Positions 1 through 64,000 of a stretch of 64,000 bases of DNA are shown here, in pieces; position 1 is the first letter of the stretch; every line of letters starts with the position of its first letter. Both the position numbers and the translations under genes were made by a program. The stretch covers positions 1,934 to 65,933 of the forward strand of contig CAZWAK010000007.1 in NCBI GenBank assembly GCA_964631865.1, in the 5' to 3' direction. Under the pieces are notes generated by a model. That model searched no databases. It was not told the origin of the DNA and worked only from the letters and a program-made list of their open reading frames with translations. Source of the stretch: an uncultured Heliobacteriaceae bacterium (GTDB taxonomy: Bacteria; Acidobacteriota; Blastocatellia; RBC074).

Positions 1-188
1 GCATTTTGGGGCCTGCGCCCGCACCGCTGGCCCGCATCAAAGGCGAGCATCGGTTGCAGGTGTTGATTAAGACGAAGAACCGCAGAGTCGCGCGCGAGGC
101 ATTGGATGCGGCGATGCTGGCGTTGAAGGAGCAAGCGTGGGATTTGCGGATGCTGAATGTCGAAGTTGATCCGGTGAGTTTGATGTAG
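1..188 (+). CDS. priA: Primosomal protein N' (PriA), C-terminal end; the gene starts upstream of the window
   Basis: The ORF tail ...[51 protein letters not shown] resembles a PriA C-terminus. It is in frame from position 1 and stops with TAG at 186-188. Confidence 0.55.
137..188 (+). repeat. Direct repeat copy 1: native 3' end of priA (att-like)
   Basis: gtgggatttgcggatgctgaatgtcgaagttgatccggtgagtttgatgtag recurs at 1441-1494 (about 1 mismatch over the 45-nt core) and at 2968-3024 (about 80% identical). Confidence 0.8.
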
Positions 189-269
189 CCTGTCCTTGAT
201 GCGATTATACAAAACTGCATTATGCAAAACTGCATTATGCGAATCTGTATAATTCAAGCAGGAGACAGT

Positions 270-1439
270 ATGAAAAACCCATTTCAATATGGCCGCGAAT
301 TAGGTGTGGATGAGTTGGTAGACCGTGAAACTGAAGTTGCCGAAGTAGTCAGCGCGATTCAGGAGGGCGGAAAACTTTTCCTCATTGGCCCGCGCCGTTA
401 CGGGAAGACTTCTATTTTGCAAGCCGCGCAAGCACAGGCTGAAAAAGCTGGAGCCATAGTGTTACGTTACGACGCCGAAGCGTGGCCGACTTTAGATTTG
501 TTAGTCCGCGCTGTTTTGGTCGAAGCCACCCAACGTCTTAGCACCAACCTCGATAAAGCGGGCGATAAGCTGCGCAAGTTTTTTTCCCGCCTGAAGCCTG
601 AAATCAATTTCAATCTCGCCGATCAAACCTTGAGCGGCAGTCTGGGTGTCAATGCGGACGACGCCAAAGAACCAATCGCACAAACCATGCTGCTGGTTGA
701 TTTGCTAAATGGTCTGGAAAAATTGGCCGCCGAAGCTGCGCGTCCGGTCGGACTGATGTTAGATGAATTCCAGAAAGTCATCATGCTCGGCGGCGAAGAA
801 GCAGAAGGGCAAATTCGCGCCGCAGTGCAACGGCATCGCCACGTCGGTTACGTTTTTGCTGGCTCGAAAACTCGCCTGCTGACCGATATGACAGGTCATC
901 CATCTCGTCCGTTTTATCGCCTGGGCGAGCGTCTTTTCATTGGCCCTGTGCCACGTGCGGATTTCACCGCCTTTCTGCTCGCAGGCTTTAAGCAAGGCAG
1001 CATCAAACCTACCGACGCGGGCATCGCTGCGATTCTCGATCTGGCCGAAGAGGTTCCTTACAATGTGCAACGGCTGGCGCATATTTGTTGGGATACGCTG
1101 CAAGTCGCACGCAGCAAAACGCTGGACGAAAACATCGTGCGGCAACAATTGGAATTGCTGGTCAGACGCGACGACACTTTTTACAGCCAGCTCTGGAATC
1201 AGCTTACAGCCGTGCAACAAAAAGCGATGATTGCTCTGCTGCGCGAAGGTGCTGTCCGCCTGCATTCGCAACAGGTCACACGCGCCTATAACCTGTCCCC
1301 TGCCAGCATGCAACGCGCGCTGAAATCGTTACAGGAACGCGACCTCGTGCGCGCGGAAGAAACGATGGGAACTGTGCGCCTGCGATTGGAAGACCCCTTT
1401 TTCGGAGCGTGGATTCGATTGGTGACAAGCAATTCTTGA
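270..1439 (+). CDS. AAA+ ATPase of the archaeal-ATPase (ATPase_2) type with a C-terminal DUF234-like winged-helix region; orphan
   Basis: Walker A GPRRYGKTS and a Walker B-like LMLDEF. GGAGA lies 6 nt upstream of the ATG at 270; the ORF-track start at 222 is probably too early. Confidence 0.7.
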   Translation: MKNPFQYGRELGVDELVDRETEVAEVVSAIQEGGKLFLIGPRRYGKTSILQAAQAQAEKAGAIVLRYDAEAWPTLDLLVRAVLVEATQRLSTNLDKAGDKLRKFFSRLKPEINFNLADQTLSGSLGVNADDAKEPIAQTMLLVDLLNGLEKLAAEAARPVGLMLDEFQKVIMLGGEEAEGQIRAAVQRHRHVGYVFAGSKTRLLTDMTGHPSRPFYRLGERLFIGPVPRADFTAFLLAGFKQGSIKPTDAGIAAILDLAEEVPYNVQRLAHICWDTLQVARSKTLDENIVRQQLELLVRRDDTFYSQLWNQLTAVQQKAMIALLREGAVRLHSQQVTRAYNLSPASMQRALKSLQERDLVRAEETMGTVRLRLEDPFFGAWIRLVTSNS

Positions 1440-1440
1440 G

Positions 1441-1494
1441 GTGTGGGGGTTGCGGATGCTGAATGTCGAAGTTGATCCTGTGAGTTTGATGTAG
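1441..1494 (+). repeat. Direct repeat copy 2 of the priA 3' terminus
   Basis: Near-identical to 137-188. It begins 2 nt after the ATPase stop and again ends in TAG. Confidence 0.8.
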
Positions 1495-1520
1495 GCTATA
1501 ATGCCGCCGAGGTAAAAGTT

Positions 1521-1850
1521 ATGAGCATCGTCGTTGAAGCCGAAGAATATTTGTCGTCATTGACGCGCGCCGAGAAAGCGCAGGTATTGCAATGGATCGT
1601 GCGCGATTTAGGCGATGCATTTCCCGGCATTGAAAGCACAGCAGGCGTTTGCGGTGGCGCAGCACGAATTGTCCGCACGCGCATTCCGGTTTGGACGTTG
1701 GAACAAGCACGACGATTGGGCACGAGCGAAGCTGATATTCTCAAAGCTTTTCCTACGTTGCGCGCGGAAGACCTGGCCAATGCGTGGGCGTATGTCCGTT
1801 CGCACAAACAAGAGATCGAACAGGAAATTCAGGAAAACGAAGAGGCTTGA
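1521..1850 (+). CDS. DUF433 domain protein (putative antitoxin-like HTH partner of a DUF5615/PIN-like protein)
   Basis: The motif ...ARIVRTRIPVWTLEQARRLGTSEADILKAFPTL... is typical of DUF433. It is followed 4 nt later by a DUF5615-like ORF. Confidence 0.65.
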   Translation: MSIVVEAEEYLSSLTRAEKAQVLQWIVRDLGDAFPGIESTAGVCGGAARIVRTRIPVWTLEQARRLGTSEADILKAFPTLRAEDLANAWAYVRSHKQEIEQEIQENEEA

Positions 1851-1853
1851 GCG

Positions 1854-2111
1854 ATGGCGCGTTTGTATTCGAATGAAAACTTCCCGTTGCTTATGGTGCA
1901 GGAATTACGACGTTTAGGCCATGACGTTTTGACCGTGCAGGAAGCGGGCAACGCCGACCGAGCCATTCCCGATGATGCGGTGTTAGCGTTTGCGATGGCT
2001 GAAGGCGTCTCCAAAAAGTGCAGACACTGTCTGCAAAATTCATTTGCGAGAACCGAAAAGACGCGGCACTTGCTCGAAACGCAACGCATCGTCAAAGGGA
2101 AAAGCCAATGA
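1854..2111 (+). CDS. DUF5615-like (PIN-like) protein, probably degraded or truncated after about residue 50
   Basis: N-terminus MARLYSNENFPLLMVQELRRLGHDVLTVQEAG...DDAVLAFAMAEG matches the DUF5615 pattern. The rest (VSKKCRHCLQNSF...) does not resemble the family. Confidence 0.45.
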   Translation: MARLYSNENFPLLMVQELRRLGHDVLTVQEAGNADRAIPDDAVLAFAMAEGVSKKCRHCLQNSFARTEKTRHLLETQRIVKGKSQ

Positions 2112-2162
2112 AGAGAAAGCGCATGTGCTACAATCCGGCGCGAATCGTTTGAGGGAACTTGT

Positions 2163-2532
2163 TATGACGACAATCACGTTGGAAGTACCGGATTCATTGG
2201 CGTCGCAGCTTACGCCGTTGCGTGATCGCTTGCCCAACATTTTGCAGCAAACGGTGGGCGCTTGGTCATTGCAGGTTGCGCCAAACCAACTCAGCAAATC
2301 GTTTCCGGTCTACGAAGCGATGATGGATTTTTTGGCGAGTGGGCCGACGCCGGAACAGATCATTGCGCACAAATCGTCACGGCCTTTACAGCGCCGCTTG
2401 GAAGCGTTGTTGGACAAACAGCGCGAAGACGGATTGACGGAAGAAGAAACGGCGGAGTTGAATGCGTTCGATCAGGTCAATGACGTGATGAGTTCGCTGA
2501 AGCTGCGAGCACGGTGCGCGCTTCGTTCATGA
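2163..2532 (+). CDS. Hypothetical protein (about 123 aa) immediately upstream of an HNH endonuclease
   Basis: Start trimmed to MTTITLEVPDSL... with ATG at 2163. No recognisable domain. It ends 10 nt before the HNH gene. Confidence 0.45.
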
Positions 2533-2541
2533 GCTACGACT

Positions 2542-2958
2542 ATGCCATCAGCCAATGTCCCCGCACGGCTTCGGCGACAAGTCATCGCCAGAGCCAATCA
2601 CGTTTGTGAATACTGCTTGCTACATCAGGACGATGCCGACTTTTTGCATCAGATAGATCACATCATCCCGCGCAAATACAACGGCCTGACTATCTTCATC
2701 ATCTTGGCGCTTGCTTGTCTGAAATGTAACAAAAACAAAGGCCCTGAAATTGCCGGACTTGATCCGATTGATAATGAAATCGCGCCCCTCTTCAATCCAC
2801 GCACGCAAAGTTGGGACGACCATTTCGAGTTGCTCGGCGCATTTATCCTCGGCAAAACCCGTATTGACCGTGCGACAGTCGCGGCATTGAAATTGAATGA
2901 TCCGATTCGCGTCAACCAGCGGCAGGAACTCATCGCCGAAGGCCAGTATCCACGCTAA
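2542..2958 (+). CDS. HNH endonuclease
   Basis: CEYCLL...H-x3-DHIIPRK...ALACLKCNKNKG match the HNH motif with its Cys pairs. Confidence 0.75.
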   Translation: MPSANVPARLRRQVIARANHVCEYCLLHQDDADFLHQIDHIIPRKYNGLTIFIILALACLKCNKNKGPEIAGLDPIDNEIAPLFNPRTQSWDDHFELLGAFILGKTRIDRATVAALKLNDPIRVNQRQELIAEGQYPR

Positions 2959-2967
2959 GACGAAAAT

Positions 2968-3024
2968 GGGTGTGGAATTTGCGGAAGCTGAATATCGAGT
3001 TGATCTCGTGAGCTTGACGTCAGC
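2968..3024 (+). repeat. Direct repeat copy 3 of the priA 3' terminus (diverged)
   Basis: gggtgtggaatttgcggaagctgaatatcgagttgatctcgtgagcttgacgtcag, about 80% identical to copy 1. It starts 10 nt after the HNH stop. Confidence 0.7.
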
Positions 3025-3114
3025 AATTGTGTTTAGAAAACGGCTGAAAATAACAACGAGTGACCAGCGCGCAGGCAAGTCACTCGTGGCAGCGGGGTGT
3101 GAGAGAAATCAAGG

Positions 3115-4338
3115 CTATTTCATGACGGCGCGGCGGCTCACTTCGACGACGCGGCTTTCGGCAAAGGTTGTGACCGGATAGCCGAGCGGCTCGACGTCTT
3201 GGACGTTGACTTCGCGCGCCATCAGCGGCAGCGGTTCGGCGGCGGTTTCAATGCCTGCCAGTTTGCCGAGCAACCATTCGTATTGATTCGTGATTTGCTC
3301 CCAATCGTAGCGGGCACGCACGCGGGACATGGCGCGGGCGCGATACTCGTGGATGAGCGCGGGGTGTGCCAGGACGCGGCGCATCTGGGCGGCTAAATCT
3401 TCGACCGAATCGTAGCTGATGCCAGCGTCGCCCATCACTTCCAAATTCTCCGGCGTGTTCAGCACCAGCGCGCAATTGCCTGCGCCCATCGCTTCGATCA
3501 ACGCGGGATGTGTGCCGCCGACTTCGGTCGCGTGAACGTAGCAATAGGCATTTTGCTGCAATGCGCGATAATCTTCGCCAAAGACGAAGCCGAGGAATTT
3601 GACGCGCGGGTCTTTCGTGCTTTTCAGTTGGGCGATGTACTCTTCCGCGTACGGTGCGCCGCCGACAATCACGAGCGGCAAATCGGTTTTGACTTGTTCA
3701 TAGGCTTCGATGACGAGGTGCGCGTTGTTTTCCGGCTCCAGACGGCTCACGTACAAAATGTAGCGATTGGCTTCCAACTCGAATTTTTGCAGGGTTTCCG
3801 GCGCGGCGCGGCGTTCGACATCAGCGCCGTAAGCGATCATCGAAGAATGTTTGCGATAGCGCGTGGCGTAGTAATCCTGTATGACCTGCGCATCGGTCAC
3901 AATCGCGGTGGGCAAAAACGTCGAAAGCCATTCCGACACGAAATAATACTGGCGTCCGAGCCAATTCCACTTTTTGCGTTTGCGCTCCAACCCGTCCACA
4001 TTCACGAGCGTCGGCGTGCCCAACAAACGCGGCAACACGGCGAAGATGCTGTTCGCTGCATTGCAGATCAAAATGACGTCGTAGCGGAAAAACAGCGCGT
4101 GCAGGACGGAGAGGAACGTATGAATGACGGTATCGAAATATTTGTGACGAATGGTGGGAAGAACGACCAGGTTGACACCTTGATGGGTGCGCGTGGAGCC
4201 GCTGGCGTAATGTTTGCGCCCGTACACGGTGACTGCGTGACCGCGTGTCACCAGTCGGGTGCTGAGTTGTTCAGCAAAGGTCTCAAACCCGCCGTAATTC
4301 GCCGGAATTCCGCGCGTCCCCAGAATGGCAATTTTCAT
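3115..4338 (-). CDS. Glycosyltransferase family 4 (DUF1972-type N-terminus)
   Basis: MKIAILGTRGIPANYGGFETFAEQL... and a C-terminal GT4 EX7E-like region (EVGGTHPALIEAMGAG). Confidence 0.8.
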   Translation of the reverse strand: MKIAILGTRGIPANYGGFETFAEQLSTRLVTRGHAVTVYGRKHYASGSTRTHQGVNLVVLPTIRHKYFDTVIHTFLSVLHALFFRYDVILICNAANSIFAVLPRLLGTPTLVNVDGLERKRKKWNWLGRQYYFVSEWLSTFLPTAIVTDAQVIQDYYATRYRKHSSMIAYGADVERRAAPETLQKFELEANRYILYVSRLEPENNAHLVIEAYEQVKTDLPLVIVGGAPYAEEYIAQLKSTKDPRVKFLGFVFGEDYRALQQNAYCYVHATEVGGTHPALIEAMGAGNCALVLNTPENLEVMGDAGISYDSVEDLAAQMRRVLAHPALIHEYRARAMSRVRARYDWEQITNQYEWLLGKLAGIETAAEPLPLMAREVNVQDVEPLGYPVTTFAESRVVEVSRRAVMK

Positions 4339-4523
4339 AAATTCAAACTAGAGAAAGTGAACCACAAAAAGCGAGGTAGCCCGTTTTAGAACGCAATCCG
4401 CACGGCTCTAATGGGGCTTGGGTTATCAAGGATGTCCAGGGGAGGCCATCAAGAAACTGGGTCTACTATAATAATGCTGCCTCGTTTTGTCACGCCGTAA
4501 TTTGCCTTTGGTTCAGAAAGTTT

Positions 4524-4769
4524 TTAGTCGGTTTTGGACGAAACAAAGCCCGGCGACTTCACTTTTTTCTCGCCGCGATCTTTGCTATCCCAGAGCGCCA
4601 CAATTTTTTCGATGCGGACGAAGAACGTCTGGTCATCTTTTTCCAATTGCAGAATATCGCCTTCAATTTGGATGACTTTGCCGCTCACTGTGCCCGCGCC
4701 AAAGCTCACGTCAATTTCTTTGCCAATACGATTTGCCAAAATTTCTTTCACTTGCTGCGACTCCTTCAC
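4524..4769 (-). CDS. Small hypothetical protein, possibly Sm/LSm-like
   Basis: 81-aa ORF with a beta-strand-like GKVIQIEGDILQLEKDDQTFFVRIEKIVAL. No firm family assignment. Confidence 0.4.
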   Translation of the reverse strand: MKESQQVKEILANRIGKEIDVSFGAGTVSGKVIQIEGDILQLEKDDQTFFVRIEKIVALWDSKDRGEKKVKSPGFVSSKTD

Positions 4770-4916
4770 TACGTGGTGTCAAAAAGGTGCGTCATTGTAC
4801 TGCAATCCGGCTGATTAGAAAAACCGCGCGCGCCGAAAGTCAGTTTATTTTCTGCGCGAATGTTTGTTATAGTCCCTGCTTACGAACAAGCACATCTCAT
4901 CACGACAGAGGAATTC

Positions 4917-5165
4917 ATGCTCGCAAAAGTTTATGTGACGCTCCGCAACGGCGTGCTCGACCCGCAAGGCAAAGCTATTCATCACGCCGCCACGACCATT
5001 GGTTATCAAGGCATCGCAGACATTCGCCAGGGCAAGTATTTTGCCATCACGTTTGACGATTCCGTAGACGAAGCGCAGGCGTACGAACAATTGGAAAAGC
5101 TCGCGCATGACGTGTTATCGAATCCGGTGATCGAGGATTACCAAATCGAATTGTTGGCCGATTAA
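4917..5165 (+). CDS. purS: Phosphoribosylformylglycinamidine synthase subunit PurS
   Basis: MLAKVYVTLRNGVLDPQGKAIHHA...YFAITFDD... is the PurS signature. Start chosen at the internal Met. Confidence 0.7.
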   Translation: MLAKVYVTLRNGVLDPQGKAIHHAATTIGYQGIADIRQGKYFAITFDDSVDEAQAYEQLEKLAHDVLSNPVIEDYQIELLAD

Positions 5166-5168
5166 GTT

Positions 5169-6608
5169 ATGCCTCTTCCTGCAAAAATCGCGGCGCAATT
5201 ACGTGCCATCTGTGGTGACGATGCGGTCTTGACGGACGCGGCGGACTTGCTCGTCTACGAATACGACGCCGTCACGACGCACCGCGCCCAACCGCTTGCC
5301 GTCGTCTTTCCGCAAACGACCGAACATGTCGCGGGCGTCGTGCGCGTGCTGATGGAGCACGGCATTCCGTACGGCCCGCGCGGCGCAGGCACGGGCTTGA
5401 GTTCGGGCGCAATTGCGCTCGGTTGTGAGGCTGGCGAAGGCGCGGTCATCATTGAAATGGCGCGGATGAATCGCATTCTGGAAATTGACTTCGCCAATCA
5501 ACGCGCGATTGTGCAACCGGGCGTCGTGAATTTGCGGCTCTCGCAAGCCATCGCGTCGCAAGGCTATCACTACGCGCCTGACCCGTCGTCGCAAGCTTCC
5601 TGCACGCTCGGCGGCAACGTCGCGGAAAACTCCGGCGGCCCGCATTGCCTGAAATACGGAATGACGACGAATCACATTCTCGGCCTCGAAGTTGTGTTGC
5701 CCAACGGCAACATCGTGCAATTCGGCGGCGACGCGGCGGACACGATTGGCTACGATTTGCTCGGCACGTTTATCGGCAGCGAAGGCACGCTCGGCATCGC
5801 CACAAAAATCATCGTCAAACTCAGCCGCAACCCGCAAACCGTCGTGACGTTGCTCGCGGATTTTATGGACGTCAACGATGCGAGCCGCGCCGTGTCGGCG
5901 ATCATTGCCGCAGGCTTGCTGCCGGCGGCGTTGGAGATGATTGACCAGCCCACGATTCTGGCGGTCGAATCGTCCATTTACAAAGCGGGTTATGCCACCG
6001 ATGTCGCGGCGTGTTTGATTGTCGAGTTAGACGGCCTGCGCGCAGGGATTGATGGGCAGGCGCAGCGTGCGAAAGATATATGCCTCGAACACGGTGCGCG
6101 CGCGGTGCGAGAAGCGCGCGATGAACTCGAACGCAAAAAACTGTGGGCCGGACGCAAAGGCGCGTTCGGCGCGCTCGGTCGCGTCAGCCCCGATTTGTTT
6201 GTGCAAGACGCGGTTGTGCCACGCACGAAATTGCCCGAAGTGCTGGCCGGGATTTACAAGGTCGCGGAACGGCGCGGCATCCGCTTGTGCAACGTTTTCC
6301 ACGCGGGCGATGGCAATTTGCATCCGACCATCAACTTTGACGGACGCAATGCCGACGAAGTCGAGCGCGTGCATCTCGCCGGCAAAGAAATCATGAAGCT
6401 ATGCGTGGAAGCGGGTGGCTCAATCACGGGCGAGCACGGCGTCGGCGTAGACAAGATTGGTTATATGCCGATGATCTTCGATCAAGCGTCGCTGGATGCG
6501 ATGTTGGCCGTCAAAGAAGTCTTCAATCCGACGGGACTATGCAATCCAGGCAAAGCCATTCCGGCGCAAAAGATGTGTCGGGAGTATCGGAAGGCGGTGC
6601 AGGGGTAG
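5169..6608 (+). CDS. FAD-binding oxidoreductase, glycolate oxidase GlcD / D-lactate dehydrogenase family
   Basis: 479 aa with an FAD-binding PCMH domain (GAGTGLSSGA) and the C-terminal ...GSITGEHGVG... signature. Confidence 0.8.
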   Translation: MPLPAKIAAQLRAICGDDAVLTDAADLLVYEYDAVTTHRAQPLAVVFPQTTEHVAGVVRVLMEHGIPYGPRGAGTGLSSGAIALGCEAGEGAVIIEMARMNRILEIDFANQRAIVQPGVVNLRLSQAIASQGYHYAPDPSSQASCTLGGNVAENSGGPHCLKYGMTTNHILGLEVVLPNGNIVQFGGDAADTIGYDLLGTFIGSEGTLGIATKIIVKLSRNPQTVVTLLADFMDVNDASRAVSAIIAAGLLPAALEMIDQPTILAVESSIYKAGYATDVAACLIVELDGLRAGIDGQAQRAKDICLEHGARAVREARDELERKKLWAGRKGAFGALGRVSPDLFVQDAVVPRTKLPEVLAGIYKVAERRGIRLCNVFHAGDGNLHPTINFDGRNADEVERVHLAGKEIMKLCVEAGGSITGEHGVGVDKIGYMPMIFDQASLDAMLAVKEVFNPTGLCNPGKAIPAQKMCREYRKAVQG

Positions 6609-6650
6609 GGCTATAAAAACTCTACTTTTCCGATCATTTTTGCTATTTGA

Positions 6651-6962
6651 TCAGGCACGACTTAGGGCAGCAAGTTTTTCTCGCAGGGGAGAGACATTGT
6701 TTTTTCGGAAGGCTTCGGCAAAGGCATGGTCGGTCTCGATGCTTTGATCTATTTCTTGACGGTGATCGTAGTAATAGGCCATCGCCGCATAAACAGCCGA
6801 CAAGGGGAGGTCATACTTCACAGCAATTTCTTCCAATGACTGCCCCAATCGGAAATGCATTAACACGACATCCGCCACCGTGATACGAGAATTGGCAAGG
6901 CGTGGCTTGTTGCCTCGCATCTCAGCATCAATTTCAATATGCGCATCTAAAACGACTTCCAT
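6651..6962 (-). CDS. DUF433 domain protein (second copy, no DUF5615 partner)
   Basis: ...RITVADVVLMHFRLGQSLEEIAVKYDLPLSAVYAAMAYYYDH... Start taken at MEVVLD. Confidence 0.6.
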   Translation of the reverse strand: MEVVLDAHIEIDAEMRGNKPRLANSRITVADVVLMHFRLGQSLEEIAVKYDLPLSAVYAAMAYYYDHRQEIDQSIETDHAFAEAFRKNNVSPLREKLAALSRA

Positions 6963-7097
6963 AAGGTTTCCTTTCCAGCTTTGCCGAGCTTGCATTGTAG
7001 CTGATTTTAGCGCGGATGGTAACTCACTTGCGCAGCAAAAGGGCGCGTCTCAACTGCTTGAAACGCGCCCTTTGATGTTTCAGCCAAGTGGCTTGCA

Positions 7098-7412
7098 TTA
7101 CTTCTTCGGCGGCACAACGGCGTCTTTGGCGGCTTTCGCCACACGGAATTTGACGACCGTTTTCTTGGGGATTTTGATTTCTGCGCCGGTCGCGGGATTG
7201 CGGCCTTTGCGCGCTTTGCGCTCGGCTTTCACGAGCTTGCCGATGCCGGGCAGAATGAATTGACCGACCTTTTTGGTTTGCGAGACGGCGAGGCTGGCGA
7301 GTTCATCCAGAATCGCACCGCCGACTTTTTTGGACACGCTGAATTTATCGGCCAGATGGGCGGCCAATTGGCCTTTGGTTAAGGGTTTTGCTGCTGCTTT
7401 TGCTGCTGCCAT
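7098..7412 (-). CDS. hup: HU family DNA-binding protein with Lys/Ala-rich N- and C-terminal tails
   Basis: ...GKLVKAERKARKGRNPATGAEIKIPKKTVVKFRVAKA... is the HU arm signature, plus AAAKAAAK tails. Confidence 0.85.
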   Translation of the reverse strand: MAAAKAAAKPLTKGQLAAHLADKFSVSKKVGGAILDELASLAVSQTKKVGQFILPGIGKLVKAERKARKGRNPATGAEIKIPKKTVVKFRVAKAAKDAVVPPKK

Positions 7413-8130
7413 ACAATATTCTCCTTTGTGAAAGTAACTGATGCAGAGCCGTTTCGACGGCGTCGTTTCGCTTTCTTGCGCTCAACGTATTCCGCGCGAA
7501 AATGCGCCCGCCCGAAAAGCCTTCGCATCAAACGTGGAAACCTTGGTGGCTTCCGTTGAGTAGTCTCGCAAACAAAAGGTTGTGGCGCGTACCACAAGTG
7601 CTCCGCAACCGTACTTTGACGGTCTCCCGAAAGGTGGTGCGCAGCGTGGAGGGGTGGTTTGCGAGGTGGAAAAGAACCAATTGCTTTTCTCCCTGAATTA
7701 GCGAGAAAAAGCTTCATCGCTTTGTGATCTGTGATGGTATCAAGCGACTGTATATTGTGTTAGAACGCGGCGGAGTATACATTAGCTGGTAGTTGAGCGC
7801 AAGCCCCAAATGCCCTATTTTTATTGGGAATTTTCTCGCTCACAGCGTTTCTGACCGCATCAATATTGGCGATGCCTCACTACGTGCCTGAAAAGTGCGC
7901 GCCACGCACACCATTCAGCCAAAACGGAAGGGCAAAAGGTTTGTCGGAAAACTGACTTTTTCCCCCACTTACACGTTGCAAAACGGCGCGCGATTAGTTT
8001 AGATTTGCGCCGCGTTCGCGCACCCTTTTATTTGTCAGGAATACTTATCATCAGAAATTATGCGGCCTGAAGCCGTGCCGCGATGACTCGCGGGTTTCAG
8101 GCAGTTACGAATCAGAGGAGGAACTAGATT

Positions 8131-8325
8131 GTGCCTTTAGCTACTTGCCCGGAATGTGACGCCGATATCCATGTGGATGAAGATATGGACAAAGGAGACG
8201 TCGTTGACTGCGACGAATGTGAGGCGAGCCTGGAAGTCGTGGGGCTAGACCCGATTGAGTTAGACCTGGTGTCTCAGGATGAAGAGGAAGACGATTACGA
8301 TGACGACGATGATGATGATTATTGA
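8131..8325 (+). CDS. LysW-family zinc-ribbon protein (amino-group carrier protein-like) with a hyper-acidic poly-Asp tail
   Basis: TCPECDADIHVDEDMDKGDVVDCDECEASLEVVGLDPIELDLV parallels the LysW CxxC...CxxC core. The tail is SQDEEEDDYDDDDDDDY rather than ...EDWGE. Confidence 0.55.
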   Translation: MPLATCPECDADIHVDEDMDKGDVVDCDECEASLEVVGLDPIELDLVSQDEEEDDYDDDDDDDY

Positions 8326-8354
8326 GCACCCGTGAGCAGGATTTCATTGGGGGT

Positions 8355-9332
8355 TCATTTAGCAGGAGCTGTGAAGGTGGTGCGATTGGAGCGGAGTTGC
8401 AGCGTGGCATTGACTGGTTCGACGCGCACGTCGTGCTGCTTGCCGTCGCGCATTTCCGGGTAATAGGCCAAACCGTAACTCGCCCGAATCTCTTCGGCCA
8501 GGGCTTTGAAGATGGGCGCAAAGTCGCGCGCATCCGCAGCAAAGTCCCGCCCGCCCGTCGCCGCTACAATGCGTGACGCATCCAACGGCGTAATCACGCG
8601 CTCGGTGTTGCGGCTGGCGGACAAAATATACGAGGGCAAAGTGATGGAATACACAGTCACCCCCGCCGCGTTGGCCCGTCGAATCAACTCCCGACTCTCC
8701 ACCAAACTCGAAGAATCAAAGCCATCCGTAATTACGACAACGACACGCCGCAGCGGTTTGTTGTTTTTGGAGAAATGCGCGCGCCGACTGAGCATCAGCA
8801 CCGCCTTGTCCAGCGCATCATAAATCCGCGTCGAGCCGCCGAAGTGCTCCATCTTGGCGAAGGCGCGCTCAATTTTTTTCTGTTCCGGCGTGAATTCCTG
8901 AAACACTTTCACTTCGTAATTGAAGCCCAGCGCGGCGAACACCGATTCGCCTTTCATCAATTCGGTGAACTTCAACGCGGACGCGCGCAGCGTGGCAATT
9001 TCGTCGGGCTTCAAGCTGCCGGAAAGATCGAGCGCGAAGACCACTGCCAACGGGCGCGATTGCATGACTTCATCGGTCACGCTGAAAAAATCTATCTTCC
9101 GTTGTTGCCCATCCACGAACAAGCGAAAATCGTTGGCCGTCAAATTGCGCACATAGTTGCCGCGTTTGTCCAGCGCCGTCACTTCGACCATCACCAAATC
9201 TGTGTCAATCTTGAGCACGTCGTCGGACGGCTTTTTTTCCTGCGCCGACAACACGAGCGGAGCCAGCAGCATCCACCCAACAGCAAACAAGAGATGCTTC
9301 AGAGCAACAGGTTGGCGGCCAAACGCAAGCAT
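8355..9332 (-). CDS. VWA domain-containing secreted protein
   Basis: Signal peptide, then DLSGSL (MIDAS DxSxS) ... VVVITDGFDSSS, typical of VWA. Confidence 0.8.
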   Translation of the reverse strand: MLAFGRQPVALKHLLFAVGWMLLAPLVLSAQEKKPSDDVLKIDTDLVMVEVTALDKRGNYVRNLTANDFRLFVDGQQRKIDFFSVTDEVMQSRPLAVVFALDLSGSLKPDEIATLRASALKFTELMKGESVFAALGFNYEVKVFQEFTPEQKKIERAFAKMEHFGGSTRIYDALDKAVLMLSRRAHFSKNNKPLRRVVVVITDGFDSSSLVESRELIRRANAAGVTVYSITLPSYILSASRNTERVITPLDASRIVAATGGRDFAADARDFAPIFKALAEEIRASYGLAYYPEMRDGKQHDVRVEPVNATLQLRSNRTTFTAPAK

Positions 9333-9462
9333 GTTTTTAGAACCTTTGGTTAAGCGATCTGCGGATCACAAGCAACGCGCTCGTCACTTGCAGTGCCGGA
9401 CTCGTTCGGCGATTATAAATTCCCGCAGCCCCGGCTGCCAGCAACTTTTCACAGGAGTTTCT

Positions 9463-10128
9463 ATGCGCATCATTTTTTCCAGCTTCGCACCTGATTTCTT
9501 ACGAAGCCTCATCACGCTGAGTTTCATCGCGCTGTCATTCACGACCACACGGGCCGAGGGCGGGCAAATTCAAGGCAAGGTCAAAGAGGACGGCGGCAAG
9601 TCGTTGGCAGGCGTAACGGTCAAAGCCAATCGTGCTGTTACGCGATCACTCGACAATCAAGACACTGGCCAACAGGACTACGAAACGAAAACCAATGACA
9701 AAGGCGAGTTCGTGCTGCGCGGCTTGTTGCCCGGCAATTATGCGCTGACGTTTGAATTGACGGGCTATCGCACGTTCGTCACGCGCCGCTTTGAATTGGC
9801 GGCGGGAGCGACGTTCAAAGTGCCGAACGCCATTGAGATGTCGCGCGAACCCGAAGCACACAGCCTGATTCGCGGTGCGGTGTTGGATGCGAACGGCTAC
9901 TCGCTCGAAAACGCGAGCGTGACGATTGAGCGAACGGATGGCAAGAAGTTCAAGAAATTCGAGAAAGCCTCGGTGGTCGGCGGGCAATTTGCGTTTCGCG
10001 TGCCGTCGGAAACCGGCACCTATCGCATCTCCGCGAGTGCTGACGGCTTTGTCACCGCCACGCAAGAAGTGTCGGTGGACAGAAACGAAATCCGCAGCAT
10101 CGTGATTCAGCTGGAAAAAAAGAAATAA
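9463..10128 (+). CDS. Secreted protein with two carboxypeptidase regulatory-like (CarboxypepD_reg) domains
   Basis: Signal peptide, then IQGKVKEDGGKSLAGVTVKA...GNYALTFELTGYRT and a second IRGAVLDANGYSLENASVTIE...YRISASADGF. Confidence 0.6.
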   Translation: MRIIFSSFAPDFLRSLITLSFIALSFTTTRAEGGQIQGKVKEDGGKSLAGVTVKANRAVTRSLDNQDTGQQDYETKTNDKGEFVLRGLLPGNYALTFELTGYRTFVTRRFELAAGATFKVPNAIEMSREPEAHSLIRGAVLDANGYSLENASVTIERTDGKKFKKFEKASVVGGQFAFRVPSETGTYRISASADGFVTATQEVSVDRNEIRSIVIQLEKKK

Positions 10129-10237
10129 ACCAAGACCTCACCGCAAAGAAACAAAGGGACAAAGGATCAAAGACATTGCGCGTAATATTCTGTGCTTTGT
10201 CACTTTGCCCCGTTGTCCCTTTGCGGTGGCTACGTTC

Positions 10238-11569
10238 TTACTGATTCATCGAATTCAGGAACTCGCCATTGCTCTTGGTGCGATCCAGCCGATCCAGCAC
10301 CAATTCCATTTGCTCCACTGGCGACAACGGATTCAGCACGCGGCGCAGCACCCAAATGCGGTCGAGGTCTTTCTTCTGAATCAACAATTCTTCTTTGCGT
10401 GTGCCCGATTTCTGCAAATCAATCGCCGGGAAGACGCGCTTGTCGGAGAGCTTGCGATCCAGGTGAATTTCCATGTTGCCCGTGCCTTTGAATTCTTCAA
10501 AGATCACATCGTCCATACGGCTGCCGGTTTCGACGAGCGCCGTCGCAATGATCGTCAGGCTGCCGCCCTCTTCGATGTTGCGCGCCGCGCCGAAAAATCG
10601 CTTCGGACGTTGCAAGGCGTTCGAGTCCACACCGCCGGAGAGAATCTTGCCCGAAGGCGGAACCACGGAGTTGTGGGCGCGCGCCAGACGGGTGATGGAG
10701 TCGAGCAGGATCACGACATCGCGTCCGTGCTCAACCAACCGTTTGGCTTTTTCAATGACCATGTCAGCGACCTGGACGTGGCGCGACGCGGGTTCATCAA
10801 ACGTCGAGGAAATCACTTCGCCGTTGACGGAACGCTGCATGTCGGTCACTTCTTCCGGGCGCTCATCAATGAGCAACACGATCAACGTCACTTCGGGATG
10901 ATTTTCCGTAATCGAATTCGCAATCGTTTGCAGCAGCACCGTTTTACCGGTGCGCGGCGGTGCGACGATCAAGCCGCGCTGCCCTTTGCCAATCGGTGTG
11001 ACGAGGTCAATCACGCGACCGGACAGGCTTTCCGAGGCCGTCTCCATCTTCAGATGTTCGTTCGGATAGAGCGGCGTCAGGTTGTCAAAGAAAATTTTAT
11101 CGCGCGCAATGTCGGGCGGCTCGAAGTTAATCGCTTCGACCTTGATGAGCGCGAAATATCGCTCGCCTTCTTTGGGCGGACGAATTTGACCGGAGATCGT
11201 ATCGCCCGTGCGCAAATCAAATTTGCGAATCTGCGACGGACTCACGTAAATGTCGTCCGGGCCGGGTAAGTAGTTGTACTCCGGTGCCCGCAAAAAGCCG
11301 AAGCCATCGGGTAGTGTTTCCAGCACGCCTTCCGAGAAGATCAAGCCGGACTTTTCGGTCTGGGCTTGCAGGATTTTGAAGATCAATTCCTGCTTGCGCA
11401 TACCGGTCGCGCCGGGGACTTCGAGTTCTTTCGCGATGCCCGTCAATTTGGAGATGCTCATCTCCTTGAGTTCCGAAATGTCGAGTAAATTAGAGTCGAG
11501 CAATTCTTCTTCTTCTTCGTAATAATCGACCACTTCTCGTTCACGTGCTTTTGCTGATTTGTCTGCCAT
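10238..11569 (-). CDS. rho: Transcription termination factor Rho
   Basis: N-terminal RNA-binding region, then the P-loop [12 protein letters not shown], the Q- and R-loops and the C-terminal ...[19 protein letters not shown]. The start could also be at 11647. Confidence 0.9.
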
Positions 11570-11913
11570 AACTTTGTTCTTGAGCGGCTCTTGTGCAACC
11601 AAGCGCCGCGGTAATTGCCCTTGCGGGGCAAGAGGTTGTTCTTCCAAGGGGGATTGCGCAGTGTGGGTACTTCACACTGTATGCGTTTTAGAAACCAAGC
11701 CGAAGGGGTACCGCGACCGTCGCAGAGACAAGCCGAATCAGCTTAGGGGGCATTGTTCGTTCTGTTGCAGATAATGAATACCGCTAGGATGTCATCGCCG
11801 ACTTGCGCTTGATTATCAGTAATTCTGCCGACGATGTTTTGGGATTATTGGTGATGCGAGAGTCAGCACGCTACTCTCGTGTGAAGTTCTGTTGTTACCG
11901 CCAGGGAGATTTG

Positions 11914-12519
<606 letters not shown>

Positions 12520-12552
12520 ACAGCAAAAAACTTTTCGGTAGCAGTGCGGAAC

Positions 12553-14994
12553 CTAACTGCTCAACACGCTGCCCGGTTGATTGGTGAGGCTGGGCGTTTG
12601 CCACAACGCCGCATCCAAATCCTCCGCCGTCACAACGGGTTCGGGCAAACGCTCCAACGCCAGTTGCAATACCTCGTCCATCGTCTCGACCGCGTTGAGT
12701 TGAAACGCTTCCAGAATGTCGGCTGGAATTTCGACCAAATCTTTTTCGTTGTCTTTCGGAATGATAATGGTCGTGATGCCGGCGCGATGCGCGGCCAGCA
12801 GTTTTTCTTTCAAGCCGCCAATCGGCAGCACTTTGCCGCGCAACGTGATTTCGCCCGTCATCGCGACGTGTTTGTGAATGGCGATGCGTGTCAGCACCGA
12901 AGCCAGCGCCGTCGCAATCGTGATGCCCGCCGACGGCCCATCTTTGGGGATCGCGCCTTCGGGAACATGCACGTGCAAATCGTAGTTTTTGTGAAAGTCG
13001 TTCGGAATGCCCAATTCCATTGAGCGCGAACGCAAATACGTGACCGCCGCTTGCGCCGATTCCTGCATCACATCGCCCAGCTTGCCGGTCAGCGTCAACT
13101 TGCCTGTGCCCGGCAGCAACGTAGCTTCGATTTGCAAGACATCGCCACCGAATTCCGTGTAGGCCAAGCCGTTGACCAGGCCGACTTCGCTGTGTTCCGC
13201 GATGGTTTGCGGGCGGAATTTGATCGGGCCGAGTAAATTTTTGACGGCGGTCTCATCCACCGTGAATTTGAAGGCTTCATCTTGTTGCGCCACAAATTGC
13301 CGCGCCACTTTGCGGCAAAGCGAACCGATTTCGCGTTCGAGGTTGCGCACGCCAGCCTCTCGCGTGTACGAGTTGATAACGGTGCGCGTTCCTTCTTCGT
13401 CGAATTCGATCTGCCCGCCTTTCAGCCCGTTGCCTTCCTGTTGTTTGGGAATCAAATGCCGTCGCGCGATTTCGAGTTTTTCGCGTTCGGTGTAACCCGC
13501 GAGCCGAATGATTTCCAAACGATCCTGCAACGGAATCGGGATCGTGTGCAAGACGTTCGCTGTCGCAATGAACATCACTTGCGACAGGTCATATTCGACA
13601 TCCAGGTAATGATCGTGGAAGGTGTTGTTCTGTTCCGGGTCGAGCACTTCGAGCAAGGCCGAGGCCGGATCGCCGCGATGATCGTGCGCCAGCTTGTCCA
13701 CTTCGTCCAATAAAATCACCGGGTTGATCGTCTTCGCCTTTTTCATCATCTGCACGATTTGCCCCGGCAACGCGCCGATGTACGTGCGCCGATGCCCGCG
13801 AATTTCGGCTTCATCGCGCACACCGCCGAGCGCCAGTCGCACGAAGTGGCGGCCTGTGGCTTTGGCAATCGAACGACCGAGCGACGTTTTGCCGACGCCC
13901 GGCGGGCCGACAAAACACAGAATCGTGCCGCGCGGTTTTTCAACCAATTGCCGCACCGCGAGATATTCCAAAATGCGTTCTTTGATTTTGTCGAGACCGT
14001 AATGATCGTTTTCCAGCACGTCCTGCGCGTGCTTCAAGTCCCGAATCTCGTCGCTCTTTTGCAGCCAGGGCACGCCGAGCAGCCAGTCAATGTAGTTGCG
14101 CGAAACAGTGGATTCCGCTGCCATCGGCGGCATTTGTTCGAGCTTCTGTAACTCAATCACCGCTTTTTCTTTCGCCTCAGCAGTCATCCCGGCTTCTTCG
14201 ATTTTGATGAGCAATTCCTCGAATTCGGCCTTCTCGTCTTTGCGACCCAACTCTTTGTGAATGGCTTTGATCTTTTCGTTGAGGTAATACTCGCGCTGCG
14301 ATTTTTCCATCTGCCGTTTGACGCGCGTTTGAATCGTGCGGTCGAGATTGAGCTTTTCGATTTCGATTTCGATGAGGTCTACCATCTTCAGCAGCCGTTC
14401 CGACACCGAATACGTTTCGAGCAAGCTCTGCTTGTCTTCCACCGGCAGCTTCATCACATGCGCCAGCAAATCCACCATTTGACCGGGATCGCCCACACGC
14501 AGCGCCGACAACAGCAATTCCGGGTTCGGCTCCTGCGCCAGTTTGAGATACTGATCCATTTGCGCGTTGACGCGCGAGACCAAATTCAGGGTGCGCCGAT
14601 TGTTTTCGGGCAGCACCGGCACGCGCCGTACAATCGCCTGCAAATAACCATCTTTTTCCACGACCCGGATCGCCCGTGCGCGTTCGCGTCCTTCGACCAT
14701 CACCTTGATGGTCGGCTCTTCAGGCTTGCGCAACGAATTAGAGATGTAGGCAATCGTGCCCACGTCGTAGATATGCCCTGTGCCAGGGTCTTCCATCGTG
14801 GCGTCGTGCTGCGTGGCCAGAAAGATCAAGCGATGCGTGGCCAGCGCCTCTTCTAACGCCCGCACCGACGAATCGCGCCCGATATTGAAGGCGGCTTTGG
14901 AAAACGGAAAGACCACCACATCACGAATCGGCACCATCGGATAGCTGACAATGTCATCGGGGGCAGCATCGGTAAATTCTCGAAAATCTTGCAT
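12553..14994 (-). CDS. lon: ATP-dependent protease Lon
   Basis: Lon N-domain, AAA+ GPPGVGKTS, and the protease domain with the catalytic Ser in ...DGPSAGIT.... Start taken at MQDFREF. Confidence 0.9.
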
Positions 14995-15132
14995 GATGAA
15001 AACCTCTTGGGAACCGCCTGGGGAATGCTTACGGCAAGGCGGTTGCAGTTTGTGGGCTGATAAATCAGGGCAGGAAATTTCCGCGTCGGATGGCAGCGCA
15101 GAGAACAAAAAACGGTGGTTCCGGGGTAGTCA

Positions 15133-16362
15133 TTATCCTGCTTTTTCGAGCGGGAAGATCACATTGCGGTTCAGAACCATATCGGCAGTCACAATGAAAT
15201 CTCTGGCTTTCTTCTGCCCTGGCAAGGTGTACATCGCTTCGAGCATCAGTTCTTCCAAAATCATGCGGAGGCCGCGCGCGCCCACTTTACGTTCGCACGC
15301 CAGATGCGCCACCGCGCGTAACGCATCATCGGTAAACCGCAGCTTGATATTGTCCCATTCAAACTGACGCTGATATTGCTTCATCAACGCGTTCTTCGGC
15401 TGGGTCAGAATCTCGATCATCGCTTCCTCTGACAGTTCGTGCAACGTCCCGACAACCGGCAAGCGCCCGACAAACTCGGGAATCAAGCCATACCGAATCA
15501 AATCTTCCGGTTGAATTTCTTCCAGCAAATTCGTCTGACGCAAGTGATTCAGCGGCCTGACCTTTGCTCCAAAGCCCAAGGCCTTTTGTCCCATGCGATG
15601 TTGAATGACACGTTCCAACCCGACAAACGCACCGCCGCAAATAAACAGAATATTCGTCGTATCAATGGGGAAGAATTCCTGCTGCGGGTGTTTGCGTCCG
15701 CCTTGCGGCGGCACATTGGCGACCGTACCTTCGAGGATTTTCAGCAACGCCTGTTGCACGCCTTCGCCCGACACATCGCGCGTGATCGAAGGGTTTTCGT
15801 CCTTGCGGCAAATCTTGTCTATTTCGTCAATGTAGATGATGCCGTGTTGCGCGCGGTCGGCGTCGCCGTTCGCGGCTTGCAACAGTTTGAGGATAATGTT
15901 TTCGACATCTTCGCCCACGTAGCCAGCTTCGGTCAGCGTCGTGGCGTCCACGATGGCGAACGGCACTTTGAGCATGCGCGCCAGCGTTTGCGCGAGCAAC
16001 GTTTTGCCTGTTCCCGTCGGCCCGATCAGCAGGATGTTGGATTTTTGAATCTCGACATCGCCGCGCCGCTTGGCCATTTCAATACGCTTGTAGTGTTGAT
16101 AGACCGCGACCGCGAGTTTCTTTTTGGTCTCTTCCTGACCAATCACATATTCGTCGAGGAATTCTTTGATCTCGTTCGGCTTGGGCAGCAGGGGGCGAGT
16201 GGCCTGGGCTTCCTGTTGAGCATCGTCGCTGATGATCTCGATGCAAATGTCAATGCACTCGTTGCAGATATAAACCGTCGGGCCGGCGATGAGCTTTTTG
16301 ACTTCGTTCTGGCTCTTGCCGCAGAAGCTACAGCGTAGCATGTCTTCGCCTCTTCGCATCAC
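15133..16362 (-). CDS. clpX: ATP-dependent Clp protease ATP-binding subunit ClpX
   Basis: N-terminal zinc-binding CSFCGKS...ICNECI, Walker A GPTGTGKT, and the IGF-like loop. Confidence 0.9.
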
Positions 16363-16618
16363 CGGGTGGCCTCCGTGCTAATGTATGGGTTGGGTCTTGA
16401 TTTCATGAAAACGTTTTGGGCACTTGAAAACCTACGCGCGAGAGCGGCAATGATAAACAACCGCTGGCAGGCGCGCAAGTCAAGAATTGCCAAGTCTGCC
16501 GGATTCCGCGCGAAAAAATGTTCCGTGGCGCGTCGTAGCTGGCGAACAGCGCGCTTTTCGCTTAAATATGTCCTTGATGTAAACAACAATCTCTCTATCA
16601 AGCGAAGATAAACTGACG

Positions 16619-17899
16619 ATGAACCGACGAACCTTTCTCCACTTCGCAACCATTGCTTTTCCGGCGTTCGCTCGCAACGCACAAGCCGATAAAACGCTGC
16701 CGCCCGTGCGCCGCATCACCAACGGCCCGAAATTCCACTGGTTCGGCTACTACGACAAATGGCAATTCGATCCGACCGGACGTTATGTGCTGGGCATGGA
16801 AGTCTCGTTCGAGCACCGTTCGCCGACGGCTGAGGACATCATCAAAATCGGGATGGTGGATTTGCAGGACGGCGACCGTTGGATTGAGTTGGGCGAAACG
16901 CGCGCGTGGAATTGGCAGCAAGGCTGCATGCTGCAATTCATTCCCGGCTCCAAAACCGACATCATCTGGAACGACCGCGTCGGCGATCAGTTTGTTTCGT
17001 ACATCCTCAACATCAAGACGCGCCAACGACGCACCTTGCCCGCGCCGATTTATGCCTTGAGTCCTGATGGCAAAACCGCGATTGCGCCCGATTTTCGCCG
17101 CTTGAATGACTGTCGCCCCGGCTACGGCTACGCCGGGCTGCCCGACCCGAATCGAGATGCGTTGCGCCCCGACAACGCAGGCATCTGGAAAATGGATTTG
17201 CGCACGGGCAAACAGGAATTGCGGATCACCTTCGCAGACATTGCGAAGATTCCGTATCAGGAAAAGAGCCGCCCCAATCACAACGATCCCGACAAGGCCA
17301 AGCATTGGTTCAATCACTTGTTGTTTGCGCCCGATGGCAAGCGATTCCTGTGGCTGCATCGCTGGCGCGTGTTTGAAAATATGGAGCGGCAAACCGCCGC
17401 GCGCGGCGGCTTCTCCACGCGAATGCTGACGGCGAATGTAAATGGACAAGATCGCTTTGTCGTTGACCCGTACGGCGGCACCTCGCATTTCATCTGGCGC
17501 GACCCGCAGCACATCGCCGCCTGGGCGTGGAACCCGCAACGCAACGAACGCTTCTACCTTTTCAAAGACAAGACCAGTGAAGTCACACCGCTCGCACCCG
17601 ACGTGATGACGGTCAACGGTCACAACACGTATTTGCCACGCCACAACAATCGCTGGATTCTGAACGACACCTACCCCGACAAAGACCGCCTGCAACATCC
17701 GTATTTGTACGACACCAAAACCAATCAACGACACGCGCTCGGACATTTCTACTCGCCACCCGAATACGTCGGCGAATGGCGCTGCGACACGCATCCGCGC
17801 TTCAGCCCCGACGGCAGGAAATGCGTAATTGATTCGACACACGAAGGTTTGGGACGGCAAATGTACCTGATAGATTTCAGCACGATTGTGGCTTCATGA
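16619..17899 (+). CDS. Tat-signal exported beta-propeller protein (oligogalacturonide-lyase-like / TolB-like)
   Basis: RRTFLHF twin-arginine motif and repeated SPDG/APDG beta-propeller-like blades. The family assignment is tentative. Confidence 0.5.
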   Translation: MNRRTFLHFATIAFPAFARNAQADKTLPPVRRITNGPKFHWFGYYDKWQFDPTGRYVLGMEVSFEHRSPTAEDIIKIGMVDLQDGDRWIELGETRAWNWQQGCMLQFIPGSKTDIIWNDRVGDQFVSYILNIKTRQRRTLPAPIYALSPDGKTAIAPDFRRLNDCRPGYGYAGLPDPNRDALRPDNAGIWKMDLRTGKQELRITFADIAKIPYQEKSRPNHNDPDKAKHWFNHLLFAPDGKRFLWLHRWRVFENMERQTAARGGFSTRMLTANVNGQDRFVVDPYGGTSHFIWRDPQHIAAWAWNPQRNERFYLFKDKTSEVTPLAPDVMTVNGHNTYLPRHNNRWILNDTYPDKDRLQHPYLYDTKTNQRHALGHFYSPPEYVGEWRCDTHPRFSPDGRKCVIDSTHEGLGRQMYLIDFSTIVAS

Positions 17900-17925
17900 G
17901 ACCGTCTTTATTGGCTGCGAGTTAT

Positions 17926-17969
17926 GTTACCAAATGGTAACTACCAAATGGTAACTACCAAATGGTAAC
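17926..17969 (+). promoter_or_regulatory. Three tandem palindromic 14-16-mers (GTTACCAAATGGTAAC, then TACCAAATGGTAAC x2) 20 bp upstream of the ADP-ribosylglycohydrolase start; candidate operator
   Basis: Read directly from the sequence. Each unit is a TACCA-N-TGGTA inverted repeat. Confidence 0.4.
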
Positions 17970-17990
17970 TGATGTCTCGAAGAGTGCGAT

Positions 17991-18875
17991 ATGAGGAACG
18001 AACACCGAATTCTCGGCTGCCTGCTCGGTGGCGCAATTGGCGATGCGTTTGGCGGCGTGTATGAAAACCAATCGCCACCCGTTGACTTCACGAAAGACTA
18101 CGATTGGCGGTTGTCCGATGATACGCAGCTAACGCTCGCCACTTGCGAAGCCATCATCGAAGCGAACGGCCAAATCGAACCGGCAAAGATCGCAGCCCGC
18201 TTTGCCGTGTGGCATCGTGCGGGGCGCGTCACCGGAATGGGAGCCAGCACGCTCAAGGCATTGACCGAATTGAGCGCAGGCGGGCATTGGGCGTTGGTGG
18301 GCAGAAAAGGCGAACGCGCGGCAGGCAACGGCGCGGCAATGCGAAGCGCGCCGCTGGCATTTTTTCTCAATCCGCAAAATCCCCGTGACAAACAACTCAT
18401 CCGCGACGTCAGCCGCATCACGCATCATCACGACGAAGCCTACGCGGGCGCGCTCGCCATCGTGACAGCGATTCGCGCTGCGTTCGATGGCGCTTGGACG
18501 GGCGAACCGAATTTGCTTGGAATGGTGATTGATGTTTTGCCGGATACAAGTGTGCGCGACCGATTGATGGAATGCGCCCGGCTGGATTGGCCGCTGGCAG
18601 AAGTTGCGCGGCGTTTTGGCAACTCCGGCTATGTGGTCGAATCGGTTCCGCTGGCAATTTACGGCGCGCAGCAAGTGGCGTCGCTCGGCTTTGCCACCTT
18701 GCTGCGCGAATTGGCGGCAACGGGCGGCGACACGGATACGATTGCGGCAATGGCTGGGCAAATCGCAGGCACGTTGCTCGGTCAGCACGGACTGCCGAAC
18801 GAATTCCTCACGCGGTTGCCTGAGCAGGAAGCCATCTTTTTGACCGCCCGTGCGCTCGCAGCACTCAACGCATAA
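17991..18875 (+). CDS. ADP-ribosylglycohydrolase family protein
   Basis: LGGAIGDAFG... DDTQLTLA ... GGDTDTIAAMAGQIAG are typical ARH/DraG motifs. Confidence 0.85.
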   Translation: MRNEHRILGCLLGGAIGDAFGGVYENQSPPVDFTKDYDWRLSDDTQLTLATCEAIIEANGQIEPAKIAARFAVWHRAGRVTGMGASTLKALTELSAGGHWALVGRKGERAAGNGAAMRSAPLAFFLNPQNPRDKQLIRDVSRITHHHDEAYAGALAIVTAIRAAFDGAWTGEPNLLGMVIDVLPDTSVRDRLMECARLDWPLAEVARRFGNSGYVVESVPLAIYGAQQVASLGFATLLRELAATGGDTDTIAAMAGQIAGTLLGQHGLPNEFLTRLPEQEAIFLTARALAALNA

Positions 18876-18882
18876 CGAGCCG

Positions 18883-19344
18883 CTACTGCTTCGGCGCAGG
18901 CGCAGGTGCTTCAGCCTGAGCGCGCGCGGCTTTGGCTTGTTTGATGAAGCATTTCGCCAGCTTTGGTTCTACATCGCCGCCGATGGAGCTTTCCTGACAA
19001 CTGGCGACCAAGGCTCCGGTGCGCGCGTCAATGGCGGTGACGGTGAAGCGCGTCGTCCATTTCTTGCGATAGACTTCCAGAATCAAATCGGCTTCCTCCT
19101 TGTCGCGCACGACAAGCAAGCCCAGTTCGTTGAAACCGGGATGCTTAACCAATTCGCGTTCTAACGCTTCGCGGTTCATGTAATCGGATTTGGGTTGGAC
19201 GAACACGGTTTTCGCCGCACGCAAAATTCCGGTTGCGCCTCCGGCAGTGGACGGCGTTGGGTTGGGCGCTTGGGCAAAGACAGAAACGACGCCGAGCCAA
19301 GCGACTGCGACAAAACTACGAAGGAACGTATTGAAAGGGGTCAT
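18883..19344 (-). CDS. Secreted hypothetical protein
   Basis: Start trimmed to MTPFNTFLRSFVAVAWLGVVSVFAQA (signal peptide). Confidence 0.5.
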   Translation of the reverse strand: MTPFNTFLRSFVAVAWLGVVSVFAQAPNPTPSTAGGATGILRAAKTVFVQPKSDYMNREALERELVKHPGFNELGLLVVRDKEEADLILEVYRKKWTTRFTVTAIDARTGALVASCQESSIGGDVEPKLAKCFIKQAKAARAQAEAPAPAPKQ

Positions 19345-19439
19345 AGAAGGTTTCTCCTGTAATTGGTTTTGATGGCGGCATCGTAACCAGCGAGAAAACT
19401 TCTCAGGCGGAAAGCTGTCACACTTTTTCGAGTGTGACA

Positions 19440-19769
19440 TTACTTCTTAAAGTTGGGATTGGGCGTCATAAAGACCAGCAAGGTGAGGCGAGCGTCGCTC
19501 GCGTTGCGCACGCCGTGCAGTGCTCCGGCGGGCGCAAAAACGATTTCGTTCGTGCTGAGTTCGCGTTCTTCCTCGCCGACCAAAAACGTGCCGCGCCCGT
19601 CCAACACATAATAAATTTTGTCGGCATCATCGTGTGCATGCGGCTTTTGTTCCTGACCGGGTTCCAATCCGTACACGTCGCAGAAAAAATTCGGCGTCTC
19701 GTACAGATTGGTTTTCTGCATTTTTTCGAGGGCAAAGCGCGCCTCGGCGAAAACGTGTTTGGGATTCAT
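19440..19769 (-). CDS. Cupin domain protein
   Basis: ...HAHDDADKIYYVLDGRGTFLVGEEE...IVFAPAGALHGVRN... is a cupin motif. Start at MNPKHV; the longer ORF-track N-terminus runs through the heptamer repeat and is rejected. Confidence 0.7.
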   Translation of the reverse strand: MNPKHVFAEARFALEKMQKTNLYETPNFFCDVYGLEPGQEQKPHAHDDADKIYYVLDGRGTFLVGEEERELSTNEIVFAPAGALHGVRNASDARLTLLVFMTPNPNFKK

Positions 19770-19857
19770 GGGTTGGTGGTTGGTGGTTGGTGGTTGGTGG
19801 CTGGTGGTTGGTGGTTGGTATGAAACTAACCACCAACCACCAGCCACCAACCACCAA
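19770..19857. repeat. Heptamer-repeat hairpin: (TTGGTGG)x~7, loop, (CCACCAA)x~4, with a roughly 29-bp perfect stem filling the whole intergenic space
   Basis: ggttggtgg...ctggtggttggtggttggta tgaaacta accaccaaccaccagccaccaaccaccaa. Confidence 0.85.
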
Positions 19858-20397
19858 TTATTTCACTTTGAATGAACGCGCGATGGCGTCGGTTTGGCTG
19901 CGCAGGGCTTCCATCGTGCCGCGATTGCCCGTGAAGCGCAGTAGGTACACAGTCGTTTCATTCACTTGCAAATAATAGTTGCGGCCTTTCTTCGGGCGTC
20001 CGCCTTGCGTGAAATCATAAGCTGTAACCGCTGCCGGAATCTTGCCGCCGCCGGCACTGAAATCTTCCAGCGCGCCTTTTGTGTAGCCCGGCAGGAAGGT
20101 CAACGTTTGCCCTTCATCTTTTTTGAAGACATCAATAAGTTTCGCATCTTTTTCGACTTCGATGCGACGCACTTTCAGCAAACTGTCTTCGCGGACTTTG
20201 TACACGACTTCGATCTGTTTGCGACCCAAGCCGTCCTGACTTTGAATCGCCAGCCAATCAGCGTTGGGCAAAGTCAACGAATATTTTCCTTCGGGGTCAT
20301 CAATGGTGTTTCCTTGCGCTTCAGCTTTGCGTAACGATGAAACACCGAGCACTAACCCCATCACCGCAAATGCGAGAAAGCAAAATCTCAACTTCAT
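19858..20397 (-). CDS. Secreted hypothetical protein
   Basis: Signal peptide MKLRFCFLAFAVMGLVLGVSSL. No recognisable domain. Confidence 0.55.
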   Translation of the reverse strand: MKLRFCFLAFAVMGLVLGVSSLRKAEAQGNTIDDPEGKYSLTLPNADWLAIQSQDGLGRKQIEVVYKVREDSLLKVRRIEVEKDAKLIDVFKKDEGQTLTFLPGYTKGALEDFSAGGGKIPAAVTAYDFTQGGRPKKGRNYYLQVNETTVYLLRFTGNRGTMEALRSQTDAIARSFKVK

Positions 20398-20416
20398 TTT
20401 GGATTCTCCTTAAATC

Positions 20417-21196
20417 TTAATTGGTCGCTGGCTGAGCATTCAGCAGCGCCAGGCTTTTTCCGATGGTTTGTTCGATGGCGGCGCGTTGGAGCGCAATTAA
20501 GTTATCAATGCCAACTTCCGCCGCCGCGATCAATTCGTGCATTTGCGCGCGCGAAAACGGTTCGGCTTCGGCAGTGCCCTGCAACTCGATGAAGCGACCA
20601 TCGCCCGTGCGCACAATGTTCATATCCACTTCCGCCGTCGAATCTTCCGTGTAGGCCAAATCGAGCAACACGCGGCCTGCGACGATGCCAACGCTGACCG
20701 CCGCGACGTAATCGCGCAGCGGCAATTTCGTGAGCTTCTGATTCTCGACGACTTTGTTCAGCGCGATGGCGAGCGCCACGAAGCCGCCCGTGATCGAAGC
20801 CGTGCGCGTGCCGCCATCGGCCTGAATCACATCGCAATCAATCGTGACGGTGCGTTCGCCGAGCGCCGACATATCCAACGCCGCGCGCAGACTGCGCCCA
20901 ATCAAGCGTTGGATTTCGTGCGTGCGACCGGACGGCCCGCCGCGTCCGATTTCGCGCGCGGTGCGGGATTCGGTCGCGCGCGGCAACATCGCATATTCCG
21001 CCGTGACCCAGCCTTGCCCTTTGCCCTTCAAAAAATTCGGCACTTTTTCGTCTATCGTCGCCGTACAAATCACGCGCGTCGCGCCGACTTCAATCAGCAC
21101 CGAGCCTTCGGCGTATTTGGTGAATCCGGTCGTGATGTTGGTGGGCCGAATCTCCAACGGCGAACGTCCATCAAGACGTGTGAAAGTTTCCGACAT
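20417..21196 (-). CDS. rph: Ribonuclease PH
   Basis: ...[33 protein letters not shown]... and the RNase PH domains. Start at [11 protein letters not shown]. Confidence 0.9.
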
Positions 21197-22049
21197 GCTC
21201 CAAAACCTCAACGGCTTCCAGATGTTCGAGTGGATAGCCTAAAAATCGTTCCGCGATACGATGAAACCGCGCCGCCGCGTCCGTCACATAAAACTCGCTC
21301 CAGCCTTTGTCCGTTTGCGGATTGCGCAACTTGCGTTCGTGCAGCAGCGTTTCAATTTCGGCAGCCGTCGCCGCGCCGGAGTCAATCAATGTGACATCGC
21401 CGCCGATTGTTTCAGCAATCACGGTTTTTAGCAAAGGGTAATGTGTGCAACCGAGCACGAGCGTGTCAATTTGCTGGGCACGCAACGGCGCAAGATATTT
21501 TTCCGCGACTTGATGCGCGATGGCGGAATCCGTTTCGCCTTCTTCGACGAGCGGCACAAACAGCGGACAGGCTTGCGAAACGATTTCGACCGCGTCGTGA
21601 CAAGCCTCGCGCAAACCATCGGCATACGCCCCGCTGCCAATCGTCGCTTCGGTCGCAATCACACCGATGCGCTGATTCTTCGTCGCCCGCGCCGCCGCGC
21701 GCACGCCCGGCCCGATCACGCTCAAAAACGGCACATCAAATTCGCGCCGCAACCGTTCGCGCGCCAACGCCGACGCCGTGTTGCACGCAATGATGATGAC
21801 TTTGACGCCTTTGTGAATTAGGAACGCGGCATCTTCGACGGCATAACGTTCGACCGTCGCGCGCGATTTCGTCCCATACGGCACGCGCGCCGTATCGCCC
21901 AAATAAATCAGGTTCTCATTCGGCAATCGTTCGCGCACCGCGCGCAGCACGGTCAGCCCGCCAACACCGGAATCAAAAATTCCGATGGGCAGTGAAGGTT
22001 GGGCATGTTGTTCCGATGATTGCATCAAGGCAGGAATCTCAAATTTCAA
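21171..22049 (-). CDS. murI: Glutamate racemase
   Basis: [14 protein letters not shown]...ACNTAS...LGCTHYPLL are the MurI catalytic motifs. It overlaps the rph start by about 26 nt. Confidence 0.85.
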
Positions 22050-22076
22050 ATCTCAAATCTCAAATTCGAGATGTAA

Positions 22077-22442
22077 TGGTGGAGGTGGTCGGAATCGAAC
22101 CGACGTCTAGCAGCCATTCACGAAAGAATCTACATACTTAGCCGCTTCGATTATGTTTTCACTCCCGCGCGGTAGTGCGAAGCGGCGAAGAACCGCGCGC
22201 GAGCTATGCCAGAGAAGTCTCGCTCTCCAACTCTGACCTGCGTCAGAAAGCCAGCCGATACAAGTGACGCTCGGAGCCACGCCTATCGGCGAAACGTGGG
22301 CGAACGGGCTGTGAACTAGAGTTAACTAGGCAGCCATTGCGAGTTCTTGATTCGCAATTATGTTTTGCTTGCAGAGTACGGGTTACAAGCATCCCGGTAT
22401 GCATCCGTCGCTGCAGGTCTCCTATCGAAACCAATGCACCCC
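22077..22442 (-). ncRNA. ssrA: tmRNA (SsrA)
   Basis: The minus strand reads 5' GGGGGTGCATTGGTTTCGATAGG... and ends ...GTCGGTTCGATTCCGACCACCTCCACCA, giving a tRNA-like acceptor, T-arm and CCA. An internal ORF ...GCG AAT CAA GAA CTC GCA ATG GCT GCC TAG TTAA suggests a tag ending ANQELAMAA. Confidence 0.75.
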
Positions 22443-22541
22443 CACATTCAAAGAGCGTTTCTATTGTCAGGGAAACGCGGACGGTTTAGAGTCTACGGTT
22501 CGTAAAGATGTGTGTCAAGCACCTGATTTTTCGAGGATTTC

Positions 22542-24035
22542 ATGCAGAAATTGATTTGTGTTCCGATTACAGAACCGAAGATGTTGGATTTCGTGCGGGC
22601 GATTGAAGAGGCAGAAAAAACCGCCGACATTATCGAACTACGCCTTGATTACGTGACCGATCATTCTCCGGCCTATGTGCTGAAGCTGATAGAAACGAGA
22701 AAGGATTTTTTTCGCAAACCCTTCATTCTTACTTATCGCCCGCGCGAGCAAGGCGGACAGCGAGATATAAAATTTAATGATCGCCTCAGATTTTGGCGAA
22801 AATTAGATTTTTGGGACGTGATTGATTACGCTGACATTGAACTGGATATGGTTGAGCGATTAGCCCAAACCAAATTCCAAATCCCCTGGCACAAAGTTAT
22901 CTGCTCATATCACAACTTTGACGAAACACCCGCGAATCTCAACGAAATTTACGAACGCATCGCGCGCACACCCGCGGCTGTCGTCAAAATCGCCACGAAA
23001 GCGAACCGCATTGCCGATTGCCTGCCGCTGTTCGACTTGATGCAGCGCGGCGCAAAGCCCGTCATCATTTTGGGGATGGGCTTGCCCGGCGTGGCGACGC
23101 GCATTCTGGCGTTGTCACGCGGCGCGATGCTCACGTTCGGAGCTTTGCGACGCGGCGCTGAAAGCGCGAGTGGACAACCGACCGCGACAGAACTGCGCGA
23201 GTTGTATCGCGCGCATCAACTCACGCCACACAGCGAAATTTACGGCGTCATCGGCAACCCAATCGGCCATTCGCGTTCGCCGCTGATTCACAATGCCGCG
23301 CTCCAAGCCGTCGGTAGAGACGCTGTGTACTTGCCGCTCGAAGTAAACGATGCGGCGGAATTCATTCGTGATTTCGTGCATCCGAAAACCAAAAAGCTGG
23401 ATTGGAATTTGCGCGGCTTGAGCGTGACGATTCCGCACAAACTGAGCGTGATGCCGCATCTGGATTTCATCTCGCCCGCTGCCGAAGCGGTTGGCGCAGT
23501 CAACACGATCATCGTCAAAGGCGACGAATTGCACGGCGACAACACGGACGTGATCGGCGCGATGAACCCGCTCGAAAAACTGATGGATGTGAACGGCGCG
23601 CGGGCGGCCATCATCGGCGCGGGCGGCGCAGCACGCGCGATTTGTTATGGCCTGCAACAACGCGGCGCAAGCGTGACGATTTATGCGCGCGATGTTCGCA
23701 AAGCGCAAACGCTCGCCGACGAATTCAATGCACACGCCGCAGCCATCAGCGATTTTCGCGGCGATGTTGATCTCGTCATCAACTGCACGCCCGTCGGAAT
23801 GCAGGGCCACAACGAAGCGGCCAGCCCGCTCAACGCTGACACATTGAAAAACGTGCGCCTGGTGTACGATCTGATTTACAACCCGCGCGAAACGCAATTG
23901 CTCAAAGATGCAACCGCCCTCGGCTGCCAAACGCTCGGCGGCATGGCGATGCTGCTTGGGCAAGCGGCAGAACAGTTTCGTTTGTGGACAGGCGCAGACG
24001 CGCCGTTGGACGTGATGTGGCAGGCCATCGCGTGA
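22542..24035 (+). CDS. aroDE: Bifunctional 3-dehydroquinate dehydratase (type I) / shikimate dehydrogenase
   Basis: N-terminal type-I DHQase-like region, and a C-terminal AroE region with ...YGVIGNPIGHSRSPLIHNAA... and a Rossmann fold (GAGGAARAI). Confidence 0.85.
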   Translation: MQKLICVPITEPKMLDFVRAIEEAEKTADIIELRLDYVTDHSPAYVLKLIETRKDFFRKPFILTYRPREQGGQRDIKFNDRLRFWRKLDFWDVIDYADIELDMVERLAQTKFQIPWHKVICSYHNFDETPANLNEIYERIARTPAAVVKIATKANRIADCLPLFDLMQRGAKPVIILGMGLPGVATRILALSRGAMLTFGALRRGAESASGQPTATELRELYRAHQLTPHSEIYGVIGNPIGHSRSPLIHNAALQAVGRDAVYLPLEVNDAAEFIRDFVHPKTKKLDWNLRGLSVTIPHKLSVMPHLDFISPAAEAVGAVNTIIVKGDELHGDNTDVIGAMNPLEKLMDVNGARAAIIGAGGAARAICYGLQQRGASVTIYARDVRKAQTLADEFNAHAAAISDFRGDVDLVINCTPVGMQGHNEAASPLNADTLKNVRLVYDLIYNPRETQLLKDATALGCQTLGGMAMLLGQAAEQFRLWTGADAPLDVMWQAIA

Positions 24036-24123
24036 AAAAAATCCGCGCCGCTCCGTTTCATCCGCATCATTCGTAGTCTATTATTGCCGTTCAATTTGAA
24101 TTTCAGACAAAGGCCAAAAACGA

Positions 24124-25521
24124 ATGACTACGCAACCCGATTGGGCAATCCCGAATTATCTCGAAGTCAAAAACAACCACCTGCACATCAATGACGTAGA
24201 TGTGACGACGCTCGCCGCGCAATACGACACGCCGCTGTTTGTGATTTCTGCGCCGCGCATTCGCGCCAATATCGCGCGCCTGCTCGAAGCGAAAAAGCAT
24301 CATCCGAAACTCAAACTTTGCTATGCCTCGAAAGCGAACAATGCGCTCGGCGTCTTGCGCGTCGTGCGGGATGCCGGGATTGATGTCGAAGTGAATTCCG
24401 GCGGCGAATTGTTTCGGGCCTTGCGCGCGGGCTTTCGGCCAGAGCAAATCGAAATGAACGGCATTGCCAAAACCGAACAGGAAATCGCCGAAGCCATCGA
24501 AGCGGGCATTTACGCGATCAATCTGGATTCGCCGTTTGAACTGGAATTGGTCGAACAGGTTGCGGCGAAACTCAACAAGCGCGCCAACGTCACGGTGCGT
24601 TTGGTGGCAGGCGTCGGTACACGCTCGCACGCCGGATTGCAGACGGCGCTCTACACCTCGAAATTCGGCATCTCGCCGTCGCAAGCCCGCGAAGTGATGC
24701 TGCGTGCGCTGCGCAATCCTGATCACCTCAACCTCGCAGGCATTCACATTCACGTCGGCTCGCAAACACCTGACCCCGAACCGTACGCCACAGCGTTTGC
24801 GACCATGTGGGAACATTTGTTGTGGCTGCACAAAGAAACCGGACACGAGTTGCAACACATCAACATCGGCGGCGGCATTCCGGTGAATTATTTGCGTGAC
24901 CGCGCGCACGCCGAAGAAATCAGCGCCAACGAACGCACGATGCTCGGCGCGATTTTGACGTCCGACGAAGCGATTGGCGCGGCGCTCGAAGCCGTACGCA
25001 AAGCCGCACGCATCGCAGGCGCAGACCATTTGCTCAACGATTTGGAAATCGTGATGGAACCGGGACGCGCCGTCATCGGCGATGCGGTCACGATTTTGAC
25101 CACCGTGCGCAACCTCAAAACGCGCCCGGAGACACATGAAAACTGGGTACTGACGGACGCGGGGTATAACCTGATGCTTTCGATGGTGATGTACCACTGG
25201 TATTACCACGCTGTGAACGCCTCGCGCGCAGGCGAAGCCCATTCGTCGCGCTATCGGATGGCGGGGCCGTTGTGCGATGGCGGCGATGTCTATTTCGATT
25301 TGCACGGCGAAGGGCATTTGCCGGATTGCCGGTTGTTGCCGGTGAATGCACAGGTCGGCGAAGTCATCGCGATGCTGAACACAGGCGCGTACACGATGTC
25401 GCAAATGACGGCGTACAACGGACGCCCCTTTCCGGCGGCGGTGCTGGTGGAGGACGACGGTCAAGTCGAAGTCATTCGCAAACGCGACAGCTACGAAGAT
25501 TTGTTGCTGAACGAAATTTGA
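24124..25521 (+). CDS. PLP-dependent decarboxylase, Orn/DAP/Arg decarboxylase family 2 (diaminopimelate decarboxylase-like)
   Basis: ...YASKAN... and ...EPGRAVIG...CDGGD... signatures of the family. Confidence 0.75.
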   Translation: MTTQPDWAIPNYLEVKNNHLHINDVDVTTLAAQYDTPLFVISAPRIRANIARLLEAKKHHPKLKLCYASKANNALGVLRVVRDAGIDVEVNSGGELFRALRAGFRPEQIEMNGIAKTEQEIAEAIEAGIYAINLDSPFELELVEQVAAKLNKRANVTVRLVAGVGTRSHAGLQTALYTSKFGISPSQAREVMLRALRNPDHLNLAGIHIHVGSQTPDPEPYATAFATMWEHLLWLHKETGHELQHINIGGGIPVNYLRDRAHAEEISANERTMLGAILTSDEAIGAALEAVRKAARIAGADHLLNDLEIVMEPGRAVIGDAVTILTTVRNLKTRPETHENWVLTDAGYNLMLSMVMYHWYYHAVNASRAGEAHSSRYRMAGPLCDGGDVYFDLHGEGHLPDCRLLPVNAQVGEVIAMLNTGAYTMSQMTAYNGRPFPAAVLVEDDGQVEVIRKRDSYEDLLLNEI

Positions 25522-25559
25522 TTCACGAGTACCGTTCGCCTCAGCGAGCGCTGGCAGGA

Positions 25560-26372
25560 TCATTTGCGCCGCTTCTCGGTTCGGACTGGATTACGTGTGA
25601 GTAAGACACGATAGCGATAGAGGTCGCTGCGATAGAGAACCCGGACGTATTCGACGGGTTTTTCTTCGGCGCTATAAATCGTATTCTCGATGGACAACAA
25701 GGCCGAGCCGACCGGGATTTCCAGGCGTCCGGCCACATACGGATCGGCCAGCGCCGCCGTGATTTGTTGGATGCCTTTGTACAGGCGGAGGCCGATTTTG
25801 GTTTCCAATTGTTCCAGCACCGACCCCTGACTCAAGTCCTCTGCCGTCAGCCGCACCCCAATTTCGGCGGGGAAATAATTGACCAATAATCCGTACGGCT
25901 TGTCATCGAGCAAGCGCAAGCGTTCGACGCGCGAAACCGGATCGCCGAGTTGCAAGCCCAGCAACTTGGCGGCTTGGGCATCGGCTTTGATGAGGTTGAT
26001 GTCGAGCACTTTCACGGGCGTCTTTTGCCCCATCGCAATCAACTCATCCAGCGACCCCGTCAAGTTAATCACCCCTTCAAAGCGTCCCTCCACCAGGTTA
26101 GTGCGCGCGCGGCGTTCGGCAATAAACGTGCCGCGTCCCTGCCGTCGCTCAATTAACCCTTCGCCTGCCAGCGTGGCCAGAGCTTGCCGCACGGTGATGC
26201 GGCTGACGCCGTATTCGGCGATCAAATCGTCTTCGGTGGGCAACTGATCGCCCTGCGCATAGACGCCAGAGTTGATCTTTTCGCGCAAGAGGATTTCCAA
26301 TTGATAATAAAGCGGCACGCGCTTGGAAACGAACTGAGCGGGTGGTTTGGTCATAGAGATTTTTCGTGCCAT
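25560..26372 (-). CDS. GntR family (HutC subfamily, UTRA domain) transcriptional regulator
   Basis: An N-terminal wHTH ...LPTEDDLIAEYGVSRITVRQAL... and a UTRA-like C-terminal domain. Confidence 0.8.
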   Translation of the reverse strand: MARKISMTKPPAQFVSKRVPLYYQLEILLREKINSGVYAQGDQLPTEDDLIAEYGVSRITVRQALATLAGEGLIERRQGRGTFIAERRARTNLVEGRFEGVINLTGSLDELIAMGQKTPVKVLDINLIKADAQAAKLLGLQLGDPVSRVERLRLLDDKPYGLLVNYFPAEIGVRLTAEDLSQGSVLEQLETKIGLRLYKGIQQITAALADPYVAGRLEIPVGSALLSIENTIYSAEEKPVEYVRVLYRSDLYRYRVLLTRNPVRTEKRRK

Positions 26373-26518
26373 CTTTTACCTGCGTTGTGGAGCGGGTGAC
26401 AGACACGATTTTATTATAAAAAAATGACAAATGAAATATTATCGTTATATTGTCAGTATGATTGGAACCGATTATTGAGTTTGCCTGTCGCGGTTCGCGG
26501 TAGGACTCTATCCAGGAG

Positions 26519-28060
26519 ATGATTTTGATGAAACGTTTCGCATTCGTTTTTGCACTGACCTGCCTGTTGTTTTCGCTGCCGCTGGCGGCGCAATCCGTAG
26601 ACAAAATTCTCAAACAAGCTACCAAAGCGTTGGGCGATGAAAAAGCCTTGCGCAACCTGCGTTCGTGGCAGGTGCAGGGAACCGTCACGCGCCGTCGCGA
26701 TGGCGAAAGCGGCAAATACGAAGCCGCCGCACTCGCCCCTAATTTGTATTGGGGGCAATTCGATTTGCGCGGCTTAGAAACGAGCGTCGGCTACAGTGGC
26801 AAATCCGGCTGGTTCCGCGATGCGCGCAACGGCTTGCGCACAATGACCGGCGACGTGAGCCGCGATTTTCAGGCCGAAGCCGCGTTGCGCAACACGCGCT
26901 GGCTCGACGCGAAAAAGAACAAAGCCAAACTCGTCGCCGCGCCCGGCACGATCAATGGCAAAGCGGTGAACACCGTGACGATGACGACGGCGAAGAATGT
27001 CCGCCTCAAACTGCATTTCGACGCGGCTTCGGGCTTGCTCGTGCGCGAAGAAATTCCGGCGGGCGCACTGACGCGCATCTTTGACTACAGCGACTACAAG
27101 CCGGTCAACGGCCTTCAGTTTGCGCACACGATCACGACCACTGTCGGGCCGGACATCTACGACATCAAGCTTGACCGCATCGTGCCGAACGCGCCGCTCG
27201 AACGCGCTCGCTTTGACTTCCCCGTTGTGTCCAACGAGCTGCTGCCGAACATTGACGCTTTGTTGCAAGAGGTGAAAGCGAACGAAGACAAAGTGGACGA
27301 AATCCTCGAAAAATACACCTACACCGAAAAGCAAACCGACCGCGAATCCGATGCGTCAGGCCAACTGCGCGAAAAAAAATCCGAGACCTTTGAACTCACC
27401 TTTTACAAAGGCAATCGCATCAAACGACTGATTGAAAAGAACGGCAAACCGCTGGCAGCGAACGAACTCGAAAGTGAAAACAAACGCATTGAAAAGCGCG
27501 TGCGCGAGATTGAGAAGAAAGAAGCCGAGAAAGAAAAGAAAGCCAGCAAAGAACGCGAACTCGCGCAAGAGACCGCCGGAACGCCCGATGACGAAAACGG
27601 ACAACGCATTTCCATCGCCGATGTGTTGCGCGCCTCGAAGCTCACGAACCCGCGCCGCGAACGCTTCCGCAACCGTGATGTAATTGTCTTCGATTTCGAG
27701 CCACTGCCCGGCTACAAACCACAAAAACGCGTCGAGAAATTCTTCGGCAAAACGGCGGGCGCGATTTGGGTAGATGCAAACGACAAGCAAGTCGCCCGCG
27801 TCGAAGCCCGGCTGGTCGAAGCCTACAAAGTCGCGGGCGGGATGCTCGCGTCGCTGAAAGAAGGCGCGACGTTTGTGCTCGAACAAGACCGCGTCAACAA
27901 CGAAATCTGGCTACCAACGCGCGCCGACATCAACCTGTCCATAAAGGTGCTGATGGTCAAAGGCATCAATGCGAATTCGGTGATCGAGTACGGCAACTAC
28001 AAACGCTTCCAGGTGGATGCCGAAAAAGAAAAGCTGAAAGACCCGACCAAACCGCAATGA
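26519..28060 (+). CDS. Secreted hypothetical protein with a KE-rich coiled-coil linker between two LolA-like regions
   Basis: Signal peptide and a KRIEKRVREIEKKEAEKEKKASKERE coiled coil. The domain guess is weak. Confidence 0.5.
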   Translation: MILMKRFAFVFALTCLLFSLPLAAQSVDKILKQATKALGDEKALRNLRSWQVQGTVTRRRDGESGKYEAAALAPNLYWGQFDLRGLETSVGYSGKSGWFRDARNGLRTMTGDVSRDFQAEAALRNTRWLDAKKNKAKLVAAPGTINGKAVNTVTMTTAKNVRLKLHFDAASGLLVREEIPAGALTRIFDYSDYKPVNGLQFAHTITTTVGPDIYDIKLDRIVPNAPLERARFDFPVVSNELLPNIDALLQEVKANEDKVDEILEKYTYTEKQTDRESDASGQLREKKSETFELTFYKGNRIKRLIEKNGKPLAANELESENKRIEKRVREIEKKEAEKEKKASKERELAQETAGTPDDENGQRISIADVLRASKLTNPRRERFRNRDVIVFDFEPLPGYKPQKRVEKFFGKTAGAIWVDANDKQVARVEARLVEAYKVAGGMLASLKEGATFVLEQDRVNNEIWLPTRADINLSIKVLMVKGINANSVIEYGNYKRFQVDAEKEKLKDPTKPQ

Positions 28061-28230
28061 TGGCACGCATCCCGCAAGGCTACGTCGAAACCGCCGCCGG
28101 GCAATTGCATTATCGCAGCGCCGGAGACCGCACTGCGCCGTCCCTGTTGCTGTTACATCAAACCGCGAGTTCGTCTGCGATGGATGAAGCCTTGCAAAAA
28201 CCACATTCCACAATCCGATGCCAGCCGTAG
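28057..28230 (+). pseudogene. N-terminal fragment of an alpha/beta hydrolase (about 57 aa)
   Basis: MMARIPQGYVETAAGQLHYRSAGDRTAPSLLLLHQTASSSAM... then an early stop. It overlaps the next fragment on the other strand. Confidence 0.4.
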
Positions 28231-28593
28231 CCGCTCCTGTGGCACAACCGTCAATGCTGCGTGCGCGCGCTGCACAATATGTTCGACACTTTCGACCGGC
28301 GCTTCGGTGTCCAGATTGAGCAGACCGGGGATCACCGCTTTCCCGCCCGCGTGCGTCAGCCGTTCGGGCGTGTGACCGGGCTGTTCATATTCCAAACTGA
28401 TTTCGTCAATGTTCGTCGCGGCGAGCAAGGCTAATGCCTGTTCGTAGACCGGATTGACGCACTTCGCAGCAATGTTCTTCGAGTAGCCGTAACACATGTG
28501 AACAGCCGAGCGCGTCGTGATGCCGTGCAGCGTGCGATTGATCGCTTCGACGGCAAAGTCTTTGAGCTGCGGGCTGCTTGGGATCACCACCAC
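28153..28593 (-). pseudogene. C-terminal fragment of a cobalamin-independent methionine synthase (MetE-like / URO-D-like) gene
   Basis: A 146-aa ORF ...CYGYS...EISLEYE...DCGMW... resembles the MetE C-terminal region. No matching N-terminus upstream (an AT-rich patch instead). Confidence 0.4.
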
Positions 28594-28759
28594 TTGCTTA
28601 AAGTCCTGAACTGCCCCAAACCGAGTCCTTTATGATGCGGTTACCCTGAGTCATTATAGAAGTACAAGAATATTCTTGACGTTGTAATAATAACAAGACA
28701 ATATAAAACTGCTTCCTCTTTTTCAAAGGAAAAAGTTTTAAGCAGAGAGACAAAAGTTT

Positions 28760-29392
28760 TGCCGTGCAATCGCTCTTTTCATTTTTCATTGTGGACGATG
28801 GGGCGCGACGGCAAATGGCTCGCCAACTTTGCGAGCGAATCTACGAAAACGAGCAAGGGCCGCGTCACGATCAGCACCGAAGCGGTCAAAGCGGATGGCG
28901 GCGGGGTTCTGAACGGCGTCTTTCAGATCGTTCACGGCGGCCCTTCGGTCGGCGGCAAGCGGGTCAACGATGCGCGCATTCGTGCCGTGTCGTTCACGGG
29001 CGGCCTCGCAGGCGGACGCGCGATTGCCCGTGCTCGCGCGGAAGATTTCAAGCCCGCGCAACTCGAACTACGAACAAACTGCCGCGGCGGGCGCAACGTT
29101 TGCCGTCTACAATCCAACGGATGGCAGCGTCGTTGCACAAGCGGCACGAGGCGATGCCACAGATGCTGACCTGGCCGTGCAAGCGGCACGCGCAGCGTTT
29201 CCGCGTTGGGCGAATCTGCCTGCATCGGAACGCGAGCGGTTGCGGCTCAAAGCTGCCGATATATTCGAGCAGCGGAAAGATCGCTTTCCCGATTTGTTGA
29301 TGGACGAAAGCGGCTCGACCATTGCGAAAGCGCGCGACGAAGTGAATTTCACGCCGCAACTTCTGCGGGCGGCAGCGGGCGCAGCGGCGTAG
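28760..29392 (+). pseudogene. Scrambled aldehyde dehydrogenase fragments (a mid-protein fragment followed by an N-terminal fragment in another frame)
   Basis: ...VSFTGGLAGGRAIARARAEDFKPAQLEL... is the ALDH NAD-binding/catalytic region. Downstream, ...VYNPTDGSVVAQAARGDATDADLAVQAARAAFPRWANLPASERERL... is an ALDH N-terminus. Confidence 0.45.
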
Positions 29393-29489
29393 CTACAGCA
29401 TCAAAGCATTTACGGAACAAAAATGGATCAGCGTCGAAGTCAGTCCGCTGCCCATCACAGAACCACAAATCAATTGAAGGAACTTCGGG

Positions 29490-30707
29490 ATGAACGAACA
29501 AACACACAACAATCCGCGTCCGCTCGAAGGCGTGCGCATTTTAGAGATGGGACAATTGCTCGCGGGGCCGTTCGCTGCCGTCTTGCTCAGCTGGTTTGGC
29601 GCGGAAGTTATCAAGATCGAACCGCCCGGCATCGGCGATCCGCTGCGCAAATGGCGCAAGCTGCACCAGGGGACGGCGCTCTGGTGGTACATTCTGGGGC
29701 GCAACAAAAAATGCGTGACGCTCAATTTGAAAGACCCGCGCGGGCACGAGATCGTCAAGCAACTCGTCGGCAAAGTGGATGTGCTGATCGAAAACTTCAA
29801 ACCCGGCACGCTCGAAAAATGGGGGCTGGGTTATGAAGAACTCAAGCAGATCAACCCGCAATTGATTATGTCGCGCGTCTCCGGCTACGGGCAGACGGGG
29901 CCGTATTCATCGCGTCCTGGTTACGCGAGCGTGGCGGAAGGCTACGGCGGCTTTCGCTACATCAACGGCTTCCCGGATCGTCCGCCCGCACGACCGAATT
30001 TGAGTCTCGGCGACACGCTTGCCGGTTTGCATTCGGCGCTCGGCATTCTGATGGCGCTGTATCACCGCGATGCGAAGCAGACCGGGCAAGGCCAGATGAT
30101 TGACGTGGCGATTTACGAAGCCGTGTTCAATATGATGGAGTCCATGATTCCCGAATACGACAAGCTCGGCGAAATCCGCGAACGACAGGGAGCCAAGCTG
30201 TCGGGCATCGTGCCGACGAACACCTATCCGACCAAAGACGGCAAGTACGTCATCATCGGCGGCAACGGCGATTCGATTTATAAACGCTTGATGACGGCAG
30301 CCGGGCGCGAAGATTTGGCGAACGATCCGCGCCTCGCGCACAACGACGGGCGCGTCGAGCACGAAGCCGAAATTGACGCCGCGATTGAAGCGTGGACGCG
30401 GGCCAATAATTACGACGACATTTACAAAATCCTCGACGCAGCGGGCGTGCCCGTCGGCCCGATTTACAACGCGGCGGATATGGTCAACGACCCGCACTTC
30501 ATCGCGCGCGGTTTGTTTGAAGACGCGGACATCGGCAACGGCGAAACGGTCAAGCTGCCGACGTTTGTGCCCAAGTTGAGCGCGACGCCCGGCGGGACGC
30601 AGTGGATCGGGCCGCCGCTCGGCGCGCATAACCGAGAAGTGTATTGCGAGATGTTAGGAATGAGTGAACCGGAATTTCAGAGCTTGCAACACGATGGCGT
30701 GATTTAG
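29490..30707 (+). CDS. CoA-transferase family III (CaiB/BaiF)
   Basis: ...GVRILEMGQLLAGPFAAVLLSWFGAEVIKIEPPG... and ...GNGDSIYKRLM.... Confidence 0.85.
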   Translation: MNEQTHNNPRPLEGVRILEMGQLLAGPFAAVLLSWFGAEVIKIEPPGIGDPLRKWRKLHQGTALWWYILGRNKKCVTLNLKDPRGHEIVKQLVGKVDVLIENFKPGTLEKWGLGYEELKQINPQLIMSRVSGYGQTGPYSSRPGYASVAEGYGGFRYINGFPDRPPARPNLSLGDTLAGLHSALGILMALYHRDAKQTGQGQMIDVAIYEAVFNMMESMIPEYDKLGEIRERQGAKLSGIVPTNTYPTKDGKYVIIGGNGDSIYKRLMTAAGREDLANDPRLAHNDGRVEHEAEIDAAIEAWTRANNYDDIYKILDAAGVPVGPIYNAADMVNDPHFIARGLFEDADIGNGETVKLPTFVPKLSATPGGTQWIGPPLGAHNREVYCEMLGMSEPEFQSLQHDGVI

Positions 30708-30739
30708 GCTGCGCACAGAGGAGTTCGGAATTCAGGTGT

Positions 30740-32554
30740 TTACTTTGCTTTGATGCGAAGCGCGATGTCGTCCTTGTAATTTGGCGCGTTGAATTGTCGT
30801 GTGCCGCCGTTATGCTGAAAGCTTTCGTTGCGCATCCCTGCGCCTGTCACCGGGTCAATCCATTCCGCCGTGAAAGTTCCGGCGGGCAATTCAATCTGCA
30901 AATTCGTCGGCGCATTCGGATCGCGCGGCACATTCAACGGGCCTATCGTGCCCCAACTGAAATTCACTTCGGCATCATTGCGCGCCAGTTGCAAATCCGA
31001 GAGCCACGCATCCTTGAAATACTCGGCCTTCAATCCCGCTGTGCCAAACGCGCGGCTCGGAATCACTTCTTTCGGCTGGCTCGCGCTTGACCACAGCAGC
31101 TTCGTCACGCCTTGCCCGCCGTTGTAAAAATATTCGAGCTTGATGTCGTAGCGTTTGCCTGCTTCGAGTTTGATTTTGTCGGTGTCTTCCGTCTCGCCGT
31201 GATCTGTCCAGTTGTTGATGATGCGCTCGCCGTTGATCCACAAACGCACACCGTCATTCGACAAAGTATGAAATGAATATTCTTCTGAAAACTTCGGTTC
31301 GATTTGTCCCGTCCAACGCGCCGAGAATGCGCCGAATACCATCGTGCGCAAATAGATTGCATAAGCTTTCTTCGGCTCGACCAACGCGCGCGCGGTCACG
31401 CCCGCAGGCACGCCGCCTTTGAGGATCGCGTTGTCGGGCTTCATCTTGATGAAGTTGAAGCCGTTGATGAAATCGCGCAGGTAGCGCAGTTGCTGGCGAA
31501 ACGTCGGATTCCCGCTGCCCGGTTGTGTGTCGGGATATTGATATGTGCCGTCTTCGTAGCCGTGTGTAAACGAGTAATCGAGGTTGTTGTACAGCCCGCC
31601 GCCCGCGATGATGAAGTCCCAGCCTTCCATGCGATAGGGCGTTTCTTTCGACCCGGCAAAGCCGGTTTCGTTGTCGCCGATCACTTTGTTCAGCGCGTAA
31701 TTCATCGCAACGGTGTCGGGCGGATAGGCATAGTGAAAGTTGAAGATCGAAACCGCCGGGTGCGGATTCACGACCTTTTGCTTGCCGTTGTTGATGTTTT
31801 GCGAGATCAGATGTTTATGCTTGAAGTTCTTTTCGGTCTCGACAATCACGTCCGCAATGTGGCGTTGCCATTCGTCCGTCACGCCGCCTGCGTACGGCTC
31901 GTTGCAGATTTCGTAGTAGACGTTATCGAAGTCTTTCAGCTCCGCGACGATCTTGCGCACGTACGCATCCTGCGCGGCGGTGACGTCGGCGTGCTTGAGC
32001 GTTTCGGCTTCGTCCCATTGGCAATTGCCGACGTTGTTGATGTTGTTTTTGAAATAGAACGGATGCGTGAACCAAGACCTATCGCTGTAATAACTGCTGA
32101 AGAGATTCGCTTCGATGATGATGCCGCGTTTGGCGGCTTGCGCGACGAAATCTTTCAGGCGCGCGAAATATTTTTCATCCCACTTCGTCAAATCGAATTT
32201 GTTGCCGCCATCGAAATAGCCCGGCACGTTGCTGCGCGCCCAGGGCGTGATGAACTTCTCCTGCTTTGGCGCAAGCACGTTGTTGGCGATGCCGAACGCG
32301 CCGGGTTGTTCTCGATAGGCAAGGAACGTGCGCGTCAGATTGAGCTTATCTTTGGCGAGCGTGTCGAGATATTTGACGTAATCAAAGTCCAGATTCACGA
32401 CCGCGCCGTAATGTTCGCCTGACGTAATCAACACGGTCGGTTGGCCGCGAAATAAAAAGTAGTGCGGATTGTCAGGATGCAGCGCAAGCGGTTTGGATTG
32501 GGCAAACGACGCGACATAAACGAAGAGCAACGCAAACACAGGGCTTCTTTTCAT
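30740..32554 (-). CDS. Secreted glycoside hydrolase (GH5-like TIM barrel with an NEP motif) with a C-terminal PA14 domain
   Basis: Signal peptide MKRSPVFALLFVYVASFAQS, ...YYEICNEPYAGG..., and a PA14-like ...GVRLWINGERIINNWTDHG...KRYDIKLEYF. Start trimmed from the ORF-track 32806. Confidence 0.6.
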   Translation of the reverse strand: MKRSPVFALLFVYVASFAQSKPLALHPDNPHYFLFRGQPTVLITSGEHYGAVVNLDFDYVKYLDTLAKDKLNLTRTFLAYREQPGAFGIANNVLAPKQEKFITPWARSNVPGYFDGGNKFDLTKWDEKYFARLKDFVAQAAKRGIIIEANLFSSYYSDRSWFTHPFYFKNNINNVGNCQWDEAETLKHADVTAAQDAYVRKIVAELKDFDNVYYEICNEPYAGGVTDEWQRHIADVIVETEKNFKHKHLISQNINNGKQKVVNPHPAVSIFNFHYAYPPDTVAMNYALNKVIGDNETGFAGSKETPYRMEGWDFIIAGGGLYNNLDYSFTHGYEDGTYQYPDTQPGSGNPTFRQQLRYLRDFINGFNFIKMKPDNAILKGGVPAGVTARALVEPKKAYAIYLRTMVFGAFSARWTGQIEPKFSEEYSFHTLSNDGVRLWINGERIINNWTDHGETEDTDKIKLEAGKRYDIKLEYFYNGGQGVTKLLWSSASQPKEVIPSRAFGTAGLKAEYFKDAWLSDLQLARNDAEVNFSWGTIGPLNVPRDPNAPTNLQIELPAGTFTAEWIDPVTGAGMRNESFQHNGGTRQFNAPNYKDDIALRIKAK

Positions 32555-32656
32555 AATCCTCGTAGTGGTGATTGATTTTTTCTGTCCGTGATTATGCCAG
32601 CAGTTGGCCAGGTCGAAAAGGGGAACGATTCTCCTTCTGTTGATATCCCTGAGTGC

Positions 32657-32750
32657 GCGCAGCGTTTGGAGTGCTGCGGCTTGACGTAGCTTTTTATCAC
32701 TCGAATTACCAAAGCGACGTCGAGACCGTCGCACTCCAAACGCTTCGCGC
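32657..32750. repeat. About 95-nt structured (nested inverted-repeat) element, copy A, 75 bp downstream of the TBDR stop
   Basis: Shares identical blocks agtgctgcggcttgacgtagcttt and aaagcgacgtcgagaccgtcgcactccaaacgcttcgcg with 43123-43219. Confidence 0.8.
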
Positions 32751-32826
32751 CACCCCCAATAAAAATGAGCCAGTGTATTGCCGCGAACGACAATGCACTG
32801 GCTCAAATAACAAAGGAGGATTTTCT

Positions 32827-35800
32827 TTAGAACACAACCTTCGCCCGCAACTGAATCATGCGCCCGCTGTAGTTCCCAATGTTGTAATTATTGAAGAACG
32901 TGTTGCCCGCCGTTGCGAACGCTGCCGTCAATGCGCCAACGCCTGCGACGGTGCGCGGTTGTTGATTGAAGATGTCAAAGAATTCCGCGCCGATGCGGAA
33001 GTTTTGCCCTTTCTCGCCGAACACGAACGCTTTCGTCAAATTCAAATCCGTGCGATTGAAGCCGAACGTGCGGAAGGTGTTGCGACCCGCTGTCGAACGC
33101 GCGCCAATGCCTGCCACGACGTATTGCGCGTTCGGATTGTTGACGACATAACCAACCGTCGCGTTGTTGCCCATCGCTACGGTTTGCCCGGCGGCATTGA
33201 TCGCCGTGACGCCGCTCGAAATGCCTGCGATGCCGTTCGGATTGAAGATCGTGCGGTCGCCTGCATTGTCGCGGTTGATGTTGCTGTCTACGCCGGACAG
33301 TGGCGTGATCGGTTGTCCCGATTGCGCCTGGAAGATGCCGTGAACTTGCCAGCCCGCAAACGTCATCCGCAGCCATTTGTTATCGAGGTTTTGGAAGAAC
33401 GGCATGTCGTACGTGAACGACGAAGCCACGCGATGCGGAATGTCCATCGCCGAACGCGCCCGATCTGCGCGCAGGTTGAAGAAATCCTGTGGGCGACGCG
33501 GATTGATCGCGCTGCTGTTCAATTCAACGGTCGAATTGTCAATCGTTGTGCTCCACGTGTAGGCCAGATTGAAGGCCAGTCCGCGATGGAATTGGCGTGT
33601 CAAACTCACCGAACCCGCGTTGTACTGCGACGAGCCAACGAATTGATACGACGTGAGATTTGTCGAGAAGCCGTTCGCTGCGAGCGGTCGCGCATTGACG
33701 CCCGGCACAGCACGCACATCGCCCAATGTTTGCAAGCCCGCAAGTTGCGTCACATCCGGCGTGCTGAAGAACGTCGGCAACACGAGCGCGTTGTCGAAGA
33801 CGGCAGGCGCATTCAAGCGCAATTGCACGGGCAAGTGGCTGCCGCGCGTGCCGAGGTAGCGAACTTCCAAGACCGTGTTCGGCATGATCTCGCGTTGATA
33901 CGCAACCGACCACGACATCGAACGCGGCGAGACTTGATCGGGAATGAACGCATTCGTCGCCGCGCGCGCTGCGTTCGCGTCGGTCAACGGAATCAGTTGA
34001 TTCGGGATGCCGCCGCTTTGCAAAAATGCACGCGCCGGATCGAGTCCGAACGCTGCGTTCGCGGAAGCTGCCGTCAACGTTTGCTGAAACTGCGGCGGCA
34101 ACGAAGTCAGCACGAGATTGTAGAAATTCTCGTAATAACTCACGCCAAAATTCGCGCGAATTGCGCTCTTGCCTTGTTCGCCGAACAACCAATTGCCGAC
34201 GCGATTTTTCATCGTCGGCGACCACGCAAAACCAACGCGCGGCGCAAAGTTGTTTTTGTCCGTGCGCGGTTTGTTGAATTCGAGCACGCCCGGCGCGCTC
34301 GCAATGGAATTCAACGCCTGCATCGCCAAATCGCGCGGCAACGTTGAGTATTCGTAACGCACGCCGAGGTTCAGCGTGAAGTTTGGCTTCAGCTTCCAGT
34401 CGTCCTGCGCGAACGCGGCGGTGCGATATTGATTGCCCGTGAAGCCGTCGCTGCCTGTGCTGCGGAACGAACCGTTGACGAGCGGCGATTGATCGCGCAG
34501 CAAGTTGTCAAAGCTCGCGTAATCGTAATAACCGCGCGCGAATTGCAGGAAGCGTTGCGTGAAAATTTGCCGCCGCATTTCGCCGCCGAATTTGAACGTG
34601 TGCGCGCCGCGCATCCAGCTCAGCGCGTCGGCAATTTGATAGCTGCTGTTCACGGGAGCGCCTTGCGGCAAGACCTGATTCGGGCCGAGATTCAAATTCA
34701 ATTCGGTCACAACCAGATTCGGAAAGTTGCTGACGTTCGCGTCTTTGATCGGATAGTTTTCCGTGATGCCGCGATACGCAATGCGCGCGTCGTTGACAAT
34801 CGTCGGGCTGAACACGCGCACCCACGTCGCCGAAAACAAACGGCTGTCGTAGGCTTGCAAATTATTGAACTTCGCATTGCCGCCGCCCGGTTGTTCCGCG
34901 CGCCGCCGCTCGAAACTGAAGCGATAGCGAAATTGATTTTTGTCGTTCGGCAAATGGTCAATGTTGGTTTGGAACAGATGCTCGCGCGCGCCTGCCGGAA
35001 CCGTCAACGCAACCGTGCCGAAGGGAACGCCCGCGTTGCCAAGCACTGTGCGTTGCGCGGTTTCGGTCGGCGCGAGCGCGAGGTTGTTGCGCAACGTCTC
35101 CACGACAAACGGGCTGACGCCAGCAAAGCCTGCGATTTGTTGCAAGCCCGCTTCCGTCGGCGCGAGGTACGTCGAAGTCACGGCGTTTTGTTGCGTGCGT
35201 TCGTATTGATACGCGCCGAAGTAAAACAATTTGTTGGCGACAATCGGCCCGCCAATCGTGCCGCCGAAGCGGCGATTGCGAAAGTACGGGCGTGTGCCGT
35301 TGCTCCAACGCGCGTTCAGGCTTTCGGTTTGCGCATAGCCGAACAGCGAGCCGTGCAGCGCATTCGTGCCGGACATCGTGACGGTGTTGAATTGACCGCC
35401 CGCTGCGGAACCGAATTCCGCATTGAAGTTGTTCGTCAAAACCGTGAATTCCTGAATCGCATCGAGGATCAATTTGGTCGAAGGCCCGGTCACGCTCGGA
35501 TCGTCGTTGTTGACGCCGTCAATGTTGAAGCTGTTGCCGCGCGGGCGCACGCCGCCGATGGTTCCGCCCGTGCCAACGACGCCCGTCGAAGTCGCTACGA
35601 CATTCGGCGCGAGCAACGCCAGCGAGTAATAGTTGCCGATGATTGGCAGCTCCAGCGATTGCCGCGAATTCCAACTGCCGCTCAGTTGTGACGTGTCGGT
35701 TTGGAGCGTTCCGCCTGCGGTGGCGGTGACGTTGACCTGATCGGAAACCTCGCCCGTTTGCATGGCAACATCCACGACGGATTCCTGATTGAGCGCAATG

Positions 35801-36090
35801 ACGATTTCGCTCGCCGCAGCTTTGAAGCCGTCCGCCGCAATCTTCACGTTATATGTGCCAACGGGAACGTTGGGAAAGTTATAAGCACCTGCCGCCGTCG
35901 TCTGCATCGTCACGGTTTGCCCGGTCGCCTCGTTTTTCAACGTGACCGTAGCGTTGGGAATCACCGCGCCGGAAGCGTCGGTGACGGTTCCGCTGGCGCG
36001 TCCGCCCGTCGCCTGCGCAAACGCACAGACGGCTGTCAGCAAGAGGATCAAAAGGCTGTGAAAGACAAATTTAGGATTCATAAAACTCAC
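32827..36090 (-). CDS. TonB-dependent receptor with an N-terminal carboxypeptidase regulatory-like domain
   Basis: Signal peptide, ...GTVTDASGAVIPNATVTLKNEATGQTV..., about 1080 aa with beta-barrel repeats and a C-terminal ...RAKVVF. Start may be at 36081. Confidence 0.8.
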   Translation of the reverse strand: MSFMNPKFVFHSLLILLLTAVCAFAQATGGRASGTVTDASGAVIPNATVTLKNEATGQTVTMQTTAAGAYNFPNVPVGTYNVKIAADGFKAAASEIVIALNQESVVDVAMQTGEVSDQVNVTATAGGTLQTDTSQLSGSWNSRQSLELPIIGNYYSLALLAPNVVATSTGVVGTGGTIGGVRPRGNSFNIDGVNNDDPSVTGPSTKLILDAIQEFTVLTNNFNAEFGSAAGGQFNTVTMSGTNALHGSLFGYAQTESLNARWSNGTRPYFRNRRFGGTIGGPIVANKLFYFGAYQYERTQQNAVTSTYLAPTEAGLQQIAGFAGVSPFVVETLRNNLALAPTETAQRTVLGNAGVPFGTVALTVPAGAREHLFQTNIDHLPNDKNQFRYRFSFERRRAEQPGGGNAKFNNLQAYDSRLFSATWVRVFSPTIVNDARIAYRGITENYPIKDANVSNFPNLVVTELNLNLGPNQVLPQGAPVNSSYQIADALSWMRGAHTFKFGGEMRRQIFTQRFLQFARGYYDYASFDNLLRDQSPLVNGSFRSTGSDGFTGNQYRTAAFAQDDWKLKPNFTLNLGVRYEYSTLPRDLAMQALNSIASAPGVLEFNKPRTDKNNFAPRVGFAWSPTMKNRVGNWLFGEQGKSAIRANFGVSYYENFYNLVLTSLPPQFQQTLTAASANAAFGLDPARAFLQSGGIPNQLIPLTDANAARAATNAFIPDQVSPRSMSWSVAYQREIMPNTVLEVRYLGTRGSHLPVQLRLNAPAVFDNALVLPTFFSTPDVTQLAGLQTLGDVRAVPGVNARPLAANGFSTNLTSYQFVGSSQYNAGSVSLTRQFHRGLAFNLAYTWSTTIDNSTVELNSSAINPRRPQDFFNLRADRARSAMDIPHRVASSFTYDMPFFQNLDNKWLRMTFAGWQVHGIFQAQSGQPITPLSGVDSNINRDNAGDRTIFNPNGIAGISSGVTAINAAGQTVAMGNNATVGYVVNNPNAQYVVAGIGARSTAGRNTFRTFGFNRTDLNLTKAFVFGEKGQNFRIGAEFFDIFNQQPRTVAGVGALTAAFATAGNTFFNNYNIGNYSGRMIQLRAKVVF

Positions 36091-36290
36091 TGGTTATGAA
36101 GCGCAAGTGCCGCTAAAACCTGGCTTCGTAGTTGTGATGGGTGTTCGATGATTGAGGATTGGCGATAAACTCTTGTGGGCTGTCGGAAACGTTATGAGGC
36201 CAACGCGCGAGGGGCTTGCTGCGAGGAAGGTATTAGACCAGCCGGGTTCGCTGGATACAAGTTACAAAGTAATGACAATTTAATGACAGC

Positions 36291-36403
36291 GTTGGGTGCG
36301 GGGCGCATCCTGCGGGCTGAGGCTCACGGGGTGAATCCCTTATTACGATGAAAGCCTCAGCCTTCGCAAGCCTCAGCCCGCAGGATGCGCCCCGCACCCA
36401 ACA
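36291..36403. terminator. 34-bp perfect inverted repeat with a 45-nt loop, ending at the stop codon of the GMC oxidoreductase gene
   Basis: gttgggtgcggggcgcatcctgcgggctgaggct ... agcctcagcccgcaggatgcgccccgcacccaac. Confidence 0.6.
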
Positions 36404-38092
36404 TTACACCTCGCCGCGTTTGGCTTGCTCAATCAAGTATTCACTCGCGCGCATTGCCAGTGCCAGAATCGTCAGCGTCGGATTCACGCAGCCGCTCGAC
36501 ACAAAGCAACTGCCATCCACGACGAACAAATTTTTCACATCGTGCGCTTGATTGAATTGATTGAGCACCGAAGTCTTTTTGTCATTGCCCATGCGCGCGG
36601 TTCCGACTTCGTGAATGCTGTGACCGGGCGGGAACATGGCGAGGTTTTCGCTGACCAATTCGACGCCCGCCGCCTCAAACATTTCGTGCGCGCATTCAAT
36701 CGCATCGTTCGTCAGGTTTTGTTCGTTGTCGCCGTAAGCAATGTCAATCTTGAGCGACGGAATGCCCCACGCATCTTTCAGGTTCGGATCAATCGCAACG
36801 TGATTTTCCTTGCGCGCGAGGACTTCGCCAAACGCACTCATCCGCACAAACGCGGGATGCAACGCGCGGACTTCGGTTTTGAAATCTTTGCCAAAACCCG
36901 CCGTCGTTTTTGCGTGGCTGGGGAAAATCCCAGCGCCGCTCCCCGCTTGATAGCCAAAGCGGCGAATGTATTTTTGCTGCTTCGACGCTTTGTCCAAATT
37001 GCGAAACGGCGGGATGTATGTGCCTTGCGGACGCCCGTCTTCATTGACGATTTCGCGTCCTTTGAAATCTTTGATTAGCCCCGTGAAGCTCACGCCCCAC
37101 GTGTGATCGTGCAAATATTTGCCGAGCACGCCGCTCGAATTCGCCAGGCCGTTTGGATACTCGCGCGAAGTCGAATTGAGCAAAATGCGCGTGGATTCGA
37201 GCGTGGACGCGCCGAGAATCACGACTTTGCCGAGCGCTTCGTAATCGCGCTTCGAGGTGCGATCAATGAAGCGCACGCCTTTTGCTTTGCCGGTTTTGGA
37301 ATCCAACAAAACTTCGCGCACCACCGCATCCGAACGCAGCGTCAGCTTGCCCGTGTCGTTCGCCGGAGCAAGCAAGCCCGTCGGCGAATTGAACATTGCG
37401 CCGACATCGCAGCCGCGCCCGCACGTGCCGCAGTAATGACAGGCCGCGCGATATTTGTTGTGCGCGAGTTTTTCGCTGATGACGCCTGCGCGCGTCGGAA
37501 TCAAATGACGTCCGGTTTTCTCCACGCCACGCTGCAAAATCTTTTCGCCACACAGCATCGGCTGTGGCTTTTGAAAGATGCCGTCAGGCAATTGCGGCAA
37601 GCCTTCGCGTGTGCCCATAATCCCGATCAAACGATCTACGTGGTCGTAGTACGGCTGCAAATCATCGTATGAAATCGGCCAGTCATCGCCGTAACCATCG
37701 TGCGAAGCGGCTTTGAAATCGAACTCGCTCAAACGCAACGCCACGCGCCCCCACACGAGCGTGCGACCGCCGACAGCCCGCGCGCGTACCCAATCGAACG
37801 GCTTATCTTTCGGCGTCGAATACGGGTTTTCATCGAGCCGTGCGTAGATGTGTGTCGTGTAGCCGTCGGCGAACCCGTATTTGTAATTGTGCGCATCGCG
37901 CGGCGAGATGCGACCGCGATATTTTTCTTCGTACGGCCAAGTGTGCGTTTTGAAGTCGTTGTATAAATCCAGCTTCGGCCCGGCTTCGAGAACTAACACA
38001 TCCATTCCCGCTTTGGTGAGCATGTACGCCGCCATCCCGCCTGCCGCGCCCGAACCAACAATGACGGCATCATAAATTTTTTGGGTGGTCAT
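36404..38092 (-). CDS. GMC family oxidoreductase
   Basis: VIVGSGAAGG FAD-binding motif and GMC C-terminal signatures. 562 aa. Confidence 0.85.
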   Translation of the reverse strand: MTTQKIYDAVIVGSGAAGGMAAYMLTKAGMDVLVLEAGPKLDLYNDFKTHTWPYEEKYRGRISPRDAHNYKYGFADGYTTHIYARLDENPYSTPKDKPFDWVRARAVGGRTLVWGRVALRLSEFDFKAASHDGYGDDWPISYDDLQPYYDHVDRLIGIMGTREGLPQLPDGIFQKPQPMLCGEKILQRGVEKTGRHLIPTRAGVISEKLAHNKYRAACHYCGTCGRGCDVGAMFNSPTGLLAPANDTGKLTLRSDAVVREVLLDSKTGKAKGVRFIDRTSKRDYEALGKVVILGASTLESTRILLNSTSREYPNGLANSSGVLGKYLHDHTWGVSFTGLIKDFKGREIVNEDGRPQGTYIPPFRNLDKASKQQKYIRRFGYQAGSGAGIFPSHAKTTAGFGKDFKTEVRALHPAFVRMSAFGEVLARKENHVAIDPNLKDAWGIPSLKIDIAYGDNEQNLTNDAIECAHEMFEAAGVELVSENLAMFPPGHSIHEVGTARMGNDKKTSVLNQFNQAHDVKNLFVVDGSCFVSSGCVNPTLTILALAMRASEYLIEQAKRGEV

Positions 38093-38103
38093 GAGTTTCT
38101 CCT

Positions 38104-38193
38104 AAAGAGGCGTCAAGAGTTCAAGCTTCAGCTTGGTTTTTCAGTCACACAAGCGCAAACCCAAGCTAAAGCTTGAACTCTTGACGCCTCTTT
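38104..38193. terminator. About 90-nt near-perfect palindrome (25-bp outer stem plus inner stem) between the 2OG-oxygenase stop and the GMC start. Member of a palindromic element family.
   Basis: aaagaggcgtcaagagttcaagctt ... aagcttgaactcttgacgcctcttt followed by tttt. Confidence 0.65.
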
Positions 38194-38808
38194 TTAGCGT
38201 AGCAAATTGCTTTCGAGCGAACGTCGCTTGAACCAGCCTGTGAGACTAAAACGTTCGCGCGTCGCAGGCAAGACTTCGTGCGCAATCGCGTCGCTGCGAA
38301 AGAGTGCAAACGTTCCGGCGTGCGGGTAAACGTCAATGTGCTGCGCGCCTTCGTACAACCGCAATGCGCCGCCATCGGCTTCGTTCCAGTTGGCATTCAG
38401 ATACAACGAACATGAAAGAATGCGTTCATCCGCTGTGTTGAAGCGGTCGAAATGCTTTTGATAAAACGCGCCGGGCGGATAGACGGCATAATGCGCTTCC
38501 AAATCCTGCACGCCGACAAACAATTGCGCGTTGAGTTCCTGCCGCAGCGTTTCCATCGCGGTGAAATATTCAGCTTGCGGCGTAGTCAAATTCGCTTCGT
38601 CGAGCCACAAAATATGATCGCGGCGGATGTCGGCGCGAATACTGAAGTCTGCGCCGCGCCCGACGCCAGCGGATTTGAATGCGGCAGTTATCCACAACGT
38701 TTGCGCTTCGTCGGCCAAAGCAGCAATCGTGTGTGGCGCGAGCAAGTCGGTTGTAACCGCCCAGCCGTGCTCGGCGAGATGGTTAATGAGGAACGAGGTA
38801 TTTTCCAT
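38194..38808 (-). CDS. 2OG-Fe(II) oxygenase (prolyl-4-hydroxylase-like)
   Basis: ...HFDRFN...D...ALRLYEG...HEVLP..R.S.TGWF... gives the HxD...H facial triad and an RxS motif. Confidence 0.8.
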   Translation of the reverse strand: MENTSFLINHLAEHGWAVTTDLLAPHTIAALADEAQTLWITAAFKSAGVGRGADFSIRADIRRDHILWLDEANLTTPQAEYFTAMETLRQELNAQLFVGVQDLEAHYAVYPPGAFYQKHFDRFNTADERILSCSLYLNANWNEADGGALRLYEGAQHIDVYPHAGTFALFRSDAIAHEVLPATRERFSLTGWFKRRSLESNLLR

Positions 38809-39130
38809 GATGATTTGAAGATCAACTATACCTTATTCAATTTCGCCTGTCCGCCCGTTCCCAGCGTTTTGCAACGCACGAGGCTACAGCGGAAAGTTTC
38901 GCACGGTGTGCGACCGTTGTGCGCGAAAATCCGCGAATTTGTGGGGCAAGGCTCGGTTTTTCGCGCGGCATACGTTTTGCTCTCTTTGCCAAGGGGGGAA
39001 CCTGAAAAGAGCCAGTAGGGCTAGAAATCGGGGAGTTAGTGCGGTGGGTGCAGCCGCTGCACTAGAGGTTCCCCCCGTTCGATCAAGAAAACTTGGCTAT
39101 CTTGGGGCTGGATTTTTCCTTTTTCAATGC

Positions 39131-40028
39131 GAGGGATGAAATGACAGAATCAATGAAAATTTTGATGGCGTACGATGGCTCTGATTGCGCGCAGGCCGCG
39201 TTGGATGATTTACGCTCGGCGGGCTTGCCCACCAAAGCGAATGTCAAAGTGGTGGCGATTTTGGAAACGTGGTTGCCGCCGCCGTCGGGCTGGGCACTGA
39301 TGGAAGGCACGAGCAGAGCCAGTGAAGAATTGGATCGGTTGGCGCTGGCACAAGGTGCGGCGGTGTCCTTGCGCTCGATGTTTCCAGGCTGGGAGCTGAC
39401 GGCGCAGGAAGAAATCGGTTCTCCGGCCAGCGTCTTGCTGAAGATCGCAGATGATTGGAAGCCGGATTTGCTGGTCGTCGGTTCGCACAGTCGTTCCGCC
39501 GCCGGGCGCTTTTTTCTCGGCAGCGTTTCGCAAAAACTGGTTCACGAAGCGCATTGCTCAGTGCGTGTGGCGCGTGGGCGCGTGCAAGAGCCGGACACGC
39601 CGCTGCGCCTCCTCATCGGGGTAGACGGTTCCGCCGGTTCGCAAGCGGCAGTGAATGTCGTCGCACAGCGTAATTGGCCGACGAACACCGAAGTAAAGCT
39701 GGTGAACGCCACGTGGGCCGCGCCGCATTTGTTCGCTGAACCAGCCGCCTCAGCCGTGACGAAATGGTTAGCTGAAGAACACGCGCGCATCGAAACGAGC
39801 CTGCAAGAAGCACAGGAAAAACTACAAGCCGCAGGTTTGCAGGTGACGCGGCTGACCCGACAAGAAGACCCGAAAACATTGCTCTGCGAAGAGGCGGAAC
39901 GCTGGGGAGCAGATTGTATTTTTGTGGGAGCCAAAGGCGTAGGCCGCTGGGAACGGCTGTTGATTGGCAGTGTGTCTTCCGCGGTGGCGGCGCGTGCGCA
40001 TTGCTCGGTCGAGATTGTGCGTCCGTAA
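39131..40028 (+). CDS. Universal stress protein (tandem UspA domains)
   Basis: Two UspA-like halves, each with ...LLVVGSHSRS.../...FVGAKGVGR... ATP-binding-like loops. RBS gaggga lies upstream of the ATG at 39131. Confidence 0.8.
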
Positions 40029-40084
40029 AGCGCGGGCAGATGTGGGGCAGGCTGAAAACCTGCCCCATATTTTTTCGGTGCGCT

Positions 40085-40507
40085 TTATTGCCAATGTTCA
40101 CTGACGCCCGTGATGCGGTTGATGCGCAGACGAAAGACAATGGTTTCCGCTTGTTCCTGCTTGATCTGAGACTCTACGGGCGTGAGGTGCGGCAACCGCT
40201 GGAACATCGCGCCGAGGATTTGTTCGCGCTCGTCTGCCTCGGTGATCTCTTCGTACTCGCCAAACACAATGACGCTCTTCCAGTTGTAATCATCCACGAC
40301 CTCATCTACTTGCAGGCAAATCTGCGGTTGTGCCCGCATAGCACGAATTTTCAAACCGGGCAGCGAGTGCATATACAGGTCTTCGCCCGTGTACAAATAG
40401 TTGATCGGCAAAACATACGGCTCCTGGTTGACGTTGCAACCCAAACGGCCTAACTGATGAGCTTGCAGTAAAGCCCGTGCATCTTCTTTTCCAAGCGGTT
40501 CAATCAT
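40085..40507 (-). CDS. Pyridoxamine 5'-phosphate oxidase family (NimA-like FMN-binding split-barrel) protein
   Basis: ...LGRLGCNVNQEPYVLPINYLYTGEDLYMHS... Confidence 0.75.
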   Translation of the reverse strand: MIEPLGKEDARALLQAHQLGRLGCNVNQEPYVLPINYLYTGEDLYMHSLPGLKIRAMRAQPQICLQVDEVVDDYNWKSVIVFGEYEEITEADEREQILGAMFQRLPHLTPVESQIKQEQAETIVFRLRINRITGVSEHWQ

Positions 40508-40766
40508 AAGTGAAAATTCCTCTCCGGTTGGGATTCAGGCAAGCAGCGTACCGCTTTCGGGCCGGTACAGCCACTCTAAATCACGCTTTCTCTCGTCGCG
40601 CTCATAATTTTTTATTTTGCCAAAAAAGCGATTGTGCTATTATCCCGCGCCGTAAGGAAGGTAGTAAATTCAGTCCTTAACCGCTGATTCTCAATCAGCG
40701 GTTCGAGAGCAGGTTTTTGCCCGAAAGATTCCTCACCTGCTTGGTAATCCGGTCCCCGAACTCCTT

Positions 40767-41000
40767 TCAGTGTTTCATAGCCCTGTGTCTTTCGCCTGGA
40801 TTGGCAGGTTTTGTTCTTTTATAAATTGCTGGCACTTGATCATTCGTTGACCACACATACACATTATATTGGCTATCTTTTTTCCAAGTTAAGGAAACGG
40901 CTGACTCGAGAGTAGCATCTGACCGCCAGTCGCAATCTTCGGTAAAGTTCTTCACGACTTTGTTTTTCTGGTTCACTTGTTTGGTGTACGGCTTATTCAA
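40767..41000 (-). CDS. Small hypothetical protein in a locally lower-GC segment
   Basis: ORF only. Confidence 0.3.
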   Translation of the reverse strand: MNKPYTKQVNQKNKVVKNFTEDCDWRSDATLESAVSLTWKKDSQYNVYVWSTNDQVPAIYKRTKPANPGERHRAMKH

Positions 41001-41031
41001 CGATCAACTCAATTGATAGGGAGACAACGCT

Positions 41032-41298
41032 ATGAGTGCAGCAATTCAGTTAGTCAATCCACAGGCCATCTATCCTGAAAGAACCGTCGCAGAGGTCGAG
41101 TCCATCACGGTCGGCTCGAACGAACAAAAGCTGCGGCGCGCGCTCGAATACATTCACGAACTGCAAGCGGAAAACCGCCTGCTCCACGCCGAATTGGCGC
41201 GCGCCGAGCGGGCCTTGACGCATCGCGACACGCTGCTGCGCAATGCGATTTTGCGCGAGCAGGAGTTACGGGCGGAGTTGGTCAAAGGAGTTTTTTAA
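41032..41298 (+). CDS. Hypothetical coiled-coil protein
   Basis: ORF with heptad-like ...LRRALEYIHELQAENRLLHAELARAERAL... Confidence 0.4.
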   Translation: MSAAIQLVNPQAIYPERTVAEVESITVGSNEQKLRRALEYIHELQAENRLLHAELARAERALTHRDTLLRNAILREQELRAELVKGVF

Positions 41299-41509
41299 GA
41301 TTTCCGGGAAGTCCTCATAAGCCAGCGATGCTCCTCAACCCAGCCCCCTGCAATCGCTGCTCTTCAGGCCATTCTTCACGAAACTCTTGACCGGCAATCA
41401 GAAGCTTGCGGCTGACAAGCCGAAGCGAAGTGTATAAATGCGACGAGGCTCACCGATGAATGTGCTTCATCAATGAGCCTGCGACGCGCCATCGCTTTGT
41501 GCTGCGGCT

Positions 41510-42193
41510 TCAGCGGACGGGTTTGACTTCCCATTGGGAAAGCGCAGATACCGCCATGCCCATCATCACCCAACGTTTGGGCGTGGTGAGAAAATGGATG
41601 CCCACGCGCCAGAACCCTTCGGCTTGATGGGCGTATTTGACCACGCCTTCCACTTGAAATTGTCCTTCCAGTCCGTTGAGCCGGAGTAAATCGCCGACGC
41701 CGACCTGCCGGTTAAGCGAAACGCAAACGCCGCGCCGACTGACGTTCTCGGTGTAAACTTCGTCCGCAAATCCTTGTCCGAACCGATCCTTGCCCTCGAC
41801 GGTCAGCTTCACGCCCAGCCGCACGCGGGTGTCGCGCAAACGGACGCCGGGCATGTCGTCCACCTCTCTTTCGACACTGCTTTTGTCAATGATCTCCTGC
41901 ACTTTGGCCAGATCGCTTTCCGCAATTTCCAGAAACCGCACGCCCACGCCCACTTCGCTCTGCACAAAACGCACCTGCGCTGTGGCTTGAATAAACGTGC
42001 GATCCGGTAAATTGAGTCGGAGATGCACCAACGCACCGGCTTGCAAGGGTAATTTGGTTGCAATGAAAACCCCTCCGATACTGAGGTTCGTCGCTTTGAC
42101 CCGGTACGTTTCTCCCTGGCAAAACAAAGTTACGGGGTATCCTGTGTCCACGCGGCGATAGCGCCGTTTATCTGTGTAGTTTTCTTTGGTCAT
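41510..42193 (-). CDS. Tandem PilZ domain protein (c-di-GMP receptor-like)
   Basis: RRYRRV...NLSIGGVF and RLRDTRVR...ENVSRRGVCV match the RxxxR / DxSxxG PilZ motifs twice. Confidence 0.75.
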   Translation of the reverse strand: MTKENYTDKRRYRRVDTGYPVTLFCQGETYRVKATNLSIGGVFIATKLPLQAGALVHLRLNLPDRTFIQATAQVRFVQSEVGVGVRFLEIAESDLAKVQEIIDKSSVEREVDDMPGVRLRDTRVRLGVKLTVEGKDRFGQGFADEVYTENVSRRGVCVSLNRQVGVGDLLRLNGLEGQFQVEGVVKYAHQAEGFWRVGIHFLTTPKRWVMMGMAVSALSQWEVKPVR

Positions 42194-42721
42194 GATCGGA
42201 CTCCACTTTTTCTCGTAGTAATCTCAGGGGCACGGGGGCTGCCATCTGTCAGCTTCTTTGTACGCCGCTTTTGTTTTCCCGTTGTTTTAATCTGATGATG
42301 AAGCTGTAACGCCCTGGAAATCTCGCGCTCTCAGAAAGGCTGAGGCCGGGGCCGGAAGTGGTTCGATCAAAGCGTTGATCTGGTGATTTTTCAGAGACTT
42401 AAACCCTCCTTCACTCGGCTCTAACACGGCTTGCCTAGACTTGGCGCGTTCGTTGGAAGCGGAACATCGTCCGCTTCCTTGTGCTGGAACAAGCCCGGTT
42501 GTCTTTGCGAGCTTCGGTCATCCGTTCCAGCGATTCCTGGCTTGACGGGGCGGAAAACGCAAGGGGAGGCGTGTGACGGAGAAGGCGAACGAGAAGTCAT
42601 CCCAGGAAAGGTCATCGCGCCAGCTTGGGGGAGTTGAGCGGGACACGCACTACGGGGGCAAGCCGCATGAACCGGGCACCAGCATCATCACAATTTTGCT
42701 GCTTTTGCTGATACAGGTTTG

Positions 42722-42768
42722 GAGGCGCAGGCAAAGTTAGGGGGAAATTGTCTGCGCCTTTTTTTTTG
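42722..42768 (+). terminator. Rho-independent terminator (plus strand)
   Basis: ggcgcag gcaaagttagggggaaattgt ctgcgcc followed by T9. Confidence 0.6.
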
Positions 42769-42789
42769 CTCGCAACACGGAAGGAGTTT

Positions 42790-42885
42790 ATGCGTCGAGA
42801 TGTTTTAGCCTTTGGCTCTGTCAGCCTGCTGGTCTTTCTCTTATTGGTCGCTACGATCTGGTATTTGCTCCCGCCAGTTCGTTGA
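42790..42885 (+). CDS. Putative 31-aa hydrophobic peptide
   Basis: Strong SD ggaaggag 7 nt upstream of the ATG. MRRDVLAFGSVSLLVFLLLVATIWYLLPPVR. Speculative. Confidence 0.3.
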   Translation: MRRDVLAFGSVSLLVFLLLVATIWYLLPPVR

Positions 42886-43122
42886 ATCGCACCAAATCAT
42901 CGCGCACCGTTGTCGCGTTGCAAGTCGTGAGAACCAGCTTTGCACCGCGCTCCAACAACGCCTCAAACAACAGCACCATTTTGCTTTCGAGATGCACGCT
43001 CCAGCCACACGCCCGTCAAATCGGGCATTGCCGCAATCGCACGTTGCGTGCGCGGCATGTGCAGGCGCATCCAAGCGAGGTCAGTGGCGCTGGCATGGAC
43101 AAAGATGGGGAAGAGAATGAAT

Positions 43123-43219
43123 TGCGATGCCACGCGAAGCGTTTCTCAGTGCTGCGGCTTGACGTAGCTTTGGCATCGCTACGAAGACAAAAGCGACGTC
43201 GAGACCGTCGCACTCCAAA
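43123..43219. repeat. About 95-nt structured element, copy B, 17 bp downstream of the second TBDR stop
   Basis: See copy A at 32657-32750. Same orientation relative to the upstream TBDR gene. Confidence 0.8.
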
Positions 43220-43235
43220 CGCTTCGCGTGAACGA

Positions 43236-46200
43236 TCAAAACGTGAACTTCACCGCCAACTGCAATTGACGCGGGTCGCCCACGCCTTGCCGCAGGAAGC
43301 CGTCAAAATTGAACAGCCCCGGCGTAATCAGCGGATTGATGAGGTTCCGGTTATTGAAGGTATTGAACATCTCGATGGTCGGAATCAGTGCGAAGCGTTC
43401 GCCGCCGAAACGGAACGGACGCGACACGCGCCAATCGAACGAGAAGAATTCGTTTTCCTTGCGCGTCGTGTTGCGGTTCGTCGCCGTCCGCGTGCCCGGC
43501 GTGATCGGTTGCGCGGAACGAGCCTGAATGCGCGTGTTCACCTGCAAACCGCCCCAGATTTCGCCGTAGAGCAGGAAGTTGAATTTGTGGCGAATGTCGC
43601 GGTCGGAGAGCGCGTAATCGAGGCGCAGATTGCGGATGTCGAACGAACGATCTGAGAACGGGTCGCGTTCGTTGGAGTCGTCGTCCAGGTCTTTCGACCA
43701 CACGTAATTGCCGTCCAATTGAAAACCTCTGCTCAGCCGTTTGCGCACACCGATTGTGAAGCCACGATAGAGCGATTTGCCGACTGAACTTGTAATCGCC
43801 GTTTCATCCAGATACGGCGCGAAGATGCCTAGGCGTCCGTAGTTCAAAAAGCGCGTCAGCCGCACGCCTTTGGAATGCGTGAAGTCGAGATAGAGCGCCG
43901 TGTCCGTAGCAATCTGTTGCTCAAACTGCACGTTCGTCGTGTAAATACGCGGGTTCGTGTAATCGCGGCTGAACGCGCGCACGCCTGAAAAACACGGGAA
44001 CGGATTGGTGCCGAGCGAGCCGCTACAGGTTTGTGCCGTCGGCGTCAGCACGCCCGGCCACGTCGGCGCAGGCAAGCCGAACCCGATCAACTCTGTGTTG
44101 CGGAAGATGGTTTGTTGCTGCACGCCGTTCGTCGTGATCGAACCGACTTGCGACAACATATTTTGCCGCGCGTTGTAAATGCCCCACGAAGCGCGCAGCA
44201 CCGATTTGCTGTTGTTTGCGAAATCCCACGCGAAGCCGATGCGCGGTTGGAACATCTTCCATTGATCGGGCAACGTGCCATCGGACGGGAAACGCGGATC
44301 GCGCAGGAACAAACCGTACGCCGTTTTGGCAGGCTCAACCGTTGGGTTCGGCAAGACCTGTGCTTCCCAACGCAAACCGAACTGCCACGTGAAGCCGGGA
44401 CGCCATTGCCATTTGTCCTGCACGAACGCCGCGAACTCATCGTTGTTGATGTCAGACGCACCGGCTGCATCAGTAGCGGGGCCGCTGGGGCCTGCGCCTT
44501 GCAAATACAACAGCAACGGGCCGCCTGTCGCCGTCGTTCCAGTTGGACAAGCGGCTGTCGCGGCGACATACGTTCCGTTCGAGCAGCCTTTGATGTTTGG
44601 CCCGAATCCTGCGCCCAGGCTCGCGGGCGAGGCATAACGTAAAAATCCGGTCACGCTGTCAAAGATGTAGCGCGCGGTGAAGAAGCCGCGAAAGACCTGT
44701 GTGTTGTTGCTGCGAATGTATTCGCCGCCGAATTTCAGGTTGTGTCCGCCCGCGATGATGGAGAAGCTGTCGCGCACCTGAAACCGCTGGAACAATTCAT
44801 CAATGCCGGGTTGTATAAAGAACGGGCTGCCGAAACGAAACGTCGTGGCAAAGCCCATCGCCGTGTCCGCCGGGACGTTCGATTGCACGGCGCTGCGCGG
44901 ACGATCTTCGCGCGAAAACGTCGCGTGAAATTCATTGAGCTTCGTGCTGGACAACGATGAGTACAGGTTCCAATTCAGCACATTGATTTTGCCCGGCCCT
45001 TCCGTGCCGTTCGCCGAATTGCCATACGTCGCCACATCGAAAGTTTCGTTGTCTTTGCGCGAGCGGCTGAAGTTGTATGAAAACGCAAAATCATTGGCAT
45101 CGCTGAATTTCCAATCCAGTTTGCCCAAAAACGCCGACGTATTGACCGGTTTTTTCAGCGGCAAGCCTTCGTCCTGTTGGCGCGTGGTTTTGAAAAAGTT
45201 GATGAGCGCGAGGCGTTGGCAATCGGCGCTGCTGTTGATGAGGGCTTCGTTGGCCTGAATCGTCGGAGCTTGAAGGCTGCACGGCGTGCCAATCGGCACA
45301 CTCAAATTCGCGCGCGTGAAGTTGCCAGTGATTTGCTCGAACGCGCCGAAGAAAAACGCTTTGTCCTGCACCAGCGGGCCGCCCAGCGTGCCGCCGAATT
45401 GCTCACGGTGAAAATCTTTGAGCGAATTGCCATCGGACGTTTTGGCCGTCATGTTTTCGTGGCGTTGGAAATGAAAGATCGTGCCGCGAAAATTATTCGT
45501 GCCGGATTTGGTGATGACGTTCACGACACCGCCTGCGGTGCGTCCGAATTCAGCCGATGCGCCCGTCGCCACGACCTGAAATTCCTTGATCGCGTCGAGC
45601 GTGATGTCAATGGCCGCGCGCTGTCCGCCGACCTGTTCGCCGAAGAAGCCGTTGTTGTAATCGCCGCCGTCCAAACTGATGTTATTGAAGACGCCGCGTT
45701 GCCCGGCAAAATTGACGACATCGCCGTCCGGCCCTTGCGTGACGCTGACGCCGGGCGTCAGCGTGAGCATATCCAGAAACTTGCGCCCCAGCACTGGCGT
45801 GTTGGAGACCGCGACTTCATTGAGCGTCGAACTGGATTCGGTTTTCACGGTGTCAATCGTCGGCGCACTGGTGATCGTGATGGTTTCTTCCACTGACGAA
45901 ACTTTCATTTGCAACGACAAACTGATCGTTTGTCCGACCGTTAACGAAAGGCTTTCCTGTCGCAGTTTGGCGTAGCCTTGCTTCGCTACTTGCAACTCGT
46001 AACGACCCGGTTGCAATTGCAAAAAAGCAAAGCGCCCTTCCGCATCTGAAACCAAAACTCTCGTCAAATTATTGTCCAGATTTTTGGCTTCAATATTCGC
46101 ACCGGGCACGACTGCGCCGGCCTGATCGGTGACGGTTCCCTGAATAACGCCGGTCGTGCTTTGGGTTTGAGCGAAAGCGGGGAGAGAACATAAAAGCAAT

Positions 46201-46237
46201 AATAAGAGGCTGATGCCTCGTCGTAGATGACAAATCA
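43236..46237 (-). CDS. TonB-dependent receptor with an N-terminal carboxypeptidase regulatory-like domain
   Basis: Signal peptide MICHLRRGISLLLLLLCSLPAFAQ, ...GTVTDQAGAVVPGANIEAKN..., about 1000 aa, terminal ...LAVKFTF. Confidence 0.8.
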
Positions 46238-46503
46238 TTGGCGTGCTCCTTCTCGAAAAAAATAACCTGTGTCTCAAGTTTCTTGTGACCGCATTTGATG
46301 GCTGGCGATTGTATGAAGCCATCCCGCATTCGGCAAGGGCTGGGAAAGATTTTTGCGCAAATCAAATCCATGTTAGCGCGAGGTTAAGCGGAGCCAATAT
46401 TAACAGGGGTTTGCTGCATCATTTTGACAATGTGAGCGAGGATGGCCACAATGCAGGCGCGTCGTTTTTCTTCGTCAAAATGTTCCGAAACTGAGGAGGT
46501 CTT

Positions 46504-47268
46504 TTGCGCTACCAACTCGCGCTCACACGCAAGCCGGGCAACTCGTTTCGCCAGGGCATCACGACCGCCCAACTCGGTGCGCCGAACATCGCGCTGGCCT
46601 TGCAGCAACACGCACAATACGTTGCCGCGCTCCGAGCCTGTGGCCTTGTGGTGCTTGAGCGGGAAGCCGATGAGCGATTCCCCGATGGTTGTTTTGTCGA
46701 AGACACGGCGCTCATCACCGCCGAATTCGCGGTCATCACGAATCCTGGTGCGCCGAGCCGACGCGGCGAAACGGCGGCGATAGCGGCGGTGTTGCAGCAG
46801 TATCGCCCGCTGAAGTTTTTGCCTCAGGCAGTAACGTTGGACGGCGGCGATGTGTTGTTGATTGAGCAAACTTTTTACGTCGGCCTTTCGGCACGCACGA
46901 CGATGGAAGCCGCGTCAGCATTGGCCGAAATCGTTCAGCCACACGGTTACGAAGTGGTTCCCATCGTGGTCGCAGACATCCTGCATTTGAAAACCAGCGT
47001 TTGTTACCTGGGCGATAAAACGATTGTCGCCACGCAACAATTCGCTGGTTGCTCTGAGTTTCGAGACTACCAAAAAATCGTGACGTTGCCCGCCGAAGAC
47101 TACGCCGCGAATTGTTTGCGCATCAATGACCACATCGTGATGGCGGCGGGCTTCCCGGAGTTGAAACGCAAGCTGCAACAACTTGAATGTCCGGTGCTGG
47201 AAGTGGAAATGAGCGAGTTCCGCAAGATGGATGGCGGGCTGACCTGTTGTTCGCTGTTGTTGTCATAG
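46504..47268 (+). CDS. N(G),N(G)-dimethylarginine dimethylaminohydrolase (DDAH) family protein
   Basis: ...ERFPDGCFVEDTALI...PSRRGET...HLKT...YAANCLRIND...FRKMDGGLTCCSL parallels the Pseudomonas DDAH motifs, including the C-terminal catalytic Cys. Confidence 0.8.
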   Translation: MRYQLALTRKPGNSFRQGITTAQLGAPNIALALQQHAQYVAALRACGLVVLEREADERFPDGCFVEDTALITAEFAVITNPGAPSRRGETAAIAAVLQQYRPLKFLPQAVTLDGGDVLLIEQTFYVGLSARTTMEAASALAEIVQPHGYEVVPIVVADILHLKTSVCYLGDKTIVATQQFAGCSEFRDYQKIVTLPAEDYAANCLRINDHIVMAAGFPELKRKLQQLECPVLEVEMSEFRKMDGGLTCCSLLLS

Positions 47269-47277
47269 GAGTGAAAT

Positions 47278-48528
47278 ATGAAATTGCTTGTCACGCTGAT
47301 GAGCCTGTGTTTATTGAGTCTCGCGCCCGTTTGGGGGCAAACGAAAGCCAAATCGTTCCTCACCTCTGAACTGATTTTTCCGCTCGAACATTGGCACAAC
47401 CACGCTTCGTGCATCGTCGAAGCGCCCAACGGCGATCTGCTTGTCTGCTGGTTTCACGGCTCCGGCGAACGCCAAGCGGACGATGTGATCGTTGAGGGCG
47501 CACGTTTGAAAAAAGGCGCGAAGCAATGGTCGCCGCGCTTCACGATGGCCGACACGCCGGGCTATCCCGACACGAATTGCACGATGTTCGTTGATCCAAA
47601 CAATCGCCTGTGGCTGCTGTGGCCGACGATTATGGCGAACCTGTGGGAAAGCGCGTTGATGAAATACAAAATTGCTTCGCAGTGGACAGGCACAGGTGCG
47701 CCGAAGTGGGACGTGCAGGAAGTCTTGCACGTCACGCCGGGACAAGAGTTCGTGGACGGTGTGAACAAGGCGATGGATCAACTGGAACACACGAACGCGC
47801 AATCGTCAGAATATCCGCGCGAAACCTTGCAAGCTTACATCGCACGAATGCGCAAGATGGCTGCCGACAAACTCACGCGCCGCATCGGTTGGATGACGCG
47901 CGCGCATCCGTTTGTTTTGGACAACAAGCGCCTCATCGTGCCGCTCTATTCCGATGGCTTTTCAATTTCGTTGATGGCGATTACAGACGATTGGGGCCAG
48001 ACGTGGCACACAAGCACGCCGCTGGTCGGCGGCGGCAACATTCAACCGAGCATCGTGCGCAAGCGCGATGGCACGCTCTACACGCTGATGCGCGACAACG
48101 GCCCGCCGCCGAAACGCCTGCATCAAAGCGAATCGAAAGACAACGGCGAAACCTGGTCGCCCGTGACCGACAGCGAACATCCGAATCCCGGCTCCGGCGC
48201 TGAAATCATTGGTTTGCGCAACGGGCATTGGGCGTTGATTTCCAACGACACCGAACGCGGTCGCCACAGCCTCGCCGTTGCCATTTCCGACGACGAAGGC
48301 AAAACGTGGAAATGGAAACGTCATCTCGAACTTGATACCTCAGCCGAAGCCAGTTCGTTTCACTACCCCTCGCTCCTCCAAGCCAAAGACGGCACGTTGC
48401 ACGCCACCTACAGTTATTTCGTGAATAAAAAAGAAGTGCCTGTGGACAAAGACGGCAAGCCGATGCGCAAGGCGATCAAGCACGCGCATTTCAATGAAGA
48501 GTGGGTGATGGAAGGCAATTCCAAGTAA
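47278..48528 (+). CDS. Secreted BNR/Asp-box repeat exo-alpha-sialidase-like glycoside hydrolase
   Basis: Signal peptide and Asp-boxes TDDWGQTW, SKDNGETW, SDDEGKTW. Confidence 0.7.
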   Translation: MKLLVTLMSLCLLSLAPVWGQTKAKSFLTSELIFPLEHWHNHASCIVEAPNGDLLVCWFHGSGERQADDVIVEGARLKKGAKQWSPRFTMADTPGYPDTNCTMFVDPNNRLWLLWPTIMANLWESALMKYKIASQWTGTGAPKWDVQEVLHVTPGQEFVDGVNKAMDQLEHTNAQSSEYPRETLQAYIARMRKMAADKLTRRIGWMTRAHPFVLDNKRLIVPLYSDGFSISLMAITDDWGQTWHTSTPLVGGGNIQPSIVRKRDGTLYTLMRDNGPPPKRLHQSESKDNGETWSPVTDSEHPNPGSGAEIIGLRNGHWALISNDTERGRHSLAVAISDDEGKTWKWKRHLELDTSAEASSFHYPSLLQAKDGTLHATYSYFVNKKEVPVDKDGKPMRKAIKHAHFNEEWVMEGNSK

Positions 48529-48547
48529 AGCTGCGCCCGCGAACACA

Positions 48548-48624
48548 GGCGTCAAGAGTACGCGCTTCAGCGTGATTTTGCTTTCGATGACAAACCCTCA
48601 CGCTGAAGCGTGTACTCATGACAC
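48548..48624. terminator. 28-bp-stem hairpin between the convergent sialidase-like and murQ genes. Second member of the palindromic element family.
   Basis: ggcgtcaagagtacgcgcttcagcgtga ... tcacgctgaagcgtgtactcatgacacc, then tctttt. Confidence 0.65.
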
Positions 48625-48630
48625 CTCTTT

Positions 48631-49521
48631 TCACGATTTCAGTTCAGCCACAGCCTGCGCGACCAATTGATTCGACTTTGCCAACGCCGCGTCTGCGATC
48701 TCCCGATTTACATTCGCTTGCTGCATCACGAGCGCCACAGGCAATCGCCAATCCGCTGCTTCCAACACGGCGCGCGCTGTCGCGGCATCTACCTTGCATT
48801 CGTCCTGCACGATGCCGACCGCGCGTTCGCGCAGCTTGATGTTTTTGGTTTGCAGGTTCGCCATGCGATTGCCCTTCACATAGCCGAGCCGCACCAGCGC
48901 CATCGTCGAAAGCATATTCAGCACGAGCTTTTGTGCGGTGCCGGATTTCAGCCGCGTCGAACCGGCGATGACTTCGGGGCCGACAATCGGTTCAATTGGA
49001 ATTTCGACCGCTGCCGCGAGTGCGGTGTTCGCGTTGCACGTGATGCACGCGGTCAATGCGCCGAGTTGCCGTGCGTATTCGACTGCGCCGATGGTGTACG
49101 GCGTGCGACCGCTCGCAGCAATGCCGACGACGACATCGTTGGCGTTGACGTGGCGCGCTTGCAAATCGCTCGCGCCCGCGGCGCGATCATCTTCGGAGGC
49201 TTCGACGGCTTTGTAACAAGCTTCGTAGCCGCCTGCGATGATGCCTTGCACGAGTTCGGGCGACACGCCAAACGTCGGCGGACATTCCGCAGCGTCGAGC
49301 ACGCCCAAGCGTCCGCTCGTGCCTGTGCCGACGTACAACAAACGGCCTCCGCGCGCGAGCCGTTCGACGATTGCGTCAACGGCGTTCGCAATCGCGGGCA
49401 GGACTTGCGCAATGGCATCGGCGACTTTTTTGTCTTCGGCATTGATGATTTGTAAGGCTTCGAGCGTAGAGACGCGATCAATTTCTGCGGTGTTGGGGTT
49501 GGGTTGTTCAGTGGTGGTCAT
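48631..49521 (-). CDS. murQ: N-acetylmuramic acid 6-phosphate etherase
   Basis: SIS domain ...LLYVGTGTSGRLGVLDAAECPPTFG... Confidence 0.85.
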   Translation of the reverse strand: MTTTEQPNPNTAEIDRVSTLEALQIINAEDKKVADAIAQVLPAIANAVDAIVERLARGGRLLYVGTGTSGRLGVLDAAECPPTFGVSPELVQGIIAGGYEACYKAVEASEDDRAAGASDLQARHVNANDVVVGIAASGRTPYTIGAVEYARQLGALTACITCNANTALAAAVEIPIEPIVGPEVIAGSTRLKSGTAQKLVLNMLSTMALVRLGYVKGNRMANLQTKNIKLRERAVGIVQDECKVDAATARAVLEAADWRLPVALVMQQANVNREIADAALAKSNQLVAQAVAELKS

Positions 49522-50600
49522 CGTGGTCTGGGGAACGACGGTTTGCCCCCTCCGAGTTGCTGTCCGACGAGCAACTGATTTTGACTTTGCACATAATTCG
49601 CCAGCGCCATTTGCGCTGCACCGACGGCGGGTTTGCAGAGCGGCGTGGCAATGATCGCGTTTGGCGCAAAGGCTGTGATGTCTTCACGCAAGGGTTGCAA
49701 AATCAAATTGCCTGCGCCGAACACGCCGCCGACATAACCGATGCGAAACGTTTCGTCGCGCATATTCAATTGCGCAATCACGGCTTTGATCGCGCGTGCC
49801 AATTCGTGCGCAGCGTCTTTGAGAATTTCAATCGCAACGGCGTCGCCTGCCTGCGCGGTTTCGACGACGAGTTTGGAAAGCTGCGCGATTTGCGGCAGCA
49901 CGTTGGCGTCAGGATTGTAGATCACTGCCGGAAGCTCAGGCGGCGTTTTCACATTGAAGAAGCGGCAGACTTTTTCGGTCAACGCGGTCTCTTCGTGGCG
50001 ACGATAATCATACGCGGTCATCACGGCTTCGAGCGCGCGACGACCGATGTACGTGCCGCTGCCTTCGTCGCCAAGCGTCGGCCCCCAACCGCCCGCGCGC
50101 GCGACTTCGCCGTCTTGGTTGACGCCGTACGCGATGGAACCTGTGCCGGCAATAATCACGATGCCGGGTTTGCCTGCGGTGGCTCCGGCGAGCGCAATGC
50201 GCGCGTCGGTTTCGAGCGTGAAGCTCAGCGCGGGCAAAGCGGCCTCAATCGCATCGTACATTTTGCGATGGTTGTCGGGATGCGACACGCCCGCGAGACC
50301 GATGCAGGCGGCAGTGATTTGATGCGGTGCGATGTTGGCTTGACGACACGCAAGAATGATTGCGGTCGTGACGGATTGCGTGGCGGCTTCGACGCCAACG
50401 CGGTGAAAATTGGCGGCGGCGGCGCGACCTTCGCCCACTAAATATTCAGACAGATGAACGCTGGGATCCGCCGCGACGCGAAAGATCATCGCTCTGGTAT
50501 TTGTCCCGCCACCATCCACGCCCAGCCAATACGGCAAATCTTCCTGCGCTTCGGCTAGATTCCTGACAACAGAATCTAAAACCTCGGTGAGGTGGAGCAT
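49518..50600 (-). CDS. BadF/BadG/BcrA/BcrD-type ATPase, N-acetylglucosamine (or MurNAc/GlcNAc) kinase-like
   Basis: LGVDGGGTNTR... ASKHA-fold motifs. 4-nt overlap with murQ. Confidence 0.7.
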   Translation of the reverse strand: MLHLTEVLDSVVRNLAEAQEDLPYWLGVDGGGTNTRAMIFRVAADPSVHLSEYLVGEGRAAAANFHRVGVEAATQSVTTAIILACRQANIAPHQITAACIGLAGVSHPDNHRKMYDAIEAALPALSFTLETDARIALAGATAGKPGIVIIAGTGSIAYGVNQDGEVARAGGWGPTLGDEGSGTYIGRRALEAVMTAYDYRRHEETALTEKVCRFFNVKTPPELPAVIYNPDANVLPQIAQLSKLVVETAQAGDAVAIEILKDAAHELARAIKAVIAQLNMRDETFRIGYVGGVFGAGNLILQPLREDITAFAPNAIIATPLCKPAVGAAQMALANYVQSQNQLLVGQQLGGGKPSFPRPR

Positions 50601-50780
50601 AATATTTTTCTATCCTTCCCACTCCATGCAACGTCGTGCATCACGCCCGCCAAAAAACGCACGGCGCGAGCTTCCCACTGATACAACCGACGTTCCCTTT
50701 TGTAGCCTGGGGAAGTTTTATATTAAACTCAGCGCGTGTCATAAATAAAACTAAAAGTTCTGATGGTAATGATAAATGAA

Positions 50781-50854
50781 AGTTGTCAGTTGTCAGTGGC
50801 TGGTTGTCAGCTACTGTGTTTTTGCTGGCAACTGACAACCGACAACTGACAACT
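50781..50854. promoter_or_regulatory. Heptamer-built palindrome (TTGTCAG x3, T-rich centre, CTGACAA x3) in the divergent promoter region between the kinase gene and the LysR gene
   Basis: agttgtcagttgtcagtggctggttgtcag ctactgtgtttttgctggcaa ctgacaaccgacaactgacaact. Confidence 0.6.
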
Positions 50855-50858
50855 GCTT

Positions 50859-51746
50859 ATGGAATTCCGACAACTCCGAACTCTGCTGGCCATTGCGGAA
50901 ACGCGCAACTTCACGCGCGCGGCGGAGCGTGTGCATTTGACGCAGGCTGCCGTGAGCGCGCAGATCAAAACGCTTGAAGCCGAAACCGGCGTGCCGTTGT
51001 TTGCGCGCGTGAACAAAAAAGTTTTTCTGACCGAGGCGGGCGAATTGCTGGTGCGACGCGCCGAGCGTTTGCTCAAAGCGCACGACGAAGCTTTGCTTGC
51101 GCTCAAGGAATTGGGCGATGCCGAACGAGGCCGCCTGCGCATCGGCACGGCTTCGACGATGGCCAGCAATGAGCAATTGCCAACGATTCTCGCGGAACTC
51201 AAACGCGCGTATCCGAAAGCACAAGTCACCGTGCGCCGCGCGACGAGTGCGGAAATCGTCGCGCAGATTTTGCAAAACGATTTGGATGTCGGCTTGGTTT
51301 CGCTGCCCGTCGAGGCCAACGACATTCGCGCTGAGGTGTTGCAACGAGATCGTCTAGTTGCTATCGTGCAACCTGCTCATCCCCTCGCGCATCAACGCAG
51401 CATAAGCCCCCTACAACTCGCTGCCGAGCCGCTGATTCTCGGTGAACAGGGCGGCAACACCCGACGGTTAATTGATTTGTTTTTTGAGAAATCTGGTGTG
51501 CGGCCCCAAGTGGTCATGGAATTGGGCAGCAACACTTCGATCAAACGCATGGTCGAGCACGGCCTGGGCGTGAGCCTGCTGCCGCGTTCGTCGGTGCGCG
51601 AGGAGATGAAGGCTGGTAAACTAATTGCGTTGCCGGTGCGTGGCTTTAAGGATAATTGGGAATTGGGGCTGGTCACGCTCAAAGGCGATCACGTGCCGCC
51701 CCTGCAACGAGCCTTCAAGCAGCTTTGCAAACAATATTTCGACTGA
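50859..51746 (+). CDS. LysR family transcriptional regulator
   Basis: N-terminal HTH ...LRTLLAIAETRNFTRAAERVHLTQAAVSAQIKTLE... and a substrate-binding domain. Confidence 0.85.
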   Translation: MEFRQLRTLLAIAETRNFTRAAERVHLTQAAVSAQIKTLEAETGVPLFARVNKKVFLTEAGELLVRRAERLLKAHDEALLALKELGDAERGRLRIGTASTMASNEQLPTILAELKRAYPKAQVTVRRATSAEIVAQILQNDLDVGLVSLPVEANDIRAEVLQRDRLVAIVQPAHPLAHQRSISPLQLAAEPLILGEQGGNTRRLIDLFFEKSGVRPQVVMELGSNTSIKRMVEHGLGVSLLPRSSVREEMKAGKLIALPVRGFKDNWELGLVTLKGDHVPPLQRAFKQLCKQYFD

Positions 51747-51759
51747 GGAAACTTTGAGG

Positions 51760-52920
51760 ATGAAACAAACACGACAAACCTGGTTCAGCGTCATCATCAG
51801 TGCCACACTCATCATCAACTTATTCGCCTTTTCTGCGTTCGCACAACAACGACGACCACGTCGTACCAGCGACGTAGAATTCAGCCCGCTCGCAGCAGGC
51901 ACACGGGTCTTGCCCAGAGGCTACGTGATCGTCCTGCGCCTGGACACGCGCTTGGATTCCAGCCGTGTGCGTCCGAGTGATCGCTTTTACGCGCGCCTTG
52001 ACGAACCCATCACGGACGAAGCGGGCAGCATGATCTTGCCCGCGAATTTATTGGTGATGGGCCACGTCAGGGAGGCCACGCCCGCACAGATGGGGCGGCG
52101 TTCCGGCCTCATCGAAATCGAGTTCGACCGCCTGGCCATGCCTGACGGACGCGAGCTGCCGGTCAAAGGCATTTTGACCAGCGCCGATCCGGCAGAACGC
52201 AAAAAACTCAAAATTGATGAAGAAGGCGTGCTGGAAGGCGGCGGACAAGTGAAGCGCAACACCGTGTTTGTGGGCGGCGGCGCGGCGACAGGGGCGGTGA
52301 TCGGCGCGATTGCGGGAGGCGCGGCGTTGGGCGCGGCAGTCGGCGCAGCGGCAGGTGTGGTCGCGGTGTTGTTGGCCAAAGGCAAAGAAGCGATTGTCGA
52401 GCCAGGCACATTGATTGGCCTCGAATTGACGGAGTCGTTGGACTTGACGCAACGCGGCACGATTCCGCCACCACGACCGACAACACCAGCGCCAACGACA
52501 CCAACCACGACGCCTTCGCCTTCAACGCCCGCGCCGAATCCCAGTCAACCTCCTGCGACAACGCCGGACACAAACGGTTCGCAGCAGCCTGTTCCGCTAC
52601 CGACGCCGCCTCAGGAACCGCAACTGGTGAAAGTCAGTTTTGTGCAAGTCGAGCGTGTGTCGGGGAATTCGATTTTGGTGGTTGCCACAGCCGAAACAAC
52701 CTCTGGCGGCTGGCGCGTCAAGGCGGAGCATCAAGTTAATCAAGACACGCTGGAAGTATGGGTCAAAGGCACGCCGCCGGAAGGTCGCGCGTCCAAAGCC
52801 ATCTCGCATCCGACGGTCACCACAACGGTGGCAGACCCCAGTCGTGCCATTCGCCGCGTCGTGGTTCACGGTCTGGGCGGCGACCGCACCGTCGCCGTGC
52901 CGCAACAAATTCGCCGGTAA
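51760..52920 (+). CDS. Secreted protein with a glycine-zipper segment and a Pro/Thr-rich linker
   Basis: Signal peptide, GGGAATGAVIGAIAGGAALGAAVGAAAGVVAV, and PPPRPTTPAPTTPTTTPSPSTPAP. Start trimmed to MKQT. Confidence 0.5.
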   Translation: MKQTRQTWFSVIISATLIINLFAFSAFAQQRRPRRTSDVEFSPLAAGTRVLPRGYVIVLRLDTRLDSSRVRPSDRFYARLDEPITDEAGSMILPANLLVMGHVREATPAQMGRRSGLIEIEFDRLAMPDGRELPVKGILTSADPAERKKLKIDEEGVLEGGGQVKRNTVFVGGGAATGAVIGAIAGGAALGAAVGAAAGVVAVLLAKGKEAIVEPGTLIGLELTESLDLTQRGTIPPPRPTTPAPTTPTTTPSPSTPAPNPSQPPATTPDTNGSQQPVPLPTPPQEPQLVKVSFVQVERVSGNSILVVATAETTSGGWRVKAEHQVNQDTLEVWVKGTPPEGRASKAISHPTVTTTVADPSRAIRRVVVHGLGGDRTVAVPQQIRR

Positions 52921-52937
52921 CAACAACGCCAACGACG

Positions 52938-53573
52938 ATGAAATTTTACGACATCACCGTTCCGTTCTCGACCGATTTGCCCGTGTATCCGGGCGATCCA
53001 GCCGTGCAAATCACGCAAGTCGCCAGCCTCGCGGCAGGCGATATTTGCACCGTGTCGCATTTGAGTTTTGGTTCGCACACGGGCACGCACGTAGACCCGC
53101 CGGCCCACTTCGTTGCAGGTCGAGCGACGTTGGACGAATTGCCGTTGGAAGTGTTGATTGGCCCGGCGCGTGTCGTGGATGTCGGTGAGATCAGCGCGAT
53201 TGATGTGGTGACGATTGACGCCGCGAATTTAACGGGCGTCGAGCGCGTACTGTTCAAAACGCGCAATTCACGGCTCTGGCAAGCAGGCGTGTGCGAATTT
53301 GAGACAGCGTTTGTTTACCTGGAAACAGCAGCGGCTGAGCGATTGGTGGAACTCGGCGTGAAACTGGTCGGGATTGACTATCTCTCGGTGGAAAAATTCA
53401 ACTTCGAACAGCCCACCACGCATTACGCGCTGCTCGGCAACGATGTCGTGATTGTCGAAGGCTTGAATTTAACGGACGTGGCGGCGGGCGATTACGAATT
53501 GATTTGTCTGCCGATGAAAATTCAGAACGGCGATGGCGGCCCGGCGCGAGTGGTGCTGAGAGAACTGGCTTGA
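52938..53573 (+). CDS. Cyclase family protein (kynurenine formamidase-like)
   Basis: HTGTHVDPPAH matches the cyclase HxGTHxDxPxH motif. Confidence 0.8.
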   Translation: MKFYDITVPFSTDLPVYPGDPAVQITQVASLAAGDICTVSHLSFGSHTGTHVDPPAHFVAGRATLDELPLEVLIGPARVVDVGEISAIDVVTIDAANLTGVERVLFKTRNSRLWQAGVCEFETAFVYLETAAAERLVELGVKLVGIDYLSVEKFNFEQPTTHYALLGNDVVIVEGLNLTDVAAGDYELICLPMKIQNGDGGPARVVLRELA

Positions 53574-53594
53574 GGCGCTTTTGTGGGGAGCGGG

Positions 53595-55190
53595 TCAATT
53601 ACACTCGATCAACGAAGTTTCCGCCAGAATGGCTTCGGGTTTGGCGTCCGCTTGTTGCAGCAGGCTGTCGAGCGTCTGACTCAATTCCTGTTGGAACGAA
53701 CCGCAAATGCTGTCGAGGTCTACCAGCAGGTCTTCGTGATCCAGTTTGCGATACAGCGTCATCGCGCCGATGTCGTGGTTTTGATGACGCAGCGGCACGC
53801 GCAACGACCACTTAGCCTCTACCGTTGTCAGTTCGTCCACGTCTCCACCCGAACGTACTTTGCCCCATCGAACATTGGTCGCGTCGGTAGGCATCGGTTT
53901 CCATCCGTTCATCTCTGCCCCGGCAGCGAACGTTGGTTGGTGAGACGTACTGGCGAGTGTCTTGAGTTCCAGCGTGATGCTGTCAAAATCATTCATCTCG
54001 CAAATTTGACTGAGCAACGCGAAAATCTTTTCGGCATCTGCCGTCTGCTTCATCGCGGCGCACAGTTGCCGGACATTCACATTGGCGATCATTCGGCGGC
54101 GGCGGCGCGTGACGCCTTGACGGATTTTACTCCCGATTACTTCAAATTCAGGGTAACGAAGCCGTTGCACCCCCACCACGATCAACACGCCCAACGTGCT
54201 AAAAATCAACGCGGCGAGCGAGCGACGCGGATTCAGTAGCAAAATGCCGAACAGACAAAATACGCCGCAAACCCCGTACAGCAAAATCGTCGTTTGTCGC
54301 ACCGACAAACCGTGATCCAGGAGCCGATGATGAATGTGCCCGCGATCACTTTGCATCAGCGGTTTGCCGCCCACGAACCGCCGAATCACGGAGAGAAAAA
54401 TTTCGACGATGGGCAAGCCGAACGACACCATCGGAATGGCAATCGCAATTGTCGTCGTTCCTTTTTGCGCGCCAATCAACGACAGCACGGCCACCATAAA
54501 CCCCAGCATCAGGCTGCCCGAATCGCCCAGGAAAATCGAAGCGGGGTGAAAGTTGAAATAAAGAAACCCGACGACGGCTCCGAGCAAAATGATCGCCAGC
54601 AAACCGATCTCGAAATTCCCTACGGCCACAACCGTGAACAAAATCGAAAGCAGCGCAAACGCGGAAATACCGGCGGCCAAGCCGTCCACGCCATCCACCA
54701 GATTGAACGCGTTCGTGATGCCGAGAACCCAAATTAAGGTCAGCACAAAGCCCAGCCCCTCCGGCAGGGCAAAGTTTTCGCCCAGAAACGGCAGCGAAAC
54801 CAACTCAATGCCGAATCCCCAATACTGCAATAAAACGGCAGCCCCGCTCTGCACGGCAATTTTGACCCAGGCACTGCAACCCTTCAGGTCATCATACACG
54901 CCCAGCAAAAAAACTACGGCGGTACACAAGACAATAGAAAGATACCACTGCGGATGCGCATTGAAGCGTTGCCCGATTTCATTTTGCAGAAACGGCACGC
55001 AGCAAAGCGTGAGCAGGAAGCTCGCAAAAATCGCCACGCCGCCCAGGCGCGGCGTAGGTTTCTGGTGAACGCGGCGCTCGTTGTCGGGAATATCTATTGC
55101 ACCCAATGCCATCGCCAACCGCGCGATCAGCGGCGTAAAGACCAACGTCAAAATCAGTGCAATGAGAAATAATACGATGTAGGAGCGCAT
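53595..55190 (-). CDS. Undecaprenyl-phosphate N-acetylhexosamine-1-phosphate transferase (WecA/MraY family) with a roughly 200-aa C-terminal extension
   Basis: Polytopic. ...VYDDLKG..., ...NAFNLVDGVDGLA..., ...HIHHRL... motifs of the MraY/WecA family. Confidence 0.8.
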   Translation of the reverse strand: MRSYIVLFLIALILTLVFTPLIARLAMALGAIDIPDNERRVHQKPTPRLGGVAIFASFLLTLCCVPFLQNEIGQRFNAHPQWYLSIVLCTAVVFLLGVYDDLKGCSAWVKIAVQSGAAVLLQYWGFGIELVSLPFLGENFALPEGLGFVLTLIWVLGITNAFNLVDGVDGLAAGISAFALLSILFTVVAVGNFEIGLLAIILLGAVVGFLYFNFHPASIFLGDSGSLMLGFMVAVLSLIGAQKGTTTIAIAIPMVSFGLPIVEIFLSVIRRFVGGKPLMQSDRGHIHHRLLDHGLSVRQTTILLYGVCGVFCLFGILLLNPRRSLAALIFSTLGVLIVVGVQRLRYPEFEVIGSKIRQGVTRRRRRMIANVNVRQLCAAMKQTADAEKIFALLSQICEMNDFDSITLELKTLASTSHQPTFAAGAEMNGWKPMPTDATNVRWGKVRSGGDVDELTTVEAKWSLRVPLRHQNHDIGAMTLYRKLDHEDLLVDLDSICGSFQQELSQTLDSLLQQADAKPEAILAETSLIECN

Positions 55191-55201
55191 AACAAATTAT
55201 T

Positions 55202-56395
55202 TCAATCCAGTAAACGTTCGCCAGCCATCACAGCTTTATAAACTTCCAATGTTTGGCGAATAACCAATTCCTGCGTAAATTTCTCCAACACCAAAGCGCG
55301 ACCATTGGCTCCCATTTCCCGCCGCAAAGCCGGGGCGAGAAGTAATTTTTGCAAAGCATCAGCCAGTGCAACCGGGTCTTTGGGCGGAACCAGCAGCCCG
55401 TTCCATCCATCCCGCACAATTTCACGACAACCGGTGACATCGGTCGTCACAATCGGTCTGCCGGACGCCGCCGCTTCAATCAAAGACAGCGGTAAGCCTT
55501 CGCGGTACGAAGGCAAACAAACAATATGCGACTGCGCCAGCAACTCCGGGATGTCGCTGCGATGCCCAACCCATTCGACCAATCCTTCTTTTTCCCAGCC
55601 TCGCACCTCCGCTTCCGTAATTGCGGTGGGATTTCCGGGATCGAGCATGCCAGCCAGAAGCACGCGCAGTTGTTGCCCGCGCTGCTTGAGAAGGCGGCTC
55701 GCCTCGACCAATTCGACCACCCCTTTGTCACGCAGCATGCGAGCCGTGAGCAAAATGACGGGCGTGCCGACTGGCTCCGGTTTTGGAGTAAAGAGCGTTG
55801 TGTCTACTCCCGCCCCGGCAATCAATGCGGTTCTGCTTTCAGGCAGGATTTTCCGCTGCACAAAAAAAGACCGATCATCCTCGTTTTGAAAAATGGTGCG
55901 GGCGTTCCGATTTGCCAGACAAAGGCGATAGGCAAAGGTCAATGCGCGCCGCAGCACGCGCGCCTGCCACTGATTGGACGTGAAAAGATAGCCGAGTCCC
56001 GTCACCGCGTTCACAGTTGGGACGCGCGTCAGACGCGCCGCGATGGAGCCGTACAGAATCACGCGCAGCGTGACCTGATGCACAAGCTGCGGCTGCCAGC
56101 GCCGATGCAACGCAACAATGTTGGCTATCGTTCTCCATTCCGTCAGCGGCGTCGCGCTCAGTCGTTGCAACCGCAGCGGTTCAAAATCGAAGCCTTCCGC
56201 CTGAATGCGTTCGACATATTCGCCCGGCAACGTGGCCACCGTGACCGCGTATCCAGCCGCGCGCGCGGCGCGTGCCAGCCGCAGACGATGTGTCCAAAAA
56301 TACCAATCGTTGGGAATCAAATACAGAATGCGCGGTTGCGCCGTGGGCTGCTGCGCCGAAGCCGAGTCAGTAGCCAACTTCGCAGGCCCAATCAT
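55202..56395 (-). CDS. Glycosyltransferase family 4
   Basis: C-terminal GT4 motifs (...[26 protein letters not shown]...). Start set at MIGPAK for a 4-nt overlap with asnB; it could extend to 56455. Confidence 0.75.
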
Positions 56396-58356
56396 CTCGC
56401 TTCTTCGCTCAACCAAGCCTGGAACATCAAAATGGGCCATAAGTAATAATGCCAATTGCGCGCGCCGGACAAATGCTCAAGCCATCGCTCCCGCACTAAA
56501 TCTGCTTTGAAAAAGCCTTCCGTGCGCAAGCGGTTTTCATCAATCAACGCCTCCGCCCATTCGCGCAACGGCCCGCGCAACCAAACATCAATCGGCACGC
56601 CGAACCCTGTTTTCGGGCGTTCGATCAATTCACGCGGAACAAACTTATAAAGCAGTTGCCGCAAAATCCATTTGCCTTTGCCGTCCCGAATTTTCAGGTG
56701 CAGCGGCAAACGCCAGGCGAATTCAATCACGCGATGATCGAGAAACGGAACTCGTGTTTCCAGACTCACGCCCATCGCCGCGCGATCTACTTTCACCAGA
56801 ATGTCATCGGGCAAATATGTCATGAAGTCCAGAAACATCATGCGTTGCTCAAAATTTGTCCCGTCGCCCCAAGCTTGACTAATAGCCATCGCAGTCGGGT
56901 CTTCGTGCGTGTGCAACACCAAATCGTCCGTTTTCTTCCAGGTCGAAATCAAACTCTGATAAATAGCCTCTGGCTGCTCGACCACCAGAATCTCCGCCAG
57001 TTTATGCAGTTTGTCGCCGGGCACGTTGTAGCGCAGGCTGCCGGGAATAATCATTTTCAGCCCCTGAAACGTGTGATTCCAGGTGGTCGGCGAGACGGTT
57101 GTAATCCCAGCAGCAGCGGCCTTTCTAAGTCCGAGTGGAATCCAACCCAGCTTGTTCCAGATGTTGGTCGCCCAAAAATATCGGTTGTACCCACCAAACA
57201 ATTCGTCTCCGGCATCGCCCGACAAACTGACCGTCACCTTCCGCCGCGCCAGTTGAGAGACGAGGAAGGTGGGAACTTGTGACGAATCGGCGAAGGGTTC
57301 ATCGTACAGTGCAGGCAGCTTCGGGATCACCGCCAACGTTTCGGCGGGCGTGACATAAAATTCTGTGTGATCGGTGCCCAAATGACGCGCCACCGCCTTC
57401 GCAAATTCTGCTTCGTTGTATTCGGTCTCGTGAAAGCCAATCGTAAAGGTCTTGACCGCTGACGCCGACTCGGCCTGCATTAAAGCCACAATCAACGAAG
57501 AGTCTATGCCGCCCGACAAAAACGCGCCGAGCGGCACATCGGCGATCATCTGCCCGCGAATCGTTTCGCGTAAGATCGTCTCCAATTCGGTCAACGCTTC
57601 TTCTGCCGTGCCGGAAAACATCTGAGCGCGTGCTTGATGGGCAATCTCCACCGGGTCCCAATACGGCTTCGGCACTAGGCTTTCTTTGCGCCCACAAGCC
57701 GCCAACGGAATCGTCAGAATCGTGCCCGGCAACAGCTTGTAAATACCGCGATAGATCGAATACGGCGCGGGAATATAGGTATAGCGCATCAAGAGCGCCA
57801 GCGCTTTTCGCTCGACTTCTCCGCGCCAATCTGGGTGCGCACACAACGCTTTCAATTCCGAGCCAAAGAGCAACGCCTCGCCGACCCAGCCATAATACAG
57901 CGGCTTCTCTCCAGCGCGATCTCGCACCAGATGTAGCACTTGTTCTCGCCGATCCCACACCGCGAACGCGAACATCCCGACGAAGCGTTTGACCGCCGCT
58001 TCTATGCCCCATTGAGTAAAAGCGGCCAGCATAACTTCCGTGTCCGAATGGCCTCGAAAACCGTGTCCTAAAGACTCTAACTTCGCTCTTAACAGTGGGA
58101 AGTTATAAATCTCTCCGTTGAAGACAAGCACATATCTGCCGTCCGCAGAAAGCATCGGTTGATGGCCTTCCGGGGACAAATCCACGATGGACAGACGGCG
58201 ATGCCCCAATCCAATTCCCGTTTCGGTCTCCACCCAGGCACCACTGTCATCCGGGCCGCGATGAAGCACCGCACAGGCCATCTGCGCAGCGATGTTCGTG
58301 AGTTCTGCTTCGCTTCGGTGATTCGCGGAATCAAGAAAACCCGTTATGCCACACAT
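56392..58356 (-). CDS. asnB: Asparagine synthase (glutamine-hydrolysing)
   Basis: N-terminal MCGITGF... GATase Cys2, and the PP-loop SGGIDSS. Confidence 0.85.
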
Positions 58357-58364
58357 AGCAATCG

Positions 58365-59456
58365 TTACCTGATAGGATGGGATAAGACTTCTCGATAAAG
58401 GTTTTCGTAGCGCGCGACGACGGAACTTAAACTAAAATGTTCTTCAATCCTACGCCGCGCCGCCGCACCCAACGCAACTCGTTCAGGTTTACTCATCATC
58501 AATATCGTTCGCCATCCAGCAGCCAACGCCTGCGCGTCGCGCGGCGGTACTACAAGACCAGCGTCGCCGATTATCAGGGCCGAATCGCCCACGTCTGTAG
58601 CCACACACGGAACGCCACAAGCCATGGCTTCTCCCAGCACATTGGGGAAGGCTTCGCTTTCCGAAGAACTAGTGGCAAGGTCAAGAGCGAGCAGAATCGG
58701 CGTGACATCTTCACGCCTTCCAAGCAAAAAGCAAGCGTGTTCAATGCCTGTCTGTTGCAGGAGCGCCATCAATTCCTTGTTCTCCCAATGAATTCCGTTG
58801 CCGCAAAGAAGAAAGCGAGCAGCAGGCATGTCTTTCAGCAGTAAAGCTGCCGCCTGAGCAAAATTAGGAAGGCCTTTTCTGCGATCATATCGAGTAATTA
58901 GCCCGATCAATGGCGTTGTACTTTCCAAACCCAATTCCTGGCGAAGCGAAGTAGAATTTTCCTGACTAGCCCGATAATGTGTTAGGTCAAAGCCATTAGG
59001 GATAACGACTATTTTGTCGGAATCATAACCCATTTCAAGGTGCGACTTCCGGGCGGTTTCCGAACAACTAACAATGCGAGTAGGAAGCAATGACGATAAG
59101 CGGGCACAGACTTTAGTTAGTATAAACGTCTTTTTATCTTTGATATAAGGAGCAACGTCAGCTCTGATATTCCATACGACGGTGGCATTTGTACTGAGTT
59201 TTCCTACAATGCCCGCCATCAAATCTGCGTGGTACATCCAGGTTTGAATAATATCTACGGGGCGACCTGCCAGGTAACGCCAGAGCCTCCCTAATTTCGC
59301 AGGTGAAGGAATTTGCATCCCTTGCCTCAGCCCCAACGCCCTAACCGGGATGCCGAGCTGCTGAATTTTTTCTCCTAATTGCCCCTGATCTGTTAACGAG
59401 ATAACTTCCAAATCAAATACTTCTTTATTCATGCCGACGAGAAGTCTATAAAGCAT
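58365..59456 (-). CDS. Glycosyltransferase family 4 whose N-terminal beta-strand/Gly-loop is encoded upstream of the first ATG
   Basis: GT4 motifs (...[27 protein letters not shown]...). The in-frame upstream codons read ...KIHIVHVISGLLAGGAES before MLYRLL, with no ATG/GTG/TTG. Confidence 0.65.
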
Positions 59457-59566
59457 TGATTCAGCCCCTCCGGCAAGAAGCCCGCTAATAACGTGAACAA
59501 TATGAATTTTATTTTGCAGAAGCCAAAACCATCCGTAACCTGCGATAGGCGAGCTATCTCAGATAG

Positions 59567-60424
59567 TTATTTTTTGTACCCCACGGCTGTCCAGAATTGA
59601 TCTGTATGGAAAGTAATATCACGTAACCCCGCCCGCAGCATCATTTGCCTCACTTGTAATTGCGTGAAGCGTTGTTCGAGGCGCGTCCCAAACCGGTCAA
59701 GCGCATCATTTCTCATCACGTACAACGTACGGTGGCGATACCAGGCTAAGGGAAAGTGTTCTACATTTACCCCCAGTGCTTCTAACCCTAAAGCAAAACG
59801 AGCCAGTGGCCAGTAAATTAACCTCGCTAATATGTCACTTATGAGAGATCTTAGAGGAAGAGGTAGCCGAGAGATAAGGCGGCGGGCTAAGTCACTTCCT
59901 TTCCAAATCAACCTAAACCAAAACGGACGGTTATCAAACGCATAATACAAATAGAGTAAGAAAGGAGCACCAGGTTTGAGTTTGGCAATACATTGCCGAA
60001 GCCCAGCCTCCGTATCAGGAACATGGTGCAACACTCCTAATGAATATCCAAAATCAGCAGAGTTATCAAGTAAAGGAATAGCATCTACACTGGCTTGATA
60101 AAACTGACAATTTGACACTTCCTTAAGATTTAGGCGCGCAACATCAAGTGCTTCCGCACTAGGGTCAATCAGATGTAAGAAGCCAACTCGTGGGGTAACG
60201 AATTTCGCCCATCTTCCACTGCCACAACCTAAATCAAACCCCACCGCATTCGGTGGTAACTTCTCCCAGGGGAAAATATTAAAATAACTATCAAACATCA
60301 CAGACAACTCTGCGGCTGAGAGCTTCGATTGATCAAATCGTTGCCACTCGTCCCCAAACCCCTTTACAACTTCTTCGTGAATATTTGCGGCTGTCATTGC
60401 CTGGGGAAATAAGGAATTCCGCAT
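59567..60424 (-). CDS. Class I SAM-dependent methyltransferase
   Basis: ...VGFDLGCGSGRWA... motif I. Confidence 0.7.
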   Translation of the reverse strand: MRNSLFPQAMTAANIHEEVVKGFGDEWQRFDQSKLSAAELSVMFDSYFNIFPWEKLPPNAVGFDLGCGSGRWAKFVTPRVGFLHLIDPSAEALDVARLNLKEVSNCQFYQASVDAIPLLDNSADFGYSLGVLHHVPDTEAGLRQCIAKLKPGAPFLLYLYYAFDNRPFWFRLIWKGSDLARRLISRLPLPLRSLISDILARLIYWPLARFALGLEALGVNVEHFPLAWYRHRTLYVMRNDALDRFGTRLEQRFTQLQVRQMMLRAGLRDITFHTDQFWTAVGYKK

Positions 60425-60425
60425 C

Positions 60426-61802
60426 TCAATTTACTCCCCTAGCAAAGCCCCGCCTATTCGCCACCGGCACAAATCTGATTCGTTGTCTTTTGCGCTTCAG
60501 TCTTACAAATGGCCGGATAATTATTCGTAGAAATCCAGGGCCACCAGTAAGAACTAAAATGCCGTATGCAACTATATGATGTCGAATTGCCGTGCCCCAA
60601 TTGGCAGTTCCCATCGCCCACAAAAACTCAAGGCTAAAATAGCAGATTATTAGAAAGCCCCATTGACTCCGGCGCTCGCCCGAAGCGTGATACCAGGTGG
60701 CCAAGGCGTGAAAGATCAATAGTAATCGCAGATAACCTTCAAACGCTCCATAAATATCAACTGTACTGGAAATCTGCCAAGGGAATGGAGCCAGCATATA
60801 CATAGTAAATACCCAAGCGGCAGAAGGAATAAAAGCAGTAAGTGAAGACGTATCGAGCGTTCCCCCATAGCTGGCTCGGTCATAGCTTGTTGTTGTTCGA
60901 TCCCGATAGACTCCAGCATACTCTGCTCCTTCGCCAGACATTAAGGCTCTGGCCGCTCCCCCTGTGTCGCTGGCAATCAAAAACCAAGTCAATAAGATTC
61001 CTCCGAGCAACCCTACCCCCGCAAGTTTGGCTATCAAGCTTCGCCCTTCCCACCTCTTCAAATTGAAACGCAGCCCCCAAAAGAAACCTAAACAGATCAA
61101 AAATAGGGCGTATATGAATAACCCATTATGAAAGACCCCTAACGCGAACCCTGACCCACTCAGCATTATCATTTTCACTAATGTAGGCTTTTTGCGCAGC
61201 GACAAACCGAAATATGCGACCATCAAAAAGAATAGCATCTGTAGTGACTCGCGCATGGTGATAGAAGTGAAGATGATTGCTGAAGGCAGTAAGCCATAAA
61301 TAAGAACCAGCCCGATTTGCCATCTTGCAATACCAAGCAATCTTGCCATTTTTATAATCACCAAGCAGGACATAACATAGGCCAAAATTGATAATTCCTG
61401 GCCGAGCAGTTTAGAATCACCAAATAAGCGATAGAAAAACGAAAGAAACTGGATATATGCACTACTCCCTGCCTCCATACCGCCAAACTCAGCAAACCAC
61501 ATAGGCTGAATTGAATGTGACATGGTGACAGCATTCTCGTGGAAAGTGACAGCATCCATATCAGCGCCGATTAAGATGAAGTAATAAGCGTTGACGAACG
61601 AGGTAAGGTGTCTAGCTGATAAAGCGAGAAAAGTAACGGCTAACAACCTCCAATCGCTATGGATATCCTCATCTGCAAACAGAGTGAAATAGGTTCCGTA
61701 AAGCACGACTAAGGCTGCACGGTCGGCGGATAGAAAACTAAAGAAAACTATAATCATAAATGCAAGGGATAGAATACTAACTTCTGATTTACCTAAGATC
61801 AT
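60426..61802 (-). CDS. Polytopic membrane protein, putative O-antigen/EPS repeat-unit polymerase (Wzy-like)
   Basis: More than 10 predicted TM segments, in the middle of a GT/methyltransferase cluster, low GC. The assignment is by context only. Confidence 0.45.
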   Translation of the reverse strand: MILGKSEVSILSLAFMIIVFFSFLSADRAALVVLYGTYFTLFADEDIHSDWRLLAVTFLALSARHLTSFVNAYYFILIGADMDAVTFHENAVTMSHSIQPMWFAEFGGMEAGSSAYIQFLSFFYRLFGDSKLLGQELSILAYVMSCLVIIKMARLLGIARWQIGLVLIYGLLPSAIIFTSITMRESLQMLFFLMVAYFGLSLRKKPTLVKMIMLSGSGFALGVFHNGLFIYALFLICLGFFWGLRFNLKRWEGRSLIAKLAGVGLLGGILLTWFLIASDTGGAARALMSGEGAEYAGVYRDRTTTSYDRASYGGTLDTSSLTAFIPSAAWVFTMYMLAPFPWQISSTVDIYGAFEGYLRLLLIFHALATWYHASGERRSQWGFLIICYFSLEFLWAMGTANWGTAIRHHIVAYGILVLTGGPGFLRIIIRPFVRLKRKRQRIRFVPVANRRGFARGVN

Positions 61803-61919
61803 ATTTCTTATTCAATCTATCAACCAACTTTGTAGTTATGTGATTACACAAAGTAAATGTTGATGGCTAAATACTGCATTAAACTCCGGACTGCAAGACA
61901 ACTCCATTTGCTATACTGA

Positions 61920-63062
61920 TTAAAGTAGCTGGCTCAGGGCCTGTTCAGTTTTTATAAAGAGTGTCTCTATACTAAAATTTTCAGCAATCTGGTGCCGCAC
62001 AATATTTTTTTCAGGTAAGGTTCCTCTTGCAACACTTAATATCGCCTCGGCCAGTAATACGGGATTACGTGCTGGAACCACGATACCAACGGAACCGACA
62101 ATATTTGACGAATCTCCTACATCGGTCACAATACAGGAAACACCACAGGCCATCGCTTCCCCAATGCTATTTGAAAAACCTTCTGTAATCGAAGAGGAAA
62201 CCGCAATATCCAGCGAATTATAGACTGCGGCCATATCGTCCCGAGCCTCACTCCAAATTAAGCGCGAACCTAGCATTTGTGCAGCAGCTAAATTTTTCAT
62301 TTCTGATACATATTCCGGACTTCCATTACCAACACACACAAACCGCAATTTGGCGTTTTGCTGCGCCGTCGAGAGTGCTGCCTGTAAGAATGTAGGATGA
62401 TCTTTCATCGGGTCAATTCGAGCGACTAATCCAATCAATATTTCGTCTTCCTGAATGCCCCATTCAAGTCTGAGTTTTTTTCTCAAGGCGTCGTTTGGTG
62501 AAAACTTCCGGATATCTATGCCATTATATATGGTAATTATTTTGCTCCTCGGAAATTGACGGGTAATAAGATGACGATAACCAGCCTGCGAATTTACGAT
62601 GATCAGATCCGCCCAACGAGCCAAATATTGCTCTAATTGACTAATGAATCGCTCTAACCAGTCATAGCGGCTCAAATCCATGTCAGAGGCGCGAATTCCC
62701 CAAACTATTTTCATTTTTGGGGAAAAAGCTTTAATGAGTACAGCCAAAATATTGGCAACTGCCAAATAGCTATGTAAAATTGCAGGCTTCTCTTGGCGAA
62801 TTAATAAAATCAGCCTGCAAATGAATAACAACACATCCCAGCGCCCTCTTTTCTGTAGGCAATGCACTGGAATACAATTACTAACTAGTTCTGAATCAAA
62901 TTCCCCTTTATAAAAAGTAGCAACAGTTACAGGCCACCTTTTTAAGGTGAGGCCTTTTGTTAACAAGACTAACTGTCTTTCTGCCCCCCCCCGCTCTAAA
63001 GCGCGCGAGAGAAAAAGAATTTTCTTCTGAGCTATTGACATGCTATTACAATTTCTCGTCAC
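61920..63062 (-). CDS. Glycosyltransferase family 4 carrying a G9 homopolymeric tract in codons about 19-22
   Basis: ...[23 protein letters not shown]... GT4 C-terminus. The likely start is MSIAQKK at 63041. Confidence 0.8.
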   Translation of the reverse strand: MTRNCNSMSIAQKKILFLSRALERGGAERQLVLLTKGLTLKRWPVTVATFYKGEFDSELVSNCIPVHCLQKRGRWDVLLFICRLILLIRQEKPAILHSYLAVANILAVLIKAFSPKMKIVWGIRASDMDLSRYDWLERFISQLEQYLARWADLIIVNSQAGYRHLITRQFPRSKIITIYNGIDIRKFSPNDALRKKLRLEWGIQEDEILIGLVARIDPMKDHPTFLQAALSTAQQNAKLRFVCVGNGSPEYVSEMKNLAAAQMLGSRLIWSEARDDMAAVYNSLDIAVSSSITEGFSNSIGEAMACGVSCIVTDVGDSSNIVGSVGIVVPARNPVLLAEAILSVARGTLPEKNIVRHQIAENFSIETLFIKTEQALSQLL

Positions 63063-63078
63063 TCTTTCCTAATCAACC

Positions 63079-63882
63079 TTATTTAACTCCGACACACATG
63101 ACATACGTTGCCAGTTGCTGATTAGACTTTATATTGCCGTTTATTTTCTCAAGCAACCTTACTAGGTACGAGCCACGCCTTAGTAAGGCTATAATGGGAA
63201 ATGTGATAATAAAAGCTAAACTGTTAGTCTTTACCCCACTCAAGTTACACATGCCAAAGTTTAGGGGTATTAAATAGTCGCATGTCAATACATTAATACC
63301 TGAGTCATAGTGCGCACGCTTTAGGTCTTCAGTTGTAAGCGGCACGTGGATATCGTAAACTCGCCGATTGGCAGTTTTTTGCGCCCAACCAATTATACCA
63401 GTCATATTCGGGATTATGGTTATAACTATACCTCCTTTTTTCATATAACGCATAACAGCTTGTATATATCGAGATGTATCTTCAAAATGCTCTGCCACCC
63501 CCATTGATAGAACAACATCGAATACCTCAATTAGATTATCCGGCGGGTGAAACAAATCTGCACAAATAATACTACCTTGTACGCCCGCCCGATATAAGAT
63601 TTGGCGCTCTTGCTCGCAACCTATTTCTGAGTAATCGATTCCACTAACTTCAAACCCATACTCTTTGGCAAAATAGGGAAGCCAGGACGAGCAAGCGCAT
63701 CCGATCTCTAACAAAGTTGCCCCTTTCATTTGCCTTCCTCTGAATATGTCCTGAAAACATTCATGTAGTTTTATATTTACATAGTTTTTACTACTTAAAT
63801 TATAAGGATCAACTGGTTTAATATCGGCAACAGTATTCCAATTGGCATCCCAGTAATCCTTTCCCGCTTTATCTATGTTCAT
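63079..63882 (-). CDS. Class I SAM-dependent methyltransferase
   Basis: ...LLEIGCACSSW... motif I. AT-rich gene. Confidence 0.7.
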   Translation of the reverse strand: MNIDKAGKDYWDANWNTVADIKPVDPYNLSSKNYVNIKLHECFQDIFRGRQMKGATLLEIGCACSSWLPYFAKEYGFEVSGIDYSEIGCEQERQILYRAGVQGSIICADLFHPPDNLIEVFDVVLSMGVAEHFEDTSRYIQAVMRYMKKGGIVITIIPNMTGIIGWAQKTANRRVYDIHVPLTTEDLKRAHYDSGINVLTCDYLIPLNFGMCNLSGVKTNSLAFIITFPIIALLRRGSYLVRLLEKINGNIKSNQQLATYVMCVGVK

Positions 63883-64000
63883 TATTTTCTTTTCTCAAGC
63901 TTTGAATACTAAAACAGTCCATCTTAATTTTCTTGGCGACAAAATAGTAACGCGATGTTTATTTAGGTGAGGTTCGGACTATATACAGTACCTATTAAGC

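Follow-up and report, generated by a model that had tools for sequence, protein, structure and literature searches.

Tandem islands whose borders are repeated 3' ends of the target gene are known from the ssrA locus of Dehalococcoides (PMC3146451), and integration genes are missing from some of them. Cis-mobilizable elements (CIMEs) are formed by accretion, and the ICESt1/CIME systems have been reviewed (PMC5704250). In addition, the tycheposon islands of Prochlorococcus contain remnant partial-tRNA repeats (bioRxiv 10.1101/2020.12.28.424599). Here we analyzed a 64,000-nt stretch of DNA (the window) from an uncultured soil Blastocatellia bacterium (Acidobacteriota), in which three copies of the priA terminus delimit two compact units of accessory genes. 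These termini may be the scars of two successive Campbell-type (single-crossover) insertions in an accessory/defence hotspot, a reading that we favour tentatively and rate somewhat short of an even chance.

The window opens inside priA, which runs off its start and is continuous with 616 aa of PriA in contig L001; the last 60 codons lie at 1-188 (+ strand; PF18074 PriA_C, E 3e-10). Repeat copy 1 (133-188, +) is the functional priA terminus, including its stop codon TAG (186-188). It is followed on the same strand by operator-like direct repeats (ATTATRCAAAACTGC; repeat family D16) with a TATAAT (204-248), by a gene encoding an orphan AAA_16/ATPase_2 ATPase with a MarR-like winged-helix C-terminus (270-1439; Pfam) and by repeat copy 2, a displaced priA end lying outside priA (1439-1494). 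The + strand continues with an antitoxin-like DUF433 gene (1521-1850; Pfam E 9e-17), a chimeric ORF joining the first ~50 codons of a DUF5615 gene to remnants of a YhcG/DUF1016 gene (1854-2111; Pfam), a gene for a 122-aa protein without Pfam or PADLOC family (2164-2532), a small PtuB-like HNH nuclease gene (2542-2958; Pfam HNH; PADLOC PtuB E 1e-11) and repeat copy 3, the oldest and decayed displaced priA end (2968-3023). A convergent GT4-family glycosyltransferase gene (3115-4338, minus strand; Pfam) forms the right-hand boundary of the inserted region, its terminator being a hairpin followed by a U-rich tail (3056-3087, minus strand; fold z = -2.7). The locus is not an assembly artefact, since three contigs from other sequencing runs, independently assembled (L001-L003), show the identical arrangement and a ~96-97% identical strain from another study (L090) has the same priA-ATPase-copy 2 junctions.

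A preliminary description of this DNA had proposed that the priA 3' end recurs twice downstream, with divergence growing away from priA, and that the copies are insertion scars. The recurrence is borne out at 1439-1494 and 2968-3023, the gradient holds and the reading as scars at the priA 3' end is supported. Copies 1 and 2 (bounds 133/137-188(191) and 1439/1443-1494(1497); repeat sequence GGYGTGGRATTTGCGGATGCTGAATGTCGAAGTTGATCC) are 93% identical over 55 nt and share the exact 29-nt core TTGCGGATGCTGAATGTCGAAGTTGATCC (144-172 and 1450-1478), which had no match in 100 shuffles, none being expected by chance. Copy 3 is ~78-80% identical, carries a 1-nt deletion and has lost the stop codon. In a search of ~1.3 Mb with a priA-end profile copy 2 was recovered at E = 1.6e-14 and copy 3 at E = 3.9e-8, and divergence is graded from ~0 in copy 1 through ~7-9% in copy 2 to ~22% in copy 3. 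The three copies are in register and every one ends at the position of the priA stop; copy 2 begins inside the ATPase stop codon (TGA, 1437-1439) and copy 3 ~10 nt past the HNH stop (TAA, 2956-2958). The units between the copies have no homology to each other, and there are no inverted termini around them.

The differences between copies 1 and 2 are clustered, four of the five lying in the leftmost 11 positions of the 56-nt repeat (P ~0.006 in a binomial test that was picked post hoc, after the data had been seen). This is the pattern predicted by a crossover inside the repeat, and it suggests that copy 2 is a hybrid, young on its right side and older or foreign at its left edge. Furthermore, copies 2 and 3 begin at the same point to within 1-2 nt, and they share GGTGTGG at a place where GCGTGG or GGGTGG is found in priA alleles; copy 2 of L090 is without the T of this motif. 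Silent-site bias is absent from the window's copies, which therefore do not demonstrate the import of an allele.

In this Blastocatellia lineage, the 3' flank of priA is a hotspot for accessory and defence genes. The DNA that directly follows the priA stop is a different one in each relative, and the genes found there include OLD-family/AriA-like ATPase, SIR2, HipA, YhcG/DUF1016, pentapeptide or IS genes. Among ~36 related priA loci, extra copies of the priA end were found only in L090, of the same lineage, and in L028, where a 24-nt copy with a boundary different from the window's represents an independent case. Relatives with other cargo behind priA have no scars within up to 10 kb, and most turnover of the hotspot therefore leaves no scar. 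The empty site envisaged earlier, with priA directly adjoining the GT4 gene, was present in none of 36 related loci, GT4 never being found within 10 kb of priA. Sliding-window identity of priA to L004, L005 and L006 showed no clear break near the 3' end that would mark a recombination tract. Several candidate copies were discarded: those in L022, L029 and L044 are chance matches inside other genes, that in L017 corresponds to two paralogous phosphosugar mutase genes and that in L043 is a non-coding repeat at a doubtful ORF. With the window excluded, scars numbered 1-2 for ~70 priA ends versus 1 for ~1,400 other ORFs (1.28 Mb), counts too small for any conclusion about enrichment.

The ATPase gene is the only cargo of the younger insertion. 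Of its 1519 homologues, the nearest outside the lineage (77-65% identity) sit at loci other than priA, and among priA flanks the gene was found in this lineage only, being absent from those of all relatives. Repeats of the ATTATRCAAAACTGC type are also found upstream of ATPase homologues at the unrelated loci L084 and L085, the homology to L085 beginning at window position 204, which assigns the operator-like repeats at 204-248 to the ATPase unit. This unit is thus a self-contained gene with its operator, present at unrelated loci in other genomes.

The content of the second unit is more heterogeneous, consisting of DUF433 with a truncated DUF5615, YhcG/DUF1016 remnants and the small-protein/HNH pair. 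The DUF5615 match covers only positions 2-48 of the 110-position Pfam profile, and the pieces of YhcG/DUF1016 in the chimeric ORF are a mid-gene palindrome (2019-2035) and the 3' end (2051-2111), matching the 3' end of DUF1016 in L004 and the remnant downstream of it. The window's DUF433 is 96% identical to the copy in L004. The 122-aa protein is the constant partner of the HNH gene, in a pair conserved at many loci, with partners of 122-144 aa that have no ATPase domain. A Septu system (PtuA + PtuB) was considered and rejected: the HNH is PtuB-like, its partner is without an ATPase domain, and the nearby ATPase is part of a different, later insertion and has no PtuA match in PADLOC. That the cargo is accessory or defence-like, as first proposed, agrees with the PADLOC assignment of the HNH nuclease and with our reading of DUF433/DUF5615 as a toxin-antitoxin-like pair. 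Relatives likewise have the modules of the older unit next to priA, arranged in different orders and with identities roughly tracking those of priA. Since these genes are long-term priA neighbours in the clade, the older unit may not be an arrival, and the second "cassette" of the preliminary description is better described as a decayed composite of such modules.

No sign of a dedicated mobile system at priA was found. No recombinase or integrase was found in the two units or among the window ORFs checked, of which 17 were examined by Pfam (14 matching unrelated families and three unmatched: the 122-aa protein and long ORFs at 24103-25563 and 51625-52920) and ~30 more were judged by eye from their N-terminal sequences. 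A metagenome scan for the core, proposed as a possible mark of other cassettes, returned two matches, both true priA ends, and two viral scans for an attP-like copy returned none; diverged copies could be missed in these scans, which used exact-match patterns. An integron-like origin, raised at first, does not hold, since the repeat lacks an attC-like hairpin (for copies 1 and 2, neither strand folds better than shuffled sequence, z +0.4 to +0.9); additionally, the left neighbour is priA and no intI or tyrosine recombinase was seen among the ORFs checked. Target-site duplication by a transposon was discarded given the missing inverted termini and transposase, and given that the copies in the analogous loci L028 and L094 are different alleles. 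A diversity-generating retroelement was likewise rejected, with no reverse transcriptase among the ORFs checked and mismatches between the repeats (A>G, C>T, T>G, G>T) that are not adenine-specific. A tRNA/tmRNA-linked island was also excluded, the only such gene being a single tmRNA (22077-22443) away from and unrelated to the priA locus. Several observations count against the proposal of a dedicated cassette system targeting priA: extra copies are rare, no attP-like copy, empty site or, in the ORFs checked, integrase was found, and nothing points to a priA-specific system because comparable scars occur at other genes (L094).

Two scars elsewhere are informative about the incoming DNA. In L028, priA terminates in a new end of 24 nt, which 36 nt separate from the old end downstream, and the five codon changes between the copies are all silent. 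In L094, a Pyrinomonadaceae genome, cargo of 2.6 kb separates the real end of an aminotransferase gene from its displaced end of ~73 nt; this cargo consists of a decayed module lying on the strand of the aminotransferase gene, small protein-HNH and DUF433-DUF5615, and 5 of 7 changed codons are silent by reading of the alignment. Because the differences are mostly silent, both cases indicate that the gene end arrived with the inserted DNA as an allele of its own, an imported surrogate.

Under our preferred reading of two single-crossover insertions, in each event a small circular or circularised DNA carrying a short surrogate priA terminus plus cargo would have recombined with the chromosomal priA end inside the ~55-nt segment. 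priA would have been kept intact, with copy 1 as its terminus, and the old terminus displaced downstream as a non-coding pseudo-end. The older event would have given copy 3, adjoining the GT4 terminator, and the younger one would have introduced only the ATPase gene with its own operator, leaving copy 2 behind. We infer a circular intermediate and cassettes that are no longer mobile; the acting enzyme could be a recombinase in trans, as for cis-mobilizable elements, or RecA working on short homology. A much bolder extension, which we consider a long shot, is that Blastocatellia and Pyrinomonadaceae share an undescribed form of transfer of single toxin-antitoxin/defence units, in which minicircles with a ~55-75-nt surrogate gene 3' end would cross over inside that end at several target genes (priA, aminotransferase), with no element-encoded recombinase and with unit boundaries at stop codons.

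The copies could also stem from one-sided homologous recombination with DNA of a related strain (homology-facilitated illegitimate recombination), with a left crossover in priA and the right end joined illegitimately upstream of the resident stop, thereby duplicating the resident terminus; this we judge unlikely, though to be taken seriously. It would explain why the repeat ends exactly at the stop codon, where homology to related genomes ceases, and why duplicates vary in length (55 nt in the window, 24 nt in L028, 203 nt in L067 and an 8-nt relic, TGATGTAG, in front of DUF433 in L004). The missing recombinase and attP-like copy in the ORFs and scans checked fit it as well, and the silent-site differences of L028 and L094 are compatible with a diverged donor. 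However, two independent joints within 1-2 nt of each other would be a coincidence of a few percent, the cargo stops 0-13 nt past a stop codon at both joints without random donor flank, and this route does not predict the left-edge mosaic of copy 2. Homology-facilitated illegitimate recombination normally replaces or deletes DNA, and it is not known to regenerate one ~55-nt duplicate twice.

A history without import, in which the copies would be what differential deletion left of local segmental duplications including the priA end, appears quite improbable. In its favour, the duplicate of the DUF1016 3' end in L004, a candidate insertion scar that we downgraded, is best read as a probable deletion remnant (92% identical over 39 nt to the window's piece versus 85% over 53 nt to the intact L004 gene), and the window retains mid-gene pieces of the same ancestral DUF1016 copy. 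Moreover, a circular permutation would convert the gene order in L009 and L011 into that of the older unit, and the window's copies bear no allelic signature. This history would nevertheless require several precise deletions ending at stop codons, and it does not account for an ATPase gene absent from all relatives' priA flanks with kin at unrelated loci, for units that share no homology or for the imported alleles in L028 and L094.

It is very unlikely that the HNH gene beside priA acts as a free-standing homing-endonuclease-like gene, whose product would cut the priA terminus and drive the copying of the gene together with those around it, recoded ends protecting the carriers. The small-protein/HNH pair does abut the priA stop in L005 (as a promoter relic only), L088, L009 and L027, the two genes are also found as a compact insert separating housekeeping genes, in one case within an operon, and the recoded ends of L028 and L094 would fit. 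Homing, however, creates no duplications, and four other insertions of the pair (L091, L093, L095, L099) are without any, which also led us to reject duplication as a general mark of these insertions. The HNH family scores as a PtuB-like defence nuclease, its conserved Asn region has been lost in the window (FIILALAC versus SENLALAC in L009) and the ATPase was inserted without a nuclease. Lastly, it is hardly credible that selection maintains the copies because the repeat works as a promoter, terminator or small RNA: copy 2 does lie directly upstream of a TATAAT before DUF433, but the repeat has no Rfam match, no stable fold and no called consensus promoter, copy 3 has decayed with an indel and relatives are without extra copies.

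Many defence and toxin-antitoxin hotspots are without mobile-element genes, and the entry of DNA into them is mostly inferred; here the scars are readable. As in homology-facilitated illegitimate recombination and core-gene-flanked defence hotspots, a conserved core gene is the left anchor, the DNA is variable right behind its stop codon and no mobile-element genes were found among the ORFs checked. The younger scar of the window together with L028 and L094 offers a testable model of integrase-free gene gain beside an essential gene, through a single crossover in a short gene end; its value is limited by the rarity of the pattern even among close relatives. Toxin-antitoxin-type cargo is common in integron cassettes, which like the window's units are compact, single-gene, each followed by a ~55-nt repeat and arrayed in tandem beside a fixed site. 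In contrast to them, the repeat here is a copy of a host gene end without an attC-like hairpin, the units carry their own promoters and operators and no intI occurs among the ORFs checked. Tycheposons share with the window successive same-site integrations that push older elements inward and partial target-gene remnants across the hotspot, but they rely on tyrosine recombinases and tRNA targets, neither of which applies to this locus. The CIME and ssrA islands differ from the window in that its target is priA, for which a literature search returned nothing relevant as an integration site, in that its units of 1.3-1.5 kb have no room for arm sites, in that the ORFs and scans checked yielded neither a cognate recombinase nor a sibling element with an integrase and in that its older unit consists of long-resident priA neighbours. 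Like the window, these islands have each unit bounded by direct repeats of the target-gene terminus, a tandem arrangement, accessory cargo and some units that carry no integration genes. The repeated priA ends are in this sense a minor variation on an insertion scar of known type, and the younger scar looks like a crossover product.

The window opens inside priA: ORF 6-188 matches the PriA C-terminal domain, and the gene continues upstream for 616 PriA residues on an identical public contig (L001). The terminal ~55 nt of priA (copy 1, 133-188, with the TAG stop at 186-188) occur twice more in the window, at 1439-1494 (copy 2; 93% identity across 55 nt and an exact core of 29 nt that found no match in shuffles) and at 2968-3023 (copy 3; about 78-80% identity, a 1-nt deletion and the stop codon lost), and a priA-terminus profile search of about 1.3 Mb recovered these extra copies with E = 1.6e-14 and 3.9e-8. 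The ATPase stop codon runs into copy 2, and about 10 nt separate the HNH stop from the start of copy 3; the right end of every copy falls at the priA stop codon, the exact limit of homology among related genomes. The same arrangement was found in three independent assemblies, and a fourth from another study (L090, about 3-4% diverged) has the priA-ATPase-copy 2 junctions unchanged. Because independent assemblies agree, the repeat structure is real, and the preliminary description reported it correctly; its gene assignments were also borne out by Pfam domain matches, except for a DUF5615 ORF that is a chimera. Folding of the repeat revealed no secondary structure, and comparison with RNA families gave no match.

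On the left, copies 2 and 3 begin within 1-2 nt of the same priA position. Copy 2 departs from copy 1 at five sites, four of them among the first 11 of the 56 nt (P about 0.006, by a test chosen post hoc), so that it looks like a hybrid whose left edge is older or foreign and whose right part is young. Both displaced copies read GGTGTGG at this edge, where priA alleles have GCGTGG or GGGTGG; this sharing is weak evidence, since copy 2 of L090 reads GGGTGAG.

The two intervals, initially described as two tandem cassettes, differ in nature. The first is a self-contained ATPase gene with its own operator-like repeats, whereas the second is composite. ATPase genes from unrelated loci align with the ATPase unit from 16 nt past the priA stop as far as its own stop codon, and among priA flanks the unit is present in this lineage only, a distribution that fits a recent gain. 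Copies 1 and 2 differ at about 7-9% of positions, compared with roughly half of the approximately 20-25% four-fold-site divergence between the window and its closest species (L004) for each lineage, so copy 2 probably postdates that split. Additionally, this orphan AAA_16 ATPase, which has a MarR-like C-terminus, is always closely preceded by two to four direct repeats of ATTATGCAnnnCTGC (204-248 in the window; 375-411 in L084 and about 762-830 in L085), in both orientations and at loci unrelated to one another; these repeats are probably an autoregulatory operator.

The second interval combines DUF433/DUF5615, DUF1016 remnants and a small-protein/HNH pair. These modules adjoin priA in L004, L005, L009, L010, L011, L027, L088 and perhaps L024. 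There they follow another order (priA, small protein, HNH, DUF433, DUF5615 in L009 and L011), and their identities roughly track priA, which indicates rearranged long-term residents rather than one recent arrival. The small-protein promoter abuts the priA stop in L005 and L088. The stretch of L004 homologous to the DUF433 unit starts with TGATGTAG; these are the final 8 nt of a priA terminus ending in TAG, and in L004 they are fused to the stop codon of a DUF1016 gene inserted there. The chimeric DUF5615 ORF (1854-2111) joins the first ~50 DUF5615 codons to two YhcG/DUF1016 remnants, the palindrome TGCAGACACTGTCTGCA (2019-2035) and the last ~60 nt of the gene (2051-2111); being truncated and fused to nuclease-gene remnants, this toxin-like member of the DUF433 pair is probably dead. 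A seemingly duplicated DUF1016 end in L004, considered as an insertion scar, is more plausibly what a deletion left behind, because the window keeps mid-gene pieces of the same ancestral copy and the L004 remnant is closer to the window remnant (92% over 39 nt) than to the intact L004 gene (85% over 53 nt). The HNH protein (2542-2958) reads FIILALAC where relatives read SENLALAC, in the region of the HNH-motif Asn, and may be inactive. L009 carries the same promoter-like sequence (ACGTTCAGCA...TATGCTAAAATG) before the small-protein gene and DUF433 (5657-5693 and 6797-6833), and a ~140-nt palindromic element (CGTAGGCGTCTCGCCTGC ... GCAGGCGAGACACCTACG; 5507-5648) directly after the priA stop.

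A priA-based scan with one genome per species gave 80 loci, about 36 of them from Blastocatellia/Acidobacteriota (PriA identity 96% down to about 50%). No second priA terminus was detectable by blastn-short in any of the 36 related loci. Profile searches and per-locus Smith-Waterman alignments with shuffled controls confirmed the window and added one independent case (L028), three other apparent termini being chance matches. From the first base 3' of the priA stop, the sequence is unlike that in every relative. Accessory or defence-like genes occupy this position: an OLD-family/AriA-like ATPase (L079), a SIR2 protein (L005), HipA (L031), an RHS-like lipoprotein with YhcG/DUF1016 (L004), pentapeptide membrane proteins (L009, L011, L088) and, 2.5 kb downstream in L006, an IS4 transposase. 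As these genes differ among relatives, the priA 3' flank is a hotspot. In L005 the SIR2-like gene (11824-13720; PADLOC Aga_SIR2, E 5e-39) lies between a small-protein promoter relic abutting the priA stop and a 5'-truncated DUF433, and appears to have replaced the small-protein/HNH pair. The empty site predicted earlier, priA directly next to the GT4 gene (3115-4338, minus strand), was not found, GT4 never lying near priA in the relatives examined. Furthermore, a glcD-like FAD oxidase gene (window 5169-6608) stands inverted directly 3' of priA in L012 (11894-13321); more than cassette gain breaks synteny around priA. Elsewhere in the window, a tmRNA gene (22077-22443, minus strand; tag ANQELAMAA) has nothing at its 3' end to suggest an island.

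Comparable repeats were found at other gene ends. In L028, a more distant Blastocatellia, a new 24-nt priA terminus is followed by 36 nt, the old terminus and sister-conserved downstream sequence, and all five changed codons are silent. In L094 (Pyrinomonadaceae), reached via HNH homologues, the real end of a convergent aminotransferase gene is separated from a ~73-nt displaced copy by 2.6 kb of cargo, comprising first a decayed, frameshifted module, encoded on the aminotransferase strand, and after it small protein-HNH and DUF433-DUF5615; read from the alignment, the displaced copy has seven changed codons, five of them silent, and it carries a 2-nt deletion. This bias to silent sites indicates that both copies diverged while coding, and hence that the inserted DNA imported the gene end as its own allele; the differing alleles rule out a staggered-cut target-site duplication at both loci. 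L094 also holds a second, nested repeat-cargo-repeat within the aminotransferase insertion, the small-protein promoter and first 13 codons (3995-4085) recurring downstream of HNH, directly before DUF433 (4945-5036; 55 nt, 94.5% in the core). In L067 (Chitinophagales), a 203-nt direct repeat (2601-2803 and 4518-4720; 92%) over the priA stop and terminator, comprising the last 47 nt of priA and 156 nt downstream with the terminator hairpin, flanks a 1.7-kb insert that carries, on the other strand, a gene for a 526-aa secreted protein. Four other small-protein/HNH loci showed no flanking duplication; in L093 the pair (5597-6423) is inserted, facing the other way, into a molybdopterin oxidoreductase operon, and about 6 nt separate its stop from that of the upstream operon gene.

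The simplest account of the array is two Campbell-type insertions with the crossover within the priA terminal segment, which would yield repeat-cargo-repeat-cargo-repeat and fits the common left edge, the hybrid younger scar and the gene ends imported elsewhere. A crossover inside the repeat would leave a hybrid attR, with the incoming left part and resident right part, and could be the work of a trans-acting recombinase or of RecA using the homology of about 55 nt. The main rival, one-sided homologous recombination in which the right-hand joint is illegitimate, accounts for duplicate lengths that vary across lineages and for the missing recombinase, but leaves the coincident left edges and the hybrid pattern unaccounted for. 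Local duplication followed by differential loss would require many precise deletions and does not account for the foreign ATPase. The interpretation in the preliminary description holds by about half: its att-site idea is essentially the Campbell-type crossover in the priA end, and its reading as insertion scars stands. A dedicated, currently active, priA-specific cassette system is not supported, because there is no recombinase among the window ORFs checked, no attP-like copy in metagenome or viral scans, no scar in relatives having other cargo and no empty site.

Among known systems, an integron, a transposon duplication and a DGR were all rejected, the integron because the repeat is devoid of secondary structure. 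Three regularities, namely unit boundaries at stop codons, a size that recurs at 55-75 nt and module families shared across different target genes, merit a systematic survey but do not yet establish a new system. The closest described cases are tandem islands bounded by gene-3'-end repeats, some of them without integration genes, such as the Dehalococcoides ssrA islands, discussed as possible cis-mobilizable elements (PMC3146451), and CIMEs (review PMC5704250), together with tycheposon islands, which hold remnant partial-tRNA repeats (bioRxiv 10.1101/2020.12.28.424599). The window differs from these in its target, priA, in its very small, compact units, in that the searches made turned up neither a cognate recombinase nor a sibling element, and in an older unit made of resident modules, and represents a modest departure among gene-end insertion scars, set in a defence/toxin-antitoxin hotspot.

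Follow-up and report, generated by a model that had tools for sequence, protein, structure and literature searches.

Restriction-modification units are known to insert into genomes with a long target duplication (Nobusato 2000; Furuta 2010, PMC2853133), and the repeats that they leave are direct, often imperfect copies of the target of more than 30 bp, some of which lie over the 3' ends of genes (PMC2853133). In fungal mitochondria, mORFs (Allomyces atp6; Glomus atp6/atp9/cox2/nad3) give rise to hybrid genes with a duplicated C-terminus, one copy of which is foreign (PMC3630166). Among two-gene modules, DUF433/DUF5615 pairs (COG2442/COG4634/PIN_10, Mut7-C) are predicted toxin-antitoxin systems in which, as at the locus described here, the DUF433 gene comes first and the DUF5615 gene starts 3 nt further on, on the same strand. 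VapB45 of M. tuberculosis (Rv2018, PDB 5af3) is such a DUF433 antitoxin (PMC5499597). Finally, HNH nucleases of the PtuB type (PDB 8eea, 9u9y, 9nnb, 9vh1) are found in Septu (PtuAB), together with the ABC-type ATPase PtuA, and in the retrons Ec78/Eco7.

The locus that we analysed lies directly 3' of the replication gene priA in a soil acidobacterium. Within the window, by which we mean the whole 64-kb stretch of DNA under study, positions 1521-2958 hold four ORFs, all on the + strand. The original prediction had treated these ORFs as one unit, "Cassette 2". Comparison with related loci instead identifies 1498-2969 as two apparently unrelated selfish modules that were joined by a deletion: in the related locus L009, the last two genes, a small protein (hereafter the partner) and an HNH nuclease, lie alone between two copies of the priA end. 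The features of the locus are as follows.

1-188, + strand: 3' end of priA (PriA_C; PF18074, E=3.2e-10); full-length priA lies 5' of the same cassettes in L001, L005 and L009
137-188, + strand: priA-end copy 1, the last 52 nt of priA (repeat family D1/D2)
270-1439, + strand: cassette 1, a single ATPase of the AAA_16/ATPase_2 type whose C-terminal region is winged-helix-like (Pfam AAA_16, AAA_14, ATPase_2, MarR_2)
1443-1494, + strand: priA-end copy 2, which has its stop codon and 93-98% identity to copy 1
1521-1850, + strand: DUF433 antitoxin-like gene, intact, 109 aa (PF04255, E=8.7e-17, 61 bits)
1854-2006, + strand: N-terminal 51 codons of a DUF5615 toxin gene (PIN-like, Mut7-C group; PF18480 positions 2-48 of 110, E=3.4e-9)
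2007-2050, + strand: junction segment within the chimeric ORF, 44 nt, with no match in any locus or frame
2051-2111, + strand: 3'-end remnant of a YhcG/DUF1016 (PD-(D/E)XK) nuclease gene, the in-frame tail of the 85-aa ORF, EKTRHLLETQRIVKGKSQ and stop
2122-2163, + strand: leader of the HNH cassette, where homology to L009 starts, with an extended -10-like TGTGCTACAAT at 2124-2134
2164-2532, + strand: partner protein, 122 aa, of a conserved helical family
2542-2958, + strand: PtuB-like HNH nuclease, 138 aa, with a CxxC...CxxC zinc site (PF01844, E=4.4e-8)
2970-3022, + strand: priA-end copy 3, starting 11 nt past the HNH stop

The secondary copies of the priA end (copies 2 and 3 of the window and copy 2 of L009) have the same start, G[C/T]GTGG, and run through to the stop codon. 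Copy 3 of the window is the most decayed, with 89% identity over 27 ungapped nucleotides followed by a 1-nt deletion and with its stop codon lost, and it has an ATG>ACG change in common with the displaced copy 3' of the HNH gene in L009. No other such repeats were found in the 64-kb window. We rejected the priA end as a general hotspot, as only 1 of 72 distant priA loci has it in duplicate; metagenome contigs, scanned for the exact pattern, gave no match. An integron gene cassette was likewise rejected: the repeat is the coding 3' end of priA and not an attC-like imperfect palindrome, and no integrase is adjacent in the window, L001, L005 or L009. Composition did not argue for a foreign origin, as the GC content of the cassettes (0.51-0.54) is near that of the window (0.547 +/- 0.039). 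Rfam gave no match to an RNA element in 1-3300 at E up to 1, and a consensus scan of the locus detected no promoter and no excess of terminators. Cassette 1, between priA-end copies 1 and 2, is context and outside the finding; its ATPase corresponds to a gene of 389 aa in L001. A functional tie of this ATPase to the HNH nuclease was rejected, as no other locus carries it and the ATPase adjoining the pair in L023 shows no significant similarity to it.

In the relative L005, the upstream module is intact, with the order DUF433, DUF5615 (113 aa), pentapeptide protein and YhcG. The DUF433 gene of the window has the same length as its counterparts in L005 and L012 (86-87% identity), a dN/dS of about 0.1 and a dS equal to that of priA. 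An ORF of 85 aa (1854-2111) starts after a gap of 3 nt behind the DUF433 stop; its position directly after DUF433 had been predicted correctly, but with a spacing of 4 nt. The prediction that its first ~50 residues match the DUF5615 family and the rest does not also stands, as 113-aa relatives align through residues 1-50/53 only (89-92% identity); DNA homology to L005 in this region stops at about 1993. The tail of the ORF is made up of the final 18 codons of a YhcG/DUF1016 gene, read in frame: 2051-2098 is 92% identical to 10005-10052 of L009, the end of a DUF1016_N+YhcG_C gene, and the remnant is 80% identical to 9780-9820 of L005. The junction segment before it contains a palindrome, TGCAGACAcTGTCTGCA, at 2019-2035. 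Alignment to the full-length family located the lesion and did not bear out an intact short variant, as 20 positions with a conservation of 90% or more among the 113-aa relatives, D81 and D83 included, are missing from the ORF. Residues 54-113 of DUF5615 were absent from all six frames of 1501-2600 (tblastn, ten relatives). Of the frameshift or deletion proposed originally, the frameshift is ruled out, as the missing part is encoded in no other frame, and the deletion is kept, with DUF5615 codon ~51 fused to the YhcG/DUF1016 3' end. Inactivation of the toxin, the other part of that proposal, is supported: only PF18480 positions 2-48 of 110 are left, and the missing ~60 residues are in no frame.

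As relatives carry DUF433-DUF5615-pentapeptide protein-YhcG, about 2.4 kb were lost here and the toxin is dead. In L012, DUF5615 was lost independently and DUF433 was kept. Comparison with these relatives shows 1521-2111 to be the remains of a predicted toxin-antitoxin operon of the DUF433/DUF5615 (COG2442/COG4634) type, namely an orphan antitoxin and a dead chimera. Unlike the other predicted pairs of this type, the local toxin gene keeps only codons 1-51, fused to the YhcG tail. There is nothing unusual in this part of the locus, which is a known type of predicted toxin-antitoxin pair in decay.

The second module is the partner with the HNH nuclease. Across the 73 genome loci found with the partner, the HNH gene lies directly 3' of it, at 10-60 nt, in 56, and loci with the pair span Acidobacteriota, Chloroflexota, Cyanobacteria and Bacteroidota. 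Three HNH homologues that were chosen regardless of a partner all had a small upstream ORF corresponding to the partner C-terminal domain. The ORF pattern is not due to chance, because dN/dS against relatives is 0.07-0.08 for both partner and HNH. Homologues of the partner and of the HNH also fell on shared contigs. Together, these data identify the two genes as a genuine co-conserved pair. In L027, L029, L033, L034, L039, L055, L070 and L077 the HNH gene is truncated or gone and the partner is kept; the nuclease decays before the partner. The pair also occurs on cyanobacterial plasmids, once adjoining CRISPR-cas genes, and the partner family is present in model cyanobacteria, for example Nostoc PCC 7120. 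The HNH homologue of this Nostoc strain, WP_010999635.1, is intact and is accompanied by WP_044523710.1. A search of viral contigs found no relatives of the partner, and a phage origin of the pair was rejected on this ground. The literature on HNH-toxin type II modules, on DUF433+DUF5615 and on toxin-antitoxin cassettes with target duplication does not describe the pair.

The partner gene encodes 122 aa at 2164-2532, as the 123 aa at 2163-2532 given originally are out of frame. Its leader starts directly 3' of the priA stop codon in L009, and a simple -35/-10 consensus scan found no promoter in this leader. Within the family, the N-terminus MTTITLEVPD.LA is nearly invariant, a variable linker follows, and the C-terminal three-helix domain (about residues 47-122) is conserved. 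The family comprises 2,609 clusters at 50% identity, and no Pfam, NCBIfam or PADLOC model matches it. This agrees with the prediction of a protein without a recognisable domain: the partner matches no known family and is co-conserved with the HNH nuclease, so the objection that it might belong to an unrelated family does not apply. Its N-terminus, MTTITLEVPDELA followed by two helices, has a layout like that of RHH proteins. However, the partner as an RHH antitoxin is not supported by profiles, as Pfam RHH_1 matched 1 of 57 members (E=0.12). The N-terminal domain is missing from many family members, and the partner has no ATPase motifs.

The HNH gene starts 9 nt past the partner stop; that a small HNH gene comes just after the partner was foreseen, although at 10 nt. 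The loop of the window HNH, HIIPRKYNGLTIFIILALAC, had been called atypical. It is typical of its clade, as the closest homologues have ...YNGATIFINLALAC, and the true deviation is the change of the central Asn of the H-N-H motif: Ile is found (N54I, codon 2701-2703) where 54 of 56 family members have this Asn. A second deviation at a conserved HNH position is G109D (codon 2866-2868). A small inversion in the loop (the reverse complement of ATCTTCATCATC encodes DDED) was considered and rejected, as homologues share TIFIN/TILIN in frame and only codon 54 differs from the closest ones. The identical sequence with Ile54 is present in four independent public assemblies (L001-L004), and because of this neither the DUF5615 nor the HNH lesions are errors of the present assembly. 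Carrying N54I and G109D, the window HNH may be weakened. Its structure model (pLDDT 95) has as best PDB matches the PtuB proteins of retron Ec78/Eco7 and of Septu, with a TM-score normalised to the query (TMq) of 0.64-0.66, and PADLOC PtuB models match residues 11-132 (E=9.8e-12).

The whole 138-aa HNH superposes on PtuB, and the superposition covers the HNH core and the C-terminal beta/helical part. The window protein differs from PtuB in that it is without roughly the first 45 PtuB residues, and identity is 18-22%. The gene beside this HNH encodes a small helical protein and not the ABC-type ATPase PtuA, and there is no reverse transcriptase. Membership in Septu was rejected, as a PtuB-type HNH is present and an adjacent PtuA is absent; the ATPase of cassette 1 is separated from the HNH gene by a priA-end copy and the DUF433 module.

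We then turn to the flanks of the pair. Direct repeats of at least 20 nt, imperfect copies of the end of a host gene, flank it in 11 of 47 loci as against 3 of 471 shifted control segments, and the other 36 loci have no flanking repeats. Inverted repeats of at least 20 nt were found in none of these 47 loci. The repeats are longer than 30 bp in nine loci (37-147 nt) and 25 nt long in L080, and L026 has a segmental duplication of at least 314 nt. With L026 left aside, the copies of the remaining ten loci are 650-1,470 nt apart, with little between them beyond the two genes. The targets are housekeeping genes, among them priA, an Aminotran_3 gene, an Amidohydro_2 gene and a SpoU methylase. Codon differences between the copies are synonymous in 35 cases and non-synonymous in 17, and because the copies differ mostly at synonymous sites, one gene-end copy was probably brought in from another lineage together with the cassette. 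In L009, the priA-joined copy reads AGC CTG, and AGT TTG is found in the displaced copy, in copy 1 of the window, in L005 and in L012 (AGT TTA in L014). Between the window and L009, dS is 1.15-1.26 for the pair as against 0.36 for the adjacent priA.

No common motif was evident at repeat boundaries across loci, and no integrase or transposase was found inside the pair cassettes. The same kind of flanking is found for cassettes without a nuclease, namely that of the AAA_16 ATPase at window 270-1439 and a second one in L023, and therefore the duplication mechanism is not specific to the HNH. In the window itself, the pair has the YhcG remnant, and not a priA-end copy, on its left side. An empty target site was not recovered; metagenome scans gave distant priA genes only. 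Taken across loci, the arrangement shows 2122-2969 to be, on comparative grounds, a self-contained mobile cassette of about 0.85 kb, found at the ends of housekeeping genes beside a duplicated piece of ~40-150 nt.

Like restriction-modification units, the pair is a small selfish nuclease unit with direct repeats of its target and no transposase or integrase inside. The features by which Furuta and Nobusato recognised such insertions, that is, repeats of more than 30 bp, an insert below 20 kb and no mobility genes, are found for the pair as well, as read from the flanking copies alone. In contrast to restriction-modification units, its second gene is not a methyltransferase, and at about 0.85 kb the unit is much smaller. 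The pair resembles mORFs in its order of host gene, replacement end, endonuclease gene and displaced native end, and in copy differences that are mostly synonymous. However, mORFs are organellar LAGLIDADG or GIY-YIG genes, often fused in frame to the host gene, whereas the pair consists of two free-standing genes with an HNH enzyme on bacterial chromosomes, and cleavage of the target is putative. Like type II toxin-antitoxin modules, the pair has two small genes in the same direction, here separated by 9 nt, the first of which encodes the putative neutraliser. Its distribution is likewise patchy and horizontally mobile, and the nuclease is the first to decay, which leaves an orphan partner. 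It differs from them in that the partner has no recognisable DNA-binding fold, and our literature search turned up no type II family whose toxin is a PtuB-like HNH nuclease.

Overall, we favour, as the rather probable reading, a model where a deletion joined the two modules and where 2122-2969 is a mobile nuclease/inhibitor cassette of the addiction type that was inserted with a long target duplication. In this model, the C-terminal three-helix domain of the partner would bind the HNH nuclease and hold its activity in check, and the N-terminal domain, which is optional, may have a regulatory role for the operon. Cells that had lost the partner would be harmed by the nuclease, so that the cassette is retained. 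One copy of the gene end would arrive with the cassette and be joined by homologous recombination at the gene end, either through a single crossover of a circular form or through homing-like repair.

Part of the evidence can also be read in terms of defence, and it is possible, if on balance unlikely, that the pair is a minimal anti-phage system in which the partner takes the place of PtuA and restrains the PtuB-like nuclease until infection releases it (abortive infection). The pair would then move passively, as a defence islet gene does. The PtuB-like fold and the PADLOC PtuB matches point this way, as do neighbours of a defence or toxin-antitoxin kind (the AAA_16 ATPase, YhcG/DUF1016 nucleases and DUF433/DUF5615), the cyanobacterial plasmids with the one copy beside CRISPR-cas genes, and L090, which has another HNH, an XRE/ImmA-like pair and a DUF433 remnant at the same position after priA. 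Nevertheless, there is no PtuA, the cassette 1 ATPase (AAA_16/ATPase_2 type) fails PtuA models, and the partner matches no PADLOC model. Many toxin-antitoxin pairs also defend, and the defence reading is compatible with addiction. The nuclease might instead serve the movement of the cassette, as a bacterial counterpart of fungal mitochondrial mORFs, which we consider doubtful: the HNH enzyme would cut the unoccupied end of a host gene, perhaps targeted or regulated by the partner, and repair from the occupied allele would copy the cassette together with a resistant gene end and push the native end downstream. Carried through, this reading would make the pair a two-gene, free-standing HNH homing cassette with its own replacement gene end, spread across lineages and phyla by nuclease-stimulated homologous repair that keeps the host gene intact, and the array of priA ends in the window the scar of repeated events; this joint claim is as tentative as its parts. 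The mORF-like layout of gene, replacement end, endonuclease genes and displaced native end is in its favour, together with the mostly synonymous differences expected when one copy is foreign, the AGC CTG of the priA-joined copy in L009 against AGT TTG/TTA in the displaced copy and the priA ends of the clade, the far greater divergence of the pair than of priA between the window and L009, the patchy distribution and the frequent decay of the nuclease. It is weakened by repeat boundaries without a common motif, by the same duplication around nuclease-free ATPase cassettes and by the 36 of 47 loci without repeats. Moreover, free-standing HNH homing genes are usual in viruses, yet viral contigs held no relatives, and the closest relatives by fold, the PtuB proteins, are defence effectors and not homing enzymes.

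A nuclease-free cassette uses the same site, and the pair might have no role in its own movement. Here, the 52-nt priA end would be the attachment site for a recombinase of the tyrosine or serine type with its gene elsewhere, and the cassettes would be integrase-less remnants, or mobilised in trans, as passive cargo of an integration hotspot. The common start of the three secondary priA-end copies and their extension to the stop codon would suit a site-specific recombinase acting in trans, and an integrase gene lies 3' of the pair in Nostoc PCC 7120. We nonetheless regard this as quite improbable: no integrase lies in or adjoining the cassettes of the window, L001, L005 and L009, the repeats elsewhere come from quite different genes and measure 25-147 nt, which is ill-suited to one recombinase with one site, the priA end is unduplicated in 71 of 72 more distant priA loci, and the rest of the 64-kb window is free of such repeats. 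The addiction or defence module brought up originally is a candidate reading consistent with all the findings made here.

The partner and HNH genes thus make up a large unnamed family in which a Septu-like PtuB nuclease has a small helical protein, and not an ATPase, as its companion. The pair is among the smallest units so far to be found between long imperfect duplications of a host gene end. Mobility of this kind has been described mainly for restriction-modification systems and in fungal mitochondria. That the copies differ mostly at synonymous sites is a clue that one of them moves together with the cassette. Should the partner inhibit the nuclease directly, the pair would represent a new toxin-antitoxin or defence architecture and a simple means to study how nucleases of the PtuB type are kept in check.

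Near the start of the window, the 52-nt segment that closes priA, with its stop codon, is present as three direct copies that bracket two insertions; no other repeats of this kind were present within the 64-kb window.

Features of window 1–3022
1–188: priA 3' end, last 188 nt (PriA_C, E=3.2e-10)
137–188: priA-end copy 1
270–1439: cassette 1, an AAA_16/ATPase_2-type ATPase gene between copies 1 and 2
1443–1494: priA-end copy 2 (93–98% identical)
1521–1850, plus strand: DUF433 (PF04255, E=8.7e-17)
1854–2111, plus strand: DUF5615 ORF, 85 aa (PF18480, profile positions 2–48 of 110 only)
2164–2532, plus strand: partner, 122 aa
2542–2958, plus strand: HNH protein, 138 aa (PF01844, E=4.4e-8)
~2970–3022: priA-end copy 3 (89% identity across 27 gap-free nt, then a 1-nt deletion)

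The four ORFs considered here all lie on the plus strand between copies 2 and 3. One of them, originally predicted as a 123-aa ORF at 2163–2532, had been started one base out of frame and is corrected to the 122-aa partner at 2164–2532. Identical genes are present in four independent public assemblies, and the nearest relatives are metagenome-assembled genomes labelled Blastocatellia (Acidobacteriota). The cassette 1 ATPase has a C-terminal MarR/TrmB-like region and weak PADLOC matches to mad8 and PDC-M05A.

The partner matched no Pfam, NCBIfam or PADLOC family, as expected from the prediction that it has no recognisable domain. A word-indexed search returned 159 homologues, and a partner profile matched 2,609 cluster representatives (50% identity) at E≤1e-3. 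Among 73 loci from species-representative genomes, retrieved with the partner alone, 56 carried an HNH of the same family 10–60 nt downstream; the source genomes belong to Acidobacteriota, Chloroflexota, Cyanobacteria, Saprospiraceae, Entotheonella, Methylomirabilota and Verrucomicrobiota. Conversely, all three HNH homologues selected independently of the partner had a small upstream ORF (82–98 aa), either with a 4-nt overlap at the HNH start or ~60 nt ahead of it, so that the suggested hypothetical/HNH two-gene module was recovered from both directions. As this upstream ORF corresponds to window partner residues ~47–122 in two of the three cases, the conserved core of the partner is its C-terminal small helical domain. 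The nearly invariant N-terminus (MTTITLEVPDELA) is part of an optional extra domain. Both genes have dN/dS values of 0.07–0.08 and are under strong purifying selection, and partners and nucleases undergo exchange. The partner was also found by tblastn on 21 cyanobacterial plasmids, among them pCC7120alpha. At an Oscillatoriales locus (L052, 5572–7060), a 365-aa DGQHR-motif protein takes the place of the HNH after the partner. Second HNH paralogues in two further loci (L020, 4961–5808, and L023, 11157–11970, both minus strand) follow different upstream proteins, which have only a C-terminal L-T/S-x-x-E-x-x-E-L...LLKARA-type helical motif in common.

Comparison of the HNH structure model (pLDDT 95) with solved structures gave PtuB of retrons Ec78/Eco7 and of Septu as best relatives over the full length (query-normalised TM-score 0.64–0.66). 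This agrees with PADLOC matches to PtuB and shows, at the level of the model, a PtuB-like HNH. Despite this likeness to Septu, the pair was rejected as a member of that system because PtuA is absent. The loop, earlier called atypical, is so only in part: as the closest homologues share it (YNGATIFINLALAC), the hydrophobic loop characterises the clade, whereas Ile54 occurs in the window's HNH alone, the central Asn of the H-N-H motif being present in 54 of 56 aligned members. G109D is a second change at a nearly invariant position, and at least two such departures occur in 8 of the 56. No substitution affects catalytic His40, the Asn63/Lys66 positions or any of the four zinc cysteines. Judged from its substitutions, the window's HNH may be weakened. 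Elsewhere the partner is kept while the HNH is truncated (L027, L033, L055, L070 and L077) or absent (L029, L034 and L039).

In three relatives (L009–L011; partner 86% identical), the genuine priA end and a second 52-nt copy, 854 nt apart, enclose the pair alone. Its leader immediately follows the priA stop, and the second copy begins 14 nt downstream of the HNH stop. Among 47 non-redundant genome loci whose flanks could be used, 11 had the pair bracketed by direct repeats (≥20 nt, E<1e-4), as did 3 of 471 control segments of equal length placed at shifted positions in these loci; inverted repeats of this size bracketed the pair in none of the loci tested. After refinement, ten repeats were 25–147 nt long and 86–98% identical, and the eleventh (L026) was a segmental duplication that was longer still, reaching at least 314 nt. 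The longer repeats are segments of the housekeeping gene next to the pair; among them are the 3' ends of priA, an Amidohydro_2 gene and one further gene, an internal segment from the 3' part of an Aminotran_3 (HemL-like) gene and, in a Nostoc genome, the 5' end of a SpoU methylase gene with its ribosome-binding site. One full copy of the host gene survives in each case, which would be the outcome of selection if insertions duplicating tens to hundreds of bases land anywhere. Most repeat pairs enclose the two genes alone, and no integrase or transposase is present between the repeats. Overall, the partner–HNH pair behaves as a mobile cassette.

In one relative, L005, a 37-nt duplication of a promoter-like segment (…TATGCTAAAATG) brackets the pair (5657–5693 and 6797–6833), with one copy 26 nt upstream of the partner gene and its counterpart immediately ahead of DUF433, an arrangement suggestive of duplication of the DUF433 promoter on insertion. 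A long palindromic element (GCCCGCGAAGTCGGGCGACAG...CTGTCGCCCGACTTCGCGGGC), REP- or MITE-like, adjoins the pair on differing sides in three relatives (L005, ~6600–6700; L012, ~5765–5830; L014, ~1650–1720).

Neutral decay of one repeat copy is expected to give mostly non-synonymous changes. Between the copies at six loci, however, 35 codon differences were synonymous and 17 non-synonymous (10:2 in L055 and 9:1 in L015). The copies thus seem not to have simply diverged in place but to have both evolved as functional gene ends in different lineages, so that one probably came in together with the cassette. Between the window (2164–2958) and L009 (8001–8795), dS of the pair is 1.15–1.26, about three times that of the adjacent priA (0.36, 616 codons). 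DUF433, by contrast, matches priA. The excess in the pair is consistent with its replacement or exchange at the same site. Where the copy joined to priA in L009 reads AGC CTG, AGT TTG or AGT TTA is found in the displaced L009 copy and at the end of priA in the window, L005, L012 and L014. Downstream of the HNH, the displaced copies of L009 and the window share an ATG>ACG change. Though few, these sites point in the same direction as the mobile endonuclease ORFs of fungal mitochondria (mORFs), in which the endonuclease ORF brings a foreign gene C-terminus and the native one is displaced (PMC3630166).

Pairs of DUF433 and a Mut7-C-group PIN-like protein (COG4634/PIN_10) are already known as a predicted toxin-antitoxin type, and VapB45 of M. 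tuberculosis is a DUF433 protein with a solved structure (PMC5499597). In the window, this module is a decaying remnant. Full-length DUF5615 relatives (113 aa) align only to residues 1–50/53 of the ORF (84–92% identity), bearing out the observation that only its first ~50 residues match the family. Of the two lesions originally considered, a frameshift was rejected because residues 54–113 left no trace in any frame of 1501–2600 (tblastn, ten relatives), and a deletion held, with a foreign tail fused in frame. Window 2051–2098 aligns with the 3' end of a DUF1016_N+YhcG_C nuclease gene (92% identity in L009, 80% in L005), and the ORF tail (EKTRHLLETQRIVKGKSQ, then stop) matches the YhcG C-terminus (...IEKTRHLLETQRIIKGRK, then stop) in frame, showing that the last stretch of the ORF derives from this different gene. 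As L005 has the order DUF433, DUF5615 (113 aa), a 531-aa pentapeptide-repeat protein and YhcG, a ~2.4-kb deletion from DUF5615 codon ~51 to the last 18 YhcG codons yields the window's arrangement. Nothing matched the 44-nt junction (2007–2050); inside it, at 2019–2035, is a perfect 7-bp-stem palindrome, TGCAGACAcTGTCTGCA, which may be left over from the process that caused the deletion.

The lost DUF5615 part includes 20 positions at least 90% conserved among close relatives, D81 and D83 among them. DUF433 is intact and, as its dS against L005 and L012 (0.87–1.03) agrees with that of priA (1.10), looks vertically inherited. In L012 (6878–8650), DUF433 is kept, DUF5615 is wholly gone and a pentapeptide-like gene directly follows DUF433, a toxin loss independent of the window's; in toxin-antitoxin pairs, decay usually begins with the toxin, as it has in this module. 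In the window, DUF433, DUF5615 and YhcG (with the deletion between them) precede the partner–HNH pair. In L005 (5720–9859) and L012 the pair comes first, followed in L005 by DUF433, DUF5615, pentapeptide and YhcG and in L012 by the same genes without DUF5615. The module order at 1521–2958 is thus a circular permutation of the L005 arrangement, which would fit excision as a circle and re-entry elsewhere.

Gene-end duplication is not peculiar to the HNH, as cassette 1, which encodes neither nuclease nor recombinase, is also set between priA-end copies. In a Blastocatellia genome (L023), two 114-nt copies (3631–3744 and 5439–5552, 86% identical) of an ABC-F ATPase gene 3' end enclose an AAA_16/ATPase_2/nSTAND1 gene (4156–5337, minus strand) immediately upstream of a partner–HNH pair; gene-end duplication therefore also accompanies nuclease-free cassettes. 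This ATPase has no significant similarity to that of cassette 1. The left neighbour of the window's pair is the YhcG remnant, not a priA-end copy, and no empty site, that is, a target without the insert, was found. At the closest metagenome priA relative (L090, 6603–9000, 75% identity), priA is followed by another small HNH protein (119 aa, minus strand); the locus also has an XRE-type HTH gene, then a 338-aa ORF that is ImmA-like by position after the HTH gene only, and an 83-aa DUF433 remnant without toxin. Thus, the post-priA region in the wider clade is a variable islet of conflict genes.

Together, these data show a co-conserved two-gene unit under purifying selection, with a PtuB-like HNH, a partner with a small helical core, target-gene duplications and a nuclease that is frequently lost or truncated while the partner is kept. 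We consider an addiction-type mobile cassette a reasonably probable explanation. The partner would bind and restrain the nuclease, antitoxin-like, and the nuclease would penalise loss of the cassette, to which recombination between the repeats on either side could otherwise readily lead. Horizontal transfer, with homologous recombination at the end of the host gene, would spread the cassette together with one copy of that end. A defence role, with the HNH responding to phage, has the PtuB likeness on its side and lacks the Septu ATPase-gene counterpart PtuA; it is somewhat unlikely. True homing, in which the HNH also cuts the target, would resemble the mORFs, and the nuclease-free cassettes have duplicated gene ends as well; we regard it as doubtful. 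Addiction, homing and defence are not mutually exclusive. That the pair is passive cargo of a recombinase hotspot is improbable. Every secondary priA-end copy, including that of L009, has the same first base (G[C/T]GTGG), which would also suit a site-specific recombinase. The priA end is not a general hotspot, being duplicated in 1 of 72 distant priA loci.

Besides the mORFs, restriction-modification (RM) units offer a second close precedent through their 'insertion with long target duplication' (PMC2853133). No description of the partner–HNH pair was found in the literature searched, which covered part of the journals. The pair can best be seen as a nuclease module, either toxin-antitoxin-like or Septu-like, in which the partner is undescribed; its mode of insertion is so far documented for RM systems and mitochondrial endonuclease ORFs. 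On pCC7120alpha of Nostoc sp. PCC 7120 (L170, 64268–66193), an intact pair (WP_044523710.1 and WP_010999635.1) is annotated 'hypothetical protein' and 'HNH endonuclease', and a site-specific integrase gene lies 96 nt after it. In this model cyanobacterium, the pair would offer a convenient experimental system.

Follow-up and report, generated by a model that had tools for sequence, protein, structure and literature searches.

How does the spacer between two co-oriented bacterial genes come to be filled, from stop codon to start codon, with a heptamer repeat and its mirror image, and does the resulting hairpin do anything for its host? The question is raised by positions 19770-19857 of the window, by which we mean the whole 64-kb stretch of DNA that was analysed. 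This 88-nt gap separates two genes that run in the same direction on the minus strand in a soil acidobacterium of the Blastocatellia (Acidobacteriota). We are highly confident of what the element is: an inverted pair of heptameric simple-sequence-repeat arrays, intercistronic within a conserved gene string. Our overall reading, to which we assign a probability of about 0.5, is that repeat slippage has built an intercistronic mRNA stem-loop at this site. That the stem acts post-transcriptionally is suggested by analogy and is put forward tentatively, at slightly less than even odds. The element is one of a widespread repeat class, and the classical terminator reading looks disfavoured.

The upstream gene encodes a predicted secreted protein of 179 aa with no Pfam family (19858..20397, minus strand; stop TAA at 19860-19858), and the downstream gene a Cupin_2 protein of 109 aa (19440..19769, minus strand), whose true start is the ATG at 19769-19767. 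They belong to the gene string murI-rph-179aa-cupin, the synteny of which is conserved in relatives. The genes around the hairpin are housekeeping genes or have no assigned function, and are not surface antigens. Within the spacer, TRF reports a period of 7 in 19771-19819, with 7.0 copies of TTGGTGG at 95% matches, and again in 19828-19857, with 4.3 copies of the complementary unit; taking at least two head-to-tail 7-nt units as the definition, both are heptamer arrays, with 91-95% matches. An inverted-repeat search gives arms of 33 nt at 19787-19819 and 19825-19857 that are 97% complementary and 5 nt apart, and the two arrays converge on each other (5-11 nt apart, 97-100% complementary). The unit is largely confined to this site, where nine of the ten matches to a TTGGTGG dimer in the 64-kb window are found, against 0.27 expected by chance.

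Folded as minus-strand RNA, the spacer forms 30 uninterrupted Watson-Crick pairs (19857-19828 with 19816-19787) plus two further pairs, and the stem contains 18 G-C pairs, giving a stable GC-containing stem-loop of the kind that terminators also possess. Its predicted energy is -64.4 kcal/mol, against -30.9 +/- 3.6 kcal/mol in 200 dinucleotide shuffles (z = -9.4), none of which folds as well. The 5' arm, (UUGGUGG)4.3 with one CUGGUGG variant (19828..19857, minus strand), begins right after the stop codon, with 0 nt between. The apex (19817..19827, minus strand) is formed by a 1x1 mismatch, two extra base pairs and a 5-nt loop (19824-19820). The paired part of the 3' arm (19787..19816, minus strand) is made of CCACCAA units, among them a compensating CCACCAG variant, and the C/A-rich sequence directly 3' of the stem is CCAACCACCAACC. 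The tail that adjoins the cupin ATG (19770..19786, minus strand) is 17 nt long, G-free and composed of 2.4 surplus CCACCAA units and CCC; it is predicted to be unpaired (P 0.72-0.86) and contains no Shine-Dalgarno motif (GGAG, GAGG or AGGA).

TRF, the inverted-repeat search and the fold thus agree that the mirrored heptamer hairpin proposed for this spacer in an earlier, sequence-only reading is real, but parts of the proposed geometry need to be redrawn. A perfect stem of about 29 bp is borne out (30 bp + 2), but the arms are unequal, with 4.3 units in the 5' arm and 7 in the 3' arm of the mRNA. The whole spacer is indeed filled with repeat, but only about 71 of its 88 nt are paired, the 17-nt tail being left out of the stem. 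In place of an 8-nt loop, there is an apical loop of 5 nt, or 11 nt if counted between the perfect arms. At gathering thresholds Rfam holds no family for the hairpin. A permissive search returned eukaryotic miRNA precursors on both strands, but these sub-threshold matches are generic to long hairpins and meaningless.

The suspicion that the repeat would generate spurious ORF extensions proved correct. The ORF listing includes a spurious 136-aa ORF that starts with TTG and runs through the repeat, and the public gene calls of two relatives extend the 109-aa cupin to 135 aa; hairpins of this class lead gene callers to lengthen the downstream protein by 26-27 spurious residues. An exact-protein look-up of the cupin in its 109-aa and 136-aa forms found neither on record, and relatives were found via the neighbouring 179-aa protein instead. 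Mirrored hairpins also break short-read assemblies, as seen from five recovered contigs that end inside the hairpin.

The orthologous spacer was compared among nine related Blastocatellia lineages that keep the cupin, whose two flanking proteins are 70-88% identical between lineages. All nine possess one long hairpin at this position, with energies of -32 to -64 kcal/mol. The stem of the mRNA hairpin is predicted to be 26-33 bp long. At least five unit types are represented (TTGGTGG, TCGGTGR, TCGGTTG, TCGGTAG and a 9-mer), and the number of units per arm varies between 3 and 13. In eight of the nine lineages 0-2 nt lie between the stop codon and the hairpin, and in the 9-mer lineage, which is the most distant, 8 nt do; the hairpin usually ends 2-17 nt before the cupin ATG. 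C/A-rich units, with no U-tract, are found 3' of the stem in every close relative, and no Shine-Dalgarno motif precedes the cupin ATG in any of the cupin lineages. The accessibility of the start region is less uniform. At -10..-1 of the cupin start P(unpaired) ranges from 0.18 to 0.89 between lineages, and the stem takes up positions -20..-11 in four of them (P unpaired 0.00-0.14).

On the shorter time scale the spacer is stable. In six contig comparisons within lineages, with flanks 98.1-100% identical (three at 100%), the spacers are identical in all six, three of these covering part of the spacer. One pair of strains 2% apart has an identical spacer against 32 differences in the flanks. A seventh comparison, at 99.1%, shows the same spacer length and 6 substitutions. 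In this pair, L120 and L121, five ACCGACA units in one arm are changed to ACCGACT and the other arm carries the matching change of TCGGTTG to TCGGTAG. Since near-identical strains keep their spacer length, unit number is not a fast switch. The idea of a repeat-expansion element with arms of variable length therefore applies among relatives, where both unit number (3 to 13) and unit type (five or more) differ, but is not supported between sister strains.

Evidence on the pairing itself comes from 27 homologous 5'-arm columns compared across eight lineages. Eleven of these columns show two-sided compensatory changes, five show one-sided changes to G.U, and 11 are invariant; in total, 193 of 216 stem cells (89%) are paired. 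Arms pair better with their own partners, at a mean of -49 kcal/mol, than with non-cognate ones, at -35 kcal/mol. The number of independent events behind the 11 co-varying columns is small, because the changes at positions 2 and 6 of the unit are repeated in each unit. Compensatory changes of this kind could also come from template switching between the arms, with no selection on RNA. Unit type is discordant with protein similarity: the window (GGTGG) is nearest to L208 (GGTTG), and L211 (GGTGR) is nearest to L123 (GGTTG). The unit has therefore been switched more than once. A hairpin that stays at the same spot while its repeat is altered on one arm in step with the other looks like a structure that is being maintained.

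Whether the structure is kept at the level of RNA was approached through its mismatches. On the sense strand there are 21 G.U pairs against 11 A.C/C.A mismatches, or 19 against 5 if the 9-mer lineage is set aside and L120/L121 are counted once. We take this excess as a weak sign of RNA-level structure. An excess of G.U is also obtainable from strand-biased C-to-T mutation or from the preference of the folding algorithm for G.U. The mismatch counts were used in place of a comparison of sense and antisense folding energies, which is confounded by the ability of G/T-rich antisense arrays to self-pair via G.U.

The architecture is not restricted to one spacer. As had been noticed, it recurs with a different heptamer, AGTTGTC / CTGACAA, at 50781..50854 (plus strand), where a hairpin of the same polarity (-40.6 kcal/mol, z = -6.5) lies in a divergent promoter region and ends 4 nt before the ATG of a LysR gene (50859). 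A mirrored octamer hairpin, CAAAGGRA / TCCCTTTG, lies at 10139..10228, flanked by the stop codons of two convergent genes, one for a CarboxypepD_reg protein and the other rho. The window also holds a (UUUGAGA)n array (22035..22069, minus strand) in the spacer that separates the 3' end of the tmRNA from the start of murI, and in relatives the tmRNA-murI spacer contains long mirrored heptamer hairpins at the orthologous position, with the unit completely replaced. The earlier suggestion of a wider class of elements is upheld by the count of mirrored arrays, three in the window and 88 in a 1.2-Mb set of sequence from related and unrelated genomes of many phyla. The cross-phylum list is a sample and not a census; among the matches listed for a contig scan with (TTGGTGG)3, the window's own genome does not appear.

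Several regularities run through this sample. The G/T-rich arm is 5' in 66 of the mirrored arrays and the opposite holds in 17, while (CCACCAA)n arrays have a 5' partner 39 times and a 3' partner once. Tandem arrays have a period of 7 in 405 of 611 cases, and most arrays are direct-only. Adjacency to a stop codon is seen in 68% of hairpins, compared with 39% for direct-only heptamer arrays and 15% for shifted controls. The whole interval from a stop (0-10 nt away) to a start is spanned by 29 of 75 mirrored arrays and by 11 of 268 controls; direct-only arrays fill stop-to-start spacers in 40 of 241 cases. Between convergent stops, the figures are 7 of 75 for mirrored and 1 of 241 for direct-only arrays. 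Mirrored arrays are found in co-oriented, divergent and convergent spacers alike. The C/A arm lies directly before start codons in many genomes, and where direct-only arrays precede an ATG, their sense strand is the C/A-rich one by 41:14. Surplus units lie on the start side in 20 of 22 cases. Among 14 independent mirrored examples inspected by eye, 12 have no Shine-Dalgarno sequence, a motif that is present in about a third of the window genes. Array contexts were classified by stop-anchored and start-anchored tests with shifted controls, greedy longest-ORF calling having been abandoned for mis-calling small genes, the cupin included. A first test of orientation at start codons (44 vs 25, p = 0.03) was weak because TTGGTGG contains GTG, which inflates false starts, and it was superseded by the ATG-only analysis of direct arrays (41:14) and by the pairing polarity (39:1). 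With the same architecture found both in a divergent promoter region (50781-50854) and in the spacer of a convergent gene pair (10139-10228), it is unlikely that all such elements serve one and the same function.

From these observations, a course of events can be proposed. Replication slippage would add and remove 7-nt units within each arm, while complementarity between the arms would be held either by selection for pairing or by template switching (quasipalindrome correction). Slippage together with a process that keeps the pairing would let the unit sequence drift, always on both arms together. In every relative the cupin keeps its orientation and its place in the gene string, at a distance of 72-123 nt, and the spacer is nearly all hairpin and repeat tail; the cupin would therefore be reached by read-through. 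The resulting polycistronic mRNA would carry a stem from the stop of the 179-aa gene to a few nucleotides before the cupin ATG, with the G/U-rich arm first and the longer C/A-rich arm second. Because the 3' (C/A) arm is the longer, the cupin start codon would be preceded by a G-free, unstructured leader devoid of a Shine-Dalgarno sequence. The stem would most plausibly act post-transcriptionally, by blocking 3' exonucleases and/or by offering a substrate to the double-strand-specific RNase III, and either action would determine how stable, and how well translated, the upstream cistrons and the cupin are relative to each other. Uniform sequestration of the ribosome-binding site was considered and rejected, because the lineages disagree in how accessible the start region is (0.18 to 0.89).

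The main challenge to a role for the stem is that it may be a neutral by-product, in which slippage of heptamers expands to the coding boundaries, template-switch repair of quasipalindromes keeps the arms alike, and the hairpin has no role of its own. The dominance of heptamers among tandem arrays (405/611), most of them direct-only, is in keeping with this, as are the presence of mirrored arrays in spacers of every orientation, the resemblance of the L120/L121 difference to copying of a variant unit within and between arms, and a fully occupied spacer, which is what unconstrained expansion between two ORFs would produce. No function was found, moreover, for the Xanthomonas repeats by Rehm et al. 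(PMC4692102). However, the hairpin persists in 9/9 cupin-keeping lineages despite 12-30% protein divergence and repeated turnover of the unit, with 89% of stem cells paired; the spacer is identical between the strains 2% apart, whose flanks carry the 32 differences; neutral expansion does not predict the polarity (39:1, 66:17) or the stop adjacency (68% vs 39% for direct-only arrays); and the second orthologous site, tmRNA-murI, keeps a hairpin though its unit is wholly replaced. On balance, we judge a purely neutral origin unlikely. A role at the level of DNA, whether as a protein-binding or replication-pausing structure (G-quadruplex or cruciform) or as a contingency locus that switches expression by unit number, is very improbable. 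The sequence GGTTGGTGGTTGG presumably resembles two-tetrad G4 formers such as the thrombin-binding aptamer, which would count towards this role, but the units have GG runs only and most orthologous lineages have TCGGTTG or TCGGTAG, with one GG per unit; G4 potential is therefore not conserved while pairing is, and the G-quadruplex reading is rejected. A duplex of -64 kcal/mol would in any case out-compete a two-tetrad G4. Although G4s form in vitro for GGGAATC repeats (Rehm et al., PMC4692102) and heptamer SSRs drive phase variation at hmw1A (PMC12721329), unit number here is stable between near-identical strains and the neighbours are housekeeping or unassigned genes rather than surface antigens.

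Two further explanations retain an RNA hairpin but give it other work. If the stem stopped or paused RNA polymerase, fully or partly, after the murI-rph-179aa unit, one would understand why it begins right at the stop codon, as terminators do, and why mirrored arrays are enriched between convergent stops (7/75 vs 1/241 direct-only). Distant orthologues of the 179-aa gene (35-52% identity) are followed by classical terminators with a GC stem and a T-run, a few (L130 and L133 with TTTTCAG, L156 with GGCAGTA, and L129) by a mirrored-repeat stem with a T-run, and CAAAAGG/CCTTTTG hairpins after the tmRNA in relatives look terminator-like. Against this, the stem in the window runs into CCAACCACCAACCACCC in place of a U-tract; the polarity of the class puts the C/A arm directly before start codons in many genomes; and the cupin, co-oriented and syntenic in all relatives, has neither room nor a match for a promoter of its own, scans of 19770-19857 for terminators and of the spacer for promoters having found no such site. 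The simple terminator insulating the two genes, one of the two roles offered by the sequence-only reading, is accordingly disfavoured, with CCAACCACC after the stem and no U-tract; termination in general is quite improbable, but the stem may cause partial attenuation. Alternatively, a terminating ribosome might melt the base of the stem, free the C/A leader and re-initiate, or hand over, across a nominal spacer of 72-180 nt. Such coupling would fit the 29/75 mirrored arrays that bridge the interval between a stop (0-10 nt away) and a start, the stem hugging the stop with its surplus units on the start side (20/22), the lack of a Shine-Dalgarno motif before the ATG in the cupin lineages and in 12/14 independent cases when about a third of window genes have one, and the sequestration of -20..-11 in four lineages (P unpaired 0.00-0.14). 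The case for it is entirely inferential, and it has to contend with start codons that are already accessible in several lineages, with direct-only arrays that also fill stop-to-start spacers (40/241), and with the same elements at sites that lack an upstream cistron (50781-50854) or a downstream one (10139-10228); we consider it improbable.

The reading that we prefer therefore remains an intercistronic mRNA stem-loop built by slippage, with a possible post-transcriptional role. Repeated replacement of the unit on both arms has left position and pairing intact, and we argue from this that it is the hairpin, and neither its sequence nor a G-quadruplex, that is maintained. The locus and its orthologues thus provide a clean comparative case for heptamer repeats, which have no agreed function. 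A bolder and doubtful extension is that stop-to-start mirrored heptamer hairpins are a widespread, slippage-tuned RNA device in phyla with few Shine-Dalgarno sequences (Acidobacteriota, Planctomycetota, Chloroflexota, Armatimonadota, Bacteroidota and Cyanobacteria), in which the helix would set the terminating ribosome beside the next start and mask a C-rich, Rho-attracting leader until the ribosome opens it. Were this true, the device would provide translational coupling and anti-polarity across long spacers, and the 5'-G/U, 3'-C/A polarity and surplus 3'-arm units would be the signature of the mechanism. The rules (G/U-rich arm first, stem at the stop, C/A-rich tail before a start that has no Shine-Dalgarno sequence) are testable in culturable Blastocatellia, Xanthomonas and Nostoc.

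Among known systems, Rho-independent terminators share a GC-containing stem-loop immediately after the stop, and distant orthologues have true terminators at this very place; here, in contrast, there is no U-tract, the stem of 30+ bp is far longer, and it is followed by a co-oriented gene for which the spacer shows no promoter-like site. REP/BIME elements, such as that of malE-malF in E. coli, and intercistronic RNase III sites are stem-loops without a U-tract between co-transcribed genes. By being cleaved, or by shielding the mRNA upstream of them against 3' exonucleases, they bring about differential expression among the genes of an operon. REPs form a dispersed family with a conserved consensus that is mobilised by RAYT transposases. 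Unlike REP, REPIN or BIME elements, the present hairpin consists of tandem units and has no dispersed consensus, TTGGTGG arrays occurring once in 64 kb. A REP-like dispersed family is rejected for this element, TTGGTGG dimers being found at one site in 64 kb and the other mirrored arrays having unrelated units. To our knowledge, only one heptamer-SSR hairpin has been dissected experimentally, that of hmw1A. In the 5'-UTR of this Haemophilus influenzae gene, a transcribed (ATCTTTC)n array forms one arm of a long RNA hairpin, and cutting by RNase III changes expression (Rapun-Araiz et al. 2025, PMC12721329). By analogy, this RNase III-cut hairpin is the closest mechanistic precedent for 19770-19857; in the predicted fold a heptamer array is likewise the arm of a long RNA hairpin beside a start codon. 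It differs in that the other arm is a unique G-rich sequence instead of a mirrored array, and in belonging to the promoter region of a fast phase-variable adhesin, whereas the present element is intercistronic and its unit number is stable between close strains.

Repeats of this period are well known in bacteria. As related in later papers (PMC4679880, PMC4692102), heptamer repeats have been known since 1990, as the STRR of heterocystous cyanobacteria (Mazel et al. 1990), and heptanucleotide LSSRs are the most over-represented class of long SSR (Mrazek et al. 2007). In so far as these accounts describe them, LSSR and STRR are intergenic, over-represented tandem heptamers of assumed slippage origin, as here, where 405 of 611 arrays have a period of 7; they are described as direct arrays, so that a mirrored hairpin arrangement and conservation at orthologous sites fall outside their definition. 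The TAACTGA repeats of marine Beggiatoaceae are forward repeats that end a few nucleotides before the start codon, where they replace the Shine-Dalgarno sequence, and a role in translation is suspected (MacGregor 2015, PMC4679880). The arrangement (CCACCAA)7-CCC-ATG, without a Shine-Dalgarno sequence, is a leader array of this type. However, TAACTGA sets are almost never inverted (1/170), while here the leader array pairs with an upstream complementary one, and there is no single dominant genome-wide unit, units differing between the sites in the window.

The closest precedent for 19770-19857 is the inverted GGGAATC heptamer pairs of Xanthomonas. These repeats, and the GGGGA(C/T)T heptamers of Nostoc, have their G-rich strand on the coding strand, no more than 50 bp beyond a stop codon, and their C-rich strand just before starts; they form 70-75 inverted pairs per genome, mostly transcribed and mostly between co-oriented genes, and their sites are common to related species, with variation in length and sequence, have no ties to surface or virulence genes and have no known function (Rehm et al. 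2015, PMC4692102). The present element differs in its phylum, Acidobacteriota, and its units hold GG only, short of the four or more G3 tracts of a G4, so that G-quadruplex formation, the central idea of Rehm et al., does not apply to it. Without G3 tracts, it belongs to the architectural class and not to the G4 subclass. Covariation of the arms and the span of the whole stop-to-start interval, which were not analysed in those genomes, are shown for this one. In other respects the correspondence is close: a few tandem 7-nt units make up two neighbouring convergent arrays in an intergenic space, the UUGGUGG arm begins 0 nt after a TAA and the CCACCAA arm with its tail ends 3 nt before an ATG, and the site is shared with relatives, with variation, across nine lineages, 3-13 units and at least five unit types.

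The element at 19770-19857 is a long hairpin of tandem heptamers lying between two minus-strand genes, which encode a 179-aa protein (19858-20397) and, downstream, a 109-aa Cupin_2 domain protein (19440-19769). On the plus strand, TRF resolves seven tandem copies of GGTTGGT at 19771-19819, the same repeat as TTGGTGG in another register, and 4.3 copies of the complementary unit at 19828-19857; an inverted-repeat search returns arms of 33 nt each (19787-19819 and 19825-19857), which are 97% complementary across a gap of 5 nt. The minus-strand RNA folds into 30 uninterrupted Watson-Crick pairs (19857-19828 with 19816-19787), with a 1x1 mismatch, two more pairs, and a 5-nt loop at the apex. Its energy is -64.4 kcal/mol, compared with -30.9 +/- 3.6 in 200 dinucleotide-preserving shuffles (z = -9.4), none of which folds as well. 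Within the 64 kb, TTGGTGG dimers are confined to this site, where 9 of the 10 matches lie, against a chance expectation of 0.27. These results bear out the hairpin of TTGGTGG units recognized in the sequence-only reading, which had described the stem as occupying the whole spacer. The arms, however, are unequal on the RNA, the 5' arm having 4.3 units and the 3' arm 7, and for this reason a G-free, C/A-rich stretch of 17 nt (19786-19770) is left unpaired immediately 5' of the cupin ATG (19769-19767). At the other end, the TAA stop codon of the 179-aa gene (19860-19858) abuts the first base of the stem.

The earlier proposal of a terminator is unsupported, as no U-tract is found in the sequence directly 3' of the stem, CCAACCACCAACC, and a consensus scan of 19770-19857 returned no terminator-like site. 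The scan likewise found no promoter-like site within these positions, and no Rfam family matched the element at curated thresholds. Eukaryotic miRNA precursors, found in a permissive Rfam search, were sub-threshold matches of a generic long-hairpin type on both strands and were rejected. No Shine-Dalgarno motif is found 5' of the cupin ATG; by a crude estimate, such motifs precede about one-third of the genes in the window, including the 179-aa gene (AAGGAGA). The 179-aa protein has a signal-peptide-like N-terminus, matches no Pfam family, and has homologues assigned to a "Blastocatellia bacterium" (84% identity) and an "Acidobacteria bacterium" (66%). The window accordingly most likely derives from Blastocatellia (Acidobacteriota); its G+C content is 54.5%, and the gene order tmRNA, murI, rph, 179aa, cupin is kept in relatives.

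Orthologous spacers, each reaching from the stop codon of the 179-aa gene to the cupin ATG, were recovered from nine lineages; between lineages, the two flanking proteins share 70-88% identity. All nine spacers harbor one long hairpin (-32 to -64 kcal/mol), which starts 0-2 nt past the stop codon in eight lineages and 8 nt past it in the most distant (contigs L215/216), and which usually ends 2-17 nt 5' of the cupin ATG; L121 carries around 60 nt of surplus repeat units 3' of the stem. The building block of the hairpin is not the same across lineages. It is TTGGTGG in the window, TYGGTGG in L125-127, TCGGTGR and CTGGTGG in L211, TCGGTTG in L120/121 (3.5 units against 13 opposite), GGTTGTC in L123/124 and L208-210 (three per arm, with a loop of 21-24 nt), a mixture of TYGGTAG and TCGGTTG in L212/213, and a 9-mer, GAGAGTCCA, in L215/216. 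In another contig, L119, where the 179-aa protein is 84% identical, a DDE_Tnp_1 insertion sequence (4541-5363 of that contig) begins 14 nt past the stop codon and occupies the place of the hairpin and cupin gene of other lineages.

Counted from the stop codon, the 5' arms of the eight heptamer lineages align in register over 27 homologous columns, of which 11 show two-sided compensatory change, 5 one-sided change (G.U), and 11 are invariant; 193 of the 216 cells in the stem alignment are paired. Arms of the same lineage pair with a mean of -49 kcal/mol, whereas those of different lineages reach -35 kcal/mol, and cross-pairing between lineages reveals three compatibility groups. By protein, the nearest lineage to the window (GGTGG type) is L208 (GGTTG type), and the nearest to L211 (GGTGR) is L123 (GGTTG), both at 88%. 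Unit type thus does not track protein similarity, so that a switch of unit, carried through every copy and matched on both arms, has occurred more than once. L120 and L121 have identical 179-aa and cupin proteins and flanks that are 99.1% identical; between them, five consecutive units of the 3' arm read ACCGACT in place of ACCGACA, and the 5' unit pairing with the changed stretch reads TCGGTAG in place of TCGGTTG. On the sense strand, G.U pairs exceed A.C/C.A mismatches by 21 to 11, which weakly favors a structure at the RNA level on the mRNA strand, although strand-biased mutation and the folding algorithm could contribute to this excess.

On short time scales the repeat is not fast-changing. 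Six comparisons of contigs within lineages gave identical spacers with flanks 98.1-100% identical (three at 100%); in three of the six the contig ends inside the spacer, so that only part of it is compared, and in one the flanks (1.7 kb) differ at 32 positions. The sole variable comparison within a lineage retains the spacer length. The suggested variation in arm length is thus seen among species-level relatives, whose spacers range from 72 to 123 nt, but not among sister strains. Five independent contigs (L118, L122, L127, L214, and L217; one from a JGI metagenome, the others from Logan short-read assemblies) terminate within the hairpin. Such mirrored arrays break assemblies systematically, and as a consequence they are probably under-counted in metagenome-assembled genomes.

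A second orthologous site is found between tmRNA and murI. In the window, (UUUGAGA)4-5 with only a short partner lies at 22035-22069 (minus strand), between the 3' end of the tmRNA (22077-22443, minus strand) and murI. In relatives, a long mirrored hairpin spans the interval between the end of the tmRNA and the ATG of murI (L119 2263-2366, L120 2274-2350, L123 2270-2367, L125 1045-1134, and L208 261-368); four lineages build it from (CAAAAGG)n/(CCTTTTG)n, and another from (GAGATTT)n/(AAATCTC)n. Together, the two sites give evidence that the hairpin as such is kept while its units are replaced. Distant 179-aa orthologues (35-52% identity) have another gene downstream, and their stop codon is usually followed by a textbook terminator with a GC-stem and T-run, or in a few cases by mirrored-repeat stems with T-runs instead. 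Post-stop hairpins are therefore the norm at this gene, and some Acidobacteriota assemble them from tandem units.

The sequence-only reading also placed the element in a wider class and warned that the repeat misleads gene calls, and both claims are confirmed, the former by two more mirrored arrays in the window and by a broader census. At 50781-50854, an AGTTGTC/CTGACAA hairpin (z = -6.5) of G/T-first polarity sits in the spacer between two divergent genes, one for a BadF/BcrA-type ATPase and one for a LysR-family regulator (50859-51746); it stops 4 nt short of the regulator's ATG and contains no Shine-Dalgarno motif. At 10139-10228, a mirrored octamer hairpin (CAAAGGRA/TCCCTTTG) lies where a CarboxypepD_reg-domain gene (9157-10128, plus strand) and rho (10238-11647, minus strand) converge, between their stop codons, folding at -48.3 kcal/mol on the rho strand versus -40.6 kcal/mol on the other. 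A scan for (TTGGTGG)3, with one genome per species, found at least 117 loci; the matches listed include Blastocatellia, other Acidobacteriota, Planctomycetota, Gemmatimonadota, Chloroflexia, Armatimonadota, Verrucomicrobiota, Bacteroidota (Saprospiraceae, Haliscomenobacter), Nostocales, and others. The identical heptamer forms arrays in at least 10 phyla, often adjoining arrays of one-mutation neighbors (TTAGTGG, TTGGTGA, TTGTTGG).

A simple census of period 5-10 arrays in 1.2 Mb, comprising the window and all other DNA gathered in the analysis, counted 611 tandem arrays, of which 405 are heptamers and 88 are mirrored arrays of the hairpin type (75 when redundant ones are removed). A G/T-rich 5' arm faces a C/A-rich 3' arm in 66 of these 88 hairpins; the 17 exceptions are mostly CAAAAGG/CCTTTTG stems ending in T-runs. 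For (CCACCAA)n arrays, the partner is 5' in 39 cases and 3' in 1. As an inverted repeat is identical on both strands, this bias cannot be explained by the orientation of genes or the direction of replication. Of the mirrored arrays, 68% abut the stop codon of a long ORF, compared with 39% of direct-only heptamer arrays and 15% of shifted controls, and a stop-to-start position on one strand is found for 29/75, 40/241, and 11/268, respectively. Fourteen independent cases from six phyla, checked by eye, typically have spacers of 59-180 nt with the stem 0-6 nt past the stop, and usually no Shine-Dalgarno motif. Among 22 stop-to-start cases, 20 have the longer unpaired tail on the start-codon side, one has equal tails, and one is reversed, and direct-only arrays just 5' of an ATG are C/A-rich on the sense strand in 41 cases versus 14.

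Other repeats in the window include a 14-mer tandem array, (TACCAAATGGTAAC)3.6 at 17928-17977, in a 90-nt spacer between plus-strand genes at 16619-17899 and 17991-18875, the latter ADP-ribosylglycohydrolase-like. A perfect inverted repeat of 34 nt (GTTGGGTGCGGGGCGCATCCTGCGGGCTGAGGCT) with a 44-nt spacer (36291-36402) adjoins an imperfect one at 36446-36599. Long inverted repeats at 38104-38193 and 48538-48635, with 37-38-nt arms, the common motif AGGCGTCAAGAGT, and A- and T-run flanks, may represent a dispersed REP-like or bidirectional-terminator family.

We favor a post-transcriptional role, in which transcription would read through the spacer and the 26-33-bp stem would act as a 3'-exonuclease barrier for upstream cistrons and/or as a substrate for RNase III. 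Stems this long and perfect are typical RNase III substrates. The surplus C/A units would provide an unstructured leader for Shine-Dalgarno-independent initiation at the cupin gene. Unit number may have changed by slippage, with arm complementarity kept either by selection for pairing or by template switching between the arms. The latter process could also preserve the palindromic state of a neutral slippage product, a reading that appears rather unlikely beside the recurrent polarity and stop-codon adjacency of the class. A terminator or attenuator has its precedent in the distant orthologues and its difficulty in the missing U-tract, and is decidedly improbable.

The stop-to-start position also suits a bridge that would couple translation of the two genes and might in addition mask a Rho-loading tract, a reading that we consider quite unlikely; Rho is encoded within the window. 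The probability of being unpaired at -10..-1 ranges from 0.18 to 0.89 across lineages, and a start region so variable in its accessibility speaks against an RBS-masking switch common to all of them. A DNA-level element (G4, cruciform, or phase variation), against which the stability of unit number between close strains counts, is highly improbable. That divergent and convergent spacers carry this architecture too makes a single function for all members doubtful. The three rules of polarity, stop-codon adjacency, and 3' surplus make the function experimentally approachable.

Related repeats are known from several bacteria. Heptamers are the most abundant long SSRs, as Mrazek's finding is summarized in MacGregor 2015 (PMC4679880), which also describes TAACTGA repeats that end a few nt from Shine-Dalgarno-less start codons. 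Upstream of hmw1A, an (ATCTTTC)n array was shown to be transcribed and to form a long hairpin whose cleavage by RNase III changes expression (Rapun-Araiz et al. 2025, PMC12721329). Rehm et al. 2015 (PMC4692102) described GGGAATC in Xanthomonas, with 70-75 inverted heptamer pairs per genome, and GGGGA(C/T)T in Nostoc. Their G-rich strand is the coding strand within 50 bp past stops and the non-coding strand just 5' of ORFs; the repeats lie mainly between co-oriented genes, are mainly transcribed, and occupy the same sites in two species with variable length and sequence. No function was found for them, and they were interpreted in terms of G-quadruplexes. The focal element resembles the Xanthomonas inverted pairs in architecture, placement, and polarity, but it lacks G3 tracts, and among its orthologues pairing is conserved whereas G content is not, so that the structure kept is a hairpin rather than a quadruplex. 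It is thus an element of a described kind, inverted heptamer pairs, here found in a new phylum with new units, to which this analysis adds the upkeep of the hairpin through unit turnover at two orthologous sites.

Follow-up and report, generated by a model that had tools for sequence, protein, structure and literature searches.

The 1.4-kb stretch at 28057-29477 of the window (the whole 64,000-nt stretch of DNA analysed here) contains, still in order, what is left of six or more genes, among them most of a catabolic operon that had five genes. We consider it probable, at roughly 80%, that this segment is what remains of two adjacent, once-intact gene groups that were reduced by several deletions in an Acidobacteria-like source genome, with the surviving islands kept in their original order and orientation. 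As judged from the sequence, the locus is ordinary bacterial gene decay and not a scrambled rearrangement. The six remnants span 7-35% of their parent genes, at 78-87% nucleotide identity to the intact genes of close relatives, and the flanks are intact, adjacent and in the same order as in relatives: GntR and h511 on the left (as in L045) and a CoA-transferase on the right (as in L035 and L033). The collinear blocks shared with intact relatives bear out the original prediction of a deletion scar or a decayed operon. However, the former operon that it proposed, with hydrolase and aldehyde dehydrogenase (ALDH) genes together, does not hold; the hydrolase belongs to a separate upstream gene group (h511-DUF420-hydrolase in L045).

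Alignment to related genomes, a check proposed with that prediction, recovered intact ancestral-type loci for both halves, L035 for the right and L045 for the left. In L035, a close metagenomic relative, the intact operon encodes an acyl-CoA-dehydrogenase (ACAD)-fold flavoenzyme, ALDH1, an FAD monooxygenase (FAD_binding_3), ALDH2 and a family III CoA-transferase; the operon is partly present in L036, L033 and L034, with a CoA-transferase alongside that is 92-94% identical to the one in the window. Positions 28649-30705 align to L035 in five collinear blastn blocks on the same strand, comprising the upstream (promoter) block, the middle of ACAD, the middle of ALDH1, the N-terminus of ALDH2, and the C-terminus of ALDH2 together with the whole CoA-transferase gene (Table 1). 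Two of these pieces, the ACAD-fold fragment and the ALDH2 C-terminus, were overlooked in the first reading. The ACAD remnant is 86% identical in amino acids to P0005 (dN/dS 0.10) and is fused in frame to the ALDH1 remnant at a common motif, GAACGGCGT, within LNGV/PNGV codons. The ALDH2 N-terminal remnant (Pfam Aldedh E=1.7e-22) does not share the frame of the ALDH1 piece, and the C-terminal remnant is in turn out of frame with the N-terminal one. This C-terminal remnant ends at a stop codon (29475-29477), matches L033 2149-2236 at 87.5%, and is identical to the ALDH2 C-terminus at 17 of 24 residues. The same ALDH2 endpoints are obtained from the second reference lineage, L033/L034.

Table 1. 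Features of the decayed locus and its flanks, in window coordinates.
Feature	Position	Strand	Basis
h511, intact 513-aa secreted hypothetical protein, left scar boundary	26519..28060	+	L045 511-aa gene: 91% aa, 82.5% nt
Alpha/beta-hydrolase remnant, residues 1-46 of about 262	28057..28194	+	L045 homology
MetE-like (Meth_synt_2) remnant, residues 212-336 of 359	28195..28569	-	Pfam and L045 homology
79 bp between MetE-like remnant and putative promoter block	28570..28648	.	23% ungapped identity to L035 at same offset
Operon upstream block	28649..28707	+	54/59 identical to L035 2329-2387
88 bp, AT-rich, possibly degenerate 5'UTR and ACAD start region	28708..28795	.	33-42% ungapped identity to L035, weak MAFFT alignment
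ACAD-fold flavoenzyme remnant, about residues 137-178 of 431	28796..28920	+	blastn L035 2828-2952, 80.6%
ALDH1 remnant, about residues 200-254 of 485	28907..29069	+	blastn L035 4312-4474, 87.1%
ALDH2 N-terminal remnant, residues 16-121 of 486	29070..29386	+	blastn L035 6564-6880 (77.9%), L033 832-1148 (84.5%)
ALDH2 C-terminal remnant, about residues 455-486	29369..29477	+	start of blastn block L035 7881-9216 = 29369-30705
Family III CoA-transferase, intact, last operon gene	29490..30707	+	Pfam CoA_transf_3 full length, E=6e-122

The net losses between successive blocks are 352, 1373, 2089 and 1019 bp, reducing 5.7 kb to 0.84 kb; these sizes are relative to L035. The references are relatives at dS 0.5-0.9 and not direct ancestors, and the ancestral operon in this lineage could have differed from theirs. 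On this comparison the monooxygenase gene is gone entirely, with about 40-105 codons left of each of ACAD, ALDH1 and ALDH2, and the operon's pathway would have become dispensable. The intact downstream CoA-transferase, proposed earlier as the survivor, is indeed the terminal gene of the five-gene operon; it shares 92.8% amino acid identity with its L035 orthologue, and its dN/dS of 0.093 indicates that it is still under purifying selection. Against NCBIfam, none of the intact operon proteins had an equivalog match at the curated cut-off. A search of genome contigs with the CoA-transferase gave an Acidobacteria metagenome-assembled genome (MAG) as the closest genome (79%), with no upstream synteny. 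We rejected L030-L032 as references: their CoA-transferases are about 92% identical, but the upstream context is wholly different (hydantoinase, isochorismatase). A short ALDH in L029 was likewise rejected as a similar remnant: the gene is unrelated, and an IS605-family element splits it. In the more distant L028, a PEP-mutase/ICL-like gene lies between ALDH1 and the monooxygenase gene.

The left half corresponds to L045, in which the order is GntR, h511, DUF420, a 262-aa hydrolase and a convergent 359-aa MetE-like gene; the blocks are collinear with the window. DUF420 is absent from between h511 and the hydrolase in the window, reflecting either a loss here or a gain in L045. The h511 gene has a dN/dS of 0.079 against the 511-aa L045 gene and matched no Pfam or NCBIfam family. 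A metagenome scan with h511 found relatives at 55-65% only, where the next gene encodes a histidine kinase, and was uninformative on the hydrolase/MetE-like side. As had been described, the 57-aa open reading frame (ORF) at 28057-28230 begins where the 513-aa gene stops, the two sharing an ATGA, and its first ~46 residues match the intact L045 hydrolase, confirming the proposed alpha/beta-hydrolase N-terminus. Specifically, blastn pairs 28076-28188 with L045 5392-5280 at 84%, tblastn gives 78.6% identity to residues 3-44 of the 262-aa Abhydrolase_1/6 protein, and the remnant is 75% identical to P0129. It ends at residue 46, before the nucleophile region (FGHHTGA, near residue 100 in L045).

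The 146-aa minus-strand ORF at 28153-28593 matches Pfam Meth_synt_2 at positions 215-303 of 324 (E=6e-7), and the remnant within it is 85.6% (amino acid) and 80.9% (nucleotide) identical to L045 4073-4448. Full-length relatives are about 360 aa; the remnant is missing 211 residues at the N-terminus and 23 at the C-terminus. The earlier description of a MetE-like C-terminal fragment overlapping the hydrolase therefore stands as to fragment and strand but not as to the overlap: the homologous segments abut at 28194|28195, and only the read-through ORFs overlap. Relative to L045, 826 bp are missing between hydrolase codon 46 and MetE-like codon 336, and the 5' half of the MetE-like gene and further DNA beyond it would also have been deleted.

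No remnant ORF could yield a functional enzyme. Regions essential for function have been lost from the hydrolase, MetE-like, ALDH1 and ALDH2 remnants; with only residues 200-254 of ALDH1 and 16-121 and 455-486 of ALDH2 kept, the region that carries the catalytic residues in this family is missing from both. We found no paralogues of the fragments within the window, so they are not copies of nearby intact genes. The combined fragment dN/dS is 0.118 (bootstrap 0.084-0.174), compared with 0.093 and 0.079 for the intact CoA-transferase and h511, and thus does not rise towards 1 as under relaxed selection. The native frames have no internal stops, and the sole indel is a single nucleotide beside the intra-ALDH2 junction. 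Because the fragments match their intact neighbours in dN/dS, the decay is recent; as no parent enzyme could fold from such pieces, the low values reflect recent inactivation and not retained function.

The junctions differ in their sequence. ACAD::ALDH1 lies at a 9-10 bp shared motif and the intra-ALDH2 junction at an imperfect 18-bp similarity, next to the 1-nt indel; the hydrolase::MetE-like junction has a 2-bp overlap and ALDH1::ALDH2 is blunt. The deletions may have arisen by ordinary illegitimate, short-homology recombination. In classical work on lacI, spontaneous deletions reportedly fell at short direct homologies.

Between the two halves lies the AT-rich patch of the original prediction, described as roughly 30% GC in a 60% GC genome. 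The patch is real (28600-28760 is 34.8% GC, one of only three stretches of the window at or below 36% in 160-nt windows), although the window mean is 54.5%, not 60%. Its core is not foreign or junk DNA but the operon's conserved upstream block, which in L035 occupies the positions 32-90 bp before the ACAD start codon. The block is better conserved than 4-fold sites in the CoA-transferase gene (72.5% identity; P=3e-4), and both of its flanks are unalignable. Within it, a 14-bp palindrome, CAAGAATATTCTTG (28665-28678), present once in the window and kept in L035, overlaps a -35-like TTGACG (28676-28681), which is followed after a 17-nt spacer by CAATAT (28699-28704). The corresponding L035 elements are TTGACA, 17 nt and CAATAT. 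A sigma-70-type site was taken to need -35 and -10 hexamers 16-18 nt apart and conservation across relatives; a consensus promoter scan did not call the plus-strand site, in which the -10 matches 3 of 6 positions. We predict that this block acts as the operon promoter. Its conservation attests to past constraint, as in the dead coding islands, and not to present function. If the promoter is active, the CoA-transferase may now be transcribed from it, about 0.8 kb upstream. To the left of the block, 28570-28648 had no blastn-short match in the compared loci or the rest of the window; to its right, folding of 28695-28800 was no better than that of shuffled sequences (z=-0.36). An Rfam scan of 27500-30000 found no RNA family, and a terminator scan from the block to the CoA-transferase gave counts at chance level.

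One rival reading is that the contig is chimeric or collapsed, so that some or all junctions are not real, especially through a misjoin within the AT-rich patch. For the MetE-like 146-aa ORF the NCBI contig is the only record, and the patch had already been flagged as a possible misjoin in the first reading. Three Logan contigs, from three sequencing runs and a different assembler, agree with the window at 100% identity, starting at 28739 or 28756, and two of them reach 32684. Because all three stop inside the patch on their left, the adjacency of the two halves comes from one assembly; no independent contig was found over 28593-28739, nor for the join as a whole from the end of the MetE-like remnant at 28569 to about 28739. 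Nevertheless, these per-run assemblies span the ACAD::ALDH1, ALDH1::ALDH2 and intra-ALDH2 junctions, and the 57-aa ORF across the hydrolase::MetE junction has a Logan record as well, such that four junctions are independently reproduced. In addition, the upstream block, which belongs to the right-hand operon by homology, sits to the left of the Logan contig ends; the window contig therefore extends the right half correctly by at least 50-100 bp. We consider an artefact unlikely.

A second reading accepts the junctions and sees function in them: a single multi-breakpoint template switch, or a set of selected deletions, would have streamlined the locus and brought the promoter to the CoA-transferase, the only gene still needed. 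Several features fit. Of the sequence between the putative promoter/operator block and the last gene, both of which survive, about 85% is gone, with no above-chance terminator-like signal left there; all breakpoints are forward and collinear, several with short homology; and the decay is recent, with intact native frames apart from the one small indel. However, the same outcome is expected of serial neutral deletions under the deletion bias known in bacteria (PMC2817411, PMC2916853), the putative promoter is still separated from the gene by about 780 bp of sequence that serves no use, and the unrelated left-hand genes have also decayed, a sign of local dispensability and not of targeted remodelling. 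Streamlining is thus improbable, and somewhat less probable still is its most specific form, in which one forward template-switching event or a rapidly selected series re-wired the putative promoter/operator onto the CoA-transferase to make a one-gene unit from a five-gene operon. Another organism, L027, carries an independent in-frame ACAD::ALDH1 fusion; were such re-wiring true, this fusion would hint at recurrent remodelling of the operon in this way.

The original prediction also raised excision of a mobile element. The locus would then be the scar of an insertion sequence (IS), island or prophage that came and went, or of a foreign AT-rich insert, with adjacent deletions. IS-mediated adjacent deletions are common, the patch is AT-rich against the window mean, 167 bp of it have no matched origin in blastn-short searches of the compared loci and the window, and the element in L029 does split a distant ALDH homologue. 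Yet, at its core, the patch is an orthologue of the L035 operon's native upstream region. Moreover, no transposase or integrase Pfam domain was found in ten neighbouring ORFs scanned within 20.5-40 kb, searches for flanking direct or inverted repeats and element termini returned only short, chance-sized matches, no other copy of the patch was found elsewhere in the window or in the compared loci, and no Rfam family matched. This explanation is very unlikely.

The two ALDH fragments do lie in different frames, as first described, with Pfam Aldedh matches at profile positions 180-236 and 5-104 of 461, but they are not in the wrong order. That one broken ALDH gene was reordered by inversion or a transposition-type rearrangement is hardly credible: the shared family and the order of the profile positions suggest it, whereas the middle piece shares 92% identity with ALDH1 and 36.5% with ALDH2, the N-terminal piece matches ALDH2 at 77%, the paralogues are only 33% identical to each other, ALDH1 precedes ALDH2 in the L035 operon, two ALDH genes occupy that position in L028 as well, and all blocks are collinear on the same strand with the intact loci of two relatives.

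Reading the locus as the product of deletions in two gene groups has practical implications. The source collection holds coding sequences on the remnants (the 57-aa hydrolase start, the 146-aa MetE-like piece and a 122-aa ALDH piece); these should be regarded as fragments of pseudogenes, and the enzymes should not be attributed to this MAG in metabolic reconstructions. Same-family fragments in an apparently wrong order can be neighbouring paralogues, and an AT-rich patch within a scar can be a native promoter region instead of foreign DNA. The locus records operon loss cleanly and in datable form, in an apparently free-living lineage of soil type, with defined breakpoints and with the control region and terminal gene kept; it is useful as an example, not surprising.

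Compared with the operon of its relatives (L035 and L036, and the related clusters L026 and L028), the islands in the window are orthologous, at 78-92% identity, in the same order and with the same terminal CoA-transferase; in the window, however, nothing but the upstream block and the CoA-transferase remains complete. Spontaneous bacterial deletions occur at short direct homologies (Sun et al. 2012, PMC3411829), and two junctions in the window likewise fall within short direct similarities, exact for ACAD::ALDH1 and imperfect within ALDH2. The two other junctions have only 0-2 bp of overlap, and thus short-homology slippage cannot explain all of them. Bacterial pseudogenes are removed piecemeal by deletions, under a deletional bias (Kuo & Ochman 2009, PMC2817411; Kuo & Ochman 2010, PMC2916853; Danneels et al. 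2018, PMC6054270). There, as here, remnants keep the parental gene order and orientation, and in young pseudogenes dN/dS remains low, a legacy of the time when they were functional. The locus differs from those cases in having at least five breakpoints within 1.4 kb, across six genes and two transcription units; in the dominance of 0.35-2.1 kb deletions, whereas mostly small indels were studied there; and in its organism, which appears to be free-living (Acidobacteria-like) and not host-restricted.

At 28057-29477, several collinear deletions have recently eroded an operon and neighbouring genes but left the operon's putative control block and its terminal CoA-transferase in place; the decay is of an ordinary kind, though unusually well resolved. 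We mapped the gene pieces by six-frame translation and an ORF listing of 27990-29520. As the original prediction described, the 57-aa ORF begins with an ATG that shares bases with the stop codon (TGA) of h511, the 513-aa gene upstream, the 146-aa minus-strand ORF matches Pfam Meth_synt_2 (profile 215-303 of 324), and the two aldehyde dehydrogenase (ALDH)-like stretches, which follow the 146-aa ORF and then an AT-rich stretch, lie in different frames (Pfam Aldedh 180-236 and 5-104 of 461). When the ALDH pieces were combined into one query, a protein search recovered acyl-CoA-dehydrogenase-fold (ACAD) proteins besides ALDHs. The ACAD piece reads MGRDGKWLANFASESTKTSKGRVTISTEAV...LNGV (86% identity to the homologue P0005) and is fused, without a change of frame, to the middle ALDH piece, NGVFQIVHGGPSVGG... 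(88% identity to P0001); the ALDH C-terminus, SYSIKAFTEQKWISVEV..., is read in another frame, past a stop at 29390-29392. At the locus, no Rfam family and no meaningful repeats were found, nor did the pieces show paralogues elsewhere in the 64-kb window.

At the 90% level the CoA-transferase falls into a cluster of 25, one of which (P0025, 92.8% identical) lies on L035, a JGI contig from a close metagenomic relative, preceded by four intact genes. The order there is ACAD-fold flavoenzyme (431 aa), ALDH1 (485 aa), FAD_binding_3 monooxygenase (401 aa), ALDH2 (486 aa) and CoA-transferase (405 aa); none of the intact operon proteins reached the cut-off of an NCBIfam equivalog. Among other relatives, L036 has the same order starting at the ALDH1 3′ end, L033 and L034 carry the monooxygenase, ALDH2 and CoA-transferase, and the more distant L026 and L028 have ACAD then ALDH1, with additional genes preceding a second ALDH in L028. 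By blastn, L035 and the window share five blocks, collinear and on one strand, with net losses of 352, 1373, 2089 and 1019 bp that reduce 5672 bp to 841 bp; the ALDH2 endpoints are identical when L033 or L034 is the reference. The middle ALDH piece is 92% identical to ALDH1 versus 36.5% to ALDH2; for the N-terminal piece, identity to ALDH2 is 77%. Because the pieces thus come from two paralogues (33% mutual identity), in L035 order and on the same strand, nothing is scrambled, contrary to what had been proposed. The CoA-transferase is indeed the survivor: it is intact and is the last gene of the five-gene operon.

The hydrolase and MetE-like pieces, searched as one composite query, gave full-length MetE-like proteins of ~360 aa (identity up to 86%) and alpha/beta hydrolases of 261-273 aa. 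On L045, the contig carrying P0039, the order in window orientation is GntR (-), h511 (+), a 158-aa DUF420 membrane protein (+; L045 5411-5887), the hydrolase (+; 262 aa) and a convergent MetE-like gene (-; 359 aa), past which lie a small ORF, an MFS transporter and other genes. The window lacks a net 826 bp from hydrolase codon 46 to MetE-like codon 336, and it has neither the 5′ half of the MetE-like gene nor anything that lies beyond that half. The suggested alignment to relatives gives a probable picture of the ancestral locus, with L035 as the reference on the right and L045 on the left, and the "graveyard" consists of partial counterparts of these relatives' intact genes in their original order. 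At 28055-28075 the window has no DUF420 gene, and the start codon of the hydrolase shares bases with the h511 stop; this difference fits loss or gain, because the surroundings of the hydrolase start have diverged and there is no helpful outgroup.

Features of the locus, their counterparts in intact relatives, and dN/dS (Nei-Gojobori)
Feature	Window	Counterpart	Identity or character	dN/dS
GntR and h511 (blastn)	25594-28054	L045 8384-5909	91% aa (h511)	0.079 (h511, intact)
57-aa ORF	28057-28230
Hydrolase residues 3-44 (blastn)	28076-28188	L045 5392-5280		0.12
146-aa ORF (-)	28153-28593
MetE-like residues 212-336 (blastn)	28194-28569	L045 4448-4073		0.09
Hydrolase::MetE-like junction	28194/28195		2-bp overlap
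Upstream block	28649-28707	L035 2329-2387	91.5% nt
Palindrome	28665-28678	L035 2345-2358	perfect, 14 bp
ACAD middle	28796-28920	L035 2828-2952	80.6% nt	0.10
ACAD::ALDH1 junction	inside common GAACGGCGT motif		in-frame fusion
ALDH1 middle	28907-29069	L035 4312-4474	87.1% nt	0.08
ALDH1::ALDH2 junction	29069/29070		blunt
ALDH2 N-terminus	29070-29386	L035 6564-6880	77.9% nt	0.14
Intra-ALDH2 junction	29369-29386		imperfect 18-bp similarity
ALDH2 C-terminus and CoA-transferase	29369-30705	L035 7881-9216	87.1% nt	0.21 (ALDH2 C-terminus); 0.093 (CoA-transferase, intact)
Remnants pooled				0.118 (bootstrap 0.084-0.174)

The AT-rich patch (28600-28760) is real at 34.8% GC, but the 60% genome GC against which it had been set is not matched by the window mean of 54.5%. 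It is one of three stretches at or below 36% GC (160-nt windows) in the 64 kb, the others being 61671-61991 and 63691-63991. Nor is it an odd insert, since its core is orthologous to the operon's own upstream region, 32-90 bp before the ACAD start codon in L035. This core matches L035 at 54 of 59 positions, whereas the 4-fold sites in the adjacent CoA-transferase are 72.5% identical (P=3e-4); its flanks are unalignable to L035 on either side, and no origin was found for the adjoining 79 bp (left) and 88 bp (right). It contains a -35-like TTGACG (TTGACA in L035), a 17-nt spacer and CAATAT, and a palindrome, CAAGAATATTCTTG, that occurs once in the window, overlaps the -35-like hexamer and is kept in L035. 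A consensus promoter scan did not call this site, because the -10 fits at only three of six positions. These features suggest that the block is the promoter and operator of the former operon, with the palindrome as the candidate operator.

None of the islands is interrupted by a stop codon in its native frame. Together with the low dN/dS of the remnants, this indicates that most of the divergence from the relatives (dS 0.5-0.9) arose while the genes were functional, and thus that inactivation is recent on that scale, perhaps, as a rough estimate, within about the last fifth of the branch leading to this lineage.

Could the junctions be artefacts of assembly? In Logan, a set of independent per-run assemblies, three contigs from three runs (SRR12808459, SRR12808457, SRR12816583) agree with the window at 100% identity from 28739 or 28756 rightward and cross three junctions without a break, which argues against a near-identical intact allele co-existing in those samples. 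At 28150-28230, one of two places where a check for a misjoin had been advised, the join has independent backing: Logan records the 57-aa ORF spanning hydrolase and MetE-like sequence, and likewise h511 and GntR. The 146-aa MetE-like ORF is on record from the 87.8-kb NCBI contig only, and all right-hand Logan contigs terminate within the patch; 28593-28739, including the join between the two halves, is therefore seen in the NCBI contig only, and may conceal a misjoin or strain heterogeneity. The Logan ends coincide or nearly so (left, across all three runs; right, at 32684 in two and 31245 in one), which points to graph branch points (strain variation) or systematic coverage loss, not random breaks. 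Excision of a mobile element, as originally suggested, is unsupported inside the window, because the ten neighbouring ORFs scanned (among them a shikimate-pathway fusion, a PLP decarboxylase, GntR, a GH5/PA14 protein, a TonB-dependent receptor and a GMC oxidoreductase) include no transposase or integrase gene.

CoA-transferase contexts differ sharply among close relatives (L030-L037, ≥90% identical): hydantoinase A/B and isochorismatase upstream with an HMGL-like lyase downstream, ALDH2 upstream with the same lyase downstream, or the whole five-gene operon without the lyase. Window synteny with this set stops directly past the CoA-transferase stop codon, and the region around the gene has the appearance of a rearrangement hotspot. 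In a distant relative (L029 8001-12042), an insertion carrying an IS605-family OrfB/TnpB gene, a 201-aa ORF and an HTH gene splits an ALDH gene into 165-aa and 349-aa pieces.

The ACAD::ALDH1 fusion would be in frame by chance one time in three, and an added 1-nt indel at the intra-ALDH2 junction shifts the C-terminal piece into another frame. Another organism (L027 624-1766, Logan SRR29331299) has an in-frame ACAD and ALDH1 fusion with a different breakpoint, in which ACAD residues 29-107 run straight into ALDH1 residues 156-457 (405-aa ORF, P0006); either the fusion stems from an independent deletion in the same operon, or the contig is chimeric. In the window, the collinear deletions that shrank the locus were probably spontaneous. 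The endpoints of spontaneous bacterial deletions are usually marked by short direct homologies (PMC3411829), and under deletional bias dead genes are expected to disappear bit by bit (PMC2817411, PMC2916853, PMC6054270).
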